Of a stretch of 64,000 bases of DNA, positions 1 through 64,000 are shown in pieces. Origin of the DNA: Candidatus Latescibacterota bacterium (lineage in GTDB: Bacteria > Latescibacterota > UBA2968 > GCA-2709665). The notes under the pieces are model-generated. The model ran no database searches and was not told the DNA's origin. It was given only the letters and a program-made list of their open reading frames with translations. Each line of letters opens with the position of its first letter. The first letter of the stretch is position 1. The position numbers and the translations under genes were made by a program. The stretch is from assembly GCA_965116875.1 (NCBI GenBank), contig OZ220733.1, positions 2,656,001 through 2,720,000 on the forward strand, read 5' to 3'.

Positions 1-99
1 GCCTCCGATATCCGCAACAAAACCCACACCGCATGCATCGTGCTCGAATTCGGGCCGGTACAGCCCGGTTTTGGTAGTTGCCTGCATTACTGCTTTCAT
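1..99 (-). CDS. gltB: Glutamate synthase large subunit, N-terminal fragment (continues beyond the window start)
   Basis: Manual translation from ATG at 99 gives MKAVMQATTKTGLYRPEFEHDACGVGFVADIGG, the GLY..EHDACGVGF propeptide/Cys1 signature of GltB. Confidence 0.9.
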   Translation of the reverse strand, partial: MKAVMQATTKTGLYRPEFEHDACGVGFVADIGG

Positions 100-156
100 C
101 CTTCCGTGTGAAATGTCATTTTAGGTCAAACCCTGGGGGAAAAGTCTCCTGAAGGC

Positions 157-370
157 CGGTAGACGGTAGAGGGAAGACGGTAGAAGAAATGCGGGTAGAC
201 GGTAGAGGTGAGACGGGAGAAGAAGCCCTTGCCGGTCTATTCTTCCGACTTGCCTGCGGCATAAGAAGAATCCCGTTTCGACATCCGATCTCTCCCCTCT
301 CCCGTCTTCCTTCTCACCAGGTGGTGGGGCGGGTCGTGTTCCACTACCCTCTCCCGTCTTCCGTCTCCCC
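157..370. repeat. Dispersed ~210 bp intergenic element, copy A
   Basis: AGACGG-type short repeats on the left, CCGTCT-type on the right; homologous to the reverse complement of 7650-7854, including the identical 18-mer ACCAGGTGGTGGGGCGGG (316-333). Confidence 0.8.
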
Positions 371-392
371 GCCTTTGGAGTTTTCCAAATTC

Positions 393-424
393 AAAATGCC
401 AGGATCGGCCGATCCTGGCATTTT
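393..424 (-). terminator. Perfect 32-bp palindrome, probable intrinsic terminator after the ferredoxin gene
   Basis: AAAATGCCAGGATCGG-CCGATCCTGGCATTTT, 40 bp downstream of the fdx stop. Confidence 0.65.
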
Positions 425-463
425 CTCCAAGTCGTTATGCACGAGCGAAGAGGTTGATACGCC

Positions 464-727
464 CTATTCGAAAGCCTTCGCGTTAATTTCGATATATTCC
501 TTCCATTCGTCAGGTGTATCGTCTTCCTCAAAAATCGCCTCAACCGGGCACTCGGGCTCGCAGGCGCCGCAATCGATGCACTCATCCGGGTGGATGTAGA
601 GCATCTGGCGTTGCTCGTCCTCGGGCAGATTGGTTGCATCGGGCTCGTAGATGCAGTCGACCGGGCAGACCTCCACACATGCCCTGTCCATGACGTCGAT
701 GCATGGCTCGGCGATAATGTACGTCAT
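464..727 (-). CDS. fdxA: 7Fe ([3Fe-4S]/[4Fe-4S]) ferredoxin, FdxA type
   Basis: MTYIIAEPCIDVMDRACVEVCPVDCIY...CIDCGACEPECP motifs. Confidence 0.9.
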   Translation of the reverse strand: MTYIIAEPCIDVMDRACVEVCPVDCIYEPDATNLPEDEQRQMLYIHPDECIDCGACEPECPVEAIFEEDDTPDEWKEYIEINAKAFE

Positions 728-922
728 TCTCTTCACCCCTTTCCTTGAGTCGGCCTACAGGTCGATCTTGTACCATGGAATGCAGGTTCGTGAGACCGAA
801 TCCGGTGAACAAAGACGGATATTGGTACCGCTCACGAAGTCCGCATCGCTACCCCGACGTCCCCGTACATCTCACTCGAAATATAGAACTTTCTTTCGGT
901 TTGTCAAGCGTCAAAAAGCCAG

Positions 923-1084
923 GAAGCCGTCTTACAATACCCAGCGGTCTTCGCGCGGCTGCAAAAGCACCGGTCGGGGTTGGTCAAATCCACCCGTATA
1001 GACAAATGTGGGCGGATTTTTCCGTCTTGACCGCCGCTTTTTCGCTCGCGCTCGGGAACTCACCGGTAATTTTAAAGCGGCTTC
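923..1084 (+). mobile_element. 162-bp MITE, copy 1
   Basis: Ends GAAGCCGTCTTACAAT...ATTTTAAAGCGGCTTC; highly similar to 27097-27258 (reverse) and 46498-46659. Confidence 0.88.
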
Positions 1085-1665
1085 TAACAATTCCCATTGA
1101 GACGCCGCAATAAATCAGCGACGCTTTCCTCGCTGCCTGAATCGACTTTCAGGGTGAAGCGATGTCTGGGGTCCGGATCGCGCTCGATGTTCATATCGGC
1201 GCCATGAAACAGCCTGTCGAGTATCCGGTCCAGCGCGGCCCGGAGCGCGGTATGGGTTTCTTCTGAATTCGGGGCGAGCAACCTGTCGTTCAAGGCAATG
1301 AGAACCTCATTCGTCCTGAATCTGGCGGCGCCGGCCAACAGGGAATCCCGTTCCAGCTTGCCGCAGGCCTTCAGCGCGGAAACGAATGCGGACTCCAACC
1401 GGTGGGCGAAGCTGCCCTCAGACGGCTGTTTGCGGTCGTACAGGAGACCGGCCTTCCCGTCCGTCCGGTCGATACTGTAGTTCGCCTCGTGTCCGACCAG
1501 CAGGGTCACCGGCCCGCGGTGCACGTGGCTGTAGTCCGCCACGTCGACGAGCACCTCGTCCGTGGTCTCGGGAATCCAGGTGTTGAAGACGCGGAACCAG
1601 GTTTCCGGCGCCACGTCCTCCCCGCGCTCGAGGTAGAATTTGATCTGAATTCGATACGCGTTCAT
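1084..1665 (-). CDS. Hypothetical protein (193 aa) directly downstream of the nitrite/sulfite reductase
   Basis: Starts 3 nt after the reductase stop; globular composition (DVADYSHVHRGPVTLLVGHEANY). Confidence 0.75.
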   Translation of the reverse strand: MNAYRIQIKFYLERGEDVAPETWFRVFNTWIPETTDEVLVDVADYSHVHRGPVTLLVGHEANYSIDRTDGKAGLLYDRKQPSEGSFAHRLESAFVSALKACGKLERDSLLAGAARFRTNEVLIALNDRLLAPNSEETHTALRAALDRILDRLFHGADMNIERDPDPRHRFTLKVDSGSEESVADLLRRLNGNC

Positions 1666-1668
1666 AGT

Positions 1669-3924
1669 TCAGGAGCTTACGACGTTCATCCGGCCGTAGC
1701 AGGCGTACGCGGCTTCGATGAAGAGCTGTGTCTCCTCGATGAACCGGTGCGCCAGGTCTTCGTTGTAGGACTCGACGTTTCGCCTCTGGGCGTGGAAGAG
1801 ATAATTGGCGAACTTGCCGCGGGTTACCGGATTGTCGTGCAACAGGCCCGAGTCGACGATTCGGGTGCGGAATTCCGACACGATCGTATCCGGATCTTCC
1901 GGAACGTCCAGGAACTGTGTCTTTACCAGGGCCTTGGCGGCGTGTACCATCGCGCTGTACGCCTGTTTGTAGGCCGTTTCGTACTGGCCGCTTTCCAGAA
2001 GCACCTGGGCCTCGAAGGCCTCCCGCTCGCAACCGGACAGTTCGAACTGAACCAGCGGCACCACCTCGCCCGCGCACTCGCCCTTCCCCATGTCTCCGGT
2101 GGTGAATACCCGGCTGTCTCCCCAATCCATATAATAGGAGGAGTCGATCTCATAGGGCGGCACCTCGGTCAGGTCGTCCAGCATCCGTTTCACCTGCACC
2201 TTTCCGATACGCCGGATATACTCCTGAAAGCTCTCGTCCCCGGATCGACCCTGAATGTAGCTTTCGCTGATTCGCACGACGACGTCGGGGATCCGCCTGG
2301 ACGGGACTGCTCCCATCGCCAGTCCGAAGGACGCGGCGTTGCCGGTCCACTGGCCGCCGAGTACCACCTGAAAATGCGGCACCGTGTAACCGCCCACCTT
2401 GCGGCTGATTCCATAGAATCCCAGGTCCGCGACGTGGTGCTGCCCGCAGGAGTTGAAGCAGCCGCTGATCTTGATACGGAGGCCTTCCACGGAGGCGTCC
2501 ATTTCCAGGCCCTTTTCGGACAGGCGCGCGCGCATTTCGGCGGCCAGCCCGCGGGACGACGCAATGCCCAGCTTGCAGGTATCCGTTCCGGGGCATGCCG
2601 TCACGTCCACGATCGTCCCCGCGCCGGGTTCATTCAATCCGATCTGAGCCAGCGCGTTGTAGAGTTCGGGGAGGTCCGCCTCGCTCACCCAGCGCAGCAC
2701 GATGTTCTGTTCCACCGTGGCACGGATCGTATCGTTCACGAAGCGTCTTGAAATATCCGCGAGGGACCGGGTCTGATTGGACGTGAGGTCGCCGAGCGGC
2801 AGCGTCACCGTAACCACCGCGTAGCCGTCCTGGCGCTGGCGGTATACGTTGGTACGCGCCCACTCCTCGAAGCCGTCCGCGGCCGCGGCGCCGTTCAGCG
2901 GTTGTGCGATCTTCAGCGGTTTTTCATCATAGGCATGGAGGTCCGAAAGGAACGCCGTCCACTCGGGGTCGTCGGGCATCACCTTCCGTTCCTCGTCCAC
3001 CAGGCGCTTGAACTCCTCGAGGCCCAATCTGGCGATCAGGAACTTCAGCCGCGCGCGCGCCCGGTTCCGCTTCTCGCCGAGGCGGGCGAATACGCGGGAG
3101 ATCGCCTGGGACACCGGCAGGAGCTCCTCTTCCGGCAGGAATTCCTCGAACAACTTTGCCTGGTGCGGCACGGCGCCCAACCCGCCGCCAACGTAGAACA
3201 TGAACCCGCGTTTCTCCCTGCCGTCCACGGTCCTCGTAACCGCGATTGCGCCGATGTCGTGCATATTGACAAGCCCGCAGGCCTCGTGTTCGCATCCGGA
3301 GAAGGCGATCTTGAACTTCCGGCCGAAGTCCTGCGCGTCCTGGTGACCCAGCAGGAATCTTGAGCATGCCCGGGCATAGGGCGTTACGTCGAACGTCTCC
3401 GACCTGCACACCCCCGAGAGAGGACATGCCGTCACGTTTCGCACCGTATTGCCGCAGGCTTCGCGGGTTGTGATGCCCACCGACGCCAGGCGGTACATCA
3501 TGTCCGGCGTATCGTCGATATGCACGTAATGCAACTGAACGTCCTGGCGCGTCGTAATGTGCAGGATCGCATCGGAATACTCCTCCGCAACGTCAGCCAG
3601 CGTATCCAGCTGGTCCGCGGTCAGGCCCCCGAACGGAATCTTGATACGCTGCATCCCCGGCGCGTCCCACACCGTGTCGGGCCCCTTCACCAGGTCTCCG
3701 CTCGGGAAATCCAGATGCTGCGTATTGCTGCCGTCGAACCGTTTGCCGTTGTCGTAACGCTGCCCGTATACCCCCCGGCGCAGGCGGGTTTCGGCGAAAA
3801 CGGTATCTTCGATTTTTCCCTGTTTCCGCAGCTCGATCTGGGTGGAGAATATATCGACTTCCCGGCCCAGTTCATCGGGGATCTGATCCGCAAGAGCTTC
3901 TTTCCAGGTTGTTGATTCAGACAT
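1669..3924 (-). CDS. Ferredoxin-dependent nitrite/sulfite reductase hemoprotein with C-terminal HEPN-like extension
   Basis: RLRRGVYGQR, HITTRQDVQLH, ACGNTVRN, RKFKIAFSGC, ACPGTDTCKLG and ISGCFNSCGQH siroheme/[4Fe-4S] motifs; helical tail AYSAMVHAAKAL. Confidence 0.9.
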   Translation of the reverse strand: MSESTTWKEALADQIPDELGREVDIFSTQIELRKQGKIEDTVFAETRLRRGVYGQRYDNGKRFDGSNTQHLDFPSGDLVKGPDTVWDAPGMQRIKIPFGGLTADQLDTLADVAEEYSDAILHITTRQDVQLHYVHIDDTPDMMYRLASVGITTREACGNTVRNVTACPLSGVCRSETFDVTPYARACSRFLLGHQDAQDFGRKFKIAFSGCEHEACGLVNMHDIGAIAVTRTVDGREKRGFMFYVGGGLGAVPHQAKLFEEFLPEEELLPVSQAISRVFARLGEKRNRARARLKFLIARLGLEEFKRLVDEERKVMPDDPEWTAFLSDLHAYDEKPLKIAQPLNGAAAADGFEEWARTNVYRQRQDGYAVVTVTLPLGDLTSNQTRSLADISRRFVNDTIRATVEQNIVLRWVSEADLPELYNALAQIGLNEPGAGTIVDVTACPGTDTCKLGIASSRGLAAEMRARLSEKGLEMDASVEGLRIKISGCFNSCGQHHVADLGFYGISRKVGGYTVPHFQVVLGGQWTGNAASFGLAMGAVPSRRIPDVVVRISESYIQGRSGDESFQEYIRRIGKVQVKRMLDDLTEVPPYEIDSSYYMDWGDSRVFTTGDMGKGECAGEVVPLVQFELSGCEREAFEAQVLLESGQYETAYKQAYSAMVHAAKALVKTQFLDVPEDPDTIVSEFRTRIVDSGLLHDNPVTRGKFANYLFHAQRRNVESYNEDLAHRFIEETQLFIEAAYACYGRMNVVSS

Positions 3925-3977
3925 GGCAGCGTCTCCCGGTTCCCATTTCCAAACGCGACGGCGTCGATCAGGCCGGT

Positions 3978-4006
3978 AATCTATTGAACTCATCCGGTGA
4001 AGTCAA
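3978..4006 (-). promoter_or_regulatory. Sigma70-like promoter of the reductase operon with an overlapping imperfect palindrome
   Basis: Minus strand TTGACT-17 nt-TAGATT; TTGAACTCA-TCCGG-TGAAGTCAA spans the spacer and -35 box. Confidence 0.6.
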
Positions 4007-4151
4007 CGAATTTATCCGGAAACAGGTTTCTCCGGGTTCCGAACGTCAGGGTACACGCGTTCCCCCGGATGAAACCCGGTACAATCTGCAAATATGTAAA
4101 AAAAACACGCCACCTTTCGAGAAAACCGGATTTTCGCAATCAGGCTTCGGT

Positions 4152-4205
4152 TCAGGTCAGATCCATGAAAGGGTTGTATGCGATCTCCCAAAGGTATCCG
4201 TCCGG
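4152..4205 (-). pseudogene. C-terminal remnant of a VOC/glyoxalase-family gene
   Basis: PDGYLWEIAYNPFMDLT* matches the typical VOC C-terminus (DPDGxxWEIAxNP); the upstream frame is unrelated AT-rich sequence. Confidence 0.6.
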
Positions 4206-4400
4206 ACCGGTTCTGTGACGTGAATACAATTGTTGAGTATTATGATCAAGATACTCATAAATATGATGCGTTAAAGATAGGATGCCAGGTGCCTGTGTCA
4301 ACAAAAAAGAGAGACTATCGTGTCTCCCTGCCGAATGAATCACCGCACTCCCGGTTGCAGTTTGCAGACGCGGCGCGTGAATCGTGCTTTCAAACGATGT

Positions 4401-5435
4401 TCAACCCCCGATCTGGTACATTTCCACCTTGGAAAAGGACGGCATTTCCGCGGTCTCGGCCGTCCTCAATTCGGAATAACGATCCTCCCGGCCCTCCCAG
4501 ATTTCCGAGATCGTCGCCAGAAGATCTTCATCCGTGGCCCCGTCGCGGAGGGGACCCCTGAGATCCACGCCGGTACCTGCAAACAGGCAGGTAAACACCT
4601 TGCCGTCCGTGGAAAGCCTCGCCCGCGTGCAGTCGCCGCAGAACGGTTGGGTAACGGAGGCGATGACGCCAATCTCCCCGCTCCCGTCGAGATATCGATA
4701 CCGCCGCGCGACCTCGCCCGGATAGTTCGGGGCCACTGCGGTCACCGGCATTTCCTCATGGATTCGTTTCACAATCTCGGCGGCGGGGACCACCTGATCC
4801 AGGCGCCAGCCGTTGCGGTTGCCCACGTCCATATACTCGATAAAGCGAACGATATGCCCCGTTCCGTGAAAATGCCTGGCAAGATCCACGACGGTATGGT
4901 CGTTCACCCCGCGCTGAACCACAGCGTTGATCTTCAGTGGAGCAAATCCCGCCGCTTCCGCCGAACGGATCCCCTCCAGCACCTGAGAGACCGGGTACCC
5001 TCGTCCGTTCAACCGTTCGAATACGTCCTCGTCCAGGGAATCCAGACTGACGGTTATCCTGTGCAGCCCGGCGCCCTTGAGTTTCCCGGCCATCCGCGGA
5101 AGCAGATACCCGTTGGTGGTAAGCGTGAGGTCTTCCACGCCGTCGATCGCCGTCAGGCGCCTGACCAGCGCCGGCAGTTCCCGCCTCAGCAGGGGCTCAC
5201 CGCCGGTGATCCGGACTTTGCGCACGCCCAGACCCACGAAAAGACGCGTGAGCCGTTGGATTTCCTCGAACGTCAATATTTCGGCCCTGGGCAGGAACGA
5301 ATAGTTCTCCCCGAAGACTTCGGCCGGCATACAGTACGGACACCGGAAATTGCATCGGTCCGTAACTGAAATCCGAAGATCCCTGAGCGGTCTGCCGAAT
5401 CTGTCTGTCGCCGCGTCCACCATGGGAACAGCCAC
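4401..5435 (-). CDS. moaA: GTP 3',8-cyclase (molybdenum cofactor biosynthesis)
   Basis: [37 protein letters not shown]-terminal IGG. Start may be the ATG at 5423. Confidence 0.96.
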
Positions 5436-5658
5436 TTCCTCATTTTCGCGTTTAACCTTGATTCCTCATTTTTCGAGGACGTTAATTCGAATATGTGTCA
5501 GTTAAAAAGGCGATTAAACTGCTGATTACCAGGATACACCAGGACACTGTACGTGAACGGAAAAAATGTCCTTCATGACGACCATTTCGGCCCGTTTCGA
5601 AAGGTTTCGTCGCGGTGCCGCGTTGCGGCTTTTGCGGAATTGAAGTTAATTCAACTAC

Positions 5659-6240
5659 TCAGTACGATTCCACTCGTGTAACCGCCGTTTCGAACTGTTT
5701 CTTATCGACAATCGCCCCTCGCAGTTGCGCCTCGTACAGGAATGCGCCGTTCAGGTTGGCGCCGCGCAGATCCGTTCCCCTGAAGTCCGTCGCGCCCACA
5801 ACCGCCGCTTCGAGGTTGGCGTTCCTGAAACTCGTCGGCAGCCCCGAAGGATTCGGAAACGATGCCTGTACCACGCCCAGGCTCGCGCGTTTCAGACTGG
5901 CGCCCGTGAAGTTCGCACCGCCCAGTACCGCGCCCGACAGAAACGCATCGTCCATCACCGCGCCCGAAAGGTTTGCGCCCAGCAGGTCCGCCGCGACCAG
6001 ATATACCCGGTTCATCTTCGCGTCTCCGAGGTCGGCGCCCTTCATGCTCGCGTTGTGAAACCTGGTTTCCACAAGGGTTGCGTTGCTGAACGTTGCGTTG
6101 TCCAGCCGCGCGCCTGAGAAATCCACGCCGGAAAGGTCTTCTCCTTCGAAGTCAATCCCCGTGAGATCCTCTCCGGCCAGATTGCCGGACGTTTTCGCCC
6201 TGGCGATCAGCGCTTCCTTATCGACGAACGCGGCACTCAT
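5659..6240 (-). CDS. Pentapeptide repeat protein
   Basis: A(D/N)LxG repeats (ADLLGANLSGA, TDLRGANLNGA); real start MSAAFVDK at 6240, not the longer ORF start. Confidence 0.88.
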   Translation of the reverse strand: MSAAFVDKEALIARAKTSGNLAGEDLTGIDFEGEDLSGVDFSGARLDNATFSNATLVETRFHNASMKGADLGDAKMNRVYLVAADLLGANLSGAVMDDAFLSGAVLGGANFTGASLKRASLGVVQASFPNPSGLPTSFRNANLEAAVVGATDFRGTDLRGANLNGAFLYEAQLRGAIVDKKQFETAVTRVESY

Positions 6241-6347
6241 CCGGTATCCCTTTTCGAAATCGGCTTCATTTGGTGGAAATATAACAAACTTGCCATGGCG
6301 GTCAACCTGTATCCCCCGAGTACAAGACCCGCGCCATCGATTCCCGG

Positions 6348-7628
6348 TCAATCCACCACAATCGTTTCCTTGCGGTCCGGTCCCACGGACACCATGGCAA
6401 TCGGCGTGCGGCTCAACTCCTGGATTCTGTCCAGGTACCGCCTGGCGTTTTCCGGCAGATCCTCCCACTGCCTGACGTGGCTCGTGGGCGATTGCCAACC
6501 CGGCACCGTTTCGTACACGGGTTCGCAATCGGCCAGCACCTTCACGTCGCTCGGGAAGTGCTCCAGCCGCTTCCCGCGGCAGGTATAGTGCGTGCAGATC
6601 CGGATCTCGTCCAGGGGATCGAGTATGTCCAGACGGGTCACGGCGATTCCGGACAGGCCGTTCACCCGGGCGGCGAACCTGAGGATCACGGCGTCCAGCC
6701 AGCCGCATCGCCGCGGCCGGCCCGTGGTCGCCCCGTACTCGTGTCCGATTTCCCGGATCCGGTCTCCGATGGCCCCTGTCAGTTCGGTGGGAAACGGTCC
6801 GTTGCCCACGCGTGTGGTATACGCTTTGACCACGCCGACGACCTCGGAAACCCGGGTGGGTCCGATTCCCGCGCCGGTACAAGCGCCGCCTGCCGTCGTA
6901 TTCGAAGACGTCACAAACGGATAGGTCCCGTGATCGATATCCAGCAATGTGCCCTGGGAGCCCTCGAACAGGACGTCCTTGCCCGCGTCGATCATCTCGT
7001 TCAGGTACACGGAGGTATCGGTGACGTACGGCGCCAGCCGTTCGCTGAACGCCATATAGGCCTCGATGATCGGCGTGGCATCCAGCCCTTCCCGGCCGTA
7101 CACGTTTTCGAGGATCTCGTTTTTCTGACGCACGTTCTCCCGCACCCTGGCAGGCAGCGCGTCCACGTCGTACAGGTCTCCCACGCGAATGCCGGAAGAG
7201 CGGTTGACCTTGTCCTGGTAGCACGGTCCGATGCCCCGGAGCGTGGTCCCGATCGCGTCCGCCCCGTCCCTTTCCTCGCTGGCCTGTTCAACGCGTTTGT
7301 GATACGGCATGACCAGATGGGTATTCGGACTGACAAACAACCGGTTCTCAATGGAAATGCCCTTCGACTCCAGTTCCTCCACCTCGAGGAACAGCGCCTC
7401 CGGATCCATCACCACACCGTTGCCGATCACGCAGGTTTTGTCGGGATGCACGATCCCCGCGGGAATGAGATGAAATACGAACTCCAGATCGCCCGCCTTG
7501 ATGGTGTGCCCGGCGTTGGCGCCACCCTGGAAACGCACCACGACGTCCGAGTCCGCCGTCATATAGTCCACCACCTTGGCCTTGCCTTCATCTCCCCACT
7601 GGGCCCCGAGCACAATGCGCACGGACAT
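6348..7628 (-). CDS. purA: Adenylosuccinate synthetase
   Basis: GAQWGDEGK, RFQGGANAGHT, TTGRPRRCGWLD. Confidence 0.97.
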   Translation of the reverse strand: MSVRIVLGAQWGDEGKAKVVDYMTADSDVVVRFQGGANAGHTIKAGDLEFVFHLIPAGIVHPDKTCVIGNGVVMDPEALFLEVEELESKGISIENRLFVSPNTHLVMPYHKRVEQASEERDGADAIGTTLRGIGPCYQDKVNRSSGIRVGDLYDVDALPARVRENVRQKNEILENVYGREGLDATPIIEAYMAFSERLAPYVTDTSVYLNEMIDAGKDVLFEGSQGTLLDIDHGTYPFVTSSNTTAGGACTGAGIGPTRVSEVVGVVKAYTTRVGNGPFPTELTGAIGDRIREIGHEYGATTGRPRRCGWLDAVILRFAARVNGLSGIAVTRLDILDPLDEIRICTHYTCRGKRLEHFPSDVKVLADCEPVYETVPGWQSPTSHVRQWEDLPENARRYLDRIQELSRTPIAMVSVGPDRKETIVVD

Positions 7629-7649
7629 ACGTTTATCTCCCAAAAATTC

Positions 7650-7854
7650 GGAGAGACGTTAGACGGGAGAGGGGAGAGAACTACACCCCGCCCCACCACC
7701 TGGTAGAGGGGAGCCGGGAAACGGGAGAGATTACCTGCCTTGTGACGATTCTTTTCGTGCCAAAGGCAAGGAGGAACATCTCGTCTGGCAAGGATTTCAT
7801 CTATCGTCTTCCGTCTTGCGTCTACCCGATTATTACGCCTCTACCGTCTACCCG
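7650..7854. repeat. Dispersed ~210 bp intergenic element, copy B (inverted relative to 157-370)
   Basis: CCCGCCCCACCACCTGGT at 7687-7704 is the reverse complement of 316-333; shared CTTGCC, AAGAATC and AGACGG blocks. Confidence 0.8.
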
Positions 7855-7857
7855 ATT

Positions 7858-9444
7858 CTAAAATTTCGCCTGTCTGACCCACAGGAATTCCGGCGCTTCG
7901 GCGATGCGCTGCAACACGTCGTCCGGCGCGGGCGAATCCAGGCTGATCATCATGATGGCCTGCCCGCCCCGGCTGTCCCGCCCCAGCGCCATATCGGCGA
8001 TATTGAGTTCCTCTTCGGCCAGGAGCGTCCCGATCCAGCCGACCACGCCCGGAACGTCGCGGTTGCAGCAGATCAGCACGTCGCCTTCCAGTCTGGCCTT
8101 CACTTCGAACCGGTCGATACGCACGACACGCGCGTCGCTGCTGCCGAAAACCGTGGCGGATATCGAAGTCCTTCCCACCGTCGTTTCGTAATCCACCGTC
8201 ATCAGATTCGAATAGTCCTTGTGGGCGCTGCTCCGCGTTTCGTCGATCTTGACCCCTCGTTTCTGTGCGAAAAGCGGGGCGTTCACGTACGTCACGAGTT
8301 CATCCGTCAGATTTGTAATGGCCCCTTTCAAGACCGCCGCCGTCATCGGCGAGGTTGCGAATTTCAGGATGTCTCCGTGGTACTCGATGGCGATTCGCCG
8401 CAGGCTGCCCCGGCTCAACCGGGCCTGCAACGCACCCACCTTCTCGGCCAGCAGAAGGTACGGCCGGACGTCCTCGTAGAGCGACGGATCCACCGAAGGC
8501 ATATTGACCGCCCGGTGGGCCGGCCTGTCCTTCAGGACCTCCCAGACGTCCTGTGCGATCTGGCGCGCCACGCGGTCCTGCGCCTCCGTGGTTGAAGCGG
8601 CCAGATGCGGCGTGCAGATCACCTCGCGGCGCCGGAGAAGCGGGTGATCCTTCGACGGGGGTTCCTCCTCGTACACGTCGAGCGCGGCGCCGGCCACCCT
8701 CCCTTCCTCGATTGCGTGCAGAAGCGCCGTCTCGTCGACCAGCCCGCCCCGCGCACAGTTGAGAATACGCACGCCGGATTTGCATTCCTCCAGGGACGCC
8801 GCTGAAATCAGGTGGCGCGTGGCCTCCATCAGCGGCGTATGAAGCGTGATATAATCCGACGTCGCGTAGATTTCTTCCAGGGACGTCAGCTTCACCTGGT
8901 ATCTGGCGGCCATCTCTTCGGAAAGGAACGGATCGTGACCCAGTACCGTCATCCCCAGAGCCCGCGCCAGGCGGGCGACGTGCTGTCCCACCCGTCCCAC
9001 GCCGACAATACCCAGCGACTTTCCGTTCAACTCCACGCCCGTATAGGACTTTCTTTCCCACGCGCCGCGTTTCAGAGAGGCGGTTGCCTGCGGAATGTTG
9101 CGGCTGAGCGCAAGCAGCATCCCAACGGTATGCTCGGCCGTGGCAATGGTGTTCCCGCCGGGCGAATGTACCACCACCACGCCCCGCTCCGTGGCGGCGC
9201 CAATGTCTATATTGTCCACGCCGACTCCGGCGCGTCCGATCACGCGGAGCCGGTGCGCCGCTGCCAGTATCTCACGGGTCACATGCGTTTCGCTTCGAAT
9301 GATCATCCCGTCGTAGGCGCCGATTTCACGGGTCAGCGCCTCGGGCGAGAGGCCGGTCCGGACGTCCACCCGGACATCCGGCGCCTCCGCGAACACGCTC
9401 TGCCAGCCGCGGGACAACGTATCTGCGATTAAAACCCGCTTCAT
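7858..9444 (-). CDS. serA: D-3-phosphoglycerate dehydrogenase (type I, with ASB and ACT domains)
   Basis: IGRAGVGVDNID, GVGRVG, NCARGGLVDE, TPHLAAST, C-terminal ACT domain (DVPGVVG). Confidence 0.95.
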   Translation of the reverse strand: MKRVLIADTLSRGWQSVFAEAPDVRVDVRTGLSPEALTREIGAYDGMIIRSETHVTREILAAAHRLRVIGRAGVGVDNIDIGAATERGVVVVHSPGGNTIATAEHTVGMLLALSRNIPQATASLKRGAWERKSYTGVELNGKSLGIVGVGRVGQHVARLARALGMTVLGHDPFLSEEMAARYQVKLTSLEEIYATSDYITLHTPLMEATRHLISAASLEECKSGVRILNCARGGLVDETALLHAIEEGRVAGAALDVYEEEPPSKDHPLLRRREVICTPHLAASTTEAQDRVARQIAQDVWEVLKDRPAHRAVNMPSVDPSLYEDVRPYLLLAEKVGALQARLSRGSLRRIAIEYHGDILKFATSPMTAAVLKGAITNLTDELVTYVNAPLFAQKRGVKIDETRSSAHKDYSNLMTVDYETTVGRTSISATVFGSSDARVVRIDRFEVKARLEGDVLICCNRDVPGVVGWIGTLLAEEELNIADMALGRDSRGGQAIMMISLDSPAPDDVLQRIAEAPEFLWVRQAKF

Positions 9445-9462
9445 AGGTATCAAAGAAAGCTG

Positions 9463-10656
9463 TCAGCTGTCAGCGCTCAGCGCGTCTTGCGCGGCCCTCA
9501 CGCCCGCTCCGGCTTCGAATTCCCATCCGCTCTCCCGGAGACCGAACTCAAGCGCCGAAACTGCCTCCAGAGTCCCGGCGTCGTTCACGTGACCCAGGTT
9601 GGAGATCCGCACCATGCGGCCCCGGTAATCGCCCAGCCCTCCGCCGACCACCACGCCGCGCTCGCGCCGCATCGTTTCCATCAGCTCGAGGCCGTCCACG
9701 CTCCCCGGCAGCAAAATCGCGGTCAGCGCGTTCGAAGGCCGCCGCGCGAAACAGGTCAGTCCCAGCGCTGCCGCGGACGCCCGCACCGCCCGGGCATGCC
9801 GGGCATGCCGCTCCCAGACCTGCGGGAGACCCTCCTCGCGGAGCATCTGAAGCGCGACCTGAAGCCCCGAAAGAAGCGTAACCGGCAACGTGGCCGGCGC
9901 CCTGCCCTCCGCCATCGACCTCCGGTAGCCTGCCAGATCCCAATAGTACTTCGGAAGCCGGGACCGCCCGTGCGCCTTCCATACCCGCGGCCCCACGGCT
10001 GCCATACCCATACCGGGAGGCAGCATCAGCCCCTTCTGGGACGCCGTCACCGCCAGGTCCACGTTCCACGCCTCCGGCGGCAGCGGGTGAGCCGCCACGC
10101 TGGAGACGCCGTCCACGACAAGCAGCGCTCCCGTTTCCCTCACCACCTCGCCGATCGCGGCAACGTCGTGCAGGACGCCTGTCGAGGTCTCGCTGTGTGT
10201 GGCGAATACGACCCGTAAGCCAGGGTCGTCCCGAAGCGCCTCGGCCACGACCTGCGGATCCACCGCTTCACCCCAGGGAAACTCACGTTCGACGACCTCG
10301 ACCCCGTATGCGCGGCAGAGGTCCGTCCACCGCGCGCCGAACTGCCCCGCCTGCACGACCAGGGCCCGGTCCCCGGCGCAGAGGGTATTGGCGACCGCGG
10401 CCTCCATCACGCCCGTACCCGAGCAGGACAGCAGGAATACGTCATAGGACGTGGGAAAGACCTCCTGAAGCCCAAGGACCGCATTTCGAAGCAACTCGGG
10501 AAACTCAGGACCGCGGTGATAGACCGGAGTCCCGGCCATCGCGGCCTGAACTCTTTCAGGAATGGGCGTCGGGCCGGGTGTAAAGAGCCGCTGCCGCCTC
10601 AGACCGTCGGGCGAACCGTGGTTCTCCACAAACGCCGGCCTATTCTTCAACGACAT
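9463..10656 (-). CDS. Class V PLP aminotransferase (alanine-glyoxylate/serine-pyruvate family)
   Basis: LFTPGPT, SGTGVMEAA, HSETSTG, VDGVSS, ASQKGLMLPPG (PLP lysine); GGAGG RBS before ATG 10656. Confidence 0.9.
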   Translation of the reverse strand: MSLKNRPAFVENHGSPDGLRRQRLFTPGPTPIPERVQAAMAGTPVYHRGPEFPELLRNAVLGLQEVFPTSYDVFLLSCSGTGVMEAAVANTLCAGDRALVVQAGQFGARWTDLCRAYGVEVVEREFPWGEAVDPQVVAEALRDDPGLRVVFATHSETSTGVLHDVAAIGEVVRETGALLVVDGVSSVAAHPLPPEAWNVDLAVTASQKGLMLPPGMGMAAVGPRVWKAHGRSRLPKYYWDLAGYRRSMAEGRAPATLPVTLLSGLQVALQMLREEGLPQVWERHARHARAVRASAAALGLTCFARRPSNALTAILLPGSVDGLELMETMRRERGVVVGGGLGDYRGRMVRISNLGHVNDAGTLEAVSALEFGLRESGWEFEAGAGVRAAQDALSADS

Positions 10657-11227
10657 TCCGGATCCACCTCCAGACAGCCTGTCTGCCCAGACCGGATACC
10701 GCCGAAAACGGTACGAGGTCGAATTCACCCACCCCGGAAAGCAGGTCCCGCGTACGGTCCAGCCGCGATTTCTGCCGGCTTCCCGGAATCTTGTCAGCCT
10801 TGGTGGCAATCACCAGAAACGGACGGTCGAATTGCATGAGCCATGCCGCCAGCTCCACGTCGCTGCCCGTTGGATCGTGCCGGGCATCCATGAGATGCAA
10901 TATGCCGCGCAATGAGGTCCGCGTATCCAGATAGCCGTTGATCAGTCCGGCCCACTGCCGGCGCTCCTGCAGCCCCCGCTTTGCGTAACCATAACCGGGC
11001 AGATCCACGAAATGCAGCGCCCCGTTGACACGGTAGTAGTTCAGGGTACGCGTCTTGCCCGGCGTCTTGCTGGTGCCCGCCAGTTGTCTGCGGTTCAGCA
11101 GCCGGTTGAGCAGGGAGGATTTCCCCACGTTCGAACGGCCGGCAAAGGCGATTTCCGGCAGTCCCTCCATCGGAAGTCGGTCCGGATGGGCGACGCTGGT
11201 CACAAAATCGGCGGTACGGATGTGCAT
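10640..11227 (-). CDS. engB: Ribosome biogenesis GTPase YihA/YsxC
   Basis: GRSNVGKSS, DLPGYGYA, TKADK; follows clpX as commonly seen. Confidence 0.95.
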   Translation of the reverse strand: MHIRTADFVTSVAHPDRLPMEGLPEIAFAGRSNVGKSSLLNRLLNRRQLAGTSKTPGKTRTLNYYRVNGALHFVDLPGYGYAKRGLQERRQWAGLINGYLDTRTSLRGILHLMDARHDPTGSDVELAAWLMQFDRPFLVIATKADKIPGSRQKSRLDRTRDLLSGVGEFDLVPFSAVSGLGRQAVWRWIRNVVEE

Positions 11228-11320
11228 AACGGGTATCCGGGGACGGCTTCATTGCCGGACACATAGAAAACCGGGGCAATGGACCCCGGTTCCGAAGGTA
11301 AACGAACGGTGAAACCGCGA

Positions 11321-12562
11321 CTACGCGCTCTTTTTCTCTTCAATGTGAAGCCGGGGTTTGGACCTGCCGGCCACCATCTCCTTCGTGACCGAAACCCGCT
11401 TGCGATCCGGGGAGGAAGGGAGGTCGTACATCAGATCGATCATGATGTCCTCCAGAACCGATCGCAACCCCCTGGCGCCCGTTCCCTTCTGGACGGTTCG
11501 CCGCACCACCTCGTTCAGGGCGCCGTCTTCGAATTCGAGATCCGCGCCATCCATTTCGAACAGTTTCCGATACTGCTTGGTGATCGCATTCTTCGGCTCG
11601 GTCAGAATCTTGTACAATGCATTCTCATCGAGATCGCTGAGGGAACACGTTATGGGCAGCCTGCCGACCAGCTCGGGAATCAGGCCGTACCTGATGAGGT
11701 CCTCCGGCTCCACCTCGGCAAAGAACGTGCCCGCGCTCCGTTTTTCCCCGGGGCTGTCCTTCGCGCCGAAACCGATGGTCTTTTCACCGATCCGGTTGCT
11801 GATAATCTCCTCCAGGCCGTCGAATGCTCCGCCGCATATGAACAGAATATTCCGTGTATTCACCTGGATCAGGGGCTGCTCGGGATGTTTCCGTCCTCCC
11901 TTCGGCGGTATGCTGGCGACGGTGCCCTCGAGGATCTTCAACAGGGCCTGCTGCACGCCTTCCCCGGATACGTCGCGGGTAATCGACGGATTGGCCGCCT
12001 TTCTCGAAATCTTGTCGACTTCGTCCAGGTAGAGAATGCCCATTTCCGCCTGGGCCACGTCGTAGTCGGCCGCCTGCAGCAGGCGGACCAGGATATTCTC
12101 AACGTCTTCGCCCACGTATCCCGCTTCGGTGAGAATGGTCGCGTCCGCGATGGAGAAGGGAACGTCCAGGATGCGCGCGAGCGTCTGGGCAAGGAGGGTC
12201 TTCCCGGTTCCCGTGGGCCCGACGAGCAGTATGTTGCTCTTTTCGAGCTCAACGTCGTCCGTGGTGACGCGGGACCGGATCCTCTTGTAGTGATTGTAAA
12301 CCGCGACGGATAGCGTGCGCTTGGCCGCCTCCTGCCCGATCACGTATTCGTCGAGCCGCGTTTTGATGGTCGCGGGTTTGGGCAGCTTCTGCCTGGGCGA
12401 AGCCGGCTTCTGCCTGGCGTCCTCCTGCAGCACTTCGTTGCACAGCTTGACGCAGTCGCTGCAAATGTGGACCGAAGTCCCCGTAATGATCTTTTCGACC
12501 TGGTCGTTGCCCTTGTCGCAGAAAGAACACCGCACATCGGCTCGTGAAGTTCGTCTCTTCAT
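11321..12562 (-). CDS. clpX: ATP-dependent Clp protease ATP-binding subunit
   Basis: CSFC...ICSDC zinc finger, [21 protein letters not shown] loop. Confidence 0.97.
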
Positions 12563-12624
12563 ACATTTACCCAAGATAACGCAATCGTGGATGTCTGAAG
12601 TTCTTGTCGCCGCGCAGCCGCCGT

Positions 12625-13239
12625 TTACTCATCGTCGTCGATCACGAGACTGTCTTCCTTGCTTGGCGCCAGCACCTCATCGATCACACCGTACTCCACG
12701 GCCTCGCCGGCGGACATGAAGAAATCCCGGTCGGCATCCTTGGCGACCCGCTCGATCGGCTGCCGGGTCTGTTCCGCCAGGATCTCGTTCAGCCGGTCCC
12801 GCCACTGGAGGATTTCCCTGGCGTGGCGTTCCACGTCCGAAGCCTGTCCGCCCGCGCCGCCCATGGGCTGATGGACCAGGATCCTGGAATTCGGGAGGGC
12901 GCGCCGCTGTCCCCTGGTGCCTCCGGCGAGGAGTACGGCGGCGATGCTGAATGCCTGTCCGACGCACACGGTTTCAACTTCGTTGGGCACGTACTGCATG
13001 GTATCGTATATGGCCAGCCCGGCCGTTATGCTGCCGCCGGGCGAATTGATATACAGCCGAATGGTCTTTTCCGGCGATTCCGAACTGCAGAACAGCATCT
13101 GTGCAATGACCAGGTTTGCAATGGTGTCGTTAATTGGAAACCCGATGAAAATGATATTGTCCCTCAAGAGACGGGAGAAGATGTCGTAGGACCGTTCACC
13201 GAGCCCCGTCTTCTCCAATACCATGGGTACAAGTGCCAT
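12625..13239 (-). CDS. clpP: ATP-dependent Clp protease proteolytic subunit
   Basis: [31 protein letters not shown]. Confidence 0.95.
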
Positions 13240-13291
13240 AGGCGTCTGTTCTCCCTCCCTCTCCTTGCCGGAATCCAAACGATGGGTCGTC

Positions 13292-14587
13292 CTATTTCGC
13301 CTCGACGTCTTCGATTTCCGCGTGTTCGATCAGTAGATCGAACGTTTTCTCCGTCAGCAGGTTGGACTCGATTCGTTCGATCTGGTCCGAACGCTTGAGA
13401 ATCTGGCGGAGTTGCTCGCGTTCCGTGTTGTATCGACGCGACATAACGTCGAGTTGGCGGTCCAGGTCCGCCGCTTCCACCACCAGATCTTCCTGCTTCT
13501 GAATTGCCTCCAATAATAGATGACGCTTCAACCCGCGAATGGTGCCCTCCCGGCTTTCACGGCGGATCGCCTCTTCATCTATATCTTGGTCGTGCCCCTC
13601 GTGTTCCCTCTTCTGATTCTCCACCAGCGTGTCGAGCGCGTTCTCGATCATGGTCTCAGGGAGATCGAACGCGTTCTTTCGAATCAGCTCGTCGACGATG
13701 TGGCCCTCGAGGTAGCGACGCGAGGCGAAGTCTGCCTGCGCCTGCAGATCCGTACGGATCTGGGTTCTGAATTCATCCAGGGACTCGAACTGACCCTGGT
13801 CCCGGGCGAACTCGTCGTCCAGTTCCGGCAGCGTGCGTTCCCGGATCTCCCTGGCGGAGAACATCATGCGGATCTCACGGCCCGCCTGGTGTTGCGCGCC
13901 GCCGGCATGGGCTTCGTGTTCGTCTCCCTCCGCATGCGTCAGCAGAATCTGCCGGGTTTCGCCCGTTGAAATGCCCACCAGCTGGTTGTCGAGGTCGTGG
14001 TTGGCGTTGCTCCCGCCAATATGAAACGGGCGTTCTTCCTGTTTGCGGCCGATAATCGGCAGTCCGTTCTCATCCAGTTCCTGCAGATCCGCAACGACAA
14101 CGTCGCCCGATTCGGCGGGCCGGTCGACTTCCTGCTCCGTGGCGCTCTGTTCCCGGACGCGCTGGAGTTGCTCTTCGATATCGGCGTCGGCGACTTCGAA
14201 CACCGGGCGGGTGGTTTTCAGACCCCGGTAATCCTGTACGACGATATCCGGCTTGACATCCACGGAAGCCGTAAACTTCAGCGGCTCTCCCTCTTCGTAA
14301 TTCACGTCTTCGATGGTGGCTTCCGAGATCGGAGTCAACCCCTCCGATTTGCTGGCCTCGCGGTAGTACTCCTGCATCACGTCCTGCAGGACCTCGCCCT
14401 GGATCGCCTTGCCGAACCGCTTTTTGACCAGGCTCACAGGTATCTTTCCCCTGCGAAAGCCCGGCAGGTTCAACGATTTGCTATAGTTTTTGTATGCGGT
14501 CTCGAATCGCCGGCGCACGTCTTCGTCCGGAACCTCGATCACCAGCGTCCTGTGCCACGTATCCGACTCTGAAACGGTCACCTTCAT
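13292..14587 (-). CDS. tig: Trigger factor
   Basis: PGFRRGKIP ribosome-binding motif, LPELDDEFA; tig-clpP-clpX synteny. Confidence 0.93.
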
Positions 14588-14727
14588 GACGTACGGCATC
14601 CTTCCGGCACTTCTGCAGCGTTTCAAGGACGATCCAAGCGGGAATGATAAGCAAATGCGGCGGAATTGTCAATCCGTTTACCGCAACTCCGACGCTGCGA
14701 ATGACAGAACCCGTTCACACTGCCGCG

Positions 14728-14760
14728 AAAAAAAATCCGGACACAACTTCTGCCCGGATC
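14728..14760 (-). terminator. Rho-independent terminator of the radical SAM gene
   Basis: Minus strand ATCCGGGCA-GAAGTTG-TGTCCGGAT followed by a T run, about 25 nt after the stop at 14786. Confidence 0.8.
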
Positions 14761-14785
14761 TGTTCGACGTCTGTGGGCGGTCCGC

Positions 14786-16723
14786 TCAGGAGGCCACCGG
14801 CTCTTGTACGTCCGGCGCCGCAACGATCTTTCGAATGGTATCCTTCTCGGAGCCGCAGCAACCGTTGTCTTTCGGACTGTCGTTGATGAGGGGAAGTTCG
14901 AGTTCGCCGTTTTCCGTCTCCCGGACCCGCAGTGTGTGTTCCGCTCCCGGCAGCGGCATGTCGCGGTTGCCCGCGTAAATGGGGTGCCGGCCCTTCGTCT
15001 TGAACCAGTCCGCCGTTGTGGCGGTCATATGCATATTCTCTATAATCTGACGCCATCCGACCCCCGTGTTGTACGCGCAGAAGGAGATTTCACCCTCCTG
15101 GGTACCGTACGGGATCACGCACATTTCAGTCCGGCGGAAGTCGTAGGTCCACAGGTCCTGGAACCACATTCCGCCGACCCACATGATGCGCCACTGCCTG
15201 TCGTCCGGCCTCGGTCCGCCGCTGATGGAACCCCCCACCCTGCGGTCCAGTATGCGTGCCAGATCCTGAATGCCGAACCCGGCCGGCGCCTTCCGCGGAT
15301 TGAAATTCCGAAGCAGCGACATGCCCACCTGCAGCTTGATCCATCCGGGGTCCCGCGCGGTGTCCGTCATCACCTCGATGTCCTTCATGAACTGTTCCTG
15401 GTTGAAGAACTCGGTAATGGACGCCCACTGCCTGGTCTTCTCGTTCACGACAATATGGACGGCGGAACCGCAGTTGGGATGACAGGAGCAGGTTTGTCCC
15501 CCGAACTCGACGTCCTGCCCGCGCAGATGGTCGGCCAGCGTGGTAAACAGCGTCCCCGATCCCAGCGGGTACCAGTCCCGATGGGCGTCGATCTTCCCGC
15601 CCGACCACGAATGGAGATCGTGGGCGAGGTGGGAAATGGTGTAGCGCTGCCGATGCCGCATCTCGTCGGTGATGTCCTCGTCGCGCCCGGTAAACGACAC
15701 GGGCTGGAAGGAAATCGAACCGACTTTGTCGCTGTTATCGATGCAGAACTGGAGAATCGGCCCTACCTGATCGTTGTTGATGGAGTTTAAAACGGTCGTG
15801 ACCGGGGTGATATCGACACCGGCGCGGGAGAGGTTCTCCATGGCCAGCAACTTGGCGTCGAACAGATTGGAAATGTGCCGGTGCTGATTGGCCTCATTGG
15901 TTACGCCGTCGAACTGCAGGTACGCCATGTCGAATCCGGCCGCCTTCGCCTCGAACGCGAAATCCGGTTCTTCGGCGAAGCGAAGCCCGTTGGTGGCGGC
16001 CTGAACGCACCAGTAGCCGACCTCTTTGGCATACCGGCACGCATCCAGAAAATGAGGCGAAATCGTGGGTTCTCCGCCCGAAAACTGTACCGACATCTGC
16101 CGGCGCGGTTTGAAGGAAATCGAAGCGTCCAGGATCCGCTTAATGTCGTCCATCGTCAGTTCGTGGACGTAACCGACCTGGTTCGCGTCCATGAAACAGG
16201 GATTGCACATCATGTTGCAACGGTTGGTCAGGTCGATCGTCAGCACCGCCCCCCGCCCGTATTTGATGCTGGACGTACCGTGGCGGTGTACGTGCTCGTC
16301 TCCCCATGTGCTGTAATCACGCCCCGGAAACCGGTTTTCTATCAGGTGCGTAAATTCCGGATCGATTGAGAGCACGTCCTCATACGGGCCATGGACCGAA
16401 CACGTCTTCCGCATCAGAACGCACCCGTTTTCCTCGAGGATCTGCGCCTTGATCTCCCCGGGATTGCCGTGTACGAGTTCTCCAATGTCCCGCGTGCCTT
16501 CGATGATGGCGGACCGAACCTCCTTCACGCAATCGGGACACAGCGAATCGGTTTCACGCGGAAACCCGAGCGTGGGCATGGATCGCTGGTAACTCTTCAA
16601 AAGCGGCGCCGACGCCCATGCAGGCTGGAATGGCTGACCCTCGGGGAGCCTGGTATTCACGCTCTGGAAGACATTCCAGGCGACGTTGGCGGCTCCCGAA
16701 ACGACTTGGTCGCGAAAACTCAT
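14786..16723 (-). CDS. Radical SAM protein, tetraether lipid synthase (Tes/GDGT-MAS, MJ0619-like) family homologue
   Basis: TDSLCPDC...KTCSVHG, IDLTNRCNMMCNPCFMDAN, QFSGGEPT, YLQFDG, CSCHPNCG, MWFQD, CVIPY...SFCAYN. Confidence 0.82.
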   Translation of the reverse strand: MSFRDQVVSGAANVAWNVFQSVNTRLPEGQPFQPAWASAPLLKSYQRSMPTLGFPRETDSLCPDCVKEVRSAIIEGTRDIGELVHGNPGEIKAQILEENGCVLMRKTCSVHGPYEDVLSIDPEFTHLIENRFPGRDYSTWGDEHVHRHGTSSIKYGRGAVLTIDLTNRCNMMCNPCFMDANQVGYVHELTMDDIKRILDASISFKPRRQMSVQFSGGEPTISPHFLDACRYAKEVGYWCVQAATNGLRFAEEPDFAFEAKAAGFDMAYLQFDGVTNEANQHRHISNLFDAKLLAMENLSRAGVDITPVTTVLNSINNDQVGPILQFCIDNSDKVGSISFQPVSFTGRDEDITDEMRHRQRYTISHLAHDLHSWSGGKIDAHRDWYPLGSGTLFTTLADHLRGQDVEFGGQTCSCHPNCGSAVHIVVNEKTRQWASITEFFNQEQFMKDIEVMTDTARDPGWIKLQVGMSLLRNFNPRKAPAGFGIQDLARILDRRVGGSISGGPRPDDRQWRIMWVGGMWFQDLWTYDFRRTEMCVIPYGTQEGEISFCAYNTGVGWRQIIENMHMTATTADWFKTKGRHPIYAGNRDMPLPGAEHTLRVRETENGELELPLINDSPKDNGCCGSEKDTIRKIVAAPDVQEPVAS

Positions 16724-16866
16724 CTGGAGGTCCCTTCAAAATGGTCCAAACGAAACCGTTACCACATTGTGTAACGTAAAGTTACGGCAATACCGGATGG
16801 CCAATGCGAGAGGCAAAGAGAATATAAACAAAAACGTATCGCCGTCAAGCGCTTCGTGTTCAGTAG

Positions 16867-17646
16867 TTACACTCGTTGCCGCATAATTCGTTTCATGTTT
16901 TCACCGAAGATTCCCTTGCGCTGCCGCGCCGTGATCGCCGCTCCCAGCACCTTGCCCACACCGTCCTCCATCGACACATCCGTCGCAAACAGCACGCGGG
17001 CCGCACCCAACTCGCGCACGGCCATCTCGATGAACCCGTCGTCGTTCAGACTTCCGCTGGTGTCCACGTAGACGTTCGGGACATCCCGCAGTGTCTTGAT
17101 CGCCCACTCCCAGTCTCCCACGATCGGATGCCCCTCTATTATGGTAACTTCCGGATACTGTCGCGCCAGCCGGGCAAAGTCCGCGCTGTCCGATCGGTAG
17201 GTCTGCCACGGCCGGCCGGACACCGGCGTCTGCTTTCCCCCGTGGTGGAGAATCGGCACGCCCAGATCGATGCACCGCTCCACAATAGGCAACACCAGGG
17301 GGTCCCAGCACCTGCACTGGTTATAGAGCTTCACGCCTATCATACCGTGCTGTAGAATACACCGGTCGATTTCATCCTTCGCTTCGTCCTGGAACCGGGG
17401 ATCCAGAAATACATACCCCAGAATGCGATCGGGAAACCGCCGCATTGCGTGCAGGACGCTGTCGTTCACCTCCCGCATGCCGTCCGGCCGGGGGTTTTCC
17501 AATCCCTGTATCGGTATCGAACAGCAAAGCTGATCGATCTCCAGCCGGTCCGCGGCATCGATCACCACCCTGTCGTCGGTCCATTTGCCCCGCCAGCCCA
17601 CGGACGCGAGATTACCGGCGACGTGCATATGCGCATCGATCCGCAT
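16867..17646 (-). CDS. Amidohydrolase family protein (Amidohydro_2)
   Basis: IDAHMH, GVKL, PILHH, VYVDTSG, RVLFATD. Confidence 0.88.
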   Translation of the reverse strand: MRIDAHMHVAGNLASVGWRGKWTDDRVVIDAADRLEIDQLCCSIPIQGLENPRPDGMREVNDSVLHAMRRFPDRILGYVFLDPRFQDEAKDEIDRCILQHGMIGVKLYNQCRCWDPLVLPIVERCIDLGVPILHHGGKQTPVSGRPWQTYRSDSADFARLARQYPEVTIIEGHPIVGDWEWAIKTLRDVPNVYVDTSGSLNDDGFIEMAVRELGAARVLFATDVSMEDGVGKVLGAAITARQRKGIFGENMKRIMRQRV

Positions 17647-17861
17647 GCCTGCTGTTCCTGTTCGAATGACCCTGCCGCAAGACCTTGACGCTCCGATTTC
17701 CAATCCCTATTATGCCTCACGCGGGACGGATAAACAAGTGATTTTCGCGTGATTACAGTTTCGACCGGAACAGCGTGCTACCCGGCGCGGCTGACGCCGA
17801 ACACCCCAACGCGGGCGCGCCCGTGCGGATGCGCCCCGTATTTCAGAACAGGAGAGTTCCC

Positions 17862-18764
17862 ATGCGGCGGTTTACCCGAAAACCGTATCTGACAGGGTCC
17901 GAAGCCGTCGAACGCGGCCAGGTTCGCGGCACGATCGAGCTCGGCGAGACGCTCGTCATCGAGACACCCGGCGGCGCCGACGGCGACCTGAAGCCCGGCG
18001 TGATTCCCGAAACCACCACGCCGCGAGGCTCCCGCCAGGGAGGACCGTTTCTCATTGATGGCATCGAACCCGGCGACTGGGTTTCCATAGAAGTCATCGA
18101 TATCGAGGTGGGTCCCTACGGGTATTACAACAACGGCGGACCGTTTCGAGGCAGCCTGCGTTCGGTCGCTCCTGTCAGGGACGGCCTCCTGCACTTCCCT
18201 CCGGACTTCGTGGTCCCCATCCGCCCGATGATCGGCGTGATGCAACTGGCGCCCGTATCCTCGGATACGGGTCCCTGGAACCACGGCGGCAACATGGACT
18301 TCAATTCCATCTGTCCGGGCAGCATCGTGCATATCCGCTCGCAGCGATACGGCGGTCACTTCTACGTGGGCGACGTCCACGCCCGCATGGGCGACGGCGA
18401 ACTCACCGGCACCGGCGTGGAGATCGATTCCGCGCTCACGCTGCGCTTCGATCGCTCGCCGGGTTTTCCCGCGGGCGGCCCGGTTGTGGAAACCGCCGAC
18501 GAGATCCTCACCAGCGGTATGGGCGCGAACTGGGAAGAGGCGTTGAAAATCGCCTGGACGGACATGGTCGGACTCATCGCGGACCGTTACGATACCACGG
18601 TGGAACATGCCAACCTGATCGTGGGTACGATTGGCGACGCGCGGCCGGGGTACGCCGCGGGCCAACTGAATACCCGGGGCTTCAGGAAAGAAAACGCGTA
18701 CGTCACCTGCCAGATCGGCATCACGAAAGACCTGAACAGGACCGGGCGCCCGTTCCGGCCGTAA
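17862..18764 (+). CDS. Acetamidase/formamidase family protein
   Basis: PIRPMIGV, HGGNMD, GDVHARMGDGE; AGGAG RBS before ATG 17862. Confidence 0.88.
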   Translation: MRRFTRKPYLTGSEAVERGQVRGTIELGETLVIETPGGADGDLKPGVIPETTTPRGSRQGGPFLIDGIEPGDWVSIEVIDIEVGPYGYYNNGGPFRGSLRSVAPVRDGLLHFPPDFVVPIRPMIGVMQLAPVSSDTGPWNHGGNMDFNSICPGSIVHIRSQRYGGHFYVGDVHARMGDGELTGTGVEIDSALTLRFDRSPGFPAGGPVVETADEILTSGMGANWEEALKIAWTDMVGLIADRYDTTVEHANLIVGTIGDARPGYAAGQLNTRGFRKENAYVTCQIGITKDLNRTGRPFRP

Positions 18765-18794
18765 TTGACGTCTTCCTCTTCGAGAGGGCACCTC

Positions 18795-20951
18795 ATGTTC
18801 CATCATGACGAATTCCCCGATCGACTCGTTCACATCTCGGATGTCTCGTTCTTCGAAGCACTGGACCCCGATCACCCCGGGCTTGAAGAGGTCCGGTGCG
18901 CGGCGGATTCGAGACGCTACGATGAGGCGTTCGCCGCATGGTGGCGGCATTTCCTCTCCCGCAGCAACCCGGTCAATCCCTTTGCGCGTTCGGCGGATCA
19001 ACTCACGCCGAGGGTTGCCGCCAACCCGGACCTGGCGGACACCATCGTCAACGGGGGACGCCGACAATTCGGACAGGTCGATATCGACTTCTCCGGGCCG
19101 GTCGCGTTCAACGCCTGGTTTGGCGACCAGTCCAAATACGGCTTCCACTACCTGGGATGGATGGATTGCCTGACCAGGGCCGCCCTTGACACCCGCGATG
19201 TGCGGTACATCGACGCCTACCTCGAAATATTTCGACAGTGGTACGCCGCGAGACACGAAATCACGGGCGCCCGCCGGATGCATCCTGTTTTCTACGAACT
19301 CGGTCTCTCTGTAAGAAGCCACCGCTTCGTGAACTTCCTTTACGCCGTCAGGCTCCTGGAAATGGGCCGCCTGCTGACTCCCGACCACGTCCGCCTGTTC
19401 TTCAAGTCGCTCCTGGGCGCGGCCCGGTGGCTGACGATGGAACAAAACGCCAAAGGCTACCGCGAGGGAAACTGGCAGGTGCATGGCATCTCGGCGATGA
19501 TCCTTATCGGGTTCCTGCTGCCCGAACTCCGTGAGTCCGGCGACTTCCGTTCCGTCGGCGCGCACTACCTCGAGCAGCACATGGAGAAAGACTATTACGC
19601 GGACGGCGGCCACAGCGAACGCTGCTATTCCTACGGCAGCGGCTGCCTGCGCCACCTGGAAGAGGCCACCCTTCTGGCGGAAGCCAATCCCGACCTTTCC
19701 GTGCCTGCGACGCTCGATTGGCGGGAGCGAACCTCGAATGCCTACGCCTGGTTTCTCAAGATGTCCGGACCGGGCGGCGAAATGCCCGGCATCAACGACG
19801 GCGGCTTTCTGAACGGGACGGGCATCCTGAAACAGGCGTGCGACTTCACCGGAGACGGGACGTATCTCTGGCCCATCCGCCACAAGCCGGCCGCGAACGG
19901 TCCCGAGCCGGCAGAACCCGGTTTCGAGAGCCTTTGCCTTGATTCCAGCGAGTTCTGCGTGATGCGCTCGGGCTGGGAACCTGAAGACGGGTTCCTGCTC
20001 GTCAACCACGGGCAGTGGCCCGGCGGCCACAGCCACATGGGCATTCTGGACATTAACCTGTACGCCTACGGGGTGCCCCTGGCAGCCGAAGTTTCCCGGT
20101 TCGGTCCCTACGACGCACCTTGGGACATGTACTTCCGCTCCGAACAGGCGCATAACCACGTCGTCATCGAAGGCGCGCCCTCCGCCCGGCCCGAAATCCG
20201 GGGCGAAGAGATCCAGTTCGGCAGCACCGAGTCATGGGACTTCTTCTCCGGCCGGCACCGCGCGTACGAAGCCAGCGCGGGCGTTGTGATCGAACGCAGG
20301 ATCCTCTTCTTCAAGCCGTGGGGCTTCCTCGTCTCGGACGCGGTCGCGTGCTCGCATCGCCGGAGAAGCGCGCTCTGGTACCTGCACAGCGTCTTTCCCT
20401 TCACCACGCACGACACGGTCGCCTGCGCCGAAGGCGATCGCGCGGGCCTCCTCGTTGCCCCTGCGAACCGCAGACAGCTCAAATATGCGTTCAGCGGGAT
20501 CGATTACCTGGAGGAAATGGTGCGCGAAATCCCGGTCTACTCCGGCGATCCGCCCGTCGCGCCGTGGCCGGACCGGTATTTCATCGCCCTTCGGGGCTGG
20601 GGTGTCGCGGAGCCCGTCGTCCCGTTCGACGTCCTTCTGCTGCCGTATCAGGGCGCCCGTCCGGATGCGAGCGTCACGACCCTCGAGTGCCGGATCGACG
20701 GCCGCGCCGAATCTCCGGTTCTGCCCCGCGCGTTGAAGATTGCCGCCGGAGACCGTCACGTTCTCGTGATTCACGGCGCTCCGGGTGTCTCCGTCACCGC
20801 CAATGACATTTCCTTCTCGGGACACGCCGCCGCCATCGAAACCAGGAACGGCCGTCCGGAGAGGGCCTTCATTCACGGCGGCCGCCTCCTGACGGTAGCC
20901 GGGCGGAGCATCCCCATCTCAAGCCGGATGACGCAGGAAATCGAACTCTGA
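18795..20951 (+). CDS. Heparinase II/III family (polysaccharide lyase-like) protein
   Basis: GNWQ, DGGHSERCYSY, VMRSGW, GHSH, AHNHVVIEG. Confidence 0.82.
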   Translation: MFHHDEFPDRLVHISDVSFFEALDPDHPGLEEVRCAADSRRYDEAFAAWWRHFLSRSNPVNPFARSADQLTPRVAANPDLADTIVNGGRRQFGQVDIDFSGPVAFNAWFGDQSKYGFHYLGWMDCLTRAALDTRDVRYIDAYLEIFRQWYAARHEITGARRMHPVFYELGLSVRSHRFVNFLYAVRLLEMGRLLTPDHVRLFFKSLLGAARWLTMEQNAKGYREGNWQVHGISAMILIGFLLPELRESGDFRSVGAHYLEQHMEKDYYADGGHSERCYSYGSGCLRHLEEATLLAEANPDLSVPATLDWRERTSNAYAWFLKMSGPGGEMPGINDGGFLNGTGILKQACDFTGDGTYLWPIRHKPAANGPEPAEPGFESLCLDSSEFCVMRSGWEPEDGFLLVNHGQWPGGHSHMGILDINLYAYGVPLAAEVSRFGPYDAPWDMYFRSEQAHNHVVIEGAPSARPEIRGEEIQFGSTESWDFFSGRHRAYEASAGVVIERRILFFKPWGFLVSDAVACSHRRRSALWYLHSVFPFTTHDTVACAEGDRAGLLVAPANRRQLKYAFSGIDYLEEMVREIPVYSGDPPVAPWPDRYFIALRGWGVAEPVVPFDVLLLPYQGARPDASVTTLECRIDGRAESPVLPRALKIAAGDRHVLVIHGAPGVSVTANDISFSGHAAAIETRNGRPERAFIHGGRLLTVAGRSIPISSRMTQEIEL

Positions 20952-20953
20952 TT

Positions 20954-21131
20954 AGACCTACCCCCTGGCCCCCTTCCTGCAGGAAGGGGGAACATGGGTC
21001 GATAGGATTGGGTTTGCGCATGTGCCTGCATGGTATTCTCCTTTCAATAAGTGTGTTTTTGAACGACCGGCAGGGAATCCCCGGTTTACCTCCCCCTTTC
21101 CTTTAGGAGAGGGGGCCGGGGGGAGAGGTCT
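20954..21131. repeat. REPIN-like element: two inverted C-rich/G-rich palindromes
   Basis: AGACCTACCCCCTGGCCCCCTTCCTGCAGGAAGGGGG ... CCCCCTTTCCTTTAGGAGAGGGGGCCGGGGGGAGAGGTCT. Confidence 0.7.
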
Positions 21132-21224
21132 GTGGGGCTGGGTGGGTTTTGAATTTGGTTTTCGCTTTTGGCTGATGGCTGACGTCTGATAGCTGACAGC
21201 CATGTCTCAATCAAGGAACACGAG

Positions 21225-22808
21225 ATGCCCCAACCACGCATGATGTTCTACCACGACGGACGCCACCCTCTCATCTATATGTACGAGCCTCCGATGCAGA
21301 AGGAGGAATTCGAAGCCGGCGTGGACGAACTGGCGGGCACGCCCGTGGACGCCATCATGTTCTGTCTGGGTGACGGCCGCACGTTCCTCCACGACACGAA
21401 AGTGGGCGAAATCTGGGGCCACAACGTGGAAAAATGGCCCCACCTCATCTTCGACAGGGCCAACCGGAACGCCATGCATCTCATCCGGGAAGGCCACGAT
21501 CCGCTCCGCCTTATCTGCGACCGGGCCCACGAGAAGGGCATGCTCGTCTACCCCACCCTCCTCGTGCAGCAGGGGCGCGGGGACCGCGGCGAGGATGTCC
21601 GGTGCTCCGATTTCCGGTTTGAGAACGCCCACCTCGAAATCGGCGCGCGTGGAGACCTCGATCCTGATTTTCCCGGCTTTTCCTGTCTCGACTTCAGTCA
21701 CCGGGAGGTCAGGGATGAACGGTTCGCGATTGTCGAGGAAACCCTGAACGCCTACCCGGTCGACGGCTTCGAACTGCAGCTCAACTACACGCCGTATTAT
21801 TTCCACCCGGACGCGGTTGAAGAAGGCAGGGAGATCATGACTGAATGGATCGACCGGGTCCATCGCGCCGTGAAGAAAAGCGGCGGTGAACGCGAACTTG
21901 CGGTGCGCATTCCGGCCGACGTTGTGGGATGCCTGCAGGTGGGGTTGGATGTGCGGGAGTGGCTGCGGCGGGGAATCGTGGACGTCCTGATCGGGCAGAC
22001 GTTTTCCACGCCGGAACTGCTCGACTCGACGGTCGACTTCGGTCCGCTCGTCGACGCGGCCGAGGGCGCCGGATGCCGGGTCCACGCCGCGCTGCACAGC
22101 CACGTCGACTCCGACCGCCTGGCCGAAGCCACCGTCGAAATGATCCGGGCGGCGGCCTGCAACTACTGGGCCCAGGGGGTTGACGGACTCTACCTGGCCC
22201 ACTGGTTCGGCAACTGGCCGTACCAGGCGTCTTTCTATGAGAAGCTGAGGGAACTGCCCCACGCGGACGTGATGGCCTCGAAGGACAAGTACTACTATGT
22301 TCCCACCGAGACCGGGCGGTACCCCAGGCCCGTCACCGAACCCGGCATCGGCATGAATCTTCCCGCGGGGCTGACCGTGGGAGGACCGGCCCATATAGAA
22401 ATCAGGATCAGCGACGATCTCCCCCGCTGGGATGCAACCGGGCGGGTACACGACGTTGTCCTGCGCGTGCGGATCATGAATTCCACCGAACTGGACCGGT
22501 TCCGTTTCCGTTTGAACGGGAAAGACCTTCCGGACACGCAGATGCGAAGGATCAACGAGATGTACCGCATGAGCGCCCCGCGATACCGGACCGGCTCAGG
22601 ATACTGGTACATATTCCGTCCGGACCGGACCAACTGGCCGCGCACGGGCCGGAACGAGCTGGAGGTCCACCTGATCGAGCGGGACCCGGGTGTCACTCCG
22701 GACGTCTACGTCCGCGACGTGGAACTGGAGATCCGGTACCTCATGGGGAGGAGCTTTCACCGGATGGACGATCCGGACCTGGGCCCGTCCGAACCTTCGG
22801 GGGAGTAG
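21225..22808 (+). CDS. Glycoside hydrolase-like (GHL10-type TIM barrel) protein, paralogue 1
   Basis: YHDGRH, GHDPL...RAHEKGM, LDFSHREVRD, VDGFEL, GLDVREW, GVDGLY; beta-sandwich-like C-terminus. Confidence 0.65.
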   Translation: MPQPRMMFYHDGRHPLIYMYEPPMQKEEFEAGVDELAGTPVDAIMFCLGDGRTFLHDTKVGEIWGHNVEKWPHLIFDRANRNAMHLIREGHDPLRLICDRAHEKGMLVYPTLLVQQGRGDRGEDVRCSDFRFENAHLEIGARGDLDPDFPGFSCLDFSHREVRDERFAIVEETLNAYPVDGFELQLNYTPYYFHPDAVEEGREIMTEWIDRVHRAVKKSGGERELAVRIPADVVGCLQVGLDVREWLRRGIVDVLIGQTFSTPELLDSTVDFGPLVDAAEGAGCRVHAALHSHVDSDRLAEATVEMIRAAACNYWAQGVDGLYLAHWFGNWPYQASFYEKLRELPHADVMASKDKYYYVPTETGRYPRPVTEPGIGMNLPAGLTVGGPAHIEIRISDDLPRWDATGRVHDVVLRVRIMNSTELDRFRFRLNGKDLPDTQMRRINEMYRMSAPRYRTGSGYWYIFRPDRTNWPRTGRNELEVHLIERDPGVTPDVYVRDVELEIRYLMGRSFHRMDDPDLGPSEPSGE

Positions 22809-22872
22809 TCGCGCGGGATCAGTTCGGCTGGACGGGGAGAGACATCATCGGGAGGGATGGGAAAGGTAATCA

Positions 22873-24339
22873 ATGAGAAAAAAACGCACGATCTATTTCA
22901 ACGACGCCCGCCACTACTATCTGTTCGTCTTCGAACCGCCGATGCGTCTGGAAGACGCCTGGGTGCCCGTAGACGAGGTCGCCGGTACGGCCGTGGACAC
23001 GTTTGTCTACGGCGTCTCCCGTGCGGACGGTCTCTTCTACCCCTCCAGGATCGGCATCATGTTCGGTGACGATCTGCGGCCGTTCCGGCACGTCCACGAG
23101 TGGCGCGCCTGGGAGAACATGCAGAGTCTCATCGCCCGCGGCCTGGACCCTCTGACCGTCCTGGTCGACCGCGCGCACGAGAAGGGCATGGACTTCATCG
23201 CCAGCCTGAGGATGGGCGGCTACGGCGGCATGGCCCCGGAACACGCGCTCAATAACGGAGGGCGGGGTTTCGTCCATCCGGAAGTGCGCGATCATCAGCG
23301 GGCGATCCTGGAGGAACTCGCCACGCGGTACGCGGTCGAAGGCGTGGAACTGGACTTCGCCGCCTCGCCCGGCGGATGTCCCTTCTGGCTGCGGGCGGAA
23401 GACGCGTCCGAATACACGCCGGTGATGACGGATTTCGTAAGAGAGACCGCCGAAATCGTCCGTGGCCGGCCGGGGGGTGCCGCGTCGATCGGCGCCCGCG
23501 TCTACCCCACGGAAGAACTGAACCTGAAGGCCGGTCTGGACGTGCGGACCTGGATTCGGGACGGGTTGGTCGACTTCCTGGTTCCGATGCTCTATCTCGA
23601 CTTCGTCCTGGACGCCAATATGCCGGTCGGCTGGCTCGTGCAGGCCGCCCACGACCACGATATTTCCGTCTACGGCATGCTTCAGCCCTACAGCAGCGAC
23701 GAGAGCCGGCGGTTCAATACGGCCGAAAACGCGACCGCCCCGATGATGCGCGCGGCCGCCGCGAATTTCCGGGAACTGGACGTCGACGGCCTGTACACCT
23801 GGTTTCTCCCGTGGCCCGTGGACGAAGCCGGCCGCAGTCTCCTCTCGCAACTGGGCGATGCCGAGCTTGTACGGGAAGCCGACAAGCACTACTTCCTGCG
23901 CCGCCGGTGCGACGAGGCAGCCGAATACGACTACGGCGCCTATCTGCCCCTTGAGATTGCCTCACCAGAACCGGGAAGATACCGCGAGATCCCCTTCTCC
24001 ATCGCCGACGAACCCGAAAACGACCGGATACGGCGCATCCGCCTGAGGATCGGGGTCAGCAATCTCGTCTCGGCGGACCGGCTCGAGATCCGGTTGAACG
24101 GCGCCGGACTGGACGACAGGTCCTGTCGTCGTTCACCGATCCGTTCCCGGGATCCGTACGCGGGTCAACTGCTGGAATTCGACCTGGAAAACGTTCGTCC
24201 CCGGAAGGGCCGGAATGTGCTCGAAATATTCCTGCGGGAACGGCCTCCCGGATTCGAAGGAGGGATCGTGGTCGAAGACGTGGATATCTTCGTCGAATAC
24301 GGAACATTTCCGACTCCTCATCAGGGGTCGATCGAATGA
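22873..24339 (+). CDS. Glycoside hydrolase-like (GHL10-type) protein, paralogue 2
   Basis: YFNDARH, GLDPL...RAHEKGM, SLRM, EGVELDF, GLDVRTW; aligns by eye to paralogue 1. Confidence 0.65.
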   Translation: MRKKRTIYFNDARHYYLFVFEPPMRLEDAWVPVDEVAGTAVDTFVYGVSRADGLFYPSRIGIMFGDDLRPFRHVHEWRAWENMQSLIARGLDPLTVLVDRAHEKGMDFIASLRMGGYGGMAPEHALNNGGRGFVHPEVRDHQRAILEELATRYAVEGVELDFAASPGGCPFWLRAEDASEYTPVMTDFVRETAEIVRGRPGGAASIGARVYPTEELNLKAGLDVRTWIRDGLVDFLVPMLYLDFVLDANMPVGWLVQAAHDHDISVYGMLQPYSSDESRRFNTAENATAPMMRAAAANFRELDVDGLYTWFLPWPVDEAGRSLLSQLGDAELVREADKHYFLRRRCDEAAEYDYGAYLPLEIASPEPGRYREIPFSIADEPENDRIRRIRLRIGVSNLVSADRLEIRLNGAGLDDRSCRRSPIRSRDPYAGQLLEFDLENVRPRKGRNVLEIFLRERPPGFEGGIVVEDVDIFVEYGTFPTPHQGSIE

Positions 24340-24372
24340 CCCGATGGGAATCAGGGCAGGTATCCGGCGGCG

Positions 24373-25956
24373 TCAATAGAGAACGACCACTTCCACGTCC
24401 GTCAGGACGAGGTCGCACGTCAACTGCGGATGGCGTTCAACCAGGCCGACGTTGACGACGTGCTTCCCCCGGGAGATTTCCGTGGATCGCAGCGGGAAAC
24501 ACAGCCACACCGCGCGGCTCACGTCGGAAATACGGCGGATGCCGGGCGGAGGCTGGAAGGCGCCGCCCGGAGGATTGGTGTTGTCCATGACGCAGTAGCG
24601 GACTTCAGGGTCTTCCAGCTCCCGGCCGTCCAGGCATACCCGAACGCGATCGCCGTCCACCCACTGGTCGAGGCGGACGCGGAGTTCCAGGTGCGACGGG
24701 CCATCGCCCCCCACGTCGTCGGCAATGTCCAGCGTGATGGCCGGCATTTCGCCCGTCATCGTATTCTTGAGGGCAACCGGCACCTCCCCCAGGATCCGGT
24801 CGATGCGGTAGGCGCCGCGCCAGGGTCCTTCCTTCTGAATGAACCGGTGTGTGGCCGCATAGACCTTATCGGTGCGGCGGAGCGTTTCGGGCGATGCGAT
24901 CTGCGAGAGCAACTCCCGTTTCATGTCCCGGTTGGCGTGCCAGTTGAACACGTAGATGCCGTCGGCGCCGGCGCGATGGTAGCGGGAGGCAATCGCCCGG
25001 GTGCGCATTCGATCCTTGACTTCAGGCGCTTCCGGGCCCACGAACGGGTCCGGCAGTCCGCTGTCGAATCCCGCGTAGACGGCGATCCCCCTGTCGCGGC
25101 ACATCTCCACGAACGGGGCCACCTCCAGAGACGCATCGGTTACGGCGCCCCCTCCCAGAATCAGGACGTCCACCAGTCCCTCTTCGATCCACACGGGGAT
25201 ATCGTAGCCGATGCGGCGGCACATTTCCTGAGAGCCTGCCACGCGCACCGCCAGATAGAATGGCCTGCCGCGCCGCTTGGCAACGTCGTCCGTTAACTGC
25301 CGGACCCGCCGCTGGAGGTCGGTAAGCACGTACCGCAGCCGGTAGGCCTCGTCCTCGGGAAGGTGAAACGCGTGACGCTGCCAGTCCAGTTCCACGCCGT
25401 CCCAGTCGTACCGCCGGACGACCTCCTCGATATGGGTATACCGGTGCTCGCGGACTTCGGGGACAGCCATATTCCACGAGAGCGCGAACCACTCCGACGT
25501 CCGCTCGCCCAGCACCCACTCCGGGTGCTCCCGCCGCATCTGGGTCAGTTCGCTGTGGTGAAGCGTTGGGAGGTCTGCCACCTGCGCCCCGTCGAAGTGG
25601 TTGTCGTTCATGCGCACGGATGCGTAGACGGCCATGCCCCGGGCGCGGCCGTGTTCGATCAGCGAGACGTGCGGGTCCTCTCCCCGCTCGAGCATCAGGC
25701 GGATGTTTTCGGTGTGGGTATACGCCGAGACGTTCTCGTACCTTCGCCCGTGAACGTCGCCCAGCATTTCGAGCGCGGAATCCGGCCAGCGGGCGGCGTG
25801 CTCGCCGATGCACCAGAACAACGCCCCCACCTGCGTTTCCTCGATTGGCGCGTAGGCCTTCTCGAGAAACGCTTCCATGGACTGGGGCACTGGGGAATAG
25901 CCGTGGGGCGCCCCGTCCCAGTTGTAGATGATCCCGTAGTCAAAGGGTCCGGACAT
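24373..25956 (-). CDS. Glycoside hydrolase-like (GHL10-type) protein, paralogue 3
   Basis: IIYNWDG, SVRMNDNH, HPEW, DGVELDWQRH, GADGIYVFN; GGAGG RBS. Confidence 0.68.
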   Translation of the reverse strand: MSGPFDYGIIYNWDGAPHGYSPVPQSMEAFLEKAYAPIEETQVGALFWCIGEHAARWPDSALEMLGDVHGRRYENVSAYTHTENIRLMLERGEDPHVSLIEHGRARGMAVYASVRMNDNHFDGAQVADLPTLHHSELTQMRREHPEWVLGERTSEWFALSWNMAVPEVREHRYTHIEEVVRRYDWDGVELDWQRHAFHLPEDEAYRLRYVLTDLQRRVRQLTDDVAKRRGRPFYLAVRVAGSQEMCRRIGYDIPVWIEEGLVDVLILGGGAVTDASLEVAPFVEMCRDRGIAVYAGFDSGLPDPFVGPEAPEVKDRMRTRAIASRYHRAGADGIYVFNWHANRDMKRELLSQIASPETLRRTDKVYAATHRFIQKEGPWRGAYRIDRILGEVPVALKNTMTGEMPAITLDIADDVGGDGPSHLELRVRLDQWVDGDRVRVCLDGRELEDPEVRYCVMDNTNPPGGAFQPPPGIRRISDVSRAVWLCFPLRSTEISRGKHVVNVGLVERHPQLTCDLVLTDVEVVVLY

Positions 25957-26059
25957 CGATACCTCCTGTTGAAGTGTCCTGCTCCCGGGAAATCTTTTCA
26001 TTCGGGCAACCAGCCTATACGATCAAATCGCAGCGAACGTTTCCGGTACCAATTTGCGA

Positions 26060-26087
26060 TTGACATTACATCGCGTCCCTCTATTTT
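26060..26087 (+). promoter_or_regulatory. Putative sigma70 promoter
   Basis: TTGACA-16 nt-TATTTT in the divergent intergenic region. Confidence 0.4.
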
Positions 26088-26258
26088 ACGGGCGAATTCA
26101 CACCTTTCAAACATCAGTTTCTGACGCTGACGGCAGTGAACTTGTCAACTGCATGAGCCCCGCAGTATTCGTCACCAGCTTGCGGTTGTTCTGCACTGTT
26201 TAACTCATTTTGTGCTTTTTGTGCTTTTTGTGGCAATTGTTCCACTCAACCCGCTCTT

Positions 26259-27041
26259 ATGAAATCCGCATTCTGCACCAACGCATTCGGCAACGAACAG
26301 GCCGATCAGGAAAAGGCCATCCCCTACCTGGCTGAACTGGGTTACGACGGCATCGAGCTCTGGCAGCAGTACCTCTGCCAGGCGGACCTGGCATGGGTCC
26401 GCTCGATCGCAGCCGGACACGGCCTCGAAATCGTGCAGATCTGCCCCTACTTCGACTTCACCACCAGCCAGGCCACCTGGGACCAGAGCATCCGGGATGC
26501 CGAGACCTTTATCGAATACGCGGTCGCGCTCGACTGTCCCTTCATCCGCACCTACACCGGCAACGTGGGGAGCGCGGACGCCACCGCAGGGCAATGGGAC
26601 GCCTGCGTCCGGGGCCTGCGGAGAATCTGTGAAATGGGCGCCGCGTACAATATCGTCTTCCCCTTGGAAACACACCAGGTGATTCACCATGGGCCCAACC
26701 TGACGGATACCAGCCCGAGCACGTTGAAACTGCTCGACGACGTGGGCATGGAGAACCTGACGGTCAATCTCCAGACGCCTCTCGTCGGCGAATCCGTCTT
26801 CCATACCGTCGAGCAGCTCGGGGAACGCGTTGTCCACCTGCACGCCCACAACTGGGTGGGCGGCTGGCCGGAACTCACGTTTCTGGACGCCGGCGACGTG
26901 GATTTCACCGCGTTCGTCCGGCGCCTGCAACACAAGGGCTTCGACGGCTATATTTCGATCGAACACGGCAGCCATCATCCGCCGTACGAGACGGCTGCGC
27001 ACGAAATCGCATACCTGAAGCAACTCATCGAAGGACAATAG
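26259..27041 (+). CDS. Sugar phosphate isomerase/epimerase (xylose isomerase-like TIM barrel)
   Basis: GYDGIEL, LETH, VHLHA, GDVDF, GFDGYISIEH. Confidence 0.88.
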   Translation: MKSAFCTNAFGNEQADQEKAIPYLAELGYDGIELWQQYLCQADLAWVRSIAAGHGLEIVQICPYFDFTTSQATWDQSIRDAETFIEYAVALDCPFIRTYTGNVGSADATAGQWDACVRGLRRICEMGAAYNIVFPLETHQVIHHGPNLTDTSPSTLKLLDDVGMENLTVNLQTPLVGESVFHTVEQLGERVVHLHAHNWVGGWPELTFLDAGDVDFTAFVRRLQHKGFDGYISIEHGSHHPPYETAAHEIAYLKQLIEGQ

Positions 27042-27096
27042 CCCGCAGCCTGAAGCAGCCGGTCAAAGGCGTTGTCCCGGCTCAGGAGACAGATAA

Positions 27097-27258
27097 GAAG
27101 CTGTTTTAAAATAACCGGCGAGTTCCCGAGCGCGAGCGAAAAAGCGGCGGTCAAGGCGGGAGAACCCGCCCATATTTGTCTATACGGGTGGGTTTGACCA
27201 ACGCCGACCCCCGCTTTTGCAGCCGCGCGAAGACCGCTGGGGATTTTAAGACAGCTTC
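27097..27258 (-). mobile_element. 162-bp MITE, copy 2, flanked by a TAA direct repeat
   Basis: TAA|GAAGCTGTTTTAAAAT...ATTTTAAGACAGCTTC|TAA. Confidence 0.9.
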
Positions 27259-27287
27259 TAAGGTCGAGTCGACGATCGGAGTCCGCC

Positions 27288-30200
27288 ATGCCGCAGCGGA
27301 GAATGCCCCTGAAGAACCTCAGCCAACCCAAACCGCGATACCCGGACACCGTCCTTGTCGAACAGGGGCGCGCCGCGTCCGCCATCGTACGACCGTCGGA
27401 CGACAGGTACGTCGCCGTTGCCGAGGCCATTCGCAGGAAAGTCCGGGACCTTTCGGGCGCCGATCTGCCCATTCTTGACCACAACGCCGCCGTGAGGACG
27501 CCCCGACGAAACCTCATCCTTCTGGGCAATCTGAACAACAACAGGGCGGTCTTCCGGCTCTACGGGTACAGCTACACCCCGGCGGACGACCACTTCCCCG
27601 GCGCCGGCGGCCATCTTCTCCACACAATCCACGATCCCTGGGGCAATGGCAGAAACGCCGTCGGGGTTTTCGGCAGCGATCTGTCCGGGGTCGAAACCGC
27701 CGCCGGCCTGCTGCTCGAGCGCCTGGAATCGGGAGCGACCCTTGCTCCCGGCCCCATGTTCGACGTCAGGTACGGCGCGGATGCCCGGAAAGACGCCGGA
27801 ATTCCAAAAGAACCGGACCCGGACGCCGAAATGGCGGAAGCGGAAGAGGACCTCGCGCGTGGTTCCCATACCGGCCTGTGGAGCAGGATCGGACAACGGG
27901 GCCTGCTCTACGGGCTCACCGGGAAAGACGTCTACGCCGAAATCTACAAACGACTGGTCTACCGGATGTACGACCACGTCCTGTCCGATCCGGACAATTA
28001 CGGCAGCGTATGGGGTTTTGACGCGGACTTCGCGCTGCAGTACGTCATGCCCGGGTGGGACCTCGTGGAAGAAAGTCCCGCGATCTCCACCGACGACCGC
28101 CTGCGGATCACACGTATCCTGTTTGAATTCATCTCGGATTGCGTATCTCACGTGGGTGACGTCGAGAACGATCGCGTCCGCCACAACCACGCGACCTACG
28201 CCGCGCTGGGCCTTCACTATGCCGGCGCCTATTTCAAGAAATATTACAGGGCTACGCAGGCCTACCGCTGGCTGGCTCTGTCGGAAAAATGCTTCAGGGT
28301 GCAGGTCAACGCGTTCAAGCCGTACGAGGACTGCGGGCACTACCATTGGCGCACCCATTTCCACGCGATGCGCTACACGCTCAGCACGGGCGACATGACG
28401 TTTTTCGATACGGGAAATGCGAGGCGCGCCGGCGACTACGCCATCCTGACAACGGACAATCTGGGCTGCGCCGTGCCCAATGGAGACACGGCCTCCCCGT
28501 TCGGCACATGGACCGAAATGCCCTACCTGCGAGCCATGGTCTGCGTGACGGGAGACGGCCGCTACCAGTGGATGCTCGACAAGAAGAAGGCCATGGCGCC
28601 GCGCCCGCACCCGTACGAACACAGCCGCGACGTGGAGCCCGTCGAGCCCACCGACCTGGAGGGGGCGCAGGTCTATCCGGTAGATCCCGGATATTACGAT
28701 TCAACGAACGGCAGCGACCACCTGCCGCTGGACAGGACCTTCGACAAGGTCGTCTTCCGGGACGGGTTCGCGCCTGAAAACCAGTATCTGTTTCTCGACG
28801 GGCTGTCCAACGGCGGTCACAAGCATTACGACGGCAACTCGATCTGCCGCCTCACCCAGAACCGCCGCATCTGGCTGGCCGACTGCGACTACATCAAATC
28901 GCTGCCCAAGTTCCACAACGGCGTCCTGATCTTCAAGGACGGGCAATCCGCCGAAATCCCTCCCTTCGTGGAACTGGAGCGGTTTGCCGCCAACCGGGAT
29001 ACCGGGTTCTCCCGGACGACCCTTCGTTCCTACAGCGGCGTGGACTGGCGCCGCAACATCCTCTGGAACCGGGGGGCCTTCTTCCTGGTCATTGACGAGA
29101 TGGAGGCCCTGGGAGAAGCCGAATACAGCTTCCGCGCCGTCTGGCAGACGCTGGGCGACGTGAAGCTCGACAGGGGCGGCCTGGCGGTGGAACAGAACGG
29201 CGAACGATTCTTCATCCACGGCCTGCCGGGGCCCGGACTCAGGCTCGAGGACGATCCGGTTACCGGCAGGAACTGGGACCGGTACGAACACGCCGAACCG
29301 ATCGTGCGCATCCTCCAGCAGATTGCCAACGTGCGCCTCGGGGAAGGGGAGGCATACCGGTTCTTCAACCTGCTTTATTGCGGCCCGTTGAGACTTGAGA
29401 TGTCGCAGATCGCAGAGAACGCCGTGCGCATTGACGGCGGTCCGGAAACCGTTTTCGCGGGTGTCGGACAGACCCGGGCCGCTACGGTGCTGCCTTCCGG
29501 CCCCCGGGTCGCTGCCGCCCAATTTCAAATATCGCCGCTTGCTCTTGCCATTGTCGACGGCACGGAAGTGTCGTGGGAAGACACGGTGTTCAGGAGCGAT
29601 CGTCCCGTGTCTCTCGAATACGACCTGTCGGCTTCGCGGGGCGCCGTCGCCGCCTCCGGTCCGGCGGAGATCACGCTGTCCGCCGGAAGCGGGACGGTGG
29701 TGGAAGTGGACGGCCGGCCGGTCGATGCCGGCGTTTCCGGCGGCGCCGTCACGTTTCGTGTGCCCGGAGGCAGGCACGACGTCGCGTTGATCCCCCCTGC
29801 CCTCGCGGGAATTCGCCGCGCCGAAGGCGGAACGACCGCAACCGTTTTCGTGCCCCGCTTCCGGACTCCGCGCGGGAGGGGCCGTATTCCGTCCCTGCAA
29901 GCCGTCTGGTCTCACAGGGAGGACAACGCCCTGCTGTCCCTGCAGGCCGCGGACCTGGACCGCGACGGCAGGGATGAAGTCATTGCTGGCGGCCGCACCG
30001 GGGCCATCCACGCATACAGGGACGGAAGCCCGCTCTGGCGGCATCCCACGGGCGGCGCCGTGAGGTCCGTCTGCGCCGCGGACCTTGAAAACGACGGCCG
30101 GCCGGAGATCATCGCCGGTTCGGAAGACGAACACGTATATGTTCTGAATGCAGCGGGCGATCTCGAGTGGGACTTCAAGATTCCGTTTTACTTCCAGGAA

Positions 30201-30974
30201 CCCGTCGTGCGTTCCGTCTTCACCGGCGACATCAACGGCGACGGACGCCTCGAGGTCATCGCCGCCGTGGAGTCCTGGCGCTATTACGCCTTCAGCCACG
30301 ACGGGCAGGAGCTCTGGCACCAGATGACCGTTCGCCCCTCCTCCACGGGCTGCGCCGCGGACCTGGACGGCGACGGTCGTGCCGAGGTTATCGCCGGAAC
30401 GGACTACCACCGCTGGCACTGCATTGACGGGAACGGAGATATCCGGTGGTCCTACCATCCCGCCACGGGCCCCCGCGCCAACAGCGCCGCGGCCGGCGAC
30501 GTCAACGGCGACGGGCTGAAGGAAGTTGCCTTCGCCGGCGCCGACACCCACGTCCACCTTCTCAACGCGGAGGGGGTCCTGCTCTCGCGATTCAACACCG
30601 GAGATGAAGTCACCCGTGTGCTTATGGCCGACGTGGACGGCGACGGGGTGGATGAAATCGTCGCCTCTTCCATGAGCTTCAACGTATACGTCGTCAGGGG
30701 CGACGGCAAGACATTACACTGGCGAACCGACCTCGGCGAAGTCGTCTGCTGCATCGCCGCCGCGGATTTCGACGGCGACGGGAAGCTTGAAATCGCCGCG
30801 GGCGTGGAGGATGGAACCGTGTACCTCCTGGCCAACGCGGACGGCCGTCCTCTGGGCCGTTTTCAGGCCGGCGGACCTGTTCTGGACATCGTCCCCGCGG
30901 ACGTCGACGGGGACGGCATTCCGGAAATCGTGGCCTGTTCGGAGGACGGCTTTCTTCACGCATTGAAAGCTTGA
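27288..30974 (+). CDS. Large multidomain protein: lyase/heparinase-like core plus C-terminal FG-GAP/PQQ-type beta-propeller
   Basis: VRHNHATY, GGHKHYDGNSI, FHNGVLI; about seven DxDGDG repeats (DLDRDGRDE, DINGDGRLE, DVDGDGIPE) alternating with W..-type propeller motifs. Confidence 0.75.
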   Translation: MPQRRMPLKNLSQPKPRYPDTVLVEQGRAASAIVRPSDDRYVAVAEAIRRKVRDLSGADLPILDHNAAVRTPRRNLILLGNLNNNRAVFRLYGYSYTPADDHFPGAGGHLLHTIHDPWGNGRNAVGVFGSDLSGVETAAGLLLERLESGATLAPGPMFDVRYGADARKDAGIPKEPDPDAEMAEAEEDLARGSHTGLWSRIGQRGLLYGLTGKDVYAEIYKRLVYRMYDHVLSDPDNYGSVWGFDADFALQYVMPGWDLVEESPAISTDDRLRITRILFEFISDCVSHVGDVENDRVRHNHATYAALGLHYAGAYFKKYYRATQAYRWLALSEKCFRVQVNAFKPYEDCGHYHWRTHFHAMRYTLSTGDMTFFDTGNARRAGDYAILTTDNLGCAVPNGDTASPFGTWTEMPYLRAMVCVTGDGRYQWMLDKKKAMAPRPHPYEHSRDVEPVEPTDLEGAQVYPVDPGYYDSTNGSDHLPLDRTFDKVVFRDGFAPENQYLFLDGLSNGGHKHYDGNSICRLTQNRRIWLADCDYIKSLPKFHNGVLIFKDGQSAEIPPFVELERFAANRDTGFSRTTLRSYSGVDWRRNILWNRGAFFLVIDEMEALGEAEYSFRAVWQTLGDVKLDRGGLAVEQNGERFFIHGLPGPGLRLEDDPVTGRNWDRYEHAEPIVRILQQIANVRLGEGEAYRFFNLLYCGPLRLEMSQIAENAVRIDGGPETVFAGVGQTRAATVLPSGPRVAAAQFQISPLALAIVDGTEVSWEDTVFRSDRPVSLEYDLSASRGAVAASGPAEITLSAGSGTVVEVDGRPVDAGVSGGAVTFRVPGGRHDVALIPPALAGIRRAEGGTTATVFVPRFRTPRGRGRIPSLQAVWSHREDNALLSLQAADLDRDGRDEVIAGGRTGAIHAYRDGSPLWRHPTGGAVRSVCAADLENDGRPEIIAGSEDEHVYVLNAAGDLEWDFKIPFYFQEPVVRSVFTGDINGDGRLEVIAAVESWRYYAFSHDGQELWHQMTVRPSSTGCAADLDGDGRAEVIAGTDYHRWHCIDGNGDIRWSYHPATGPRANSAAAGDVNGDGLKEVAFAGADTHVHLLNAEGVLLSRFNTGDEVTRVLMADVDGDGVDEIVASSMSFNVYVVRGDGKTLHWRTDLGEVVCCIAAADFDGDGKLEIAAGVEDGTVYLLANADGRPLGRFQAGGPVLDIVPADVDGDGIPEIVACSEDGFLHALKA

Positions 30975-31048
30975 TTTGGCCACAAAAAGCACAGAAGGTA
31001 TCGGTGTGAAACGAAGAAAGCGGAGGTTTGAGTACAGTTCCCGCCGAC

Positions 31049-31714
31049 TCATTCCTCGTTCAGGAGATCCCCAATCCTCTCCTCCAGGTGGTCCGTCCGA
31101 CCAAACGAGACGTCCCTTAAGATTCCCTTGCGGTCGACCAGGATGGTGGACGGGGTTCCGCGCAGCGCGAATTTCTCAAACGTCTCAGCCGAATATTCCT
31201 TCGACCTCAGATAGTCCTTCACTCTCTGTATGATCTCCACTCTGTCATTCTCGGGCCGAGAGTCGAAGTCGGGTATCTGTGGATAGATGAGGTCCATGAT
31301 CGCATCGCGGCCGGGTTCGCCGGACGTCCTCGTCAGTTTGTCCATACCGAGCGGGAACGGGATTTCATAGGGCAGCCGGTTTCCTTCCCGCAACTGTCCG
31401 CTCATCGCAAGCGCCTTCCTGGTTTCCCCGATCACCCGACCCGTCTCGGCAAGGAGCCTCAGGTTCTCGAGCGTATTCCTGTCAAAGTCCTCGAAGGCGG
31501 TGGCCAGTCCGATCACGCGCACCCCGGCATCCCTGTATTTATCGTACATGCGTATCGCCTCGGGAATGGCATATATGAAGCATCCGGGACAATTGACCTG
31601 GAAGACTTCCAGCACCACGACGTGATCCCGCTCCCTGTCGAAGTTGGTCGGGCCGCCCTGCACCCAGTTCGAGACGCCGAAGTTGGGCGCCATCTGTCCG
31701 ATCTCTACTGACAT
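31049..31714 (-). CDS. Thioredoxin-fold redoxin (TlpA/AhpC-like)
   Basis: FQVNCPGC CxxC and GTPSTILVDRKG cis-Pro loop. Confidence 0.85.
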   Translation of the reverse strand: MSVEIGQMAPNFGVSNWVQGGPTNFDRERDHVVVLEVFQVNCPGCFIYAIPEAIRMYDKYRDAGVRVIGLATAFEDFDRNTLENLRLLAETGRVIGETRKALAMSGQLREGNRLPYEIPFPLGMDKLTRTSGEPGRDAIMDLIYPQIPDFDSRPENDRVEIIQRVKDYLRSKEYSAETFEKFALRGTPSTILVDRKGILRDVSFGRTDHLEERIGDLLNEE

Positions 31715-31836
31715 TCTTCCGGATTCCTTTCGCCCTCGGGTGTGTGGTCGCGAAGTATATTGAATGGGACAACCGCGTGGATCTGCGTCGCTTCCGCGCT
31801 TTGTTGTTTTCGTTCTCCCGTACCGTCGATGCGTAG

Positions 31837-31861
31837 GTAGGGGCGACCCTTGTGGTCGCCC
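31837..31861 (+). repeat. GTAG-family REP palindrome
   Basis: GTAG-GGGCGACC-CTTGT-GGTCGCCC. Confidence 0.75.
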
Positions 31862-32033
31862 GCCTCATGACGTTCGCGATCGAACCGGTTAAGAACCCGC
31901 TTGCGCAGGCTGCCGCCAGGCGTGAATATTACACAATACATCGCGAGTTGAAAAACCGGATCTGTCGCGCCCATGGCGCAACCATCGCACGCTCCGATTC
32001 CCGCCGGTCATCCTCACGCCAAAGGAAATTACC

Positions 32034-33248
32034 ATGAAAATCGCCGACATTGAAATCATCCCGATCTACCCGAAAATCGCGGCACGGAATGCCGATCAGA
32101 AAACGCGCTTCATCAATCTGAACCACCGCACCATTTTCAAAATCACGACGGACAACGGTATCGTGGGGTACGGCGACGCGCGCTGCGAGGCGCCCGACAG
32201 GTCCACCGTTGAACACGTTGTCGGGCGCGATCCCTTCGACTTCATCAACGCCAATCTCAATTCGGGCCTGATGGGGGCGCTGTACGACGCCATGGGCAAG
32301 CATCTCGAAATACCGGCGTATAAACTCATGGGGCAGAGGATACGCGACCGGGTGCCCGTGGCGGCGTGGACCCGGCCCGCGTCGCCGGAAGACCTGGCCA
32401 AAGACGTCCAGCGGGCGGTCGGCGAGGGATACATGATCTTCAAGATCCATACCTGCGCCCATTACGACGTCTTTGAGCAGAACCGAGCCGTGGAGGACGT
32501 GGCGCCGCCGGGATTCAAGATGCACTACGACTTCAATCACAACCGGCCGCTGACCGCCGTTCTGCGAATCCTGAAGGAACTGGAAGACTCGCCCGTGATC
32601 GGGATGATCGAGGACCCTCTCGTTCTTTCCGACGTGGAAGGGTGGCGCCTGCTGCGGCAGAAGACCAGCTTTCCGCTCCTGATGCACGTCCCGCAACTCG
32701 GCGGGGGGCAGGAAATCATCCGGGGCTGCGCCGACGCCTACATGATCGGCGAGGGCGGAATCGGCCCCACCCTCGTACGCGGATTTGCCGCGGCCCTGGC
32801 CAATGTCTCCTCGGTCATCCAGTTGACCGGCGGTACGCTGACCAAGGCGATGGCCCTGCACATGGGCGCCGTGATTCCGAACGTCGCTCATTGCACGAAC
32901 CTGGACGACCAGTACGAGCAGGACGTTGTCAAGCAGCGGATCGAGGTAGCCGCCGGTTCGTCTCCCATACCGGAGGGTCCCGGCCTCGGCGTGGAGGTCG
33001 ATGAAGACGCCCTGGCCGTATGCGCGGCCAACGAACCCACGGTTATCCCCACCACAATCGGCATCCTGCACCTGCCGGGCGGAAACAGGCTCTACACGAA
33101 GGGTTTCCCGAACGTGCCCCGCGTCACGGGGTTTCCCGAAGGCAATATCCGGGGCATCCGCCTGGAGGTGTGGGAAGACGACGGCACCGGGGCCTTTCAG
33201 GAGACGCTGCAACGGATCGAACGGAACGGCCCGTTCATGGAAAATTAG
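32034..33248 (+). CDS. Enolase superfamily enzyme (mandelate racemase/muconate lactonizing type)
   Basis: GIVGYGD, ALYDAMGKHLEIPAYKLMG, FKIH, DFN, IEDP, PEGPGLGVEVDE. Confidence 0.9.
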   Translation: MKIADIEIIPIYPKIAARNADQKTRFINLNHRTIFKITTDNGIVGYGDARCEAPDRSTVEHVVGRDPFDFINANLNSGLMGALYDAMGKHLEIPAYKLMGQRIRDRVPVAAWTRPASPEDLAKDVQRAVGEGYMIFKIHTCAHYDVFEQNRAVEDVAPPGFKMHYDFNHNRPLTAVLRILKELEDSPVIGMIEDPLVLSDVEGWRLLRQKTSFPLLMHVPQLGGGQEIIRGCADAYMIGEGGIGPTLVRGFAAALANVSSVIQLTGGTLTKAMALHMGAVIPNVAHCTNLDDQYEQDVVKQRIEVAAGSSPIPEGPGLGVEVDEDALAVCAANEPTVIPTTIGILHLPGGNRLYTKGFPNVPRVTGFPEGNIRGIRLEVWEDDGTGAFQETLQRIERNGPFMEN

Positions 33249-33305
33249 AGTTTCGGCAATCGTCCTGTGGCGCGTTTCGCTGAATCGAATCGAACAGGAG
33301 ACGTC

Positions 33306-36019
33306 ATGCCTCTTCTCAACGTGGAAATCGCTCGCGAAAACGTGCGCCGTCATTCCTGGGCGCAGGCCATCGTCGAAGGCTGGAAGCAGGAGGTCGACTA
33401 CATCATCGGCAGAGACCGGGATTTCGTAGAGGCGATGATGCCCGATCTCACGCCGTGGCCGGAGTACGGCCAGAACTGTCCCGTATGCGTGGACCGTCTC
33501 TCGTCCATGGGCGAGACAGGGATCTACGATTGGGATCCGGCCGACCCGGACCGGCTCGTCTGCAAATACTGCGAAACGGAGTACCCCAACGCCGATTATC
33601 CGGAGACCGGCAGTGTCACCGCGCCCCTCATGAACCAGACGTTCACCTTCTATCTCACCGAGGCGGAACGCGCGCACCCGGAAGACAGATCGGGTGAACA
33701 CGCGTTCAAATGGGTCCGCACGCCGGTGCATACAAGCTGGACCGGCGTCATTCGCGCGAAGAAGGGCCGCTGGTGCTTCGAAAAGATATCTCCTCTCGCC
33801 AAACTATACGCGCTCACAGGCGACGTCCAATACGCGCAGATGAGCGCGTGGATCATGGACTGCATGGCGCGGCGGTATCCCAACTGGCTGTTCCATTCCT
33901 ACGACGGCACCGTCGCGGACTGTCCTCCGGCAGAGGCCGCGGCATCCATGGGCAGATATCCACCCGCGGGCCGATTCCCCGTAGAGACCATCATCTCCGC
34001 CTTCGACGGGCGGCACCGTGTGGGTGACCACGCCGTCCTCAACAACGGCTTCTGGGGCGCCGGTCGCTTCGGGTGCAGCGGGTCCGACGGGTGGTTCCTT
34101 CTCTCGATCGTACACGCCTACGAACTGGTCAGGAGCGCCCGGAAAGCGGACGGTTCACCCGTCATCACGCCGGAAATGGACCGGCGCATCGTGGACGACC
34201 TCATCCTGGCGGGCTGCGCAGACACCGAAAACTGGAACGACATCAACAACAAATGCGGTCCCGGCCGCGCGCTCAGCGCCGCCGTGGGTATTTTGTTCGG
34301 GAAGCCGGAAAGCGTGCGCCGCGCGGTCGAGGGGTTCGAATTGTTGATGGACGACGCCTTCCATTTCGACGGCTTCTGCACGGAGTCGCCGAGTTATTCG
34401 GCCATGCACCTCAACCAGTTGCGAGAGATTCCGGAACTGCTCGATGGGTACTCCGATCCGGACGGGTACGAACCGGAGACTGGCGCGGCCATAAAGAACC
34501 TGGATCCATTCCGGCATTTCGACCGCTACCGTCTGGCGCTGAAAGCATGGTCCGCATGCTGGACCCGAACCTGCAGGAACCGGTCATTGGAGACTCCAGG
34601 GAAGGCCGGAGCATCGAACCCGTCTACGCCGAGATTCTGGCGGCCCATTACGGCAGCCGCTACGCCGGTCTGCTGGAAGACGCTCAGGGGGCGCCGCTGG
34701 CGGAGAAAGGGGACGAATACGCCCTCTGGCATCGCGACCCCGATCTGAAGGCGGACGACGACACCGGCCTGCCGCACCGTACGGAATGGTTTCCGGGATG
34801 GCACGTTGGCGTCCTTCGAGCGGGAAATCCGCGGGGGCATACCGCTTTTTATCTGAACGGCTACGCGTACGGCGGCCATCGCCACCGGGATACCCTGGGC
34901 ATCATCTATATCGCCCATGGCCGGGAGATGGCGGCCGACAGGGGATATATCTGGGACGATCCCAGAAACGCCTGGACCGGCAGCACGCTCGCCCACAACA
35001 TCGTCACCGTGGACGGCCGGAGCCAGGCCGGCGACAACCGGCCCGCCGCGCTGGAGTTGTTCGGTACAGGCGCGGGCGTTGAAGTCGTGCAGGCATCCGC
35101 CGCGCCGTACGAGCAGTGCGATCTGTACCGGCGCACCTGTGTGCTGATCCAGGTCCCGGGCGATCAGACCTACGCTGTCGACCTGTTCCGGGTTGCCGGG
35201 GGCGGCCTTCACCAGTACGGCTTTCACAGCAACGGCCGGCTTACGGACATTTTCGGCGCCGCCCCGGAACCTGTCGACGATCGCATCGAATGGCTGTCCG
35301 ATATCCGCGCAGCCCGGCCACGGGGTCCGTTCACCGCGACCTGGGACAACAATGGCGTGGGTATTGACCTCACCCTGCTCAACCCCGTCGATCGCCTGCT
35401 GCTCGTGGATGCGCCGGGCTGGCGTTCGGACCTGGGGGAGGAACTCAACGCCCCGCCCGTGCAGCAGGTCCTGGCGGAACGTCGCGGCGATACGCACCTG
35501 AAGAGCGGGTTTGCCGCGGTCATTTCACCCTACACGGATCGATCGCCCGTCCTGTCGTCCCGACTCGTGCTGGATGATGCGGACACCGGCGCGATGGCGG
35601 TCGCCGTCTGTCGCGAGGGGTGTACGGACTACGTCTTCTCCGCGCCGGACGGCGGCATCCATGACTTCGGGCCGTTGTCCGTATCGGGCCGGTTCGCCTT
35701 TGCGTCCGTGGATGACGACGGTCGACTGCTGCGCGCATATCTGCTTTGCGGCGCCGAACTGTGCTGCAACGGCCACGCGCTGGGCATCGACAGGGCGGAG
35801 GTTGGGCTTGAAGTCGCCCGCGTCACCGACCGCACCTGCCACACGCGAAACGCAGTGCCGGACCCCGATACCCTTCCGGGCACGTATCTGCTGTGCGGCG
35901 ATACCGGGTACGAAATCGAGGACGCCACCGAAGGTTCCATCACCGTCCGGGATTACCCCGCCACAGAATGTGACAGTATCACCCTTCTCAAAGCCGTTGA
36001 GTTTGTAGCGGGGGAATGA
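33306..36019 (+). pseudogene. Heparinase II/III family protein with a single-base frameshift near 34541 (pseudogene or sequencing error)
   Basis: N-half (FDGFCTESPSYS) in ORF 33267-34748 and C-half (GHRHRDTLG, AHNIVTVDG) in ORF 34073-36019; adding one G at 34541 gives RYRLAL-ESMVRM and one frame of about 904 aa. Confidence 0.8.
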
Positions 36020-36038
36020 ATACGCGACGGCCGTTTTC

Positions 36039-36066
36039 GTAGGGGCGACCGGCCGGTCGCCCCTAC
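36039..36066. repeat. GTAG-family REP, perfect 28-bp palindrome between convergent genes
   Basis: GTAGGGGCGACCGGCCGGTCGCCCCTAC; contains the minus-strand TAG stop at 36063-36065. Confidence 0.8.
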
Positions 36067-36910
36067 AGGTCCACGAATCCCGATAATACCCGTTTCTGTC
36101 CCGCCACGTCCAGAATCCTGCGAATGACCAGGCTTTCCTTCCTGTCAATACCGGGTTTTTCGGATTCGAACAGGTCCAGCACGGCGCCGGCGGTGTTCAG
36201 AAAGATGCGGCCGGAGTCGACCTGGAAGTACCGCGTCGCTTTGGCTGTGGTTACCGAAGCCGCAAAGGGGGTACTCGAACCCGCATATACGTTCACGACC
36301 GCGGTTCGTCCTCCCGCGTAGTCCAGCAGCAATTGAGACTGTTTTCCCGCCCCGCGGCGCATCAGCCGGCGCACACCGGGCCCCATGCAGCTGACGGCCA
36401 GTTCGAGGGAATGGATCGCGTATTCTCCGAATGACCTGCCGCCGCCCCAGGTGACCATGTGCCGGACCTGCGTGCGCCCCGTCTCCTCCACGTAGTCCTG
36501 CACTTCGGTATACCGCAACGCTGAACTTGTCTGCATGGGCACCCATGTCTGTCCGCCAGTGCGAAAATGCGTCTGGCCGAACCCAGGTCCGGCGCGAAGG
36601 TCTTGTCCACGTACGTGGGCTTTCCGAAAGGAAATACCTGTTGGCACAGCTCCAGGTGCGTCTCGGGGGTGGACGGCGCAAGTACCATGAAGCAGTCCAC
36701 CGCCTCGTTCAACCCGGCCGCGTCGGGAAACCAGGGCACGCCGTTCGTCTCGGCCCACTTCCTGCCGGCTCTGGGACGCATCCCGGTGCACCCCGCCACC
36801 ACGAAACCCCTGTGCTTCAGTTCATTTCGCAGCAGTTTCAGGTAGACGTTGGCGTGGAAGTTCTCCAGATTGTCATCCACAAACCCGATCCGTTTCTCTC
36901 CATCTGTCAT
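36063..36910 (-). pseudogene. Gfo/Idh/MocA-like oxidoreductase with a single-base frameshift near 36543
   Basis: MTDGEKRIGFVD...GKPTYVDKTFA...ADRHG, continuing in another frame as VPMQTSSALRY...YAIHSLE; GGG to GGGG restores about 282 aa. Confidence 0.78.
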
Positions 36911-36926
36911 CTGTTGATCCTCTCTT

Positions 36927-37961
36927 CTACGGCCACGCGGGCGCATCCGCGACGCGCACGATGCCGCCATTTTCGATGGACCGGTGCCAGGCGTCCAGCA
37001 CGGCCGTGGCGCGCCATCCGTCCAGCGCCGTCACAAAGGGCGCCCGGTCCTCGATGACGGCGTCGACAAAGCTGTTCACGCACGAAGGAAACGCCCCCAC
37101 CCATTTGTCGAACACCCTGTAGTTCAGCAGCGACCTCGGCCACTTGAATTTCTCCTCCGTGCTCATTTCGATCGCTTCGGCCTTCCGGTCCAGATTCACG
37201 TGGCCCCTCTCGCCGATCACCTGCATGAAGGAGTCCGGCATCGACGGATGGGTATTGGGGTAGATCCATGCCGATTCGAACGTGGCGACGGACCCGCCGT
37301 CGAACTTCACGAGTCCCTGCATCATGTCGTACGTATCGATCCCCCGGGCGGACAGCACCTTCTTGATCCCGTAGCCGTGGACTTCGACGGGACTTTGATC
37401 GAACCACCAGCAGATCAGGTCGATATCGTGCGCCGACAGGAACCAGGCGGGCGAGGACTTTGCGGACCACGGCAGCATCTCCGTCGGCACGGAGATGGGG
37501 TTGTTCTTGCGCGCGTAACCCATCAGCGGTCTGCCGATTTCCCCGTCGCGAATCATATTCCACGTGGCGTTGTACGGCGCCAGCCACCGGTGGTTGTACG
37601 AGACCTGCAGCTTCAATCCGGTGCGTTTCACGGTCTCCACGATTTCGGTGGCCTCTTCCAGGTCCGTCGTCATCGGTTTCTCCACGTGCACGTGACAACC
37701 CGCCTCCAGACATGCGATAACCGGCTCCCTGTGGGCCCAGTCCGGCGTGGCGATATAGACGATGTCCAGCGCCTCCTTCTCCAGCATCTCGTGATAATCG
37801 ACATACCCCGCGGAGACCGAAAACTCGTCCTGCGCCCTGCTCAGCTTTTCCGTGTCCAGCGTACAGAAAGCCGCCAGCTCGACCAGCGGATTCCTGTGCA
37901 GGACCTGCGTCACGCTGCCGCCCATAATGCCGAGGCCGATCACACCCACGCGCTGCGTCAT
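36927..37961 (-). CDS. Gfo/Idh/MocA family oxidoreductase
   Basis: GVIGLGIMG, IATPDWAH, HVEKPM, HDID. Confidence 0.92.
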   Translation of the reverse strand: MTQRVGVIGLGIMGGSVTQVLHRNPLVELAAFCTLDTEKLSRAQDEFSVSAGYVDYHEMLEKEALDIVYIATPDWAHREPVIACLEAGCHVHVEKPMTTDLEEATEIVETVKRTGLKLQVSYNHRWLAPYNATWNMIRDGEIGRPLMGYARKNNPISVPTEMLPWSAKSSPAWFLSAHDIDLICWWFDQSPVEVHGYGIKKVLSARGIDTYDMMQGLVKFDGGSVATFESAWIYPNTHPSMPDSFMQVIGERGHVNLDRKAEAIEMSTEEKFKWPRSLLNYRVFDKWVGAFPSCVNSFVDAVIEDRAPFVTALDGWRATAVLDAWHRSIENGGIVRVADAPAWP

Positions 37962-38043
37962 CTGCTTTCCTCCTTAACACCGAATTGTGTGTCGTTTCGA
38001 ATAAACGGGTAAATGGAATGCAACTTCAGGAGGATCGTTGCCG

Positions 38044-41000
38044 TCAAAGCGTCGCGAAAACCAATGGTCGTGCGACACACGAATCCCCCGGTCCCAGATC
38101 GTAGATCACCGGCATGTCGTCCGGCGCGCCGGGCCATGGAATCCCATCCCGCAGGACGAACCTGTGCCCGCCCTCCTCGCGGGGTATCACCCGGTCGATT
38201 GTGTGGAGCCGCTCCCTATATGCCAGCCTGGCGCCCTTGAGGTAATGGCATCCGGAATCTTCCGTATCCTCCCATTCCCGGTGAATCCAGGTCCGGGTCA
38301 GCAGGCCGTCCTCCGTCTCCGCTTCCACCACGAACCTTCCGATGTGCAGTCGTTCCGCGTCCAGCGAACACAGCCATCCGTCGCCCGACGCTTCGACTGA
38401 TCTGATGGGGAAGTTGCATTCGTGGGGCGGGTTCGACGCCATCAGGGTCTCCCCAGCCGGGGGGGCTCCGCCAGTGTCCGAAGTCACCGTCACCCGGCAG
38501 TTGTCCGCGTCGACTCCCGTAATCCGACCGCGCCACGTACCGGTTCCCTCCACCTCCACGTTTTCCCATGCCAAGCGCCGTCCCGCCAGGCAGGCCCATA
38601 GAGGACGGTCGTTCGCATCCAGGTTCAATACCCCGAATCCGCCGTCCAGTTCAAGGCCGTCTTCGAAAACCGATCTCCCTTCGTCCGACAGCGCGCTCAG
38701 CAGATAACATGTCCCACCGTGCCAGGAGATCTCCAGTCCGATCGCGTCCTCGCCTTCGGCCACGTCCAGGCGTCTGACGCCCGTCAACCCCGGGTGTTGC
38801 CGATAGGCTTCGCATACAACGGCGAACAGGCTGTTCAGGTCGTCCTGCCGGCGGCCCGCGCGATTTCGCAAGAGGACGTAGTCCAGGTGCTCGGCCGCGC
38901 CCGGCTTGCTGGGCGGCTTCCCGTGGGCCGTGATGACTTCCTGAGCGACGCCCTCCGGGACGATCATGCGCAGTCCCATTTCTTCGTCAAGCCAATCCGC
39001 CCGGAACTCGCCCGCCGGCTGCCCCCGCTTCACGTCATACAGATAGGAGAAGCCGCTGCCCCGGTACGAGTGATAACTGCGCTTTCCGTCCGTCCCCGGC
39101 TGCCCCGGCAGGCTGGCGTGCCGTTCCAGTTCGGGGTCGTCGTACAGCTTCCGGAACGGAACGGCCGGTCCCGCCAGCGTGCCGCCTTCCTGCGCCTGAG
39201 ACGCCGCGCCAGACGTTGAAAACGCCCCGTTGAACCCGTGGAACGAATAGTCGTGCGCCCAGCCGCCCCGGACGTGGAAGAGGTCCACGAGTACCTGCAG
39301 GTCCGGCGCCAGCTCCAATAGCGTAATCCCCCGGCGATACACGTCGGCCTCCAGGTAGGCCCGTGGCGCGGACAGTTCCACGTGCTGTACGTGAGGGACC
39401 GCTCCGAACCGTTCCAAACGGCCCTCGTCGGCCGTGTCCTGCCGGCTCTCGTTCACCACCACCGTGACGTGGCTGACGGTATTCTTCTCCCATACCGGCG
39501 GGTCCGGATGTTCGGCGGCGTGGGTGGGATAGCCCGTATCGGGCACCACCCGCTTGTTGCCCGCGATGACCTCCAGGTTCAGCCGGTCCCGATGCGCGTG
39601 GCCGGCGTTGGCGTGCCCGTACTGGAGCACCGCCGCCAACTGGTTTTCCGCCCGTCCGCTGCGCAGGATCACGAATCCCACCCCGCCGAGGTTGTCGCTC
39701 GTTTCCGGCCACCGCGGCAGGTCGCCCGCCGCGCGCTCCAGTTCGGCTTTTGTCAGCGGTACTTCGAACAGGTCGTCGTAACTTCTGAAGCCGCGTTCAC
39801 CGGTTACGCCTTCGTTCAAGAGCGCGCGCGCGTATTCCGGCCACCCGTACCCCCTGAAAAACCGCTGCAGCGACGAAACGTCCAGCATGGGGTAGGTGAC
39901 CCCGGCGCCCGTATCCGCGATCGATGGCATCATGCCGCCCCAGCACGCCAGCCGCCGGGACCAGTTGCCCAGCGAACGCACGTGTTCCCCGGGCAGCCGG
40001 CGCTTGCCCAGCCGCTTCAGCACCAGGTCCGTATCCAGCATATAGCGCGTCCAGCAGCCGGCCGAATAACCGATGGCCACCTCGAACGAGACACCGTCCC
40101 GGAAGAGGAAATTGTCCAGCGCGTGGTTCCATCCCTCCACCCCGTACGCCCAGACCGCCGTCGTTGGACCGCATCCCGTGAACGTCTCCAGTTTCCCGAT
40201 CGCCCAATCCGTAAATGCGTCATCGTCGATCACCACCAGCGCCTTCACCGCGGAGGCCTGGTGCAGCCCGTAGTTCCCCCGGATCTTTCCCTCCCAGATA
40301 TCCCGCACCGACTGACGAACCAGGTTGTCTTCCACGTGCTTGATCAATGTTGCGGGTTCTTTGTTCAGGAACCCGTGCACGTCACTTTCGGACTGCAATG
40401 CCGGAAACAGATTGTCGTACGCTTCGGCGTAGAGCCCGATATTGAACGACTCCTGAACGGCGTAGAGGAAGCGTCCCGTATATCCGACCTGATAATTCAG
40501 GCCGTACCAGGACTGCGCCGCGTGGTCCATGGCGGGAAAGAGCGCGGCCATCCTGTCCAGCAGGATCGCACCCTTGCGGCCGTACCGCGCATCGCCGGTG
40601 ATCAGATAAGCGCGTCCGAGGTCCTGCAGCGCAGGAATCAGCCGGTGCCAGAGGCTGTAGCAGTAATGCGCCACGAACCAGAACCGGGACCGCCCGTCCC
40701 CCGGGTCCCATCCCGTCCCGTCGTCCGGATAGTCGCCGGTAACCAGGGCCCGGTCTCCCGTGCGGTAATACGCCATGAAGTCGTTCGAGGGGTACTCCTC
40801 GCCGCCCACGGCGCACCTGATCTTCCAGGGACGGTTGAAGATATCCACCTGCCAGGGACCGCCGGGCGCCTGAAAAACCGCCTCGCCGTGGACCGGACAC
40901 CCGTCGAAAGACGGCAGAAACCCGCGGAATATGTCCGCCGAGGGCGGCAGGTCGCGAACGTACGCGTCGTCCAGTTTCGCCCAGACCTCCGCCCGGTCCA

Positions 41001-41100
41001 CGATCTCATCGGCGATCTTCCTCGCCGCCGGATACCGCTCCACGTGGTCCACCATCCTGCGGACCTCATCGTCCGTATGCAGCGTACGTCCGGTCTTCAT
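38044..41100 (-). CDS. Heparinase II/III family protein (~1018 aa)
   Basis: DDGTGW, GNYGLHQ, DGVSFEVAIGY, GHAHRDRLN, DTGYP, SHVTVVVN. Confidence 0.8.
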   Translation of the reverse strand: MKTGRTLHTDDEVRRMVDHVERYPAARKIADEIVDRAEVWAKLDDAYVRDLPPSADIFRGFLPSFDGCPVHGEAVFQAPGGPWQVDIFNRPWKIRCAVGGEEYPSNDFMAYYRTGDRALVTGDYPDDGTGWDPGDGRSRFWFVAHYCYSLWHRLIPALQDLGRAYLITGDARYGRKGAILLDRMAALFPAMDHAAQSWYGLNYQVGYTGRFLYAVQESFNIGLYAEAYDNLFPALQSESDVHGFLNKEPATLIKHVEDNLVRQSVRDIWEGKIRGNYGLHQASAVKALVVIDDDAFTDWAIGKLETFTGCGPTTAVWAYGVEGWNHALDNFLFRDGVSFEVAIGYSAGCWTRYMLDTDLVLKRLGKRRLPGEHVRSLGNWSRRLACWGGMMPSIADTGAGVTYPMLDVSSLQRFFRGYGWPEYARALLNEGVTGERGFRSYDDLFEVPLTKAELERAAGDLPRWPETSDNLGGVGFVILRSGRAENQLAAVLQYGHANAGHAHRDRLNLEVIAGNKRVVPDTGYPTHAAEHPDPPVWEKNTVSHVTVVVNESRQDTADEGRLERFGAVPHVQHVELSAPRAYLEADVYRRGITLLELAPDLQVLVDLFHVRGGWAHDYSFHGFNGAFSTSGAASQAQEGGTLAGPAVPFRKLYDDPELERHASLPGQPGTDGKRSYHSYRGSGFSYLYDVKRGQPAGEFRADWLDEEMGLRMIVPEGVAQEVITAHGKPPSKPGAAEHLDYVLLRNRAGRRQDDLNSLFAVVCEAYRQHPGLTGVRRLDVAEGEDAIGLEISWHGGTCYLLSALSDEGRSVFEDGLELDGGFGVLNLDANDRPLWACLAGRRLAWENVEVEGTGTWRGRITGVDADNCRVTVTSDTGGAPPAGETLMASNPPHECNFPIRSVEASGDGWLCSLDAERLHIGRFVVEAETEDGLLTRTWIHREWEDTEDSGCHYLKGARLAYRERLHTIDRVIPREEGGHRFVLRDGIPWPGAPDDMPVIYDLGPGDSCVARPLVFATL

Positions 41101-41543
41101 TTCACGAATTCCTTTCATCCTCGCCGAAATCAACGTCGAATTCCGTAGCAGCAAAGTAATCAGGAAAATGCGAAAATGGAAAAGGAAAATCGGCCTGATT
41201 TGTGCGCCGGATTCAACCTGAAACCAAACCTGTCCAAAAGCGGTCAACTACGAAAGTCGCGAACAATATGGCTGGAAACCCGGCCAAAACACCCTTGTCA
41301 TTGACCTGTCTGGTGAGTATATAATCATACCCGCAGGCCACCGGAATCGTCCACATGAATAAAGGGTTTCCGCGGCGGCAACGTAACTTCCCTTAGCCTG
41401 CCAGTGCCATGCAGGCGAAATCGACCGTTTCGAAATCCATTTGCGAAGTTATTCTCGAGTTTTCTCCCCGTTCCCCGATTATTCTCTTTCCCGATACCGA
41501 TATTCCCTGCGAGTAAGTTTACTGAGCAGGTACAGGTAGAACG

Positions 41544-42473
41544 ATGAACGAACTCCAGGCGGACCTATTCAATCCAAAAGAGTTGGATGGGATTGGAATT
41601 TCTCCAATTCCGGCGGTGAACGTCGCCTCGGTGCCGCAGCGAAGCCCTTTGCGATATCCGGGCGGAAAAACCTGGCTGATCCCGCATATTCGCGCATGGC
41701 TTCGGGGGATCAAGCCGATGCCGCGACTGCTGATCGAACCGTTCGCCGGCGGCGGGACCGTTTCGCTGACTGCCGTAATGGAAAGGTTGGTCGACCGATG
41801 TCTCATGGCCGAACTCGACCATGATGTGGCTGCTTTTTGGCATGCGGCGTTGAAGTACGGTCCCGAGCTTTGCGCAAACGTAATGCGATTTGAGCCGACA
41901 CGGGACGCAGTAAACGCGCTTGCGAGTAAGCGTCCTCAAAAACCGCTGGAACATGGTTTTCGTACTCTCGTGTTGAACCGAACGCGCCGGGGCGGCATCC
42001 TCGCTCCCGGTGCGTCACTCAGCCGCGCGGGAGAAAACGGGAAGGGCGTGGCGTCCCGCTGGTACCCGGAGACGATCGTCAACCGCTTGTGGGCAATTGC
42101 GGATCACACCGACCGCATCGAATTCCGGGAAACGGACGGGATGCGCTTGCTGGAAGAATTCGTTGCCACTCGCGGTCGTGGTTCGGTGGCGAATTCCGCC
42201 GCTGTGGTTTTTGTAGACCCTCCGTACACTGCAGGAGGCAAGCGTGCGGGTAAACGCCTCTATGCCCAAAACGAGGTAGATCATCCGAAACTGTTCGAAT
42301 TGCTTGCCGATTGCGGTGCGGAATTCCTGATGACGTACGACCGGGCGCCGGAAATCGTAACCCTGAGCGAGAAACACGGTTTCCACGCGGTCCGGGTTAT
42401 GATGAAAAATACCCATCACGCCCGAATACCGGAACTGATCATTACACCAAAGCCGGTGTTCGCGGGTTCGTGA
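41544..42473 (+). CDS. DNA adenine methyltransferase, Dam/D12 class (alpha group), orphan
   Basis: SPLRYPGGK, IEPFAGGG (motif I), FVDPPY (motif IV). Confidence 0.92.
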   Translation: MNELQADLFNPKELDGIGISPIPAVNVASVPQRSPLRYPGGKTWLIPHIRAWLRGIKPMPRLLIEPFAGGGTVSLTAVMERLVDRCLMAELDHDVAAFWHAALKYGPELCANVMRFEPTRDAVNALASKRPQKPLEHGFRTLVLNRTRRGGILAPGASLSRAGENGKGVASRWYPETIVNRLWAIADHTDRIEFRETDGMRLLEEFVATRGRGSVANSAAVVFVDPPYTAGGKRAGKRLYAQNEVDHPKLFELLADCGAEFLMTYDRAPEIVTLSEKHGFHAVRVMMKNTHHARIPELIITPKPVFAGS

Positions 42474-42491
42474 CTTAACCCGATTCCCACC

Positions 42492-43268
42492 ATGAAAATC
42501 CTCATCACAGGCGCCACGGGCGTCATTGGCAGCAGGCTGGTCCCTGCGCTGGAGGTCGAACACGAACTTCGGCTGTTGAGCCGGCGTGATTTCCCGGACG
42601 ATTCCCGCTGGCGCCGGGTGGACGTGACGGATATCGACCAGGTCTGCGACGCCGCGGAAGGAATGGACATGGCCATCCACCTGGCCATCGCCACGGGACG
42701 GGAGGGCGACTACGAAGAGGACGTCTTCAACCGCCAGCGGATGGATATCAACGTCAAAGGCACCTACAACCTCTTCGAAGCCGCGCGACGTCACCGGCTG
42801 AAGCGGGTGATCTACACCAGCAGCCTGACCGTGGTCTGGGGCTATCCGCCGCCGCAATGGGTCGACGGCGACGCGCCCGCGAAACCCGTAGGGACCTACG
42901 CCCTTACCAAATACATGGGCGAGAAAATCGCTGAATACTACGCGGAACTGCACGGTATCTCCGCACTCTGCCTGCGCATCCCCAAACCGTTCGACGTCCA
43001 CGATACAAAGCTTGCGAATTCATCGATTCTGCCCCAGTGGCTCGCCTTCCCCGACCTCATCCGGGCCTACGAACTCGCCCTGACCGCACCCGACGTCGGC
43101 TACGAGATCGTCACCCTTGTCGGTGAAAGCAGCAGGCGCCGGTGGGACCTCGCCAGGGCGGAGCAAGTCCTCGGATACCGCCCCCGGTACCGGCTGGAAG
43201 ACATGGGGTACACCCTCCGCGACGAACCGGATTCCTACAACCGCCCCAATATCGTCACCCCGCCATGA
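42492..43268 (+). CDS. NAD-dependent epimerase/dehydratase (uronate dehydrogenase-like SDR)
   Basis: ITGATGVIG, NVKGTYNLFEAA, YALTK (YxxxK). Confidence 0.88.
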   Translation: MKILITGATGVIGSRLVPALEVEHELRLLSRRDFPDDSRWRRVDVTDIDQVCDAAEGMDMAIHLAIATGREGDYEEDVFNRQRMDINVKGTYNLFEAARRHRLKRVIYTSSLTVVWGYPPPQWVDGDAPAKPVGTYALTKYMGEKIAEYYAELHGISALCLRIPKPFDVHDTKLANSSILPQWLAFPDLIRAYELALTAPDVGYEIVTLVGESSRRRWDLARAEQVLGYRPRYRLEDMGYTLRDEPDSYNRPNIVTPP

Positions 43269-43434
43269 CCCTCTGGAGCCCCGTCCGTTGCCGCCGGCTC
43301 CGTTACAACTTGCCGTTCACGTGTTTTTCTTCGTAAGTTACGGACCGCGGTCACGCGGTGTTCGCGGCCGGCAGCCTTGAACTGTCGGCGTGCGATGACG
43401 TTAAGTATTCAGTCCCGATACCACGGAGTCGAAC

Positions 43435-44211
43435 ATGGAATCTCTGCCCCTGCTTTCAGGCGATACGATGCCGGTGGTGGGCCACGGCACGTATCCGCTG
43501 AAGGGCGAGCAATGCAAGCAGGTGATCAAAAAGGCTCTTGAACTGGGCTACACCCACTTCGATACGGCCTGGATCTACGGCAATCAGCGGGAGATCGGTG
43601 AAGCGCTGCGGGAGGCCGGCGTCGACCGGTCGAAGCTGTTCATCACGACCAAAGTCGGTCAAGACTACCTGCAGTACGACGTTGCCATCAATCAGGCGGA
43701 GGAGAATCTCCAGTATCTCCAGATGGACTACGTGGACCTGCTCCTGGTACACTGGCCGCCCCCTGACGTGCCCATGGAAGAAACCATCGGCGCGTTCAAC
43801 GCGATCCATGACGCGGGCAAGGCCAGAAGCATCGGCGTCAGCAACTTCTCCGTCGAGCAGATGCGGGAGGCGTTTTCCGTTTCGAAAGCGCCGATCAGCG
43901 TGAATCAGATCAAGTATCATCCGGGCTATGAGCAGCGCGACGTACTCCAGTGGTGCCTGGAACACGACGTCGTCGTCACCGCCTACTCGCCGCTTGGGAA
44001 GAAGAACATCCTGGAAGATCCCGTGCTGACGACGATCGCCCGCAGCCACGACAGGACGTCCGCGCACGTGGCGCTCAGGTGGCTGATCCAGAAGGGCATG
44101 AACGTGATCCCGAAAGCCAGCACGGACCGGCATCTCCGCGCCAATCTGGATGTCTTCGACTGGACTCTGTCCGAAGACGAGATGGATTCGATCGACCGAA
44201 TGGCGCTGTAA
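43435..44211 (+). CDS. Aldo/keto reductase (DkgB-like)
   Basis: FDTAWIYGN, ITTK, LVHWP, IGVSNF, IPKAS. Confidence 0.93.
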   Translation: MESLPLLSGDTMPVVGHGTYPLKGEQCKQVIKKALELGYTHFDTAWIYGNQREIGEALREAGVDRSKLFITTKVGQDYLQYDVAINQAEENLQYLQMDYVDLLLVHWPPPDVPMEETIGAFNAIHDAGKARSIGVSNFSVEQMREAFSVSKAPISVNQIKYHPGYEQRDVLQWCLEHDVVVTAYSPLGKKNILEDPVLTTIARSHDRTSAHVALRWLIQKGMNVIPKASTDRHLRANLDVFDWTLSEDEMDSIDRMAL

Positions 44212-44300
44212 GAAAACCGACCAATCGTCCGAAAGGCGCCGTGCGGCACGTTCTCTTCCGAAATTTCGTATGGTAAATCCCAACAGACAACGGGTTAAGC

Positions 44301-45440
44301 ATGAGCTATGACGCCATCGTCATCGGCGGGGGGATCGTGGGGATGTCCACCGCCTGGCACCTCGTCCGCGCCGGCGCGAGGACGCTGCTTGTGGACCGCG
44401 GGGATACGGGACGTGCGACGGATGCCGGGGCGGGCATTCTGTCTCCCGCCACCAATACGCGGGACCCGGACCCATGGCAGCGCCTGGCCGCATTCGCGGT
44501 CGAATACTACCCTGGCCTCATTGAAAACCTGGAGGCCGAACAGGCGGGAGAAACCGGCTTCGCCGTCTGCGGCATGATGATCGTCGCCGTCTCCGATGAC
44601 GAACTGGAGCCCTTCGACGTCGCCCGCCGGCACATTTTCAGCCGCCGGACCCGCCGGGGAAAGCCCTCCGCGGAAGCCCTCCGCGAGATCACGTCCGAAG
44701 AAGCCCGCGAGCGGTTTCCGGCCCTGGCAGACGTGCGGGGCGCCATCTACTACCGGGACGCGGCCCGCGTCGACGGCCGCATGCTGACGGGCGCCCTGCG
44801 GCGCGCGGCGGAAGCCCGCGGGCTCGTTATCCAGGAAACAGCCGTTGAAGGCTTGCGCATGGACAACAACGCCGTCACAGGCGTCATCACGGATGAGGGG
44901 GCCACTTCCGCAGCCAATGTGGTCATCGCGGGCGGGGCGTGGTCGCACGCGTTCGGCCTTCAGCTGGGGGTCCAGATCCCGGTGGAACCGCAGCGCGGCC
45001 AGATCATCCATCTGGGATTGCCTCCTGCGGCAGATACGGCATCCTGGACGATCGTCAGCGCCGTTCGCGGCCACTATATGGTGCCCTGGCCGGACAACCG
45101 GGTGGTTGTGGGCGCCACGCGGGAAACCGGATCGGGTTTCGACGCCCATACAACCGTGGCCGGCGTACGGGAGGTGCTCGGCGAGGCGCTGCGGGTGGCG
45201 CCCGGCCTGGCCGAGGCGGAGATTCGCGATATCCGGGTCGGCCTGCGTCCGTACACGCAGGATCTCCTGCCCGTGCTCGGCCCCGTTCCCGGCAGGAAGA
45301 ACGTCTGGCTGGCAACCGGGCATGGTCCCACGGGTCTGCAACTGGGGCCGTACAGCGGCAAGCTCATCGCCGATCTCATTGTCGGTAATGACCTGCCGAT
45401 TGAACTGGACGCCTATCGGATCACGCGGTACTTATCCTGA
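44301..45440 (+). CDS. FAD-dependent oxidoreductase (D-amino acid oxidase/glycine oxidase family)
   Basis: IGGGIVG, ATDAGAG, PQRGQ, GLRP, ATGHG. Confidence 0.9.
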   Translation: MSYDAIVIGGGIVGMSTAWHLVRAGARTLLVDRGDTGRATDAGAGILSPATNTRDPDPWQRLAAFAVEYYPGLIENLEAEQAGETGFAVCGMMIVAVSDDELEPFDVARRHIFSRRTRRGKPSAEALREITSEEARERFPALADVRGAIYYRDAARVDGRMLTGALRRAAEARGLVIQETAVEGLRMDNNAVTGVITDEGATSAANVVIAGGAWSHAFGLQLGVQIPVEPQRGQIIHLGLPPAADTASWTIVSAVRGHYMVPWPDNRVVVGATRETGSGFDAHTTVAGVREVLGEALRVAPGLAEAEIRDIRVGLRPYTQDLLPVLGPVPGRKNVWLATGHGPTGLQLGPYSGKLIADLIVGNDLPIELDAYRITRYLS

Positions 45441-45502
45441 GATTCAGCGCGCTGCCCGGCGGTCCGGACCCGCTTCCGGCGTGAAAGGACACGGAGATAT
45501 CG

Positions 45503-46510
45503 ATGTCCGACAGTGACTACAAATGCCTGCTCGTGAGACAGGAAAATGACGGCTATGTCCGCACGGTAGAGCGTCGGCCCGTCGACGCGCTTCCCGAAGG
45601 CGACGTACTGATCCGGGTGCATTACTCCTCGCTGAACTATAAGGACGCGCTGTCGGCCACCGGGCACCGGGGGGTCACCCGGCGCTATCCGCATACGCCT
45701 GGCATCGACGCAGCGGGCGTTGTCGAGGAAAGCAGGGACGGACGCTTCACACTGGGCGATGAAGTCATTTGCACCAGCTACGATCTCGGTGCGAATACAC
45801 CCGGCGGATACGGCCAGTACATCCGCGTGCCCGCAGGGTGGATCGTCCCGCTTCCCGCCGGGCTTACCCTGCGCGAGTCCATGGTCTACGGCACCGCCGG
45901 ATTCACCGCCGCGATGTCGCTGCACAGGTTTGAACGCCACGGCATTGAACCCGGCACCGGCGAGATTCTCGTCACCGGCGCCACGGGAGGCGTCGGCAGC
46001 ATGGCGGTCGCCATCCTCGCCCGGCTGGGGTACAAGGTTGTCGCGGCCACCGGCAAACCGGAGCGGGAGCGCTTCCTGCTCGACCTGGGTGCGAACGCCG
46101 TCGTGCCTCGAAACGATGTCGACGATGAAAGCGGCCGTCCGCTGCTGGCGGAACGCTGGGCGGGCGTGGTGGATACCGTGGGAGGCAATATCCTGGCCAC
46201 CGCCCTCAAGTCAACACAAAGCCGGGGCGTCGTCACGTGCTGCGGCCTCGTCGCTTCCGCGGACCTGAATGTCAGCGTGTACCCGTTTATCCTGCGGGGC
46301 GTCAGTCTTCTCGGAATCGACTCCGCGGAGTGCCCCATGCCGGAACGGAAGTACATCTGGGACAGGATCGCCGGCCTATGGAAGATCGACCCGACGGACG
46401 ACCTGGTCGCGGAACGCACGCTCGAAACCCTCGAACCTGAAATACAGCGCATCCTGCGGGGCGGACAGACCGGCAGGGTTGTGGTCAACCTGGCTGAGAA
46501 GCCGCGTTAA
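45503..46510 (+). CDS. YhdH/AcuI-family MDR oxidoreductase (acryloyl-CoA reductase-like)
   Basis: SSLNYKDAL, PGIDAAG, GTAGFTA, TGATGGVGS, PFILRGVSLLGIDS. Confidence 0.92.
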   Translation: MSDSDYKCLLVRQENDGYVRTVERRPVDALPEGDVLIRVHYSSLNYKDALSATGHRGVTRRYPHTPGIDAAGVVEESRDGRFTLGDEVICTSYDLGANTPGGYGQYIRVPAGWIVPLPAGLTLRESMVYGTAGFTAAMSLHRFERHGIEPGTGEILVTGATGGVGSMAVAILARLGYKVVAATGKPERERFLLDLGANAVVPRNDVDDESGRPLLAERWAGVVDTVGGNILATALKSTQSRGVVTCCGLVASADLNVSVYPFILRGVSLLGIDSAECPMPERKYIWDRIAGLWKIDPTDDLVAERTLETLEPEIQRILRGGQTGRVVVNLAEKPR

Positions 46511-46659
46511 AATTCCCAGCGGTCTTCGCACGGCTGCAAAAGCGCCGGTCGGCGTTGGTCAAACCCGCCCGTATAGACAAATATGGGCGAATTTTCCCGC
46601 CTTGACCGCCACTTTTTCGCTCGCGCTCGGGAACTCACCAGTAATTTTCACACAGCTTC
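46498..46659 (+). mobile_element. 162-bp MITE, copy 3, flanked by a TGA direct repeat
   Basis: TGA|GAAGCCGCGTTAAAAT...ATTTTCACACAGCTTC|TGA. Confidence 0.9.
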
Positions 46660-46665
46660 TGAGAA

Positions 46666-47667
46666 ATGAACCGCGCCAGAATTGGTGTCATCGGCCTGGG
46701 ACGTTTCGGCGCGCAACACGCCCGCGTCCTCGCTCAGTTGCCGCACGTCGAACTCACCGCGGTGTGCTCCCGTTCGGCGGAGCGCGCCGCCAATGTCGCC
46801 TCGACGCACCATGTTCCGAAGCACTATACCGACTATCGCGACCTGTTACGGGACCCGGAAGTCGAGGCCATCGACGTCGTCACCGAAGTGGACCGGCACA
46901 CCGAAATCGCGCTTGCCGCGCTTCGATTGCGCAAACACGTGTTCAGCGAAATCCTTCTGACCGACAGTCTGGAAGAGAACGATCGATTGATCGCCGGGGC
47001 GGAAGAAAGCGGCGCCGTGTTCATGGTCGGGTTCCTGGAGCGCTTCGACGTGAGGCGCGCGAACATTAAACAAAAGATCGACGCGGGCGAACTGGGAGAA
47101 CTCGTCTCCATCTACGGCCGCCGGAACATCTGGCGGGGTATTCTGGATGCGCCGCGTTTCAAGCCCTATCCCCTGGTCATCCAGCCCGGGATTCACACCA
47201 TCGACCAGTTGCTGTGGATGGCCGGCGAGGACGTCCGGGAAGTGTATGCCAGGGCCCGCGGCATGGCGGAAGCGGGCCGTCCGGATACGTGGTGGGCCAT
47301 GCTCACGTTCGAAAGCGGCCTCATCGGCGTCATCGAACAGAGTTTCTTCATGCCCGACCGGCGGCTCTACTGGTCCAATGCAGGCCTGGAAGTGGTGGGC
47401 ACGAACGGGACGGCCCACATCGCAGAACCCAATGACGCCGCCTGGATCTGGACGGGTGACGCTACGTCCAGTCCGGATCTCTATCTCTCGCCGGAACTTC
47501 ACGGTAGAGTCGTGGGGGCGCTGGAGCAGGAACTCACCCATTTCGCGGACTGCGTCATCAGACGTCGAAATCCGGCGCACGGCACATTGCGGGACGCGCG
47601 CGATGCCCTGCGCGTGGGTCTGGCTATCGTAGAGTCCGCGCGGACAGAACGGGCAATACATCTGTAA
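46666..47667 (+). CDS. Gfo/Idh/MocA family oxidoreductase
   Basis: GVIGLGRFG, YRDLLRDPEVEAI, FMVGFLERF, IHTID. Confidence 0.88.
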   Translation: MNRARIGVIGLGRFGAQHARVLAQLPHVELTAVCSRSAERAANVASTHHVPKHYTDYRDLLRDPEVEAIDVVTEVDRHTEIALAALRLRKHVFSEILLTDSLEENDRLIAGAEESGAVFMVGFLERFDVRRANIKQKIDAGELGELVSIYGRRNIWRGILDAPRFKPYPLVIQPGIHTIDQLLWMAGEDVREVYARARGMAEAGRPDTWWAMLTFESGLIGVIEQSFFMPDRRLYWSNAGLEVVGTNGTAHIAEPNDAAWIWTGDATSSPDLYLSPELHGRVVGALEQELTHFADCVIRRRNPAHGTLRDARDALRVGLAIVESARTERAIHL

Positions 47668-47685
47668 TCACGGGGAGCATGCCGC

Positions 47686-48993
47686 ATGACCGTACCTGAC
47701 GACACGTACCGGATCGGCGTGGCCGGCGAAGACATCACGCCGCCGGTCGGGATCTACCTGGCCGGGTTCGCCGCCCGTACGGAACCATCCACAGCCGTCT
47801 ACCATCCCTTGAAAGCCAACGCCATCGCCATAGACGACGGCAACGATCCGCTCATCATCGCCAGCGCCGAGATCCTGGGTTTCTACGAACACACCGAAGA
47901 GGTCCGGTCCCGCATCTCGGGGGCGACCGGACTCGAGCCGGCAAGTATCGTCCTCAGCGGATCGCATACCCACTGCGGCCCCTGTATCCGGGAAATGGAC
48001 CGGCATCGCCACGGCGAGCTGGATGAAGACTATATCGAGCGACTCCTGGCAAGGGTTACCCGGTGCGCGAAGACCGCGTGGGAGACCCGGTCGCCGGCCC
48101 GCCTTCGGTTCAGGCAGGGGCACTGCGATGTCGCCGTTTCCCGCCGTAAACCCGACGGGAAGGGCGGCGTGGAGTGGAAACCCGGTCCCGGCGCACCCCA
48201 CGACCATGAGGTGCCGGTGCTGGCCGTCGAATCTCCCGATGGCGAACTTCGCAGCGTCATCTTCAGCTACGCGTGCCATCCTACCAGCCGCAGCGGTACG
48301 CTCATCGGCGGCGACTACGTCTGTTTCGCCTGCGACCACGTGGAAGCCACGTACCCGGGAACGACCTCGTTTTTCCTCCAGGGCTGCGCCGGAGACCAGA
48401 AAACAAGACCCGTCGATCCCGCGTCGGAGACGTTCGTGCCCAGGAGTGTGGATGAAATCCGCGACATCGGCGTCGACCTGGGGGAATCCGTGGTCCGAAC
48501 CCTCGCCTCGGGCGGGCTCGAGCCGGTAACCGGCCCGATTTCGGTACGCCGGACCATCCTCAACCTGGATACCGAACCGATTGACATGGGCCTCGTAAAA
48601 GCAGGCCTGAAAGACAATCAGGCATTCGTTCGGGCGTGGGCCGGGCATCTGCTGGATAGCGTCGAAAACAACACGCCGGTTGTCACCCGTATCCCTTTCG
48701 AAATTCAGACCGTGCGATTCGGAGACGCGCTGACGGTGGTCACGCTCGCGGGTGAAATGACCGTGGAGCACGGCCTGCGGCTGAAACGGGATCTGGGTCC
48801 ACACTTCGAAAACGTACTGGTTCTGGCATATACCAACGACATCGTCGGCTATGTTCCCGTCAGGCGGCAGATCCCCGAAGGCGGCTACGAAGTCTGGTCC
48901 AGCCAGCAGTACTGGAAACGCACGGGACCCTACGTGGCCGAAACCGAAGACCGGATCCACGCCGCCGTGGGCCGGTCCCTCGGCATCTCGTAG
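47686..48993 (+). CDS. Neutral/alkaline ceramidase-like (N-terminal domain) hydrolase
   Basis: DITPP, SHTHCGP, YACHPT, QGCAGD, EGGYE. Confidence 0.8.
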   Translation: MTVPDDTYRIGVAGEDITPPVGIYLAGFAARTEPSTAVYHPLKANAIAIDDGNDPLIIASAEILGFYEHTEEVRSRISGATGLEPASIVLSGSHTHCGPCIREMDRHRHGELDEDYIERLLARVTRCAKTAWETRSPARLRFRQGHCDVAVSRRKPDGKGGVEWKPGPGAPHDHEVPVLAVESPDGELRSVIFSYACHPTSRSGTLIGGDYVCFACDHVEATYPGTTSFFLQGCAGDQKTRPVDPASETFVPRSVDEIRDIGVDLGESVVRTLASGGLEPVTGPISVRRTILNLDTEPIDMGLVKAGLKDNQAFVRAWAGHLLDSVENNTPVVTRIPFEIQTVRFGDALTVVTLAGEMTVEHGLRLKRDLGPHFENVLVLAYTNDIVGYVPVRRQIPEGGYEVWSSQQYWKRTGPYVAETEDRIHAAVGRSLGIS

Positions 48994-49026
48994 CCAGACA
49001 CGTCCTGCATCCCTGGCCTGGCAGAC

Positions 49027-50934
49027 ATGACTGACGCGTTGCCCGAAATCGCCCTGGTCCAAATGGACGTGAAGCCGGCGCGGCCGGACCTGAACGTCGA
49101 GACGATGCTGCGTTACATCGACGGTTGCAGGGCGGCGGGCGCGGAACTGATCGTCTTTTCGGAACTCTGCATATCGGGCTACATCCTGGGCGACCTGTGG
49201 GAGGTGGACGCGCTCGTCGAGGATTTCGCGGCATACAGCGAAACGATCCGCGAGGCCAGTCAGGACATTACGGTACTCTTCGGCAACGTGGCGGTGGATC
49301 GCGCGAACATCGGGGAGGACGGGCGGATCCGGAAGTACAATGCCGTCCACGTCTGCGCCGGCGGCCGTTACGTGGCGCGGGAAAACGTCCCGGCCGGACT
49401 TCCCGCCGGCCTGCAGCCCAAGACGCTGCATCCGAACTACCGGTTCTTCGACGACGACCGTCATTTCTACTCGCTCCGGAAACTCGCCGACGCTTCCGGG
49501 AGATCCGTTTACGACTGGACCGAGCCGTTCGATGTCCGCCTGAGGGATGGCCGGACGTTCCGGTTCGGCGTACAGCTTTGCGAAGATATCTGGTGCCGGG
49601 ACTACGGCTACGCGGAAGACATCCTGGATACGCTGCGGATATTTCAAAACCGCGGGGCGCAGGCGCTGTTCAATCTGTCCTCGTCCCCGTGGACGTGGCG
49701 GAAGAACGCAAAGCGAAACCGGGTCGTGAGGGAAATCCTGCGGCGTTCGCCGATCCCTGTCTTCTACGTCAACCAGGTGGGGGCGCAGAACAACGGAAAG
49801 AACATCATCGTCTTCGACGGCGATACGACGGTCTATTCCCCCGCGGGAGAAATCCTGCGCCGCGCGCATCCCTGGCGGGAGCAGACGGTCCTCTGCCGTG
49901 ACGGAGAGCCGCCGGCTCCTTCCCAGGACGAGATTGCCGCGATCTACGATGCCATCCTGATCGGACTGCGGCATCTGGACGACGTCCGCGAAGGGGAGAA
50001 CCGGTTTCTGGTTGGCGTGAGCGGAGGAATCGACTCGAGCGTCGTGGTATCGCTGCTGGCGCAGGCCGTCGGACCGGAGCGGGTGTTCGCGGTAAACATG
50101 CCCACGCGGTTCAACGCGTCCATCACGCAGGAAAACGCGAGGCAGGTCTGCCGGACGCTCGAGGTGGATTATCTGAGTTGCCCGATCCAGGACCTGTACG
50201 AATTCCTGTCCGACAAGATCAGGGGCGTGAGCTTTTCCAGTACGCCGGGCGACTATACCCGGCTCGTGGACGAAAACCTTCAGGCGCGTATCAGGGGAGC
50301 GGACATTCTGGCCGGACTGGCTGCCAAATTCGGGCTGGTCTTCACAAACAACGGGAACAAGACCGAGACGGCGCTGGGCTACGCCACGCTTTACGGGGAC
50401 GTGAACGGCGCCGTGGCTCCCATCGCGGACCTTTACAAGGTGCAGGTGCTGCAACTGGCGCGGTTTCTGAACGGTGAGATTTTCGGCAGGGAGGTCATTC
50501 CGGGTAACCTGATCAGCGGGGAAACGGTGCCCAGTGCGGAATTGTCGGAGGCCCAGGACGTGACCCGGGGCCTTGGCGATCCCATCAAGTACGGGTACCA
50601 CGATGCCATGCTTCGCCAGATCATCGAATACCGGAAAGACCCGGTCGATTTTCTGCACTGGTTCGTGAACGGAATTCTGCTGGAGGAGATCGGGTGGAGC
50701 GACAGGGAGAAATTCAGGGCCTGGTTTCCGGACGTGAACACCTGGATCGAAGACCTCGAGTGGGTCGTGCGGCAGGTGAGGATCAACTATTTCAAGCGCG
50801 TGCAGGCGCCGCCGATCATTGTGCTCAGCAAACGCGCCTTCGGGTTCGACCTGCGCGAAAGCCAGTTGCCGGCGTACGAGACCCGGCGCTACGGGGAATT
50901 GAAAGAGCTGGCGCTTTCCATGGAAATATCTTGA
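49027..50934 (+). CDS. nadE: Glutamine-dependent NAD+ synthetase
   Basis: Nitrilase triad (SELCISGY, KTLHPNY, LCEDIW) plus SGGIDS, ENLQARIR, NKTETALGYATLYGD, PSAEL. Confidence 0.95.
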   Translation: MTDALPEIALVQMDVKPARPDLNVETMLRYIDGCRAAGAELIVFSELCISGYILGDLWEVDALVEDFAAYSETIREASQDITVLFGNVAVDRANIGEDGRIRKYNAVHVCAGGRYVARENVPAGLPAGLQPKTLHPNYRFFDDDRHFYSLRKLADASGRSVYDWTEPFDVRLRDGRTFRFGVQLCEDIWCRDYGYAEDILDTLRIFQNRGAQALFNLSSSPWTWRKNAKRNRVVREILRRSPIPVFYVNQVGAQNNGKNIIVFDGDTTVYSPAGEILRRAHPWREQTVLCRDGEPPAPSQDEIAAIYDAILIGLRHLDDVREGENRFLVGVSGGIDSSVVVSLLAQAVGPERVFAVNMPTRFNASITQENARQVCRTLEVDYLSCPIQDLYEFLSDKIRGVSFSSTPGDYTRLVDENLQARIRGADILAGLAAKFGLVFTNNGNKTETALGYATLYGDVNGAVAPIADLYKVQVLQLARFLNGEIFGREVIPGNLISGETVPSAELSEAQDVTRGLGDPIKYGYHDAMLRQIIEYRKDPVDFLHWFVNGILLEEIGWSDREKFRAWFPDVNTWIEDLEWVVRQVRINYFKRVQAPPIIVLSKRAFGFDLRESQLPAYETRRYGELKELALSMEIS

Positions 50935-50984
50935 AACCGGTATCCGTAACGCGAAGTGGTCGTTCGCGGACTCGGTAATCTGAA

Positions 50985-51854
50985 ATGACATCCATCGATG
51001 CAGCGATCTCCCGAATCGAAGCGACCGTTGGCGTGGCCGCCCGGCACCTGGAAACCGGCCGGGAGATACAGCACAATGCCGACGACGTGTTCTTCACCGC
51101 CAGCACGCTGAAGGTCCCCGTACTCGTGGAACTCTACCGGCAGGTGGACCGCGGCATCGTCGACCTGAACCGGCGCGTCGAACTCACCCAGGACATGCGG
51201 GTGCCCGGATCCGGCATCCTCAAGGAAATGGACGCGGGACTCAACCCCACCCTTCACGATCTGGCGATGCTGATGATCATCATCAGCGACAACACGGCGA
51301 CGGATATCCTCTATGATCTGGTTGGCCGCGACAATCTCAACGACACGATGCGGGAACTCGGACTCCATAAGACCCGCATCCCGATGACGGTAAGGCAACT
51401 GCTCTTCAGCGTCGTCGGCCTCGACCCGGAGAATCCGGACCATACATACGAACGCTGCGCCGAACGGCTGTTCAACGAGGCATACGTGCCCGATGCGGCG
51501 GGTTATGATCCCGACCGGTCCGACGTTTCGTCTCCGGCCGATATGTGCAGACTTCTTGAGCTCCTTTACTCCGTCGATTTCCTGTCGCCCGCGTCCCGTG
51601 AGGGGGCCCTGGACATCCTCAAGCGGCAGCAGCTCAGGACCGTGATCCCGTACGCGCTGCCGGTTGGCACCACGGTTGCGCACAAGACGGGATTCTATCT
51701 CGGCGTACGCGCGGACGTGGGGATCGTCTGTTCGCCGACCGGACCCTATACGGTCGCCATCATGGCCAAACACGTGACGTCCCGGGACCGGATGACGTTC
51801 GACCTCAGCCTCTCGGCGCTCGCAAGAGCGGTTTACGACACGCTGGTCGAATAA
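50985..51854 (+). CDS. Class A beta-lactamase-related serine hydrolase
   Basis: ASTLK (SxxK), SDN, HKTG; no signal peptide evident. Confidence 0.87.
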   Translation: MTSIDAAISRIEATVGVAARHLETGREIQHNADDVFFTASTLKVPVLVELYRQVDRGIVDLNRRVELTQDMRVPGSGILKEMDAGLNPTLHDLAMLMIIISDNTATDILYDLVGRDNLNDTMRELGLHKTRIPMTVRQLLFSVVGLDPENPDHTYERCAERLFNEAYVPDAAGYDPDRSDVSSPADMCRLLELLYSVDFLSPASREGALDILKRQQLRTVIPYALPVGTTVAHKTGFYLGVRADVGIVCSPTGPYTVAIMAKHVTSRDRMTFDLSLSALARAVYDTLVE

Positions 51855-52082
51855 CAATTTCGGCGTGGATGATCTACATGGACAGGCCAGTGTGATCTTG
51901 CGCGGTCTATAATAGGTAGGGATTCATCGCTTTGGTCCGAAAACCCGACATTTGTCCTGCTCCCGGTTTCTCATCCTGTTCGGTTTTGGCTTTTATCCTG
52001 TCTATCCTGTTTATCCATGTTCGTTTGGGTTTCTGTGAATAAAAGAGGTGAAGGAGATCAGGCTTCCGAGGAGAGCCGGGAC

Positions 52083-52802
52083 GTGCGAAAGACCGTTGAA
52101 ACCAATCTCGACGCGCTCAGGAACTCGCGGTATCCGGGAAGGGGCATCGTCATCGGCCGGACGCCCGACGCCAGGCACTTCGTGCAGGTCTACTGGATCA
52201 TGGGCAGGAGCGCGGGGAGCCGGAACCGGGTGTTCGTTGCCGGGGACCAGACGGTCAGGACCCGGGCTTTCGATGAGTCCGCGCTGGAAAACCCGTCCCT
52301 GGTCGTCTATCGTCCCGTCAGAGTCCTGGGCGCCCGGCACATCGTGTCCAACGGGGACCATACGGACACCATTGCCGACGCGATTCAGGAAGGCGGGACC
52401 TTCGAATCCGGCCTGAACACTCGGACATTCGAACCCGATCCTCCCATCTTCACGCCACGCATCGCCGGCATCGTGGACCTTGACGATACCGGTGCCGCCT
52501 ACCGGATCGCCATTCTCAAGGCCCTCGCCGGAAGCGGCGGATTCGCGTCCCGGCAATACTTCAGCTACGAAACGGCCATACCCGGGATCGGCCACTGCAT
52601 TACCACCTACATGGACGACGGCGACCCCCCGCCCGCGTTCAGCGGCGAACCGTATGCCGTCGAACTGCACAACGGGATCGAATCGACCCGCGACTTCTAC
52701 TGGGACCTGCTTGACGAAGCCAACAGGGTATCCCTGCTCGTCAAGTATATCGAAGCGGCATCGGGAAACACCGACCTGAGAATCGTCAACAAGTACCGTT
52801 AA
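52083..52802 (+). CDS. IMP cyclohydrolase-like protein (PurO-type Ntn fold)
   Basis: YPGRGIVIG, YWIMGRS..SRNR, SNGDHTD, FEPDPPIFTPRI. GTG start at 52083 is inferred. Confidence 0.82.
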   Translation: MRKTVETNLDALRNSRYPGRGIVIGRTPDARHFVQVYWIMGRSAGSRNRVFVAGDQTVRTRAFDESALENPSLVVYRPVRVLGARHIVSNGDHTDTIADAIQEGGTFESGLNTRTFEPDPPIFTPRIAGIVDLDDTGAAYRIAILKALAGSGGFASRQYFSYETAIPGIGHCITTYMDDGDPPPAFSGEPYAVELHNGIESTRDFYWDLLDEANRVSLLVKYIEAASGNTDLRIVNKYR

Positions 52803-52807
52803 CGCAA

Positions 52808-53524
52808 ATGTTGAATACCCTCAAACAATTCTGGCCGGCCATCGTCTGCGCCATCGTCGCCCTGGCGTTCTGGGACACGCCCTACGTCAAACCGTTCAGG
52901 GTCTTCGTGGTACTCATTCACGAAATGGGCCACGCGGCCGCCACTCTGATTACGGGAGGCGAAGTCCTTGAAGTCCGCATCAACTGGGACGAATCCGGCC
53001 ACGCGCGGAGCCGGGGCGGTATCTTTCCGATCATTGCCTCTGCCGGATACGTGGGCTCGGCCTTTCTTGGCGCCTTTTTCATCTACGTCAGTTCCTGGCC
53101 TCTGCTGCAACGGATTCTGCTCGCCGGGATCGGCGTGCTTGCCATAGCGATGTCGGTACGTTACACCCCGTTCGGCAGCATCGATTTCCTGTTCGGACTC
53201 GCGTGCGGCTTCATGCTTCTGGTTCCGGCGGTCCTGCTGCCCCGGGTTGCGCGATGGGTGGCCACCTGGGTCGGCGTGATGCTTTGTCTCTATTCCCTCT
53301 ACGACTTCCGCACGGATCTCTGGCAAGTTGCCGAACGCACCGATGCCGGCATCCTAGCCCGCCACTGGGATGCGCCGGTCCTGGCCTATCCGATCGCCCT
53401 GGTCTGGGCGTTGATCTCCATCTACGCGATGTATCGATCCATGAAGTCGGTCGCGCGGAGGGGCCGGATGCGGGAAGCGCGTGACGTCACACCGGACGGA
53501 ACGGCTTCCGCCGGGGAGGCATGA
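52808..53524 (+). CDS. M50 family (M50B-like) membrane metallopeptidase
   Basis: HEMGH, SAGYVG, TDAGILA; several hydrophobic segments. Confidence 0.87.
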   Translation: MLNTLKQFWPAIVCAIVALAFWDTPYVKPFRVFVVLIHEMGHAAATLITGGEVLEVRINWDESGHARSRGGIFPIIASAGYVGSAFLGAFFIYVSSWPLLQRILLAGIGVLAIAMSVRYTPFGSIDFLFGLACGFMLLVPAVLLPRVARWVATWVGVMLCLYSLYDFRTDLWQVAERTDAGILARHWDAPVLAYPIALVWALISIYAMYRSMKSVARRGRMREARDVTPDGTASAGEA

Positions 53525-53609
53525 GCCGCGGTCTCCCTGACTCGCGGGGCGCGGAAGTATCCTGCCGGCAAATCGCGCCGGTTCATCCCGTTACTCGAGG
53601 TTGCCCGAA

Positions 53610-54371
53610 ATGCATACCAGCCAGGTCCTTTCCGCCCGGGATTTCGAATATCGGCAACGGGACGGGAACGGTTTTGGGCGCGTGCCCTTCGAATCCTTCT
53701 GCCCCGATTACCATGAGTCCGACCGCACGGGAGTCGTCTCGCCTCTTCTGGAAGACGGCATCCTGCACACCTCACTCGCGATTCTGGGGCTGACCACGGC
53801 CTTTTACGACGCCTGGCGCGCCCGGACGGACGACTTCTTCATCTATCCTCAGCACTTCGCCATTCTGGACATTTCGGCGGAAGGGATCAACTCCGGCAGC
53901 GGCCGACTTCGCCTCGACAGAGACCGCTTGGGGTGGCCGTGGGGTAACCTGGACGTGTGGCCGGACTCTCAGTGGGTGCCGTCGGACGGCAGCGTGTCCG
54001 GCGCGCTGAAGAGCGCGTTCGATCTGCATATCAATCGCCTGTTCTGGCCCGAGTCGTTTGTCCCGGGTGAAGGCGAAAACCGGTTGCCTGAATATGCGAT
54101 GAAGATTATGCGGACGCGCCTCAAAGCGGTCTTCTATTACAGAACGGGCGATCCCAATGTCGAGGTTCGCGGCAATTCGAACCCGAAAGAGGTCGCGGAC
54201 CAGAGCGTATGGCGGCTGTCTCAACTCGAGGGATTGTCTGCGGAGCATCTGCCAAGGGCGGATGATGAAGATGTATCAGAAACAGGCCAATGTTGCGTGG
54301 AACGGTATCGCCGGGTAGAGCCGGAGCAGTTTCTGAGAGACGTGGGCGTTTGTTTCGAGAGCGGCGGGTAG
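53610..54371 (+). CDS. Hypothetical protein
   Basis: ORF of about 253 aa in a co-directional run; protein-like motifs TTAFYD, FFIYPQHF, LDVWP. Start is 53601 or 53610. Confidence 0.7.
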   Translation: MHTSQVLSARDFEYRQRDGNGFGRVPFESFCPDYHESDRTGVVSPLLEDGILHTSLAILGLTTAFYDAWRARTDDFFIYPQHFAILDISAEGINSGSGRLRLDRDRLGWPWGNLDVWPDSQWVPSDGSVSGALKSAFDLHINRLFWPESFVPGEGENRLPEYAMKIMRTRLKAVFYYRTGDPNVEVRGNSNPKEVADQSVWRLSQLEGLSAEHLPRADDEDVSETGQCCVERYRRVEPEQFLRDVGVCFESGG

Positions 54372-54414
54372 AAGCGTCCGGACAAGAGTGGCGACTTGAT
54401 TTTCGGGGTACCAG

Positions 54415-55770
54415 ATGCAAGCCGCGCGAGGTTCACATCGGCGACCGGGGGGCGGCGTTCTCGCCCTTCCCGTACGCGTGGGTCTGATCGGCGCCGGAAA
54501 ATTCGGAACGATGTTCCTGGCCCAGGCCCGCCGGATTCCGGGTCTGCATGTCCTGGGCGTGGCGGACCTGTCCATTGACCGGGCCCGTGAGGCGCTCGCC
54601 CGCGCTGAATGGCCCTCGCCCCAATTTGCCGCAACGAGCTTCGACAATGCCCTCGAAACCGGGGGCACACACGTCACGGACGACGGCGATGCTCTCGTCT
54701 GCGCGGATGGTCTCGACGTGGTGGTCGAAGCCACGGGCAATCCGCTGGCCGGCATCCGCTACGCCCTGAAAGCCATCGAAGAGGGCCGCCACCTGGTGAT
54801 GGTCAACGTGGAGGCCGACGTCCTCGCGGGTCCGGTGCTGGCGCGACGGGCTGAGTCCGCCGGCCTCGTCTACTCGCTTGCGTATGGCGACCAGCCCGCC
54901 CTGATCTGCGAGCTTGTCGAGTGGGCCCGCACCAACGGATTCGACGTGGTCTGCGCGGGAAAGGGCACCAAACACCGGCCCGTCTACCATACATCCACCC
55001 CCGATACCGTCTGGGACCACTATGGAATCGATGCGGAAACGGCGGCCCGCGGCGGGATGAACCCGCGGATGTTCAATTCCTTCCTGGACGGCACGAAATC
55101 GGCCATCGAGATGGCCGCGGTTTCAAATGCCACGGGACTCGCACCGCAGCCGGGGGGGCTGAACTTCCCGCCGTGCGGCATCGACCGCCTGCCGGACGTC
55201 TGCCGGCCCCGGGACGAGGGCGGTCAGCTTGCCCACAGGGGAACGGTCGAGGTTGTATCCTGCGTGCATCCGGACGGCGCCGCCGTCGATCAGCACCTGC
55301 GATGGGGCGTGTACGTCACCATCGAAGGGGCGGGAGACTATATCCGGCGCTGCTTCACCGAATACGGGTTGCCCACGGACGATTCCGGTCGGTACACCGC
55401 CGTTTACCGCCCCTATCACCTTGTTGGCATGGAACTTGCCACCAGCGTGATGCGGGCGGGGATTCAGGGTGAGGCGACCGGTTTTCCCATTGGGTTCGCG
55501 GCGGACGTGGCGGCTACCGCCAAGCGCGACCTCGCGGCGGGGGAGATCCTCGACGGGGAGGGCGGGTATTGCGTTTACGGCAAGCTCATGCCGGCAGAGA
55601 GCGCCGTCAGGGAAGGCCTCCTGCCCATCGGGCTGGCGCACGCAGTCAGACTGAAGCGCGGGGTTGCCGCCGGGCAGCCGATTCTTCGGGCCGACGTGGA
55701 ACTCGACAAAGACTCCGACGTTCTCCGCCTTCGCAGGGAAATGGAACCAACGCTTTCGGACACGGGCTGA
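54415..55770 (+). CDS. Homoserine-dehydrogenase-like NAD(P)-dependent oxidoreductase with C-terminal SAF domain
   Basis: GLIGAGKFG, VNVEAD, YGDQP, GKG, SFLDGTKSAIEM, AKRDLAAGEILDGEGGY. Confidence 0.88.
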   Translation: MQAARGSHRRPGGGVLALPVRVGLIGAGKFGTMFLAQARRIPGLHVLGVADLSIDRAREALARAEWPSPQFAATSFDNALETGGTHVTDDGDALVCADGLDVVVEATGNPLAGIRYALKAIEEGRHLVMVNVEADVLAGPVLARRAESAGLVYSLAYGDQPALICELVEWARTNGFDVVCAGKGTKHRPVYHTSTPDTVWDHYGIDAETAARGGMNPRMFNSFLDGTKSAIEMAAVSNATGLAPQPGGLNFPPCGIDRLPDVCRPRDEGGQLAHRGTVEVVSCVHPDGAAVDQHLRWGVYVTIEGAGDYIRRCFTEYGLPTDDSGRYTAVYRPYHLVGMELATSVMRAGIQGEATGFPIGFAADVAATAKRDLAAGEILDGEGGYCVYGKLMPAESAVREGLLPIGLAHAVRLKRGVAAGQPILRADVELDKDSDVLRLRREMEPTLSDTG

Positions 55771-55786
55771 AAAGGAGAGGACAACA

Positions 55787-57646
55787 ATGCATGTTTCAGA
55801 GGATCTCGGCAACGGGTTTCGCCACCACGGTGTTGCTACCGACATCGCCAACAGCCGGGGGCTTGTCGCCACCGTGGACGGGCAGGGCCGCAATGTGGTT
55901 CTGCTCTGGCTGTACGACCATCGCGGCTGCTACGGCCTCCTGCTGATCGATGCGGAAACCGGCGCCAGCGAGCAGTTCGCCCTTCCTTTTCCTCCGGGCA
56001 ACGACTTCAATGCATGCCCGTTCTCGTCGATCCTTTCCAGCGGCAACCTCTTCTGCTCCCACTTTCACAACTGCTTCCTGGCCTTCGACCCCGCCGAACG
56101 GGCGTTTACGTTCTGCCACGAAACCGTACCGCAGATGGGCATGGCGATGACCGAAGACGACGGCGGCCGCATCTGGACGGCCACCTATCCGGACAGCGGC
56201 GTCGCGTCTTACGATCCCCGTACCCGCGTGTTCAGGGACTACGGCCACGTCTACAGTCAGAACTGGCGGCAATACCCGCGATCGATCGCGGCCGACGCCG
56301 CCGGGTGGATCTACTTCGGCATCGGCAGCACCGCCAGCCAGATCATCTGCATGGAACCTGACTCCGGCGCGGCCGAACCCATTTTATCCGAAGACGAACG
56401 CGTCCAGGGGAGCGGTCACGTCTATCGCGACCTTAACGGGAAGGTCTACGGACATTCCGGGGACACCGCCCGCGGGTGGTTTGAACTCTACAAGGGCGCG
56501 CGCAGACCCGTCGGGACGCTTGAGCAACAGAACGAAAAGCCGATCGTGACGGGCAGCCAGGGCCTTTTCCACCGGGCCTTCCCGGACGGCAGACGCCTCG
56601 TAGCGTGCGATCTGGAAACGCGTACGCTATCGGTTGAGGAACCGGATTCCGGCGAAGCCCGTGAAGTCGAATTCGATTACACCACCGAAGGCGCCCACGT
56701 GATGGGCCTGGCTGCTGCGCCGGATGAGACGATCTGCGGGGGCACGACGTTTCCCGCGCGCTTCTTCTGCTTCAATCCTGAGACCGATCGCTGGATCAAC
56801 CGCCCGAACCTCGGCCAGTGGAATACGGTTGCCAGGCAGACGGACCGATTTTTCGCCGGCGCCTACACGGGCGGCTTGCTGCTGGAGTGGGATCCCGCCA
56901 ATGCCTGGGTTCCCACGGAGAAGGGCAACCCCGGTTCCAATCCGCGTTTTCTGACGGAATGCAAACCCGACATCAACCGCCCGCACACGCTGCTCGCCCA
57001 TCCCGACGGGAAGACCGTAATACTGGCTGGCACGCCGGATTACGGCCGCACCGGCGGCGGGTTGCTGTTCTGGGATCGGGAAACCGGGGCGCGCGTTCTG
57101 CTCGACCATACCGATATCCTCCGCGAGCACAGCACAATGAGCCTGGTCGCCCTTCCGGACGGCAACCTCCTGGGCGGCTCCACTACCGATCCGGGTACGG
57201 GGGGCGAGCGGAAGGCGGAAGAAGCCGAACTCTACCTGATGGATCTGAAAACCAGGCGGATCCTCTGGCGCGAGGTCGTTTTCCCCGGCGTGCAATCCTA
57301 CACAGATCTCTGCTCCCGACCAGACGGCCTGGTCTACGGGGTTGCGGACAGGGAGCGCTTCTTCGTGTTCGATCCCGATTCCAGGGAAGTCCTCCGAAGC
57401 GAACGCACCGCGGAGAGCTACGGGCTGACGGCCAGACAGCAGGGTCCCCGTGTCTTCGTGACCACGCCTTCAGGCAACGTCTACATGCTCTTCGTCACGG
57501 GAATCGTTCGCGTCAACCCTTCAGACCACAGCCTCAGCCTGCTGGCTGCGTCTCCGGTTCCCGTCAGCTTCGGCGGGGACTGGCTGAACGGACGCATCTA
57601 CTTCGGAAGCGGCTCCCACGTCTACAGCTACGGGGAATGCGAATAG
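55787..57646 (+). CDS. Beta-propeller repeat hypothetical protein
   Basis: Repeated DG.IW/IYFG/FDP blades; AGGA RBS before ATG 55787. Confidence 0.72.
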   Translation: MHVSEDLGNGFRHHGVATDIANSRGLVATVDGQGRNVVLLWLYDHRGCYGLLLIDAETGASEQFALPFPPGNDFNACPFSSILSSGNLFCSHFHNCFLAFDPAERAFTFCHETVPQMGMAMTEDDGGRIWTATYPDSGVASYDPRTRVFRDYGHVYSQNWRQYPRSIAADAAGWIYFGIGSTASQIICMEPDSGAAEPILSEDERVQGSGHVYRDLNGKVYGHSGDTARGWFELYKGARRPVGTLEQQNEKPIVTGSQGLFHRAFPDGRRLVACDLETRTLSVEEPDSGEAREVEFDYTTEGAHVMGLAAAPDETICGGTTFPARFFCFNPETDRWINRPNLGQWNTVARQTDRFFAGAYTGGLLLEWDPANAWVPTEKGNPGSNPRFLTECKPDINRPHTLLAHPDGKTVILAGTPDYGRTGGGLLFWDRETGARVLLDHTDILREHSTMSLVALPDGNLLGGSTTDPGTGGERKAEEAELYLMDLKTRRILWREVVFPGVQSYTDLCSRPDGLVYGVADRERFFVFDPDSREVLRSERTAESYGLTARQQGPRVFVTTPSGNVYMLFVTGIVRVNPSDHSLSLLAASPVPVSFGGDWLNGRIYFGSGSHVYSYGECE

Positions 57647-57830
57647 GGAAGGAATTCCGAGGGAAGAGCAGTGCCGTAAAACAACGGCGACGTCCGGTCA
57701 GAATGGCGTCGCCGTAGACTTTATGTGTGAAGAATCCGTATCGATTATCTCGAACTTGGCGCAGCTTCTCAATGCTCAGCCGCAACCCAATGAGTTACGA
57801 TGAACGGGCGAGCCGGTTTGGCGGTTCAAT

Positions 57831-57916
57831 CACTCGCCTCTCAAGGGGGAGTCGCGGAATCCGAGCCGTCCCCTGAGCTTGTCGAAGGGCCCGGCGAAGG
57901 CTGATGCCGTGGGGGT
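57831..57916. repeat. Composite short palindromic intergenic repeat
   Basis: ACTCGCCTCTCAAGGGGGAGT hairpin plus a nested CCCTGAGCTTGTCGAAGGG palindrome. Confidence 0.45.
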
Positions 57917-58034
57917 ATTCAACGCCTCGCGGGACGCAAGCAGCGTGAATTTACATGAGCGTATTCTGCGTTGAAGTCTTACCGTAATCCCTTATACCGT
58001 TCACTATACGAGAGTGTATTCGCGTTTACAACTC

Positions 58035-58087
58035 CATTGGAATTTTTCCATTTGTTATTTCTTTCTTTACGATGGAGGCATTTGACA
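58035..58087 (+). pseudogene. Gene fragment paralogous to 60026-60078
   Basis: 46/53 nt identical; encodes IGIFPFVISFFTMEAFD versus IGIFSVVISFFTMEAFD. Confidence 0.65.
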
Positions 58088-58390
58088 CCCGTCTCGCGCT
58101 CAATATACTGTGAGATGGGGATTTCAATGTTCAGAAGTAATGGAGATCGACGTTTTCGCATAAAGCCATAACCAGATGAGATCGCTTTCGCCTTTTTCTT
58201 GACAATATAGGTTTTGCTCAGTATCGTCGATATGGAGACGGCCACGAGAGTCGCACAGCGTATTCGCCGCCTAGCGTTGAAGATTGATGCGATAGCCGGA
58301 ATAGTTTAAAAAAATTTCAGTGGCAGGGGAGGAGTCGGTTTGTAGGTTGTTCGTGGAGGCGTGTCGGTAGTTAAATTTACGGGGGATTTA

Positions 58391-58816
58391 ATGTCCTTTG
58401 CTGGTTTCTGGAAACGATTTGCCGCGTCACTCATTGATGGTTTAATTACTGGTTTAATAGGCGCGATTGCAGGTGGTTTTTATGGTGGATTACATGGACT
58501 TGCTGGTGGTTCCTCTGATGAGAGTTTTTGGGTGGGTATGATTATTGGCGTGTTGGGTCAATGGATTTATTTTGCTGCTTTTGAATCTTCAAATAGGCAA
58601 GCGACATTAGGAAAGTTGGCACTTGGGATAAAGGTAGTAGACCTTGAAGGTGATCGTGTTAATTTTAGTAAGGCCTCTGGACGCTTTTGGGGAAAATATG
58701 TCTCAACTCTAATTGTCTTTATTGGTTATATCATGGTTGCTTTTACTGAGAAAAAACAAGGACTTCACGATATAATGGCTGGTTGCCTGGTGATTGATAG
58801 CGAAACTGACAAATAA
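58391..58816 (+). CDS. RDD family membrane protein
   Basis: AGFWKRFAASLID, QATLGK..LGIKV, KQGLHDIMAG; AT-rich. Confidence 0.92.
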   Translation: MSFAGFWKRFAASLIDGLITGLIGAIAGGFYGGLHGLAGGSSDESFWVGMIIGVLGQWIYFAAFESSNRQATLGKLALGIKVVDLEGDRVNFSKASGRFWGKYVSTLIVFIGYIMVAFTEKKQGLHDIMAGCLVIDSETDK

Positions 58817-58849
58817 AACCGGGCCGACACTCAGAGGTCAATTCCTGCA

Positions 58850-59653
58850 ATGTCAGTTCAAATTTGCAGACTCTGTAAGAATGAAGGACAACTACAAAAC
58901 TCTCATATATTTCCCCAATTGCTTTCAAAATACCTTCGAAATGAAAAAGGAAACTTTACAAGATATGAGCCCCCACACCCTTTTCAAAAAAACACGAAGT
59001 TCCAGAGGAGAATCAGACAGGATAGCTTTCGTGAATATCTTCTATGTGAAAAATGCGAAGGACTCTTGGGTGAAAACGAGAGGCATTTTAACAATGTTTG
59101 GTATGGTAGTGATCGACTACCAACACGATTTAATGAGAGATATTGGCAATTAAAAAATCTTAACTACACTTCGTTTAGGTTATTTCACTTAAGTATTCTT
59201 TGGCGTTGTGCTATGGCCAAGAATGAAGGCTATGACAAGGTTAGACTTTGTGATCATGCAGGAAAAATCGGTCATTTATTATTAAACAGTAATGCAGGTA
59301 AAGAAGATGAATATCCAATTATAGGACAATTTCTGATCCATGAAGGCGCTATTCTACACGGTTTGATTTCACCTCCCTATCGCTTTAAATATAAAGGGAT
59401 GCACTTATACTTAATTACCTACGGTGGATGTGAATGGTATTTCCCAATTTCAAAAAATAACCGTGCTGAATTTAAAGCTCTACAGTTGAAGTCAGATGGC
59501 AGTCTTATTCTCGGACACATGCCGTTTAAAAGATCTGTTACTTATATTCTTTACAATTATGATGTACGGACTCGTCACAGTGAATTGTTGTTAGAACAGC
59601 ATTGTGGATTAAGCGAAACATACAATGAATGGTTAGCCCGCACGAAATTCTAA
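58850..59653 (+). CDS. Hypothetical protein with HNH-like zinc-binding N-terminus
   Basis: CRLC...SHIFP...LLCEKCE; strongly AT-rich. Confidence 0.65.
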   Translation: MSVQICRLCKNEGQLQNSHIFPQLLSKYLRNEKGNFTRYEPPHPFQKNTKFQRRIRQDSFREYLLCEKCEGLLGENERHFNNVWYGSDRLPTRFNERYWQLKNLNYTSFRLFHLSILWRCAMAKNEGYDKVRLCDHAGKIGHLLLNSNAGKEDEYPIIGQFLIHEGAILHGLISPPYRFKYKGMHLYLITYGGCEWYFPISKNNRAEFKALQLKSDGSLILGHMPFKRSVTYILYNYDVRTRHSELLLEQHCGLSETYNEWLARTKF

Positions 59654-59858
59654 TATTCCCATGATCCTCCGTCTCCTCGCCATAGTGTTTCCCCTCGTCT
59701 CGTGATCCAAATCCCGTGTCATTTTCCTTATTCGGGACACCGTTCGAATCGGTTTTCTAGTCTCCAGCGATCTTTCCTCATGCGCCGACGATGCTCATTT
59801 GGCTGTAGACGAGATCAAACGCCAACGGCGGTCTGCTTGACAATCGACAAAGAAAGTT

Positions 59859-59992
59859 CGGAGTCGCCCCGGTTTTGAAAACGGTTTTAGGCATTGAAAT
59901 CAAGCCTGAGATTGTCGGTCGTTCTCGTAGGTTTCGGGTGAGTGGTAACCCAACGCTGAATGCCTGCGATGTGGATTGTACCACCCCTCCAG
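59859..59992 (-). mobile_element. IS3-family remnant (transposase C-terminus plus degenerate right end)
   Basis: LEGWYNPHRRHSALGYHSPETYE matches the IS3 integrase C-terminal motif; followed by AACCGTTTTCAAAACCGGGGCGACTCCG, an IR-like end. Confidence 0.8.
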
Positions 59993-59995
59993 TTC

Positions 59996-60245
59996 AAGAC
60001 CAATTAATATACAAGACATTACGGACATTGGGATTTTTTCAGTCGTCATTTCCTTCTTTACCATGGAGGCATTTGACATGGCGGGTGCGTTAACCGAAAC
60101 GGTCAGAAAGTGGCAATTCAATCGAGGACTCAAAAAAGGGCGCCGGGAGGCCGAAGAGAGATACGTCAGATGGATAAGAGAGGAAGAAACAAAGGGAACG
60201 ATCTTCAATAGTCCTCCTCCATCCGACAATACGAAGGAGGAATAA
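59996..60245 (+). pseudogene. 3' part of a small membrane-anchored hypothetical gene, apparently 5'-truncated at the IS3 remnant
   Basis: ..IGIFSVVISFFTMEAFDMAGAL..RGLKKGRREAEE..FNSPPPS*; internal GGAGG-ATG at 60078 could still give a 55-aa product. Confidence 0.5.
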
Positions 60246-60693
60246 CGCACATGAAATGGTAGCGGAATCTGGAAACATCAAGGAAAAGAAATCCAGCGTA
60301 TCACAAATGGCCTCCAGGGGCATGATCCCTTGAGGCCATCTCTATTTGGACGTCGCACTGACGTAGAAAGCAAAGGGACATGCGGTATACAACAGGCAAT
60401 GCGCCTTTTCGGACAAGTGAAATATCTGTTCATTTCCCAGACCCGGAATTGTAAGCATCTGTCCCGCTTCAGGCTTCTATTCCTGTCCATCCGTGTAAGT
60501 TTCGGTATCTGAAATTTGACGGATTCACACCCGTCCAAAGCTGTCGTTTCCAAAATACCCCATATCGGACCGGGAATCTTCTCCTTACGGGTCGCCGCAA
60601 AAACTGATTAAACCCTATAGTCGCTACACCGGACACGAGCACCCTGCGACCCAACGGAATCTACCCGCTATCGCTGCATGATCCACCAATATC

Positions 60694-60844
60694 CGGAGCG
60701 AGGGCATCCTGCCCTCGAACTTCGTGTGACCCATCAATACACCTATCAAGGGCTTATTGTTTCCTTCGCATCCGAAATTATATAGAAAATGACGGCTCCA
60801 GATCCGCGCGAATCAGCCGTCGAGGGCAGGATGCCCTCGCTCCG
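60694..60844. repeat. REPIN: perfect 25-bp inverted REP pair
   Basis: CGGAGCGAGGGCATCCTGCCCTCGA (60694-60718) and its exact reverse complement (60820-60844), 101-bp spacer. Confidence 0.85.
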
Positions 60845-61007
60845 AGGAACACCAACCACACTGGTCCCAGGTCGATTTCTGTCTTGGGCAGCATTACCCC
60901 TAAAAAGGCGATCTGAATTGGCGTTACAAAACGATTTTCAAGAAAACCAGGTACTTACGCATCCAAAATCGTCTTTTCCGACTTATCTTGGACAGCAGTG
61001 AAAAGGG

Positions 61008-61646
61008 CTAGAATCTGAACTCGCGATCCCGGATCCGAAATCCAAGGAGCGTCGCGCGTCCCTCCGGGTCGACCTGGACGAGTGCGGCGAAATCCTCAGG
61101 GTGCTTCCGGACGTCTTCGATAATCCGCTCACGCTGCCGTTCCGGGACATCGCAGTAGGAGATTCCGAAGTCCACGAATTCCCGCCATATGGACGCCCAC
61201 GCCACGGCCTCGTCCCTTCCCAGCCTTCCGAAGGGTTTTTCCGCGTGTCCGGTTGCCACCGAATCCGCCACCCACGCTCCCGCGGAGGTCTTGCGCAGCA
61301 GGACGTGAACGGGCATATGGCGACGGGCCGCTTTGCCGCGGATCAGGATGTACCCCGCCGACAATTCTTGCGGCCTTTCCCTCGAGAATTCATCAACAGT
61401 CCACGTGGAATCCGATTGCATGCTCAGTGTGACGTAGACCGTCTCTCCCCTTTTTTGACGGACGTTGAGCCGTGCGACGTCATAGTCCAGTCGGATGCCC
61501 GATCCTCGCATCACATCCCGTAGATTCGTTACTTTCGCGGAAAGCCAGATCCTTTTTCCCGACTCGTCACGGCCCAGGGGCAACGCGGCCAGGATGCCGA
61601 TCTGCACGAGCAGCGCGGCTGCGAACCAGACGTATCTCTTAACCAT
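61008..61646 (-). CDS. GDYXXLXY-family membrane-anchored protein (degenerate motif)
   Basis: N-terminal TM, RDVMRGSGIRLDY, GETVYVTL, IRG, VDPEGRA; overlaps the DUF2157 gene, its usual partner. Confidence 0.72.
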   Translation of the reverse strand: MVKRYVWFAAALLVQIGILAALPLGRDESGKRIWLSAKVTNLRDVMRGSGIRLDYDVARLNVRQKRGETVYVTLSMQSDSTWTVDEFSRERPQELSAGYILIRGKAARRHMPVHVLLRKTSAGAWVADSVATGHAEKPFGRLGRDEAVAWASIWREFVDFGISYCDVPERQRERIIEDVRKHPEDFAALVQVDPEGRATLLGFRIRDREFRF

Positions 61647-62973
61647 TGTCCGCGCCCCCCGGTTTGAGGTGCCGTTCGAACCGGATCCCTCCCAGAATCA
61701 CCCCGATTCCGCAGGCGATGAAGACGAATGACTTGAGGAGCAGGTGGGTCTCCCATTGAATGAAGTTCTGGAAGACGACCCACGCCAGAAGCAGGAGACC
61801 CGTCCAGAAGGACATCCTGCGATGGATCTTGACCGCTGTATAGAGCAAACTCGCGCCGATTGCGGCGACAGACAGGTGGGCCGCGAGAGTCAATCCGACG
61901 GGCTGCATGGTCAACGTGCCACAGGCAAGCAGGACGCCGGCGACAAGTACCGCTTTCGAGCGATGTTTCAGATCGTCCCTCGAAGGCGGTGTCCGAACGA
62001 CTGAGACCCAAACGGCTATTGCCGCCGCGCAGACCAGACCAAAGGGTACCGCCCACAGCCATCCGGTCGAGATCCAGTGGCGTTCCATCAGTTCGGTGGC
62101 CACTTCCCGAAACGACATCATGTAAGCCAGCAGCAGAATCCCGGCCATACCGATACTCCTGGCAATGACTCCCATGAGCCTTACCGATTCGATCCTCTCC
62201 AGCCGGAGACCCAGGCCGTAGAGCAGCGCGGCGACTACCGAAACTGCCAGAACGGCCGGCCAGCCTTCGCCGCTGTCGAAGGCCGCGCAAACCGGAATTG
62301 CCGCCCCCGCCGCCAGGACAAGGCCGGTGAACGCCGACGTGCTGTGACGCTTCAGAAACGGAAGACCCGCAGCCCCGATCACGAGAGGATACCAGCAGAA
62401 CAAATGCGGGTTCCCCTCGGTATGGCCGACGAACCACACAAAGCTCGTGATGCACGTCAGCAACATGCAGGGTCCGCTCATCGTCGCGAAGGCAATGAGC
62501 CCCGTTCCGATCGCCCAGATCCCGAAGGCCCCGTACGGTTCTCCGTGCAGATTGAACATTTGCGCGATCAGTACGACATTGGCGCCAAAGACCAACCCGC
62601 CCAGCACGACGAGGGCCTCCCCCAGTTTTTTTCGGGTCCCGGACACCTTCCAGAGGTAGAACCCCGCGACCTCGAATGCGAGCAGCGTAGTGAATAGGAG
62701 TGCCATTCTCACGGGCACGGGGATCTCTTCCCATCGTGACGCCACGAAGCTGATCGCGCCCCCGCCGATCAGGCAGGCGCCGATCAGATACAGGGCCTGT
62801 ACAACAAGGCCGCCGGATTTCTGGGTCTCCTCGTTCAGCGCATAACGTTTCTCTATCGCGGCGGACTGATCGGAATCGACAACGCCTTCGCTCACCCAGA
62901 CGTCAAGCTCCCGTCGAAGGGTCGTCCGGAAGCCCGGGGACACCCGTTCCCTGCCCGAATCTTCTTCACCCAT
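61639..62973 (-). CDS. DUF2157 domain membrane protein
   Basis: ELDVWVSEGVV, IGACLIGGGAISFVASRW, FGANVVLIAQMFN; many TM helices. Confidence 0.85.
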   Translation of the reverse strand: MGEEDSGRERVSPGFRTTLRRELDVWVSEGVVDSDQSAAIEKRYALNEETQKSGGLVVQALYLIGACLIGGGAISFVASRWEEIPVPVRMALLFTTLLAFEVAGFYLWKVSGTRKKLGEALVVLGGLVFGANVVLIAQMFNLHGEPYGAFGIWAIGTGLIAFATMSGPCMLLTCITSFVWFVGHTEGNPHLFCWYPLVIGAAGLPFLKRHSTSAFTGLVLAAGAAIPVCAAFDSGEGWPAVLAVSVVAALLYGLGLRLERIESVRLMGVIARSIGMAGILLLAYMMSFREVATELMERHWISTGWLWAVPFGLVCAAAIAVWVSVVRTPPSRDDLKHRSKAVLVAGVLLACGTLTMQPVGLTLAAHLSVAAIGASLLYTAVKIHRRMSFWTGLLLLAWVVFQNFIQWETHLLLKSFVFIACGIGVILGGIRFERHLKPGGADNG

Positions 62974-62976
62974 CGC

Positions 62977-63393
62977 CTAATGATCCTTTCCTTCGTAGAT
63001 CCACATCGGTTCCGTTTTGCCGGCTCTCGTGAACCCGCATTTTTCGTAGAAATCGATCGCCCTTCCATCCGCAATCAGCACGTGCTGATGGAAGCCTTCG
63101 TATATAGCCTTCAATCTTCTCATCAATTCCGATCCGATACCCTTTCCCTGGTATTCCGGATCCACCAGCAGGTGCGGATAATAGACAACAAGATGACCGT
63201 CCGAGATGGCGTTTCCCAGCCCGACGAGGCGGCCGCCATCCCACGCCGTCAAGAGAGAGTGTGAGTTCATCAACGCATTGCGAAGGTCATTCGGCTTGTT
63301 CGCTGAGGACCATTCATTGGCTGAATAGAGCCTTAACAGCTCATCCAGGGGAATGTCCCGGGTCTGGCTGTACGTAATTGAAGAGCCGCTCAA
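62977..63393 (-). CDS. GNAT family N-acetyltransferase
   Basis: LLVDPEYQGKGIG, FYEKCGF; TTG start at 63393 inferred from the AAGGA RBS. Confidence 0.9.
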   Translation of the reverse strand: MSGSSITYSQTRDIPLDELLRLYSANEWSSANKPNDLRNALMNSHSLLTAWDGGRLVGLGNAISDGHLVVYYPHLLVDPEYQGKGIGSELMRRLKAIYEGFHQHVLIADGRAIDFYEKCGFTRAGKTEPMWIYEGKDH

Positions 63394-63427
63394 AACGTCC
63401 TTCCCGCTGCAAAGGTGCAACTGACAA

Positions 63428-64000
63428 TCAGTGATTCCATTGCATCATCGCTTCTATTTGGTCGACCCGGTCCCGTACGAATCCCGGGATGCCGTCGCGC
63501 AGCCCCGGGTTGTCCCGTCGGCCGGCCATCCAGACGGCGATCTTCAGTCGGTCTGCGATCAGAAAGGAGGTCAGCATTCGCTCGTGTCCGGCATCGAGGG
63601 GTCGGACGCTTGTGTATCCAAGAAGAAAGGCGGCGCGCAGCGAGGCGAAATCCTCCCGGCTGACCAGTGGACCGAGGGTAGCGCCCATATCGCCGAGATA
63701 GTAGCCCCATCCGCAGTCGTCGAAGTCAAGGGCGCGCGCTTCGCCCCTCAGGAATACGTAGTTCATCTGATGCAGATCCCCATGGATGAGACCGAAGACG
63801 GACGCAGCCTCTCCCAATCGCTCCATTGCAACTCGTGTGCTCGATTCCGCCCTGTCGACGGCGGCCCGTCTTGCCGGATCGAGCACGGCTTTCGCATCCG
63901 CGGTCTTTCCACCGTAGACACCGCCGAGTAAGCCGCCGGCGTCCCAGCGGATGCGCGTGAAGCCGGCGGGCGGCACAAATCCCTCGGCGTGGCAGTGCAA
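63428..64000 (-). CDS. Phosphotransferase (APH/type II homoserine kinase family), 3' part
   Basis: IHGDLHQMN, LDFDDCG; 5' end lies outside the window. Confidence 0.87.
   Translation of the reverse strand: MHCHAEGFVPPAGFTRIRWDAGGLLGGVYGGKTADAKAVLDPARRAAVDRAESSTRVAMERLGEAASVFGLIHGDLHQMNYVFLRGEARALDFDDCGWGYYLGDMGATLGPLVSREDFASLRAAFLLGYTSVRPLDAGHERMLTSFLIADRLKIAVWMAGRRDNPGLRDGIPGFVRDRVDQIEAMMQWNH

What the first reader, a model, noticed from the sequence alone, without database searches (positions are those of the whole stretch)
14786..16723. Bacterial tetraether lipid synthase (Tes/GDGT-MAS) homologue: candidate membrane-spanning lipid producer
Seen: a stand-alone 645-aa radical SAM gene with its own terminator, carrying CPDC...CSVH, CNMMCNPC, CSCHPNC, MWFQD and CVIPY...FCAYN. 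Established: this motif order characterises the MJ0619/Tes family, which couples lipid tails in archaeal GDGT synthesis; similar homologues occur in brGDGT-producing Acidobacteria. Inference: this organism, whose other genes suggest a little-studied lineage, may make branched GDGTs or other membrane-spanning lipids, whose bacterial sources are poorly known.
Basis: partly seen in the sequence, partly recalled or inferred. Interest (0 to 1): 0.8.

Follow-up and report, generated by a model that had tools for sequence, protein, structure and literature searches.

The report
Bacterial tetraether-synthase-like enzyme, one cluster short
This gene from a sponge-associated bacterium encodes a real but divergent relative of the archaeal enzyme that welds two membrane-lipid tails together, so it is a plausible, already-proposed and still untested maker of membrane-spanning lipids.

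Summary

It belongs to the Tes/GDGT-MAS superfamily. The best solved relative is 7TOL (E 1.6e-55), and the predicted fold matches it over the whole chain (TM 0.87-0.88).

It is not a Tes proper:
- It scores 296 bits against a curated cutoff of 450.
- It falls in a bacterial sister clade (100/100 support).
- It lacks all three Cys of the [4Fe-4S]N cluster.
- It keeps the rubredoxin-like site, the radical SAM motif and the candidate [4Fe-4S]C ligands.

The most likely function is tail-to-tail C-C coupling of membrane lipids. This is inferred, not shown.

Substrate routes exist in the genome: a FAR/AGPS ether-lipid operon, a GGGP synthase and a DGGGPS-like prenyltransferase. In relatives the gene often sits near cobalamin-type radical SAM genes, including HpnR-like lipid-methylase relatives.

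The papers I read say bacterial Tes homologues have been in print since 2022 and remain untested. This scan has noted the same branch before on other DNA (33 notes in at least 32 genomes).

Verdict: a new variant of a known kind, of moderate interest.

The parts
14786..16723 (-). Coding sequence of the 645-aa Tes/GDGT-MAS-like radical SAM protein, stop codon included
   Evidence: ORF and translation. NF045702 gives 296 bits over residues 58-565. 7TOL matches at E 1.6e-55. The gene is intact in 14 of 14 genomes of the genus.
16821..16848 (-). Sigma-70-like promoter match (TTGACG-16-TATATT), about 100 nt upstream of the ATG
   Evidence: Consensus scan scoring 10 of 12. The region holds 6 such sites against 1.2 +/- 1.2 in shuffles. 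Not shown to be functional.
14733..14761 (-). Intrinsic-terminator-like hairpin with a T run, 25 nt after the stop codon
   Evidence: 11 pairs, 5 G-C, 7-nt loop; sequence read. Consensus match only.
16559..16723 (-). N-terminal extension (residues 1-55) with no counterpart in the 7TOL match or the Tes profile
   Evidence: The Tes profile starts at residue 58 and the 7TOL match at residue 91. The model places a helix at 3-23, with mean pLDDT 77 for residues 1-10 and 93-97 for residues 11-60.
16370..16564 (-). Rubredoxin-like zinc-ribbon domain (residues 54-118). Candidate ligands are C62, C65, C108 and H111. It holds a roughly 22-residue insert (66-88) relative to Tes proper.
   Evidence: PF23545 at 46.7 bits, cutoff 27. 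The ligand columns are conserved in both clades. The published motif is C9X2C12X20C33X2H36; here the middle spacing is X42.
16268..16294 (-). HVHRHGTSS (residues 144-152), occupying the place of the CX3CX2C..H motif that binds [4Fe-4S]N in GDGT-MAS. It contains no Cys.
   Evidence: The three Cys columns are 90-95% Cys in the Tes-proper clade (n=20) and 0% in the window's clade (n=33). The ligands C73, C77, C80 plus His are given.
15746..16231 (-). Radical SAM core (residues 165-326) with CX3CX2C at C169, C173 and C176 (window 16196-16219)
   Evidence: PF04055 at 59.2 bits. The motif is conserved in both clades.
15470..15490 (-). CSCHPNC (residues 412-418). H415 and C418 are shared with Tes proper. 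C412 and C414 are largely specific to the bacterial clade.
   Evidence: C412 is Cys in 10% of clade A and 82% of clade B. C414 is 40% and 91%. C418 is 100% and 88%. H415 is invariant among 28 clade members.
15077..15169 (-). C-terminal cluster region. M519 (in MWFQD), C535 and C549, together with C418, are the candidate ligands of [4Fe-4S]C, the cluster that carries the substrate radical in GDGT-MAS.
   Evidence: C535 is Cys in 100% of clade A and 88% of clade B; C549 in 100% and 94%. M519 is at least 90% conserved across 75 sequences. The 3 Cys + Met439 ligation and the mechanism come. The assignment is by alignment only.
14789..15031 (-). C-terminal tail (residues 565-645) with a vicinal Cys pair, C622-C623. 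The tail is disordered from residue 610 in the model.
   Evidence: pLDDT is below 50 for residues 610-645. A C(x0-2)C motif in the tail occurs in 17 of 31 clade-B rows and 4 of 33 clade-A rows; those 4 are the bacterial members of clade A.

Best explanation
The gene encodes a functional radical SAM enzyme of the Tes/GDGT-MAS superfamily, in a widespread bacterial sister clade.

The enzyme keeps the radical SAM cluster, the rubredoxin-like iron site and the C-terminal [4Fe-4S] cluster. In the archaeal enzyme that C-terminal cluster holds the first substrate radical through a C-S bond. The window protein has lost the surface-exposed N-terminal [4Fe-4S] cluster.

The most likely reaction is the same chemistry as Tes. 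Two rounds of 5'-deoxyadenosyl radical hydrogen abstraction at the ends of two lipid chains, with the first radical parked on the C-terminal cluster, would form one C(sp3)-C(sp3) bond. The product would be a membrane-spanning or macrocyclic glycerolipid.

The likeliest substrates are the organism's own alkyl or acyl glycerolipids, for which it has a FAR/AGPS ether-lipid operon. Its isoprenoid glyceryl ethers (GGGP synthase plus a DGGGPS-like prenyltransferase) are a less likely alternative.

Shown: the gene is real, it belongs to the superfamily, its clade position, its ligand inventory, its fold and the genome context. Inferred: the lipid substrate, the coupling reaction and the product.
For: Family and fold:
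- Tes is the best of 53 NCBIfam hits (296 bits over profile positions 2-482 of 486; next is TrsS at 200).
- 7TOL is the best PDB sequence hit (E 1.6e-55; next is SkfB at 7e-6).
- The AF2 model (pLDDT 89.8, pTM 0.89) matches 7TOM/7TOL at TMt 0.88/0.87 over 544-547 columns. The next fold, MoaA, reaches about 0.5.

Catalytic ligands:
- The candidate ligands of the catalytic clusters are conserved: C169/C173/C176, and C418/C535/C549 with M519.
- The lost [4Fe-4S]N domain lies on the enzyme's surface and its role is stated to be unclear.
- GDGT-MAS itself binds bacterial ester phospholipids (7TOM).

Conservation:
- The protein is intact in 14 of 14 genomes of the genus.
- It is 57-71% identical across at least eight phylum labels.

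Substrate supply in this genome:
- A FAR, unassigned protein, AGPS-like, SDR operon.
- GGGPS over two curated cutoffs.
- A DGGGPS-like UbiA protein.

Context in relatives:
- A B12-binding radical SAM lies within the fetched flanks in 25 of 80 loci. All 4 that I scanned of the 15 distant-type ones best match the hopanoid C-3 methylase HpnR at 318-351 bits.
- Lipid A genes lie nearby in 3 of 80 loci.

Literature:
- Luteitalea pratensis (Vicinamibacteria) makes iso-diabolic acid, has no Mss homologue and has a Tes homologue (table S21).
Against: - The protein falls below the curated Tes cutoff (296 against 450).
- It sits in a sister clade apart from every named archaeal enzyme (100/100 support).
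- One of the four metal sites is missing.
- In the papers I read, no member of the bacterial homologues has been assayed.
- In table S21, only 3 of 14 iso-diabolic-acid-producing acidobacteria had a Tes homologue under that paper's strict criteria.
- The Terriglobus roseus member of this clade has lost C418, C535 and C549, although that species makes iso-diabolic acid.
- The commonest neighbours in other phyla are a short AMP-binding-like protein (36 of 80 loci) and a ChaC-like protein (24 of 80). These are not typical lipid genes. Neither was found in this genome with single-protein queries.
- In this genus the gene has no functional neighbour at all.
- The cobalamin-type partner has no close copy in this genome.
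- Within its phylum the gene is patchy (25 of 151 genomes), whereas GGGPS (145 of 151) and the DGGGPS-like gene (142 of 151) are near-universal. Co-occurrence therefore says nothing.
Confidence: 0.5

Rival explanations
1. The chemistry is as in the best explanation, but the substrate is isoprenoid. The enzyme would couple the phytanyl or geranylgeranyl-derived tails of archaeol-like diethers made by the genome's GGGP synthase and DGGGPS-like prenyltransferase. The product would be a bacterial GDGT-like tetraether or a macrocyclic diether.
For: - GGGPS scores 191 bits on TIGR01769 (cutoff 161.6) and 270 on NF003198 (cutoff 247).
- One UbiA protein best matches the archaeal DGGGPS models (204 and 210 bits).
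- Both genes are near-universal in the phylum (145 and 142 of 151 genomes).
- FCB-group GGGPS and DGGGPS genes were co-expressed in E. coli in Villanueva et al. (PMC7852524, methods passage). That paper says it could not assess tetraether potential because the synthase was then unknown.
- The archaeal enzyme's natural substrates are such diethers.
Against: - The DGGGPS-like protein is below both curated cutoffs (296 and 269).
- No G1P dehydrogenase or CarS was found.
- I did not search for a geranylgeranyl reductase.
- GGGPS and the DGGGPS-like gene are present in about 95% of the phylum while the Tes-like gene is in 25 of 151, so they are not linked.
- I did not test whether the clade's other hosts (Gemmatimonadota, Vicinamibacteria, Myxococcota) have GGGPS.
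- Neither prenyltransferase gene has lipid neighbours.
Confidence: 0.1
2. The clade has diverged to a different reaction or substrate. Options include radical chemistry on a small molecule, peptide or cofactor activated by the AMP-binding-like partner and processed by the ChaC-like partner. Another option is a lipid modification other than tail coupling, such as C-S bond formation or cyclisation. Loss of one cluster and gain of C412/C414 and a Cys-pair tail would mark the change.
For: - It is a sister clade with a long separating branch, and its scores are well under the cutoff.
- The [4Fe-4S]N ligands are lost, and new conserved Cys appear at 412/414 and in the tail.
- A gene order of ChaC-like, short AMP-binding-like, then this gene is kept in Gemmatimonadota, Myxococcota and Acidobacteriota loci (36 and 24 of 80).
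- The partner matches NRPS adenylation domains and fatty-acyl ligases equally weakly.
- A second Methanosarcina paralogue (MA_1114) made no GDGT in the published assay, so paralogues in this family can differ in activity.
Against: - The whole four-domain fold of the lipid enzyme is kept (TM 0.87-0.88).
- The cluster that does the special chemistry is kept.
- The neighbours that can be named best are HpnR-like lipid-methylase relatives and lipid A genes.
- The partner genes are absent from this genome with the queries used, yet the enzyme is strictly conserved in the genus.
Confidence: 0.3
3. It is a 7,8-dihydro-6-hydroxymethylpterin dimethyltransferase (HMPTM), the older annotation of MJ0619 that some pipelines still attach to members of this clade.
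For: - Pfam names the N-terminal domain 'HMPTM N-terminal zinc ribbon'.
- Several JGI records for close relatives carry this name.
Against: - MJ0619 itself was shown by structure and assay to be the tetraether/macrocyclic archaeol synthase.
- The name is inherited by homology, not tested.
- That methanopterin-type pterins are a trait of methanogens and methylotrophs is recalled, not tested here.
Confidence: 0.02

Closest known systems
GDGT-MAS / tetraether synthase Tes of archaea (M. jannaschii MJ0619, PDB 7TOL/7TOM; NCBIfam NF045702)
   Same: - It has the same four-domain fold (TM 0.87-0.88).
- It has the same radical SAM motif and the same rubredoxin-like CX2C..CX2H site.
- The candidate 3 Cys + Met ligands of the C-terminal cluster that carries the radical intermediate are the same.
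- Identity is 26-27% in the structural alignment.
   Different: - It scores below the curated cutoff (296 against 450).
- It sits in a sister clade.
- All three Cys of [4Fe-4S]N are absent.
- It has a 22-residue insert in the rubredoxin domain, a 55-residue N-terminal extension and an 80-residue tail with a Cys pair, plus extra Cys at 412 and 414.
- The host is bacterial.
- The substrate is unknown.
Bacterial 'Tes homologues' proposed for brGDGT synthesis (Zeng et al. 2022, PMC8941075; Chen et al. 2022 preprint on Ca. Solibacter usitatus)
   Same: The window protein would pass those papers' BLAST-type criteria. Its E-value to the 7TOL sequence is 1.6e-55. The published bacterial tree includes Terriglobus roseus Terro_3123. 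The T. roseus protein I retrieved (P0128, AFL89353.1), assumed but not checked to be the same gene, lies in the window's clade.
   Different: - The published Solibacter and Koribacter homologues are 40-42% identical to MA_1486. I could not fetch or place them.
- A separate bacterial group (P0162-like, 545 bits) nests inside Tes proper and keeps the N-cluster Cys.
- The window's clade is the more divergent kind.
- The supplement I could search in that paper does not mention Gemmatimonadetes, Latescibacteria or Calditrichaeota. One supplementary PDF was unreadable.
Mss, the bacterial membrane-spanning lipid synthase of Thermotoga and Thermoanaerobacter (Sahonero-Canavesi et al. 2022, PMC13159169)
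   Same: It is a radical SAM enzyme proposed to do the same tail-to-tail coupling, and was shown to make diabolic-type diacids in E. coli under anoxia.
   Different: - That paper describes Mss as only remotely related to Tes.
- I had no Mss sequence or model, so I could not search this genome for it.
- None of the 20 other radical SAM proteins I scanned was named as such.
TrsS, radical SAM (seleno)protein (NCBIfam NF045646)
   Same: It is the second-best curated model (200 bits over residues 90-553).
   Different: The score is far below its cutoff of 490. The Tes model scores higher for every clade member tested.

Membership tests
Tes / GDGT-MAS (NCBIfam NF045702 equivalog) | Whole-protein score over the curated cutoff (450 bits) | tested here: not met
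   296 bits. Four other members of the window's clade scored 299-313. Sixteen 'Tes proper' representatives scored 463-645.
Tes / GDGT-MAS | Radical SAM CX3CX2C motif | tested here: met
   C169, C173 and C176. The motif is conserved in 20 of 20 clade-A rows and 32 of 33 clade-B rows.
Tes / GDGT-MAS | Rubredoxin-like iron site with 3 Cys + 1 His (C9X2C12X20C33X2H36 in MJ0619) | tested here: met
   C62X2C65X42C108X2H111. PF23545 scores over its cutoff. Sequence level only; metal content is unknown.
Tes / GDGT-MAS | [4Fe-4S]N cluster bound by C73, C77, C80 and a His | tested here: not met
   The aligned columns read H144, H148 and S151. They are 0% Cys in 33 clade-B rows against 90-95% in 20 clade-A rows.
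Tes / GDGT-MAS | [4Fe-4S]C cluster bound by 3 Cys and a labile Met (Met439) | tested here: met
   C418, C535, C549 and M519 occupy the columns that are 100% Cys in clade A, and the conserved Met column. The assignment is by alignment. The paper passages I read name only Met439.
Tes / GDGT-MAS | Four-domain fold with lipid pockets | tested here: met
   Foldseek gives TMt 0.88/0.87 to 7TOM/7TOL, covering nearly the whole target.
Tes / GDGT-MAS | Groups with experimentally studied enzymes in a tree | tested here: not met
   In a 71-row ML tree, the window lies in a 35-row clade. It is split at 100/100 from the 36-row clade that holds the 7TOL orthologue (L132, 742 bits), three Methanosarcina proteins and the other named archaea. 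The root is unknown.
Tes / GDGT-MAS | Conserved active-site Tyr | not tested
   Mentioned in the review without a residue number. Changing it did not abolish activity.
Tes / GDGT-MAS | Catalyses tail-to-tail C-C coupling of glycerolipids | not testable with these tools
   Needs expression or an in vitro assay.
MJ0619-type architecture (Pfam PF23545 zinc ribbon + PF04055) | Both domains over their gathering cutoffs, in this order | tested here: met
   PF23545 scores 46.7 bits (cutoff 27) at residues 54-118. PF04055 scores 59.2 bits (cutoff 29.5) at residues 165-326.
TrsS (NF045646) | Score over the curated cutoff (490 bits) | tested here: not met
   199.9 bits.
Mss (bacterial membrane-spanning lipid synthase) | Homology to the Thermotoga/Thermoanaerobacter enzymes | not tested
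   No Mss sequence or model was on hand. The paper calls Mss remotely related to Tes.

The most novel reading that the evidence does not exclude
A sponge-associated Latescibacterota bacterium uses this cluster-reduced Tes-like enzyme on archaeal-type isoprenoid diethers made by its phylum-wide GGGP synthase and DGGGPS-like prenyltransferase. It would thereby make GDGT-like tetraethers or macrocyclic archaeol. That would be a bacterial source of 'archaeal' membrane-spanning lipids, with a three-gene set that could be tested directly.
Probability: 0.1. Interest if true: 0.85.

Novelty: new variant of a known kind. Interest (0 to 1): 0.45.

Why it matters
Branched GDGTs are widely used palaeotemperature and pH proxies. 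Their bacterial sources and biosynthetic genes are still unsettled.

If this clade couples lipid tails, three things would follow:
- It would extend candidate producers to Latescibacterota, Gemmatimonadota, Calditrichota, KSB1, Myxococcota and others, including aerobic and host-associated lineages.
- It would help explain membrane-spanning lipids in bacteria that lack Mss.
- It would show that the N-terminal cluster of Tes is dispensable.

This genome combines a Tes-like gene, an AGPS/FAR ether-lipid operon and GGGPS with a DGGGPS-like gene. Relatives pair the gene with HpnR-like cobalamin radical SAM genes. Together these give compact gene sets for heterologous tests.

Against that, the general idea is published, no function is shown here, and the scan has met this branch repeatedly.

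Tried and rejected
- **Operon partners in this genome.** Single-protein searches for the AMP-binding-like and ChaC-like partners found nothing. I did not try a profile search, so this reads 'not found with these queries'.
- **Ger/PlsA proxy.** PF06050 gave no match. The Thermotoga control did not ring either, so this search says nothing about Ger.
- **Grs and Mss.** I had no model or sequence for either. I scanned 20 of the 21 other radical SAM ORFs. One 210-aa ORF was not sent, and none of the 20 was named Grs or Mss. One 659-aa B12 radical SAM stays unassigned.
- **Co-occurrence with GGGPS and the DGGGPS-like gene.** This is uninformative, because both are near-universal in the phylum.
- **Operon partner identity.** A PDB profile search and the protein atlas gave only generic ANL/AMP-binding hits.
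- **Expression.** No RNA holder is listed. I did not lay reads.
- **Cultured carriers.** All 80 loci from the last genome scan had MAG record titles, so Luteitalea or other cultured carriers could not be placed. Solibacter and Koribacter homologues were not retrieved either.
- **Cluster geometry.** I could not test whether C412 and C414 sit near the His-rich patch at 144-148.
- **Literature searches.** A search for Gemmatimonadetes with iso-diabolic acid gave 4 unrelated papers. A search for a functional test of bacterial homologues from 2023 on gave 3 papers, and none appeared from its title or abstract start to assay a bacterial Tes homologue. These searches cover only the held library.
- **Rejected readings.** I rejected the pterin methyltransferase annotation (see rivals). 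I also rejected a pseudogene or relic reading, because the gene is intact and 91-96% conserved across the genus.
Full report
**Observation.** The ORF at 14786..16723 (minus strand, ATG start, 645 aa) is as described. An 11-pair hairpin followed by a T run lies 25 nt after the stop codon. A TTGACG-16-TATATT site lies about 100 nt before the start. A separate promoter-like site precedes the next gene, tig. These are consensus matches only: promoter-like sites numbered 6 against 1.2 expected, and terminator-like sites 5 against 3.2 expected. The flanking genes are an Amidohydro_2 gene upstream and tig, clpP and clpX downstream, with no lipid gene nearby.

**Host.** The genome is a single 5.45-Mb contig, 97.7% complete, and holds one copy of the gene. 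The closest public records (91-95% protein identity) are MAGs labelled Candidatus Latescibacterota or Gemmatimonadota. DNA holders are mostly sponge metagenomes. The gene is intact in 14 of 14 other genomes of the genus and 17 of 18 of the family. It was found in only 25 of 151 sampled genomes of the phylum: 2 of 30 in the sister family f2 and 1 of 64 in family f3.

**Family.**
- Pfam finds Radical_SAM (residues 165-326) and the MJ0619-type zinc ribbon PF23545 (residues 54-118).
- The best of 53 NCBIfam hits is tetraether synthase Tes, aligned end to end (profile 2-482 of 486). It scores 296 bits, below the curated cutoff of 450. TrsS is next at 200 bits against a cutoff of 490.
- The best solved relative by sequence is GDGT-MAS 7TOL (E 1.6e-55, query residues 91-562).
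- I built an AlphaFold2 model from a 75-sequence alignment (pLDDT 89.8, pTM 0.89). It matches 7TOM/7TOL at TM 0.88/0.87 normalised to the target, over 544-547 columns at 26-27% identity. The next fold, MoaA, reaches about 0.5.

**Clade.** An exhaustive search of 50%-identity representatives found 442 clusters at E <= 1e-30. I took the 27 near-full-length ones of the best 150, added 25 of the 80 related loci, and included the window protein.

Scoring 31 representatives and 3 close homologues on the curated Tes model gave two groups:
- Sixteen proteins scored 463-645 bits.
- The window's relatives scored 299-313 bits.
- A few proteins fell in between.

A first tree of 53 rows and a second of 71 rows both split these groups. 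The second tree added 13 named archaeal loci and 5 further bacterial loci. The full IQ-TREE search gave 100% ultrafast bootstrap and 100% SH-aLRT for the split of 36 against 35 rows.

The 36-row side holds:
- the Methanocaldococcus indicus orthologue of the crystallised enzyme (742 bits to 7TOL);
- three Methanosarcina proteins and the other named archaea;
- a nested bacterial group (P0162 with Myxococcales and Pseudomonadota MAGs).

The 35-row side holds:
- the window protein;
- proteins from records labelled Latescibacterota, Calditrichota, KSB1, Bacteroidota, Ignavibacteriota, Gemmatimonadota, Acidobacteriota, Myxococcota, Planctomycetota and Pseudomonadota;
- the Terriglobus roseus DSM 18391 protein;
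- a basal group holding P0130 and two MAG loci labelled Acidimicrobiales and Acidobacteriota.

I named the two groups after seeing the first tree. The root is unknown. No rows were dropped from either tree.

**Metal sites.** Lloyd et al. (PMC9433317, passages read) give four sites:
- a rubredoxin site, C9X2C12X20C33X2H36;
- [Fe4S4]N, bound by C73, C77, C80 and a His;
- the radical SAM CX3CX2C motif;
- [Fe4S4]C, with a labile Met439.

They also state that the rubredoxin and N-cluster domains are on the surface, that the roles of the remaining cofactors are unclear, and that M439A stays active. A 2026 review (PMC13459092, section 2.1 read in full) describes the mechanism: the first substrate radical is held on a sulfide of [Fe4S4]C.

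In my alignment the Tes-proper clade has exactly twelve conserved Cys columns, three per site. The window protein keeps nine of them: C62, C65 and C108 (with H111); C169, C173 and C176; and C418, C535 and C549 (with M519). The three N-cluster columns are 90-95% Cys in the Tes-proper clade (n=20) and 0% in the window's clade (n=33). The window reads H144, H148 and S151 within HVHRHGTSS.

The window's clade also differs in four other ways:
- It has Cys at 412 (82% against 10%) and at 414 (91% against 40%).
- It has a roughly 22-residue insert in the rubredoxin domain.
- It has a 55-residue N-terminal extension.
- It has a long tail with a CC/CGC-type motif. This occurs in 17 of 31 scorable rows, against 4 of 33 in the other clade, and those 4 are that clade's bacterial members. 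Seven of the 71 rows lacked the anchor motif and were not scored.

I could not test whether C412, C414 and the His patch form a new site. The Terriglobus subclade (P0128, P0135, P0153) has lost C418 and C535, and P0128 has also lost C549.

**Context in this genome.**
- Of 22 radical SAM matches, one is this gene. I named 20 of the other 21 with NCBIfam. They are housekeeping or peptide-maturase types plus one unassigned 659-aa B12 enzyme.
- The genome encodes a GGGP synthase over two curated cutoffs. It lies between alaS and ptsI.
- The genome encodes four UbiA proteins. One best matches the archaeal DGGGPS models but is below cutoff (204 against 296, and 210 against 269). It lies between a helicase gene and a DNA ligase gene.
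- No G1P dehydrogenase or CarS was found.
I confirmed its domains: FAR, an unassigned 646-aa protein, an AGPS-like FAD enzyme and an SDR.
- Published Black Sea data list Agps homologues in 67 of 92 Latescibacterota MAGs and ElbD homologues in 50 of 92.

**Context in relatives.** Counts are over ORFs of at least 100 aa in the 80 loci:
- A short AMP-binding-like protein occurs in 36 loci. Clustering gave 37.
- A ChaC-like protein occurs in 24 loci. Where I read the coordinates (for example L043, L057 and L072), these two lie directly upstream on the same strand, in Gemmatimonadota, Myxococcota and Acidobacteriota loci.
- A B12-binding radical SAM occurs in 25 loci. Ten are of one type (50-100% identical to each other's reference). 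For the five of these that I scanned, the best match, all below cutoff, is BchE (181-222 bits), then HpnJ (L027).
- The other 15 are a distant type. For all four that I scanned, the best match is the hopanoid C-3 methylase HpnR at 318-351 bits (cutoff 650; next hit 132-165).
- Sigma-54 response regulators occur in 6 loci.
- Lipid A genes occur in 3 loci.
- The window genome has no close copy of the B12 partner (best match 32% identity over 213 residues).

**Literature.**
- Zeng et al. 2022 (passages read, supplement searched) reported 456 bacterial Tes homologues and proposed a brGDGT role. Their tree includes Terriglobus roseus Terro_3123.
- The Chen et al. 2022 preprint (passages read) chose Solibacter usitatus for its homologue, which is 40% identical to MA_1486.
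- Sahonero-Canavesi et al. 2022 (passages read, table S21 read in part) found Mss and Ger. They found Tes homologues in only 3 of 14 iso-diabolic-acid-producing acidobacteria: A. capsulatum, Koribacter and Luteitalea pratensis.
- A 2025 Black Sea study states that the bacterial homologues' activity is unconfirmed.
- A 2026 paper (AEM, PMC13274423; passages read) builds its brGDGT pathway on Mss and Ger.
- My searches for a functional test and for GDGT-MAS with bacteria found none in the held library, judged from titles and abstract starts.

**Reading.** The gene is a real, conserved member of the Tes superfamily in a distinct bacterial branch. That branch keeps the parts tied to catalysis and lacks one peripheral cluster. 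Lipid tail coupling is the best-supported mechanism, at about 0.5. I put an isoprenoid substrate at about 0.1 and a diverged function at about 0.3. The scan's earlier notes on other genomes reach the same 'one cluster short' reading. I reached it from my own alignment before seeing them.

Noticed in passing
G000:C1:5064295-5065041 (outside the window; L087:8296-9042, minus strand): A GGGP synthase passes two curated cutoffs (TIGR01769 at 191 bits, NF003198 at 270 bits). It lies between alaS and ptsI. The family is present in 145 of 151 sampled genomes of the phylum, 138 of them over the cutoff.
   Followed up: yes
G000:C1:3507379-3508254 (L118:4380-5255, minus strand): A UbiA prenyltransferase has the archaeal DGGGP synthase models as its best matches, both below cutoff. 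Homologues at E <= 1e-30 occur in 142 of 151 genomes of the phylum. No G1P dehydrogenase or CarS was found.
   Followed up: partly
G000:C1:3310673-3317288 (L117:2674-9288): A FAR, unassigned 646-aa protein, AGPS-like enzyme and SDR form an operon. An earlier scan note reported it, and I confirmed it here at the domain level.
   Followed up: partly
Related loci, for example L017:8049-9527, L020:335-1762, L023:3440-4864, L053:7984-9432, L036:8046-9530, L043:2487-4031 (minus strand): Cobalamin-type radical SAM genes lie beside or near the Tes-like gene in 25 of 80 loci. They are of two types: BchE/HpnJ-like and HpnR-like.
   Followed up: partly
Related loci, for example L043:4297-4818 and L043:4815-5921: A ChaC-like gene and a short (310-370 aa) AMP-binding-like gene lie directly upstream of the Tes-like gene in the loci whose coordinates I read. 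The families occur in 24 and 36 of 80 loci. Their function is unknown.
   Followed up: partly
P0128 (Terriglobus roseus DSM 18391), P0135, P0153: This acidobacterial subclade of the window's clade has lost the candidate [4Fe-4S]C Cys ligands. T. roseus is nevertheless listed as an iso-diabolic acid producer.
   Followed up: partly
window 14855-14860 (residues C622-C623): A vicinal Cys pair sits in a disordered C-terminal tail. In the 64 rows I could score, similar CC/CGC motifs occur only in the window's clade and the bacterial members of the other clade.
   Followed up: partly
window 4401-5435, minus strand: A MoaA gene (GTP 3',8-cyclase, 383 bits) lies about 10 kb from the finding, beside a nitrite/sulfite reductase-like gene at 1669-3993. 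It is the second-best 'Tes' hit in the genome only through the shared radical SAM core.
   Followed up: yes
window 58001-60000: G+C falls to 0.416 here, against 0.57-0.66 elsewhere in the window. This may be foreign or RNA-gene DNA.
   Followed up: no
window 17775-36019: Heparinase II/III-like, GHL10-like and FG-GAP repeat (1228 aa) genes suggest a polysaccharide-degradation region.
   Followed up: no
G000:C1:4490685-4492076 and G000:C1:4628250-4629308: A CUAEP/CCAEP-tail radical SAM (seleno)protein (594 bits, cutoff 500) and the arsenosugar radical SAM ArsS (461 bits, cutoff 300) are encoded elsewhere in the genome.
   Followed up: no
G002:C7:345863-347634 (another genome of the phylum): A second, broken copy of the Tes-like gene (3 TGA and 3 TAA stops inside) lies beside an intact copy elsewhere in that genome.
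   Followed up: no
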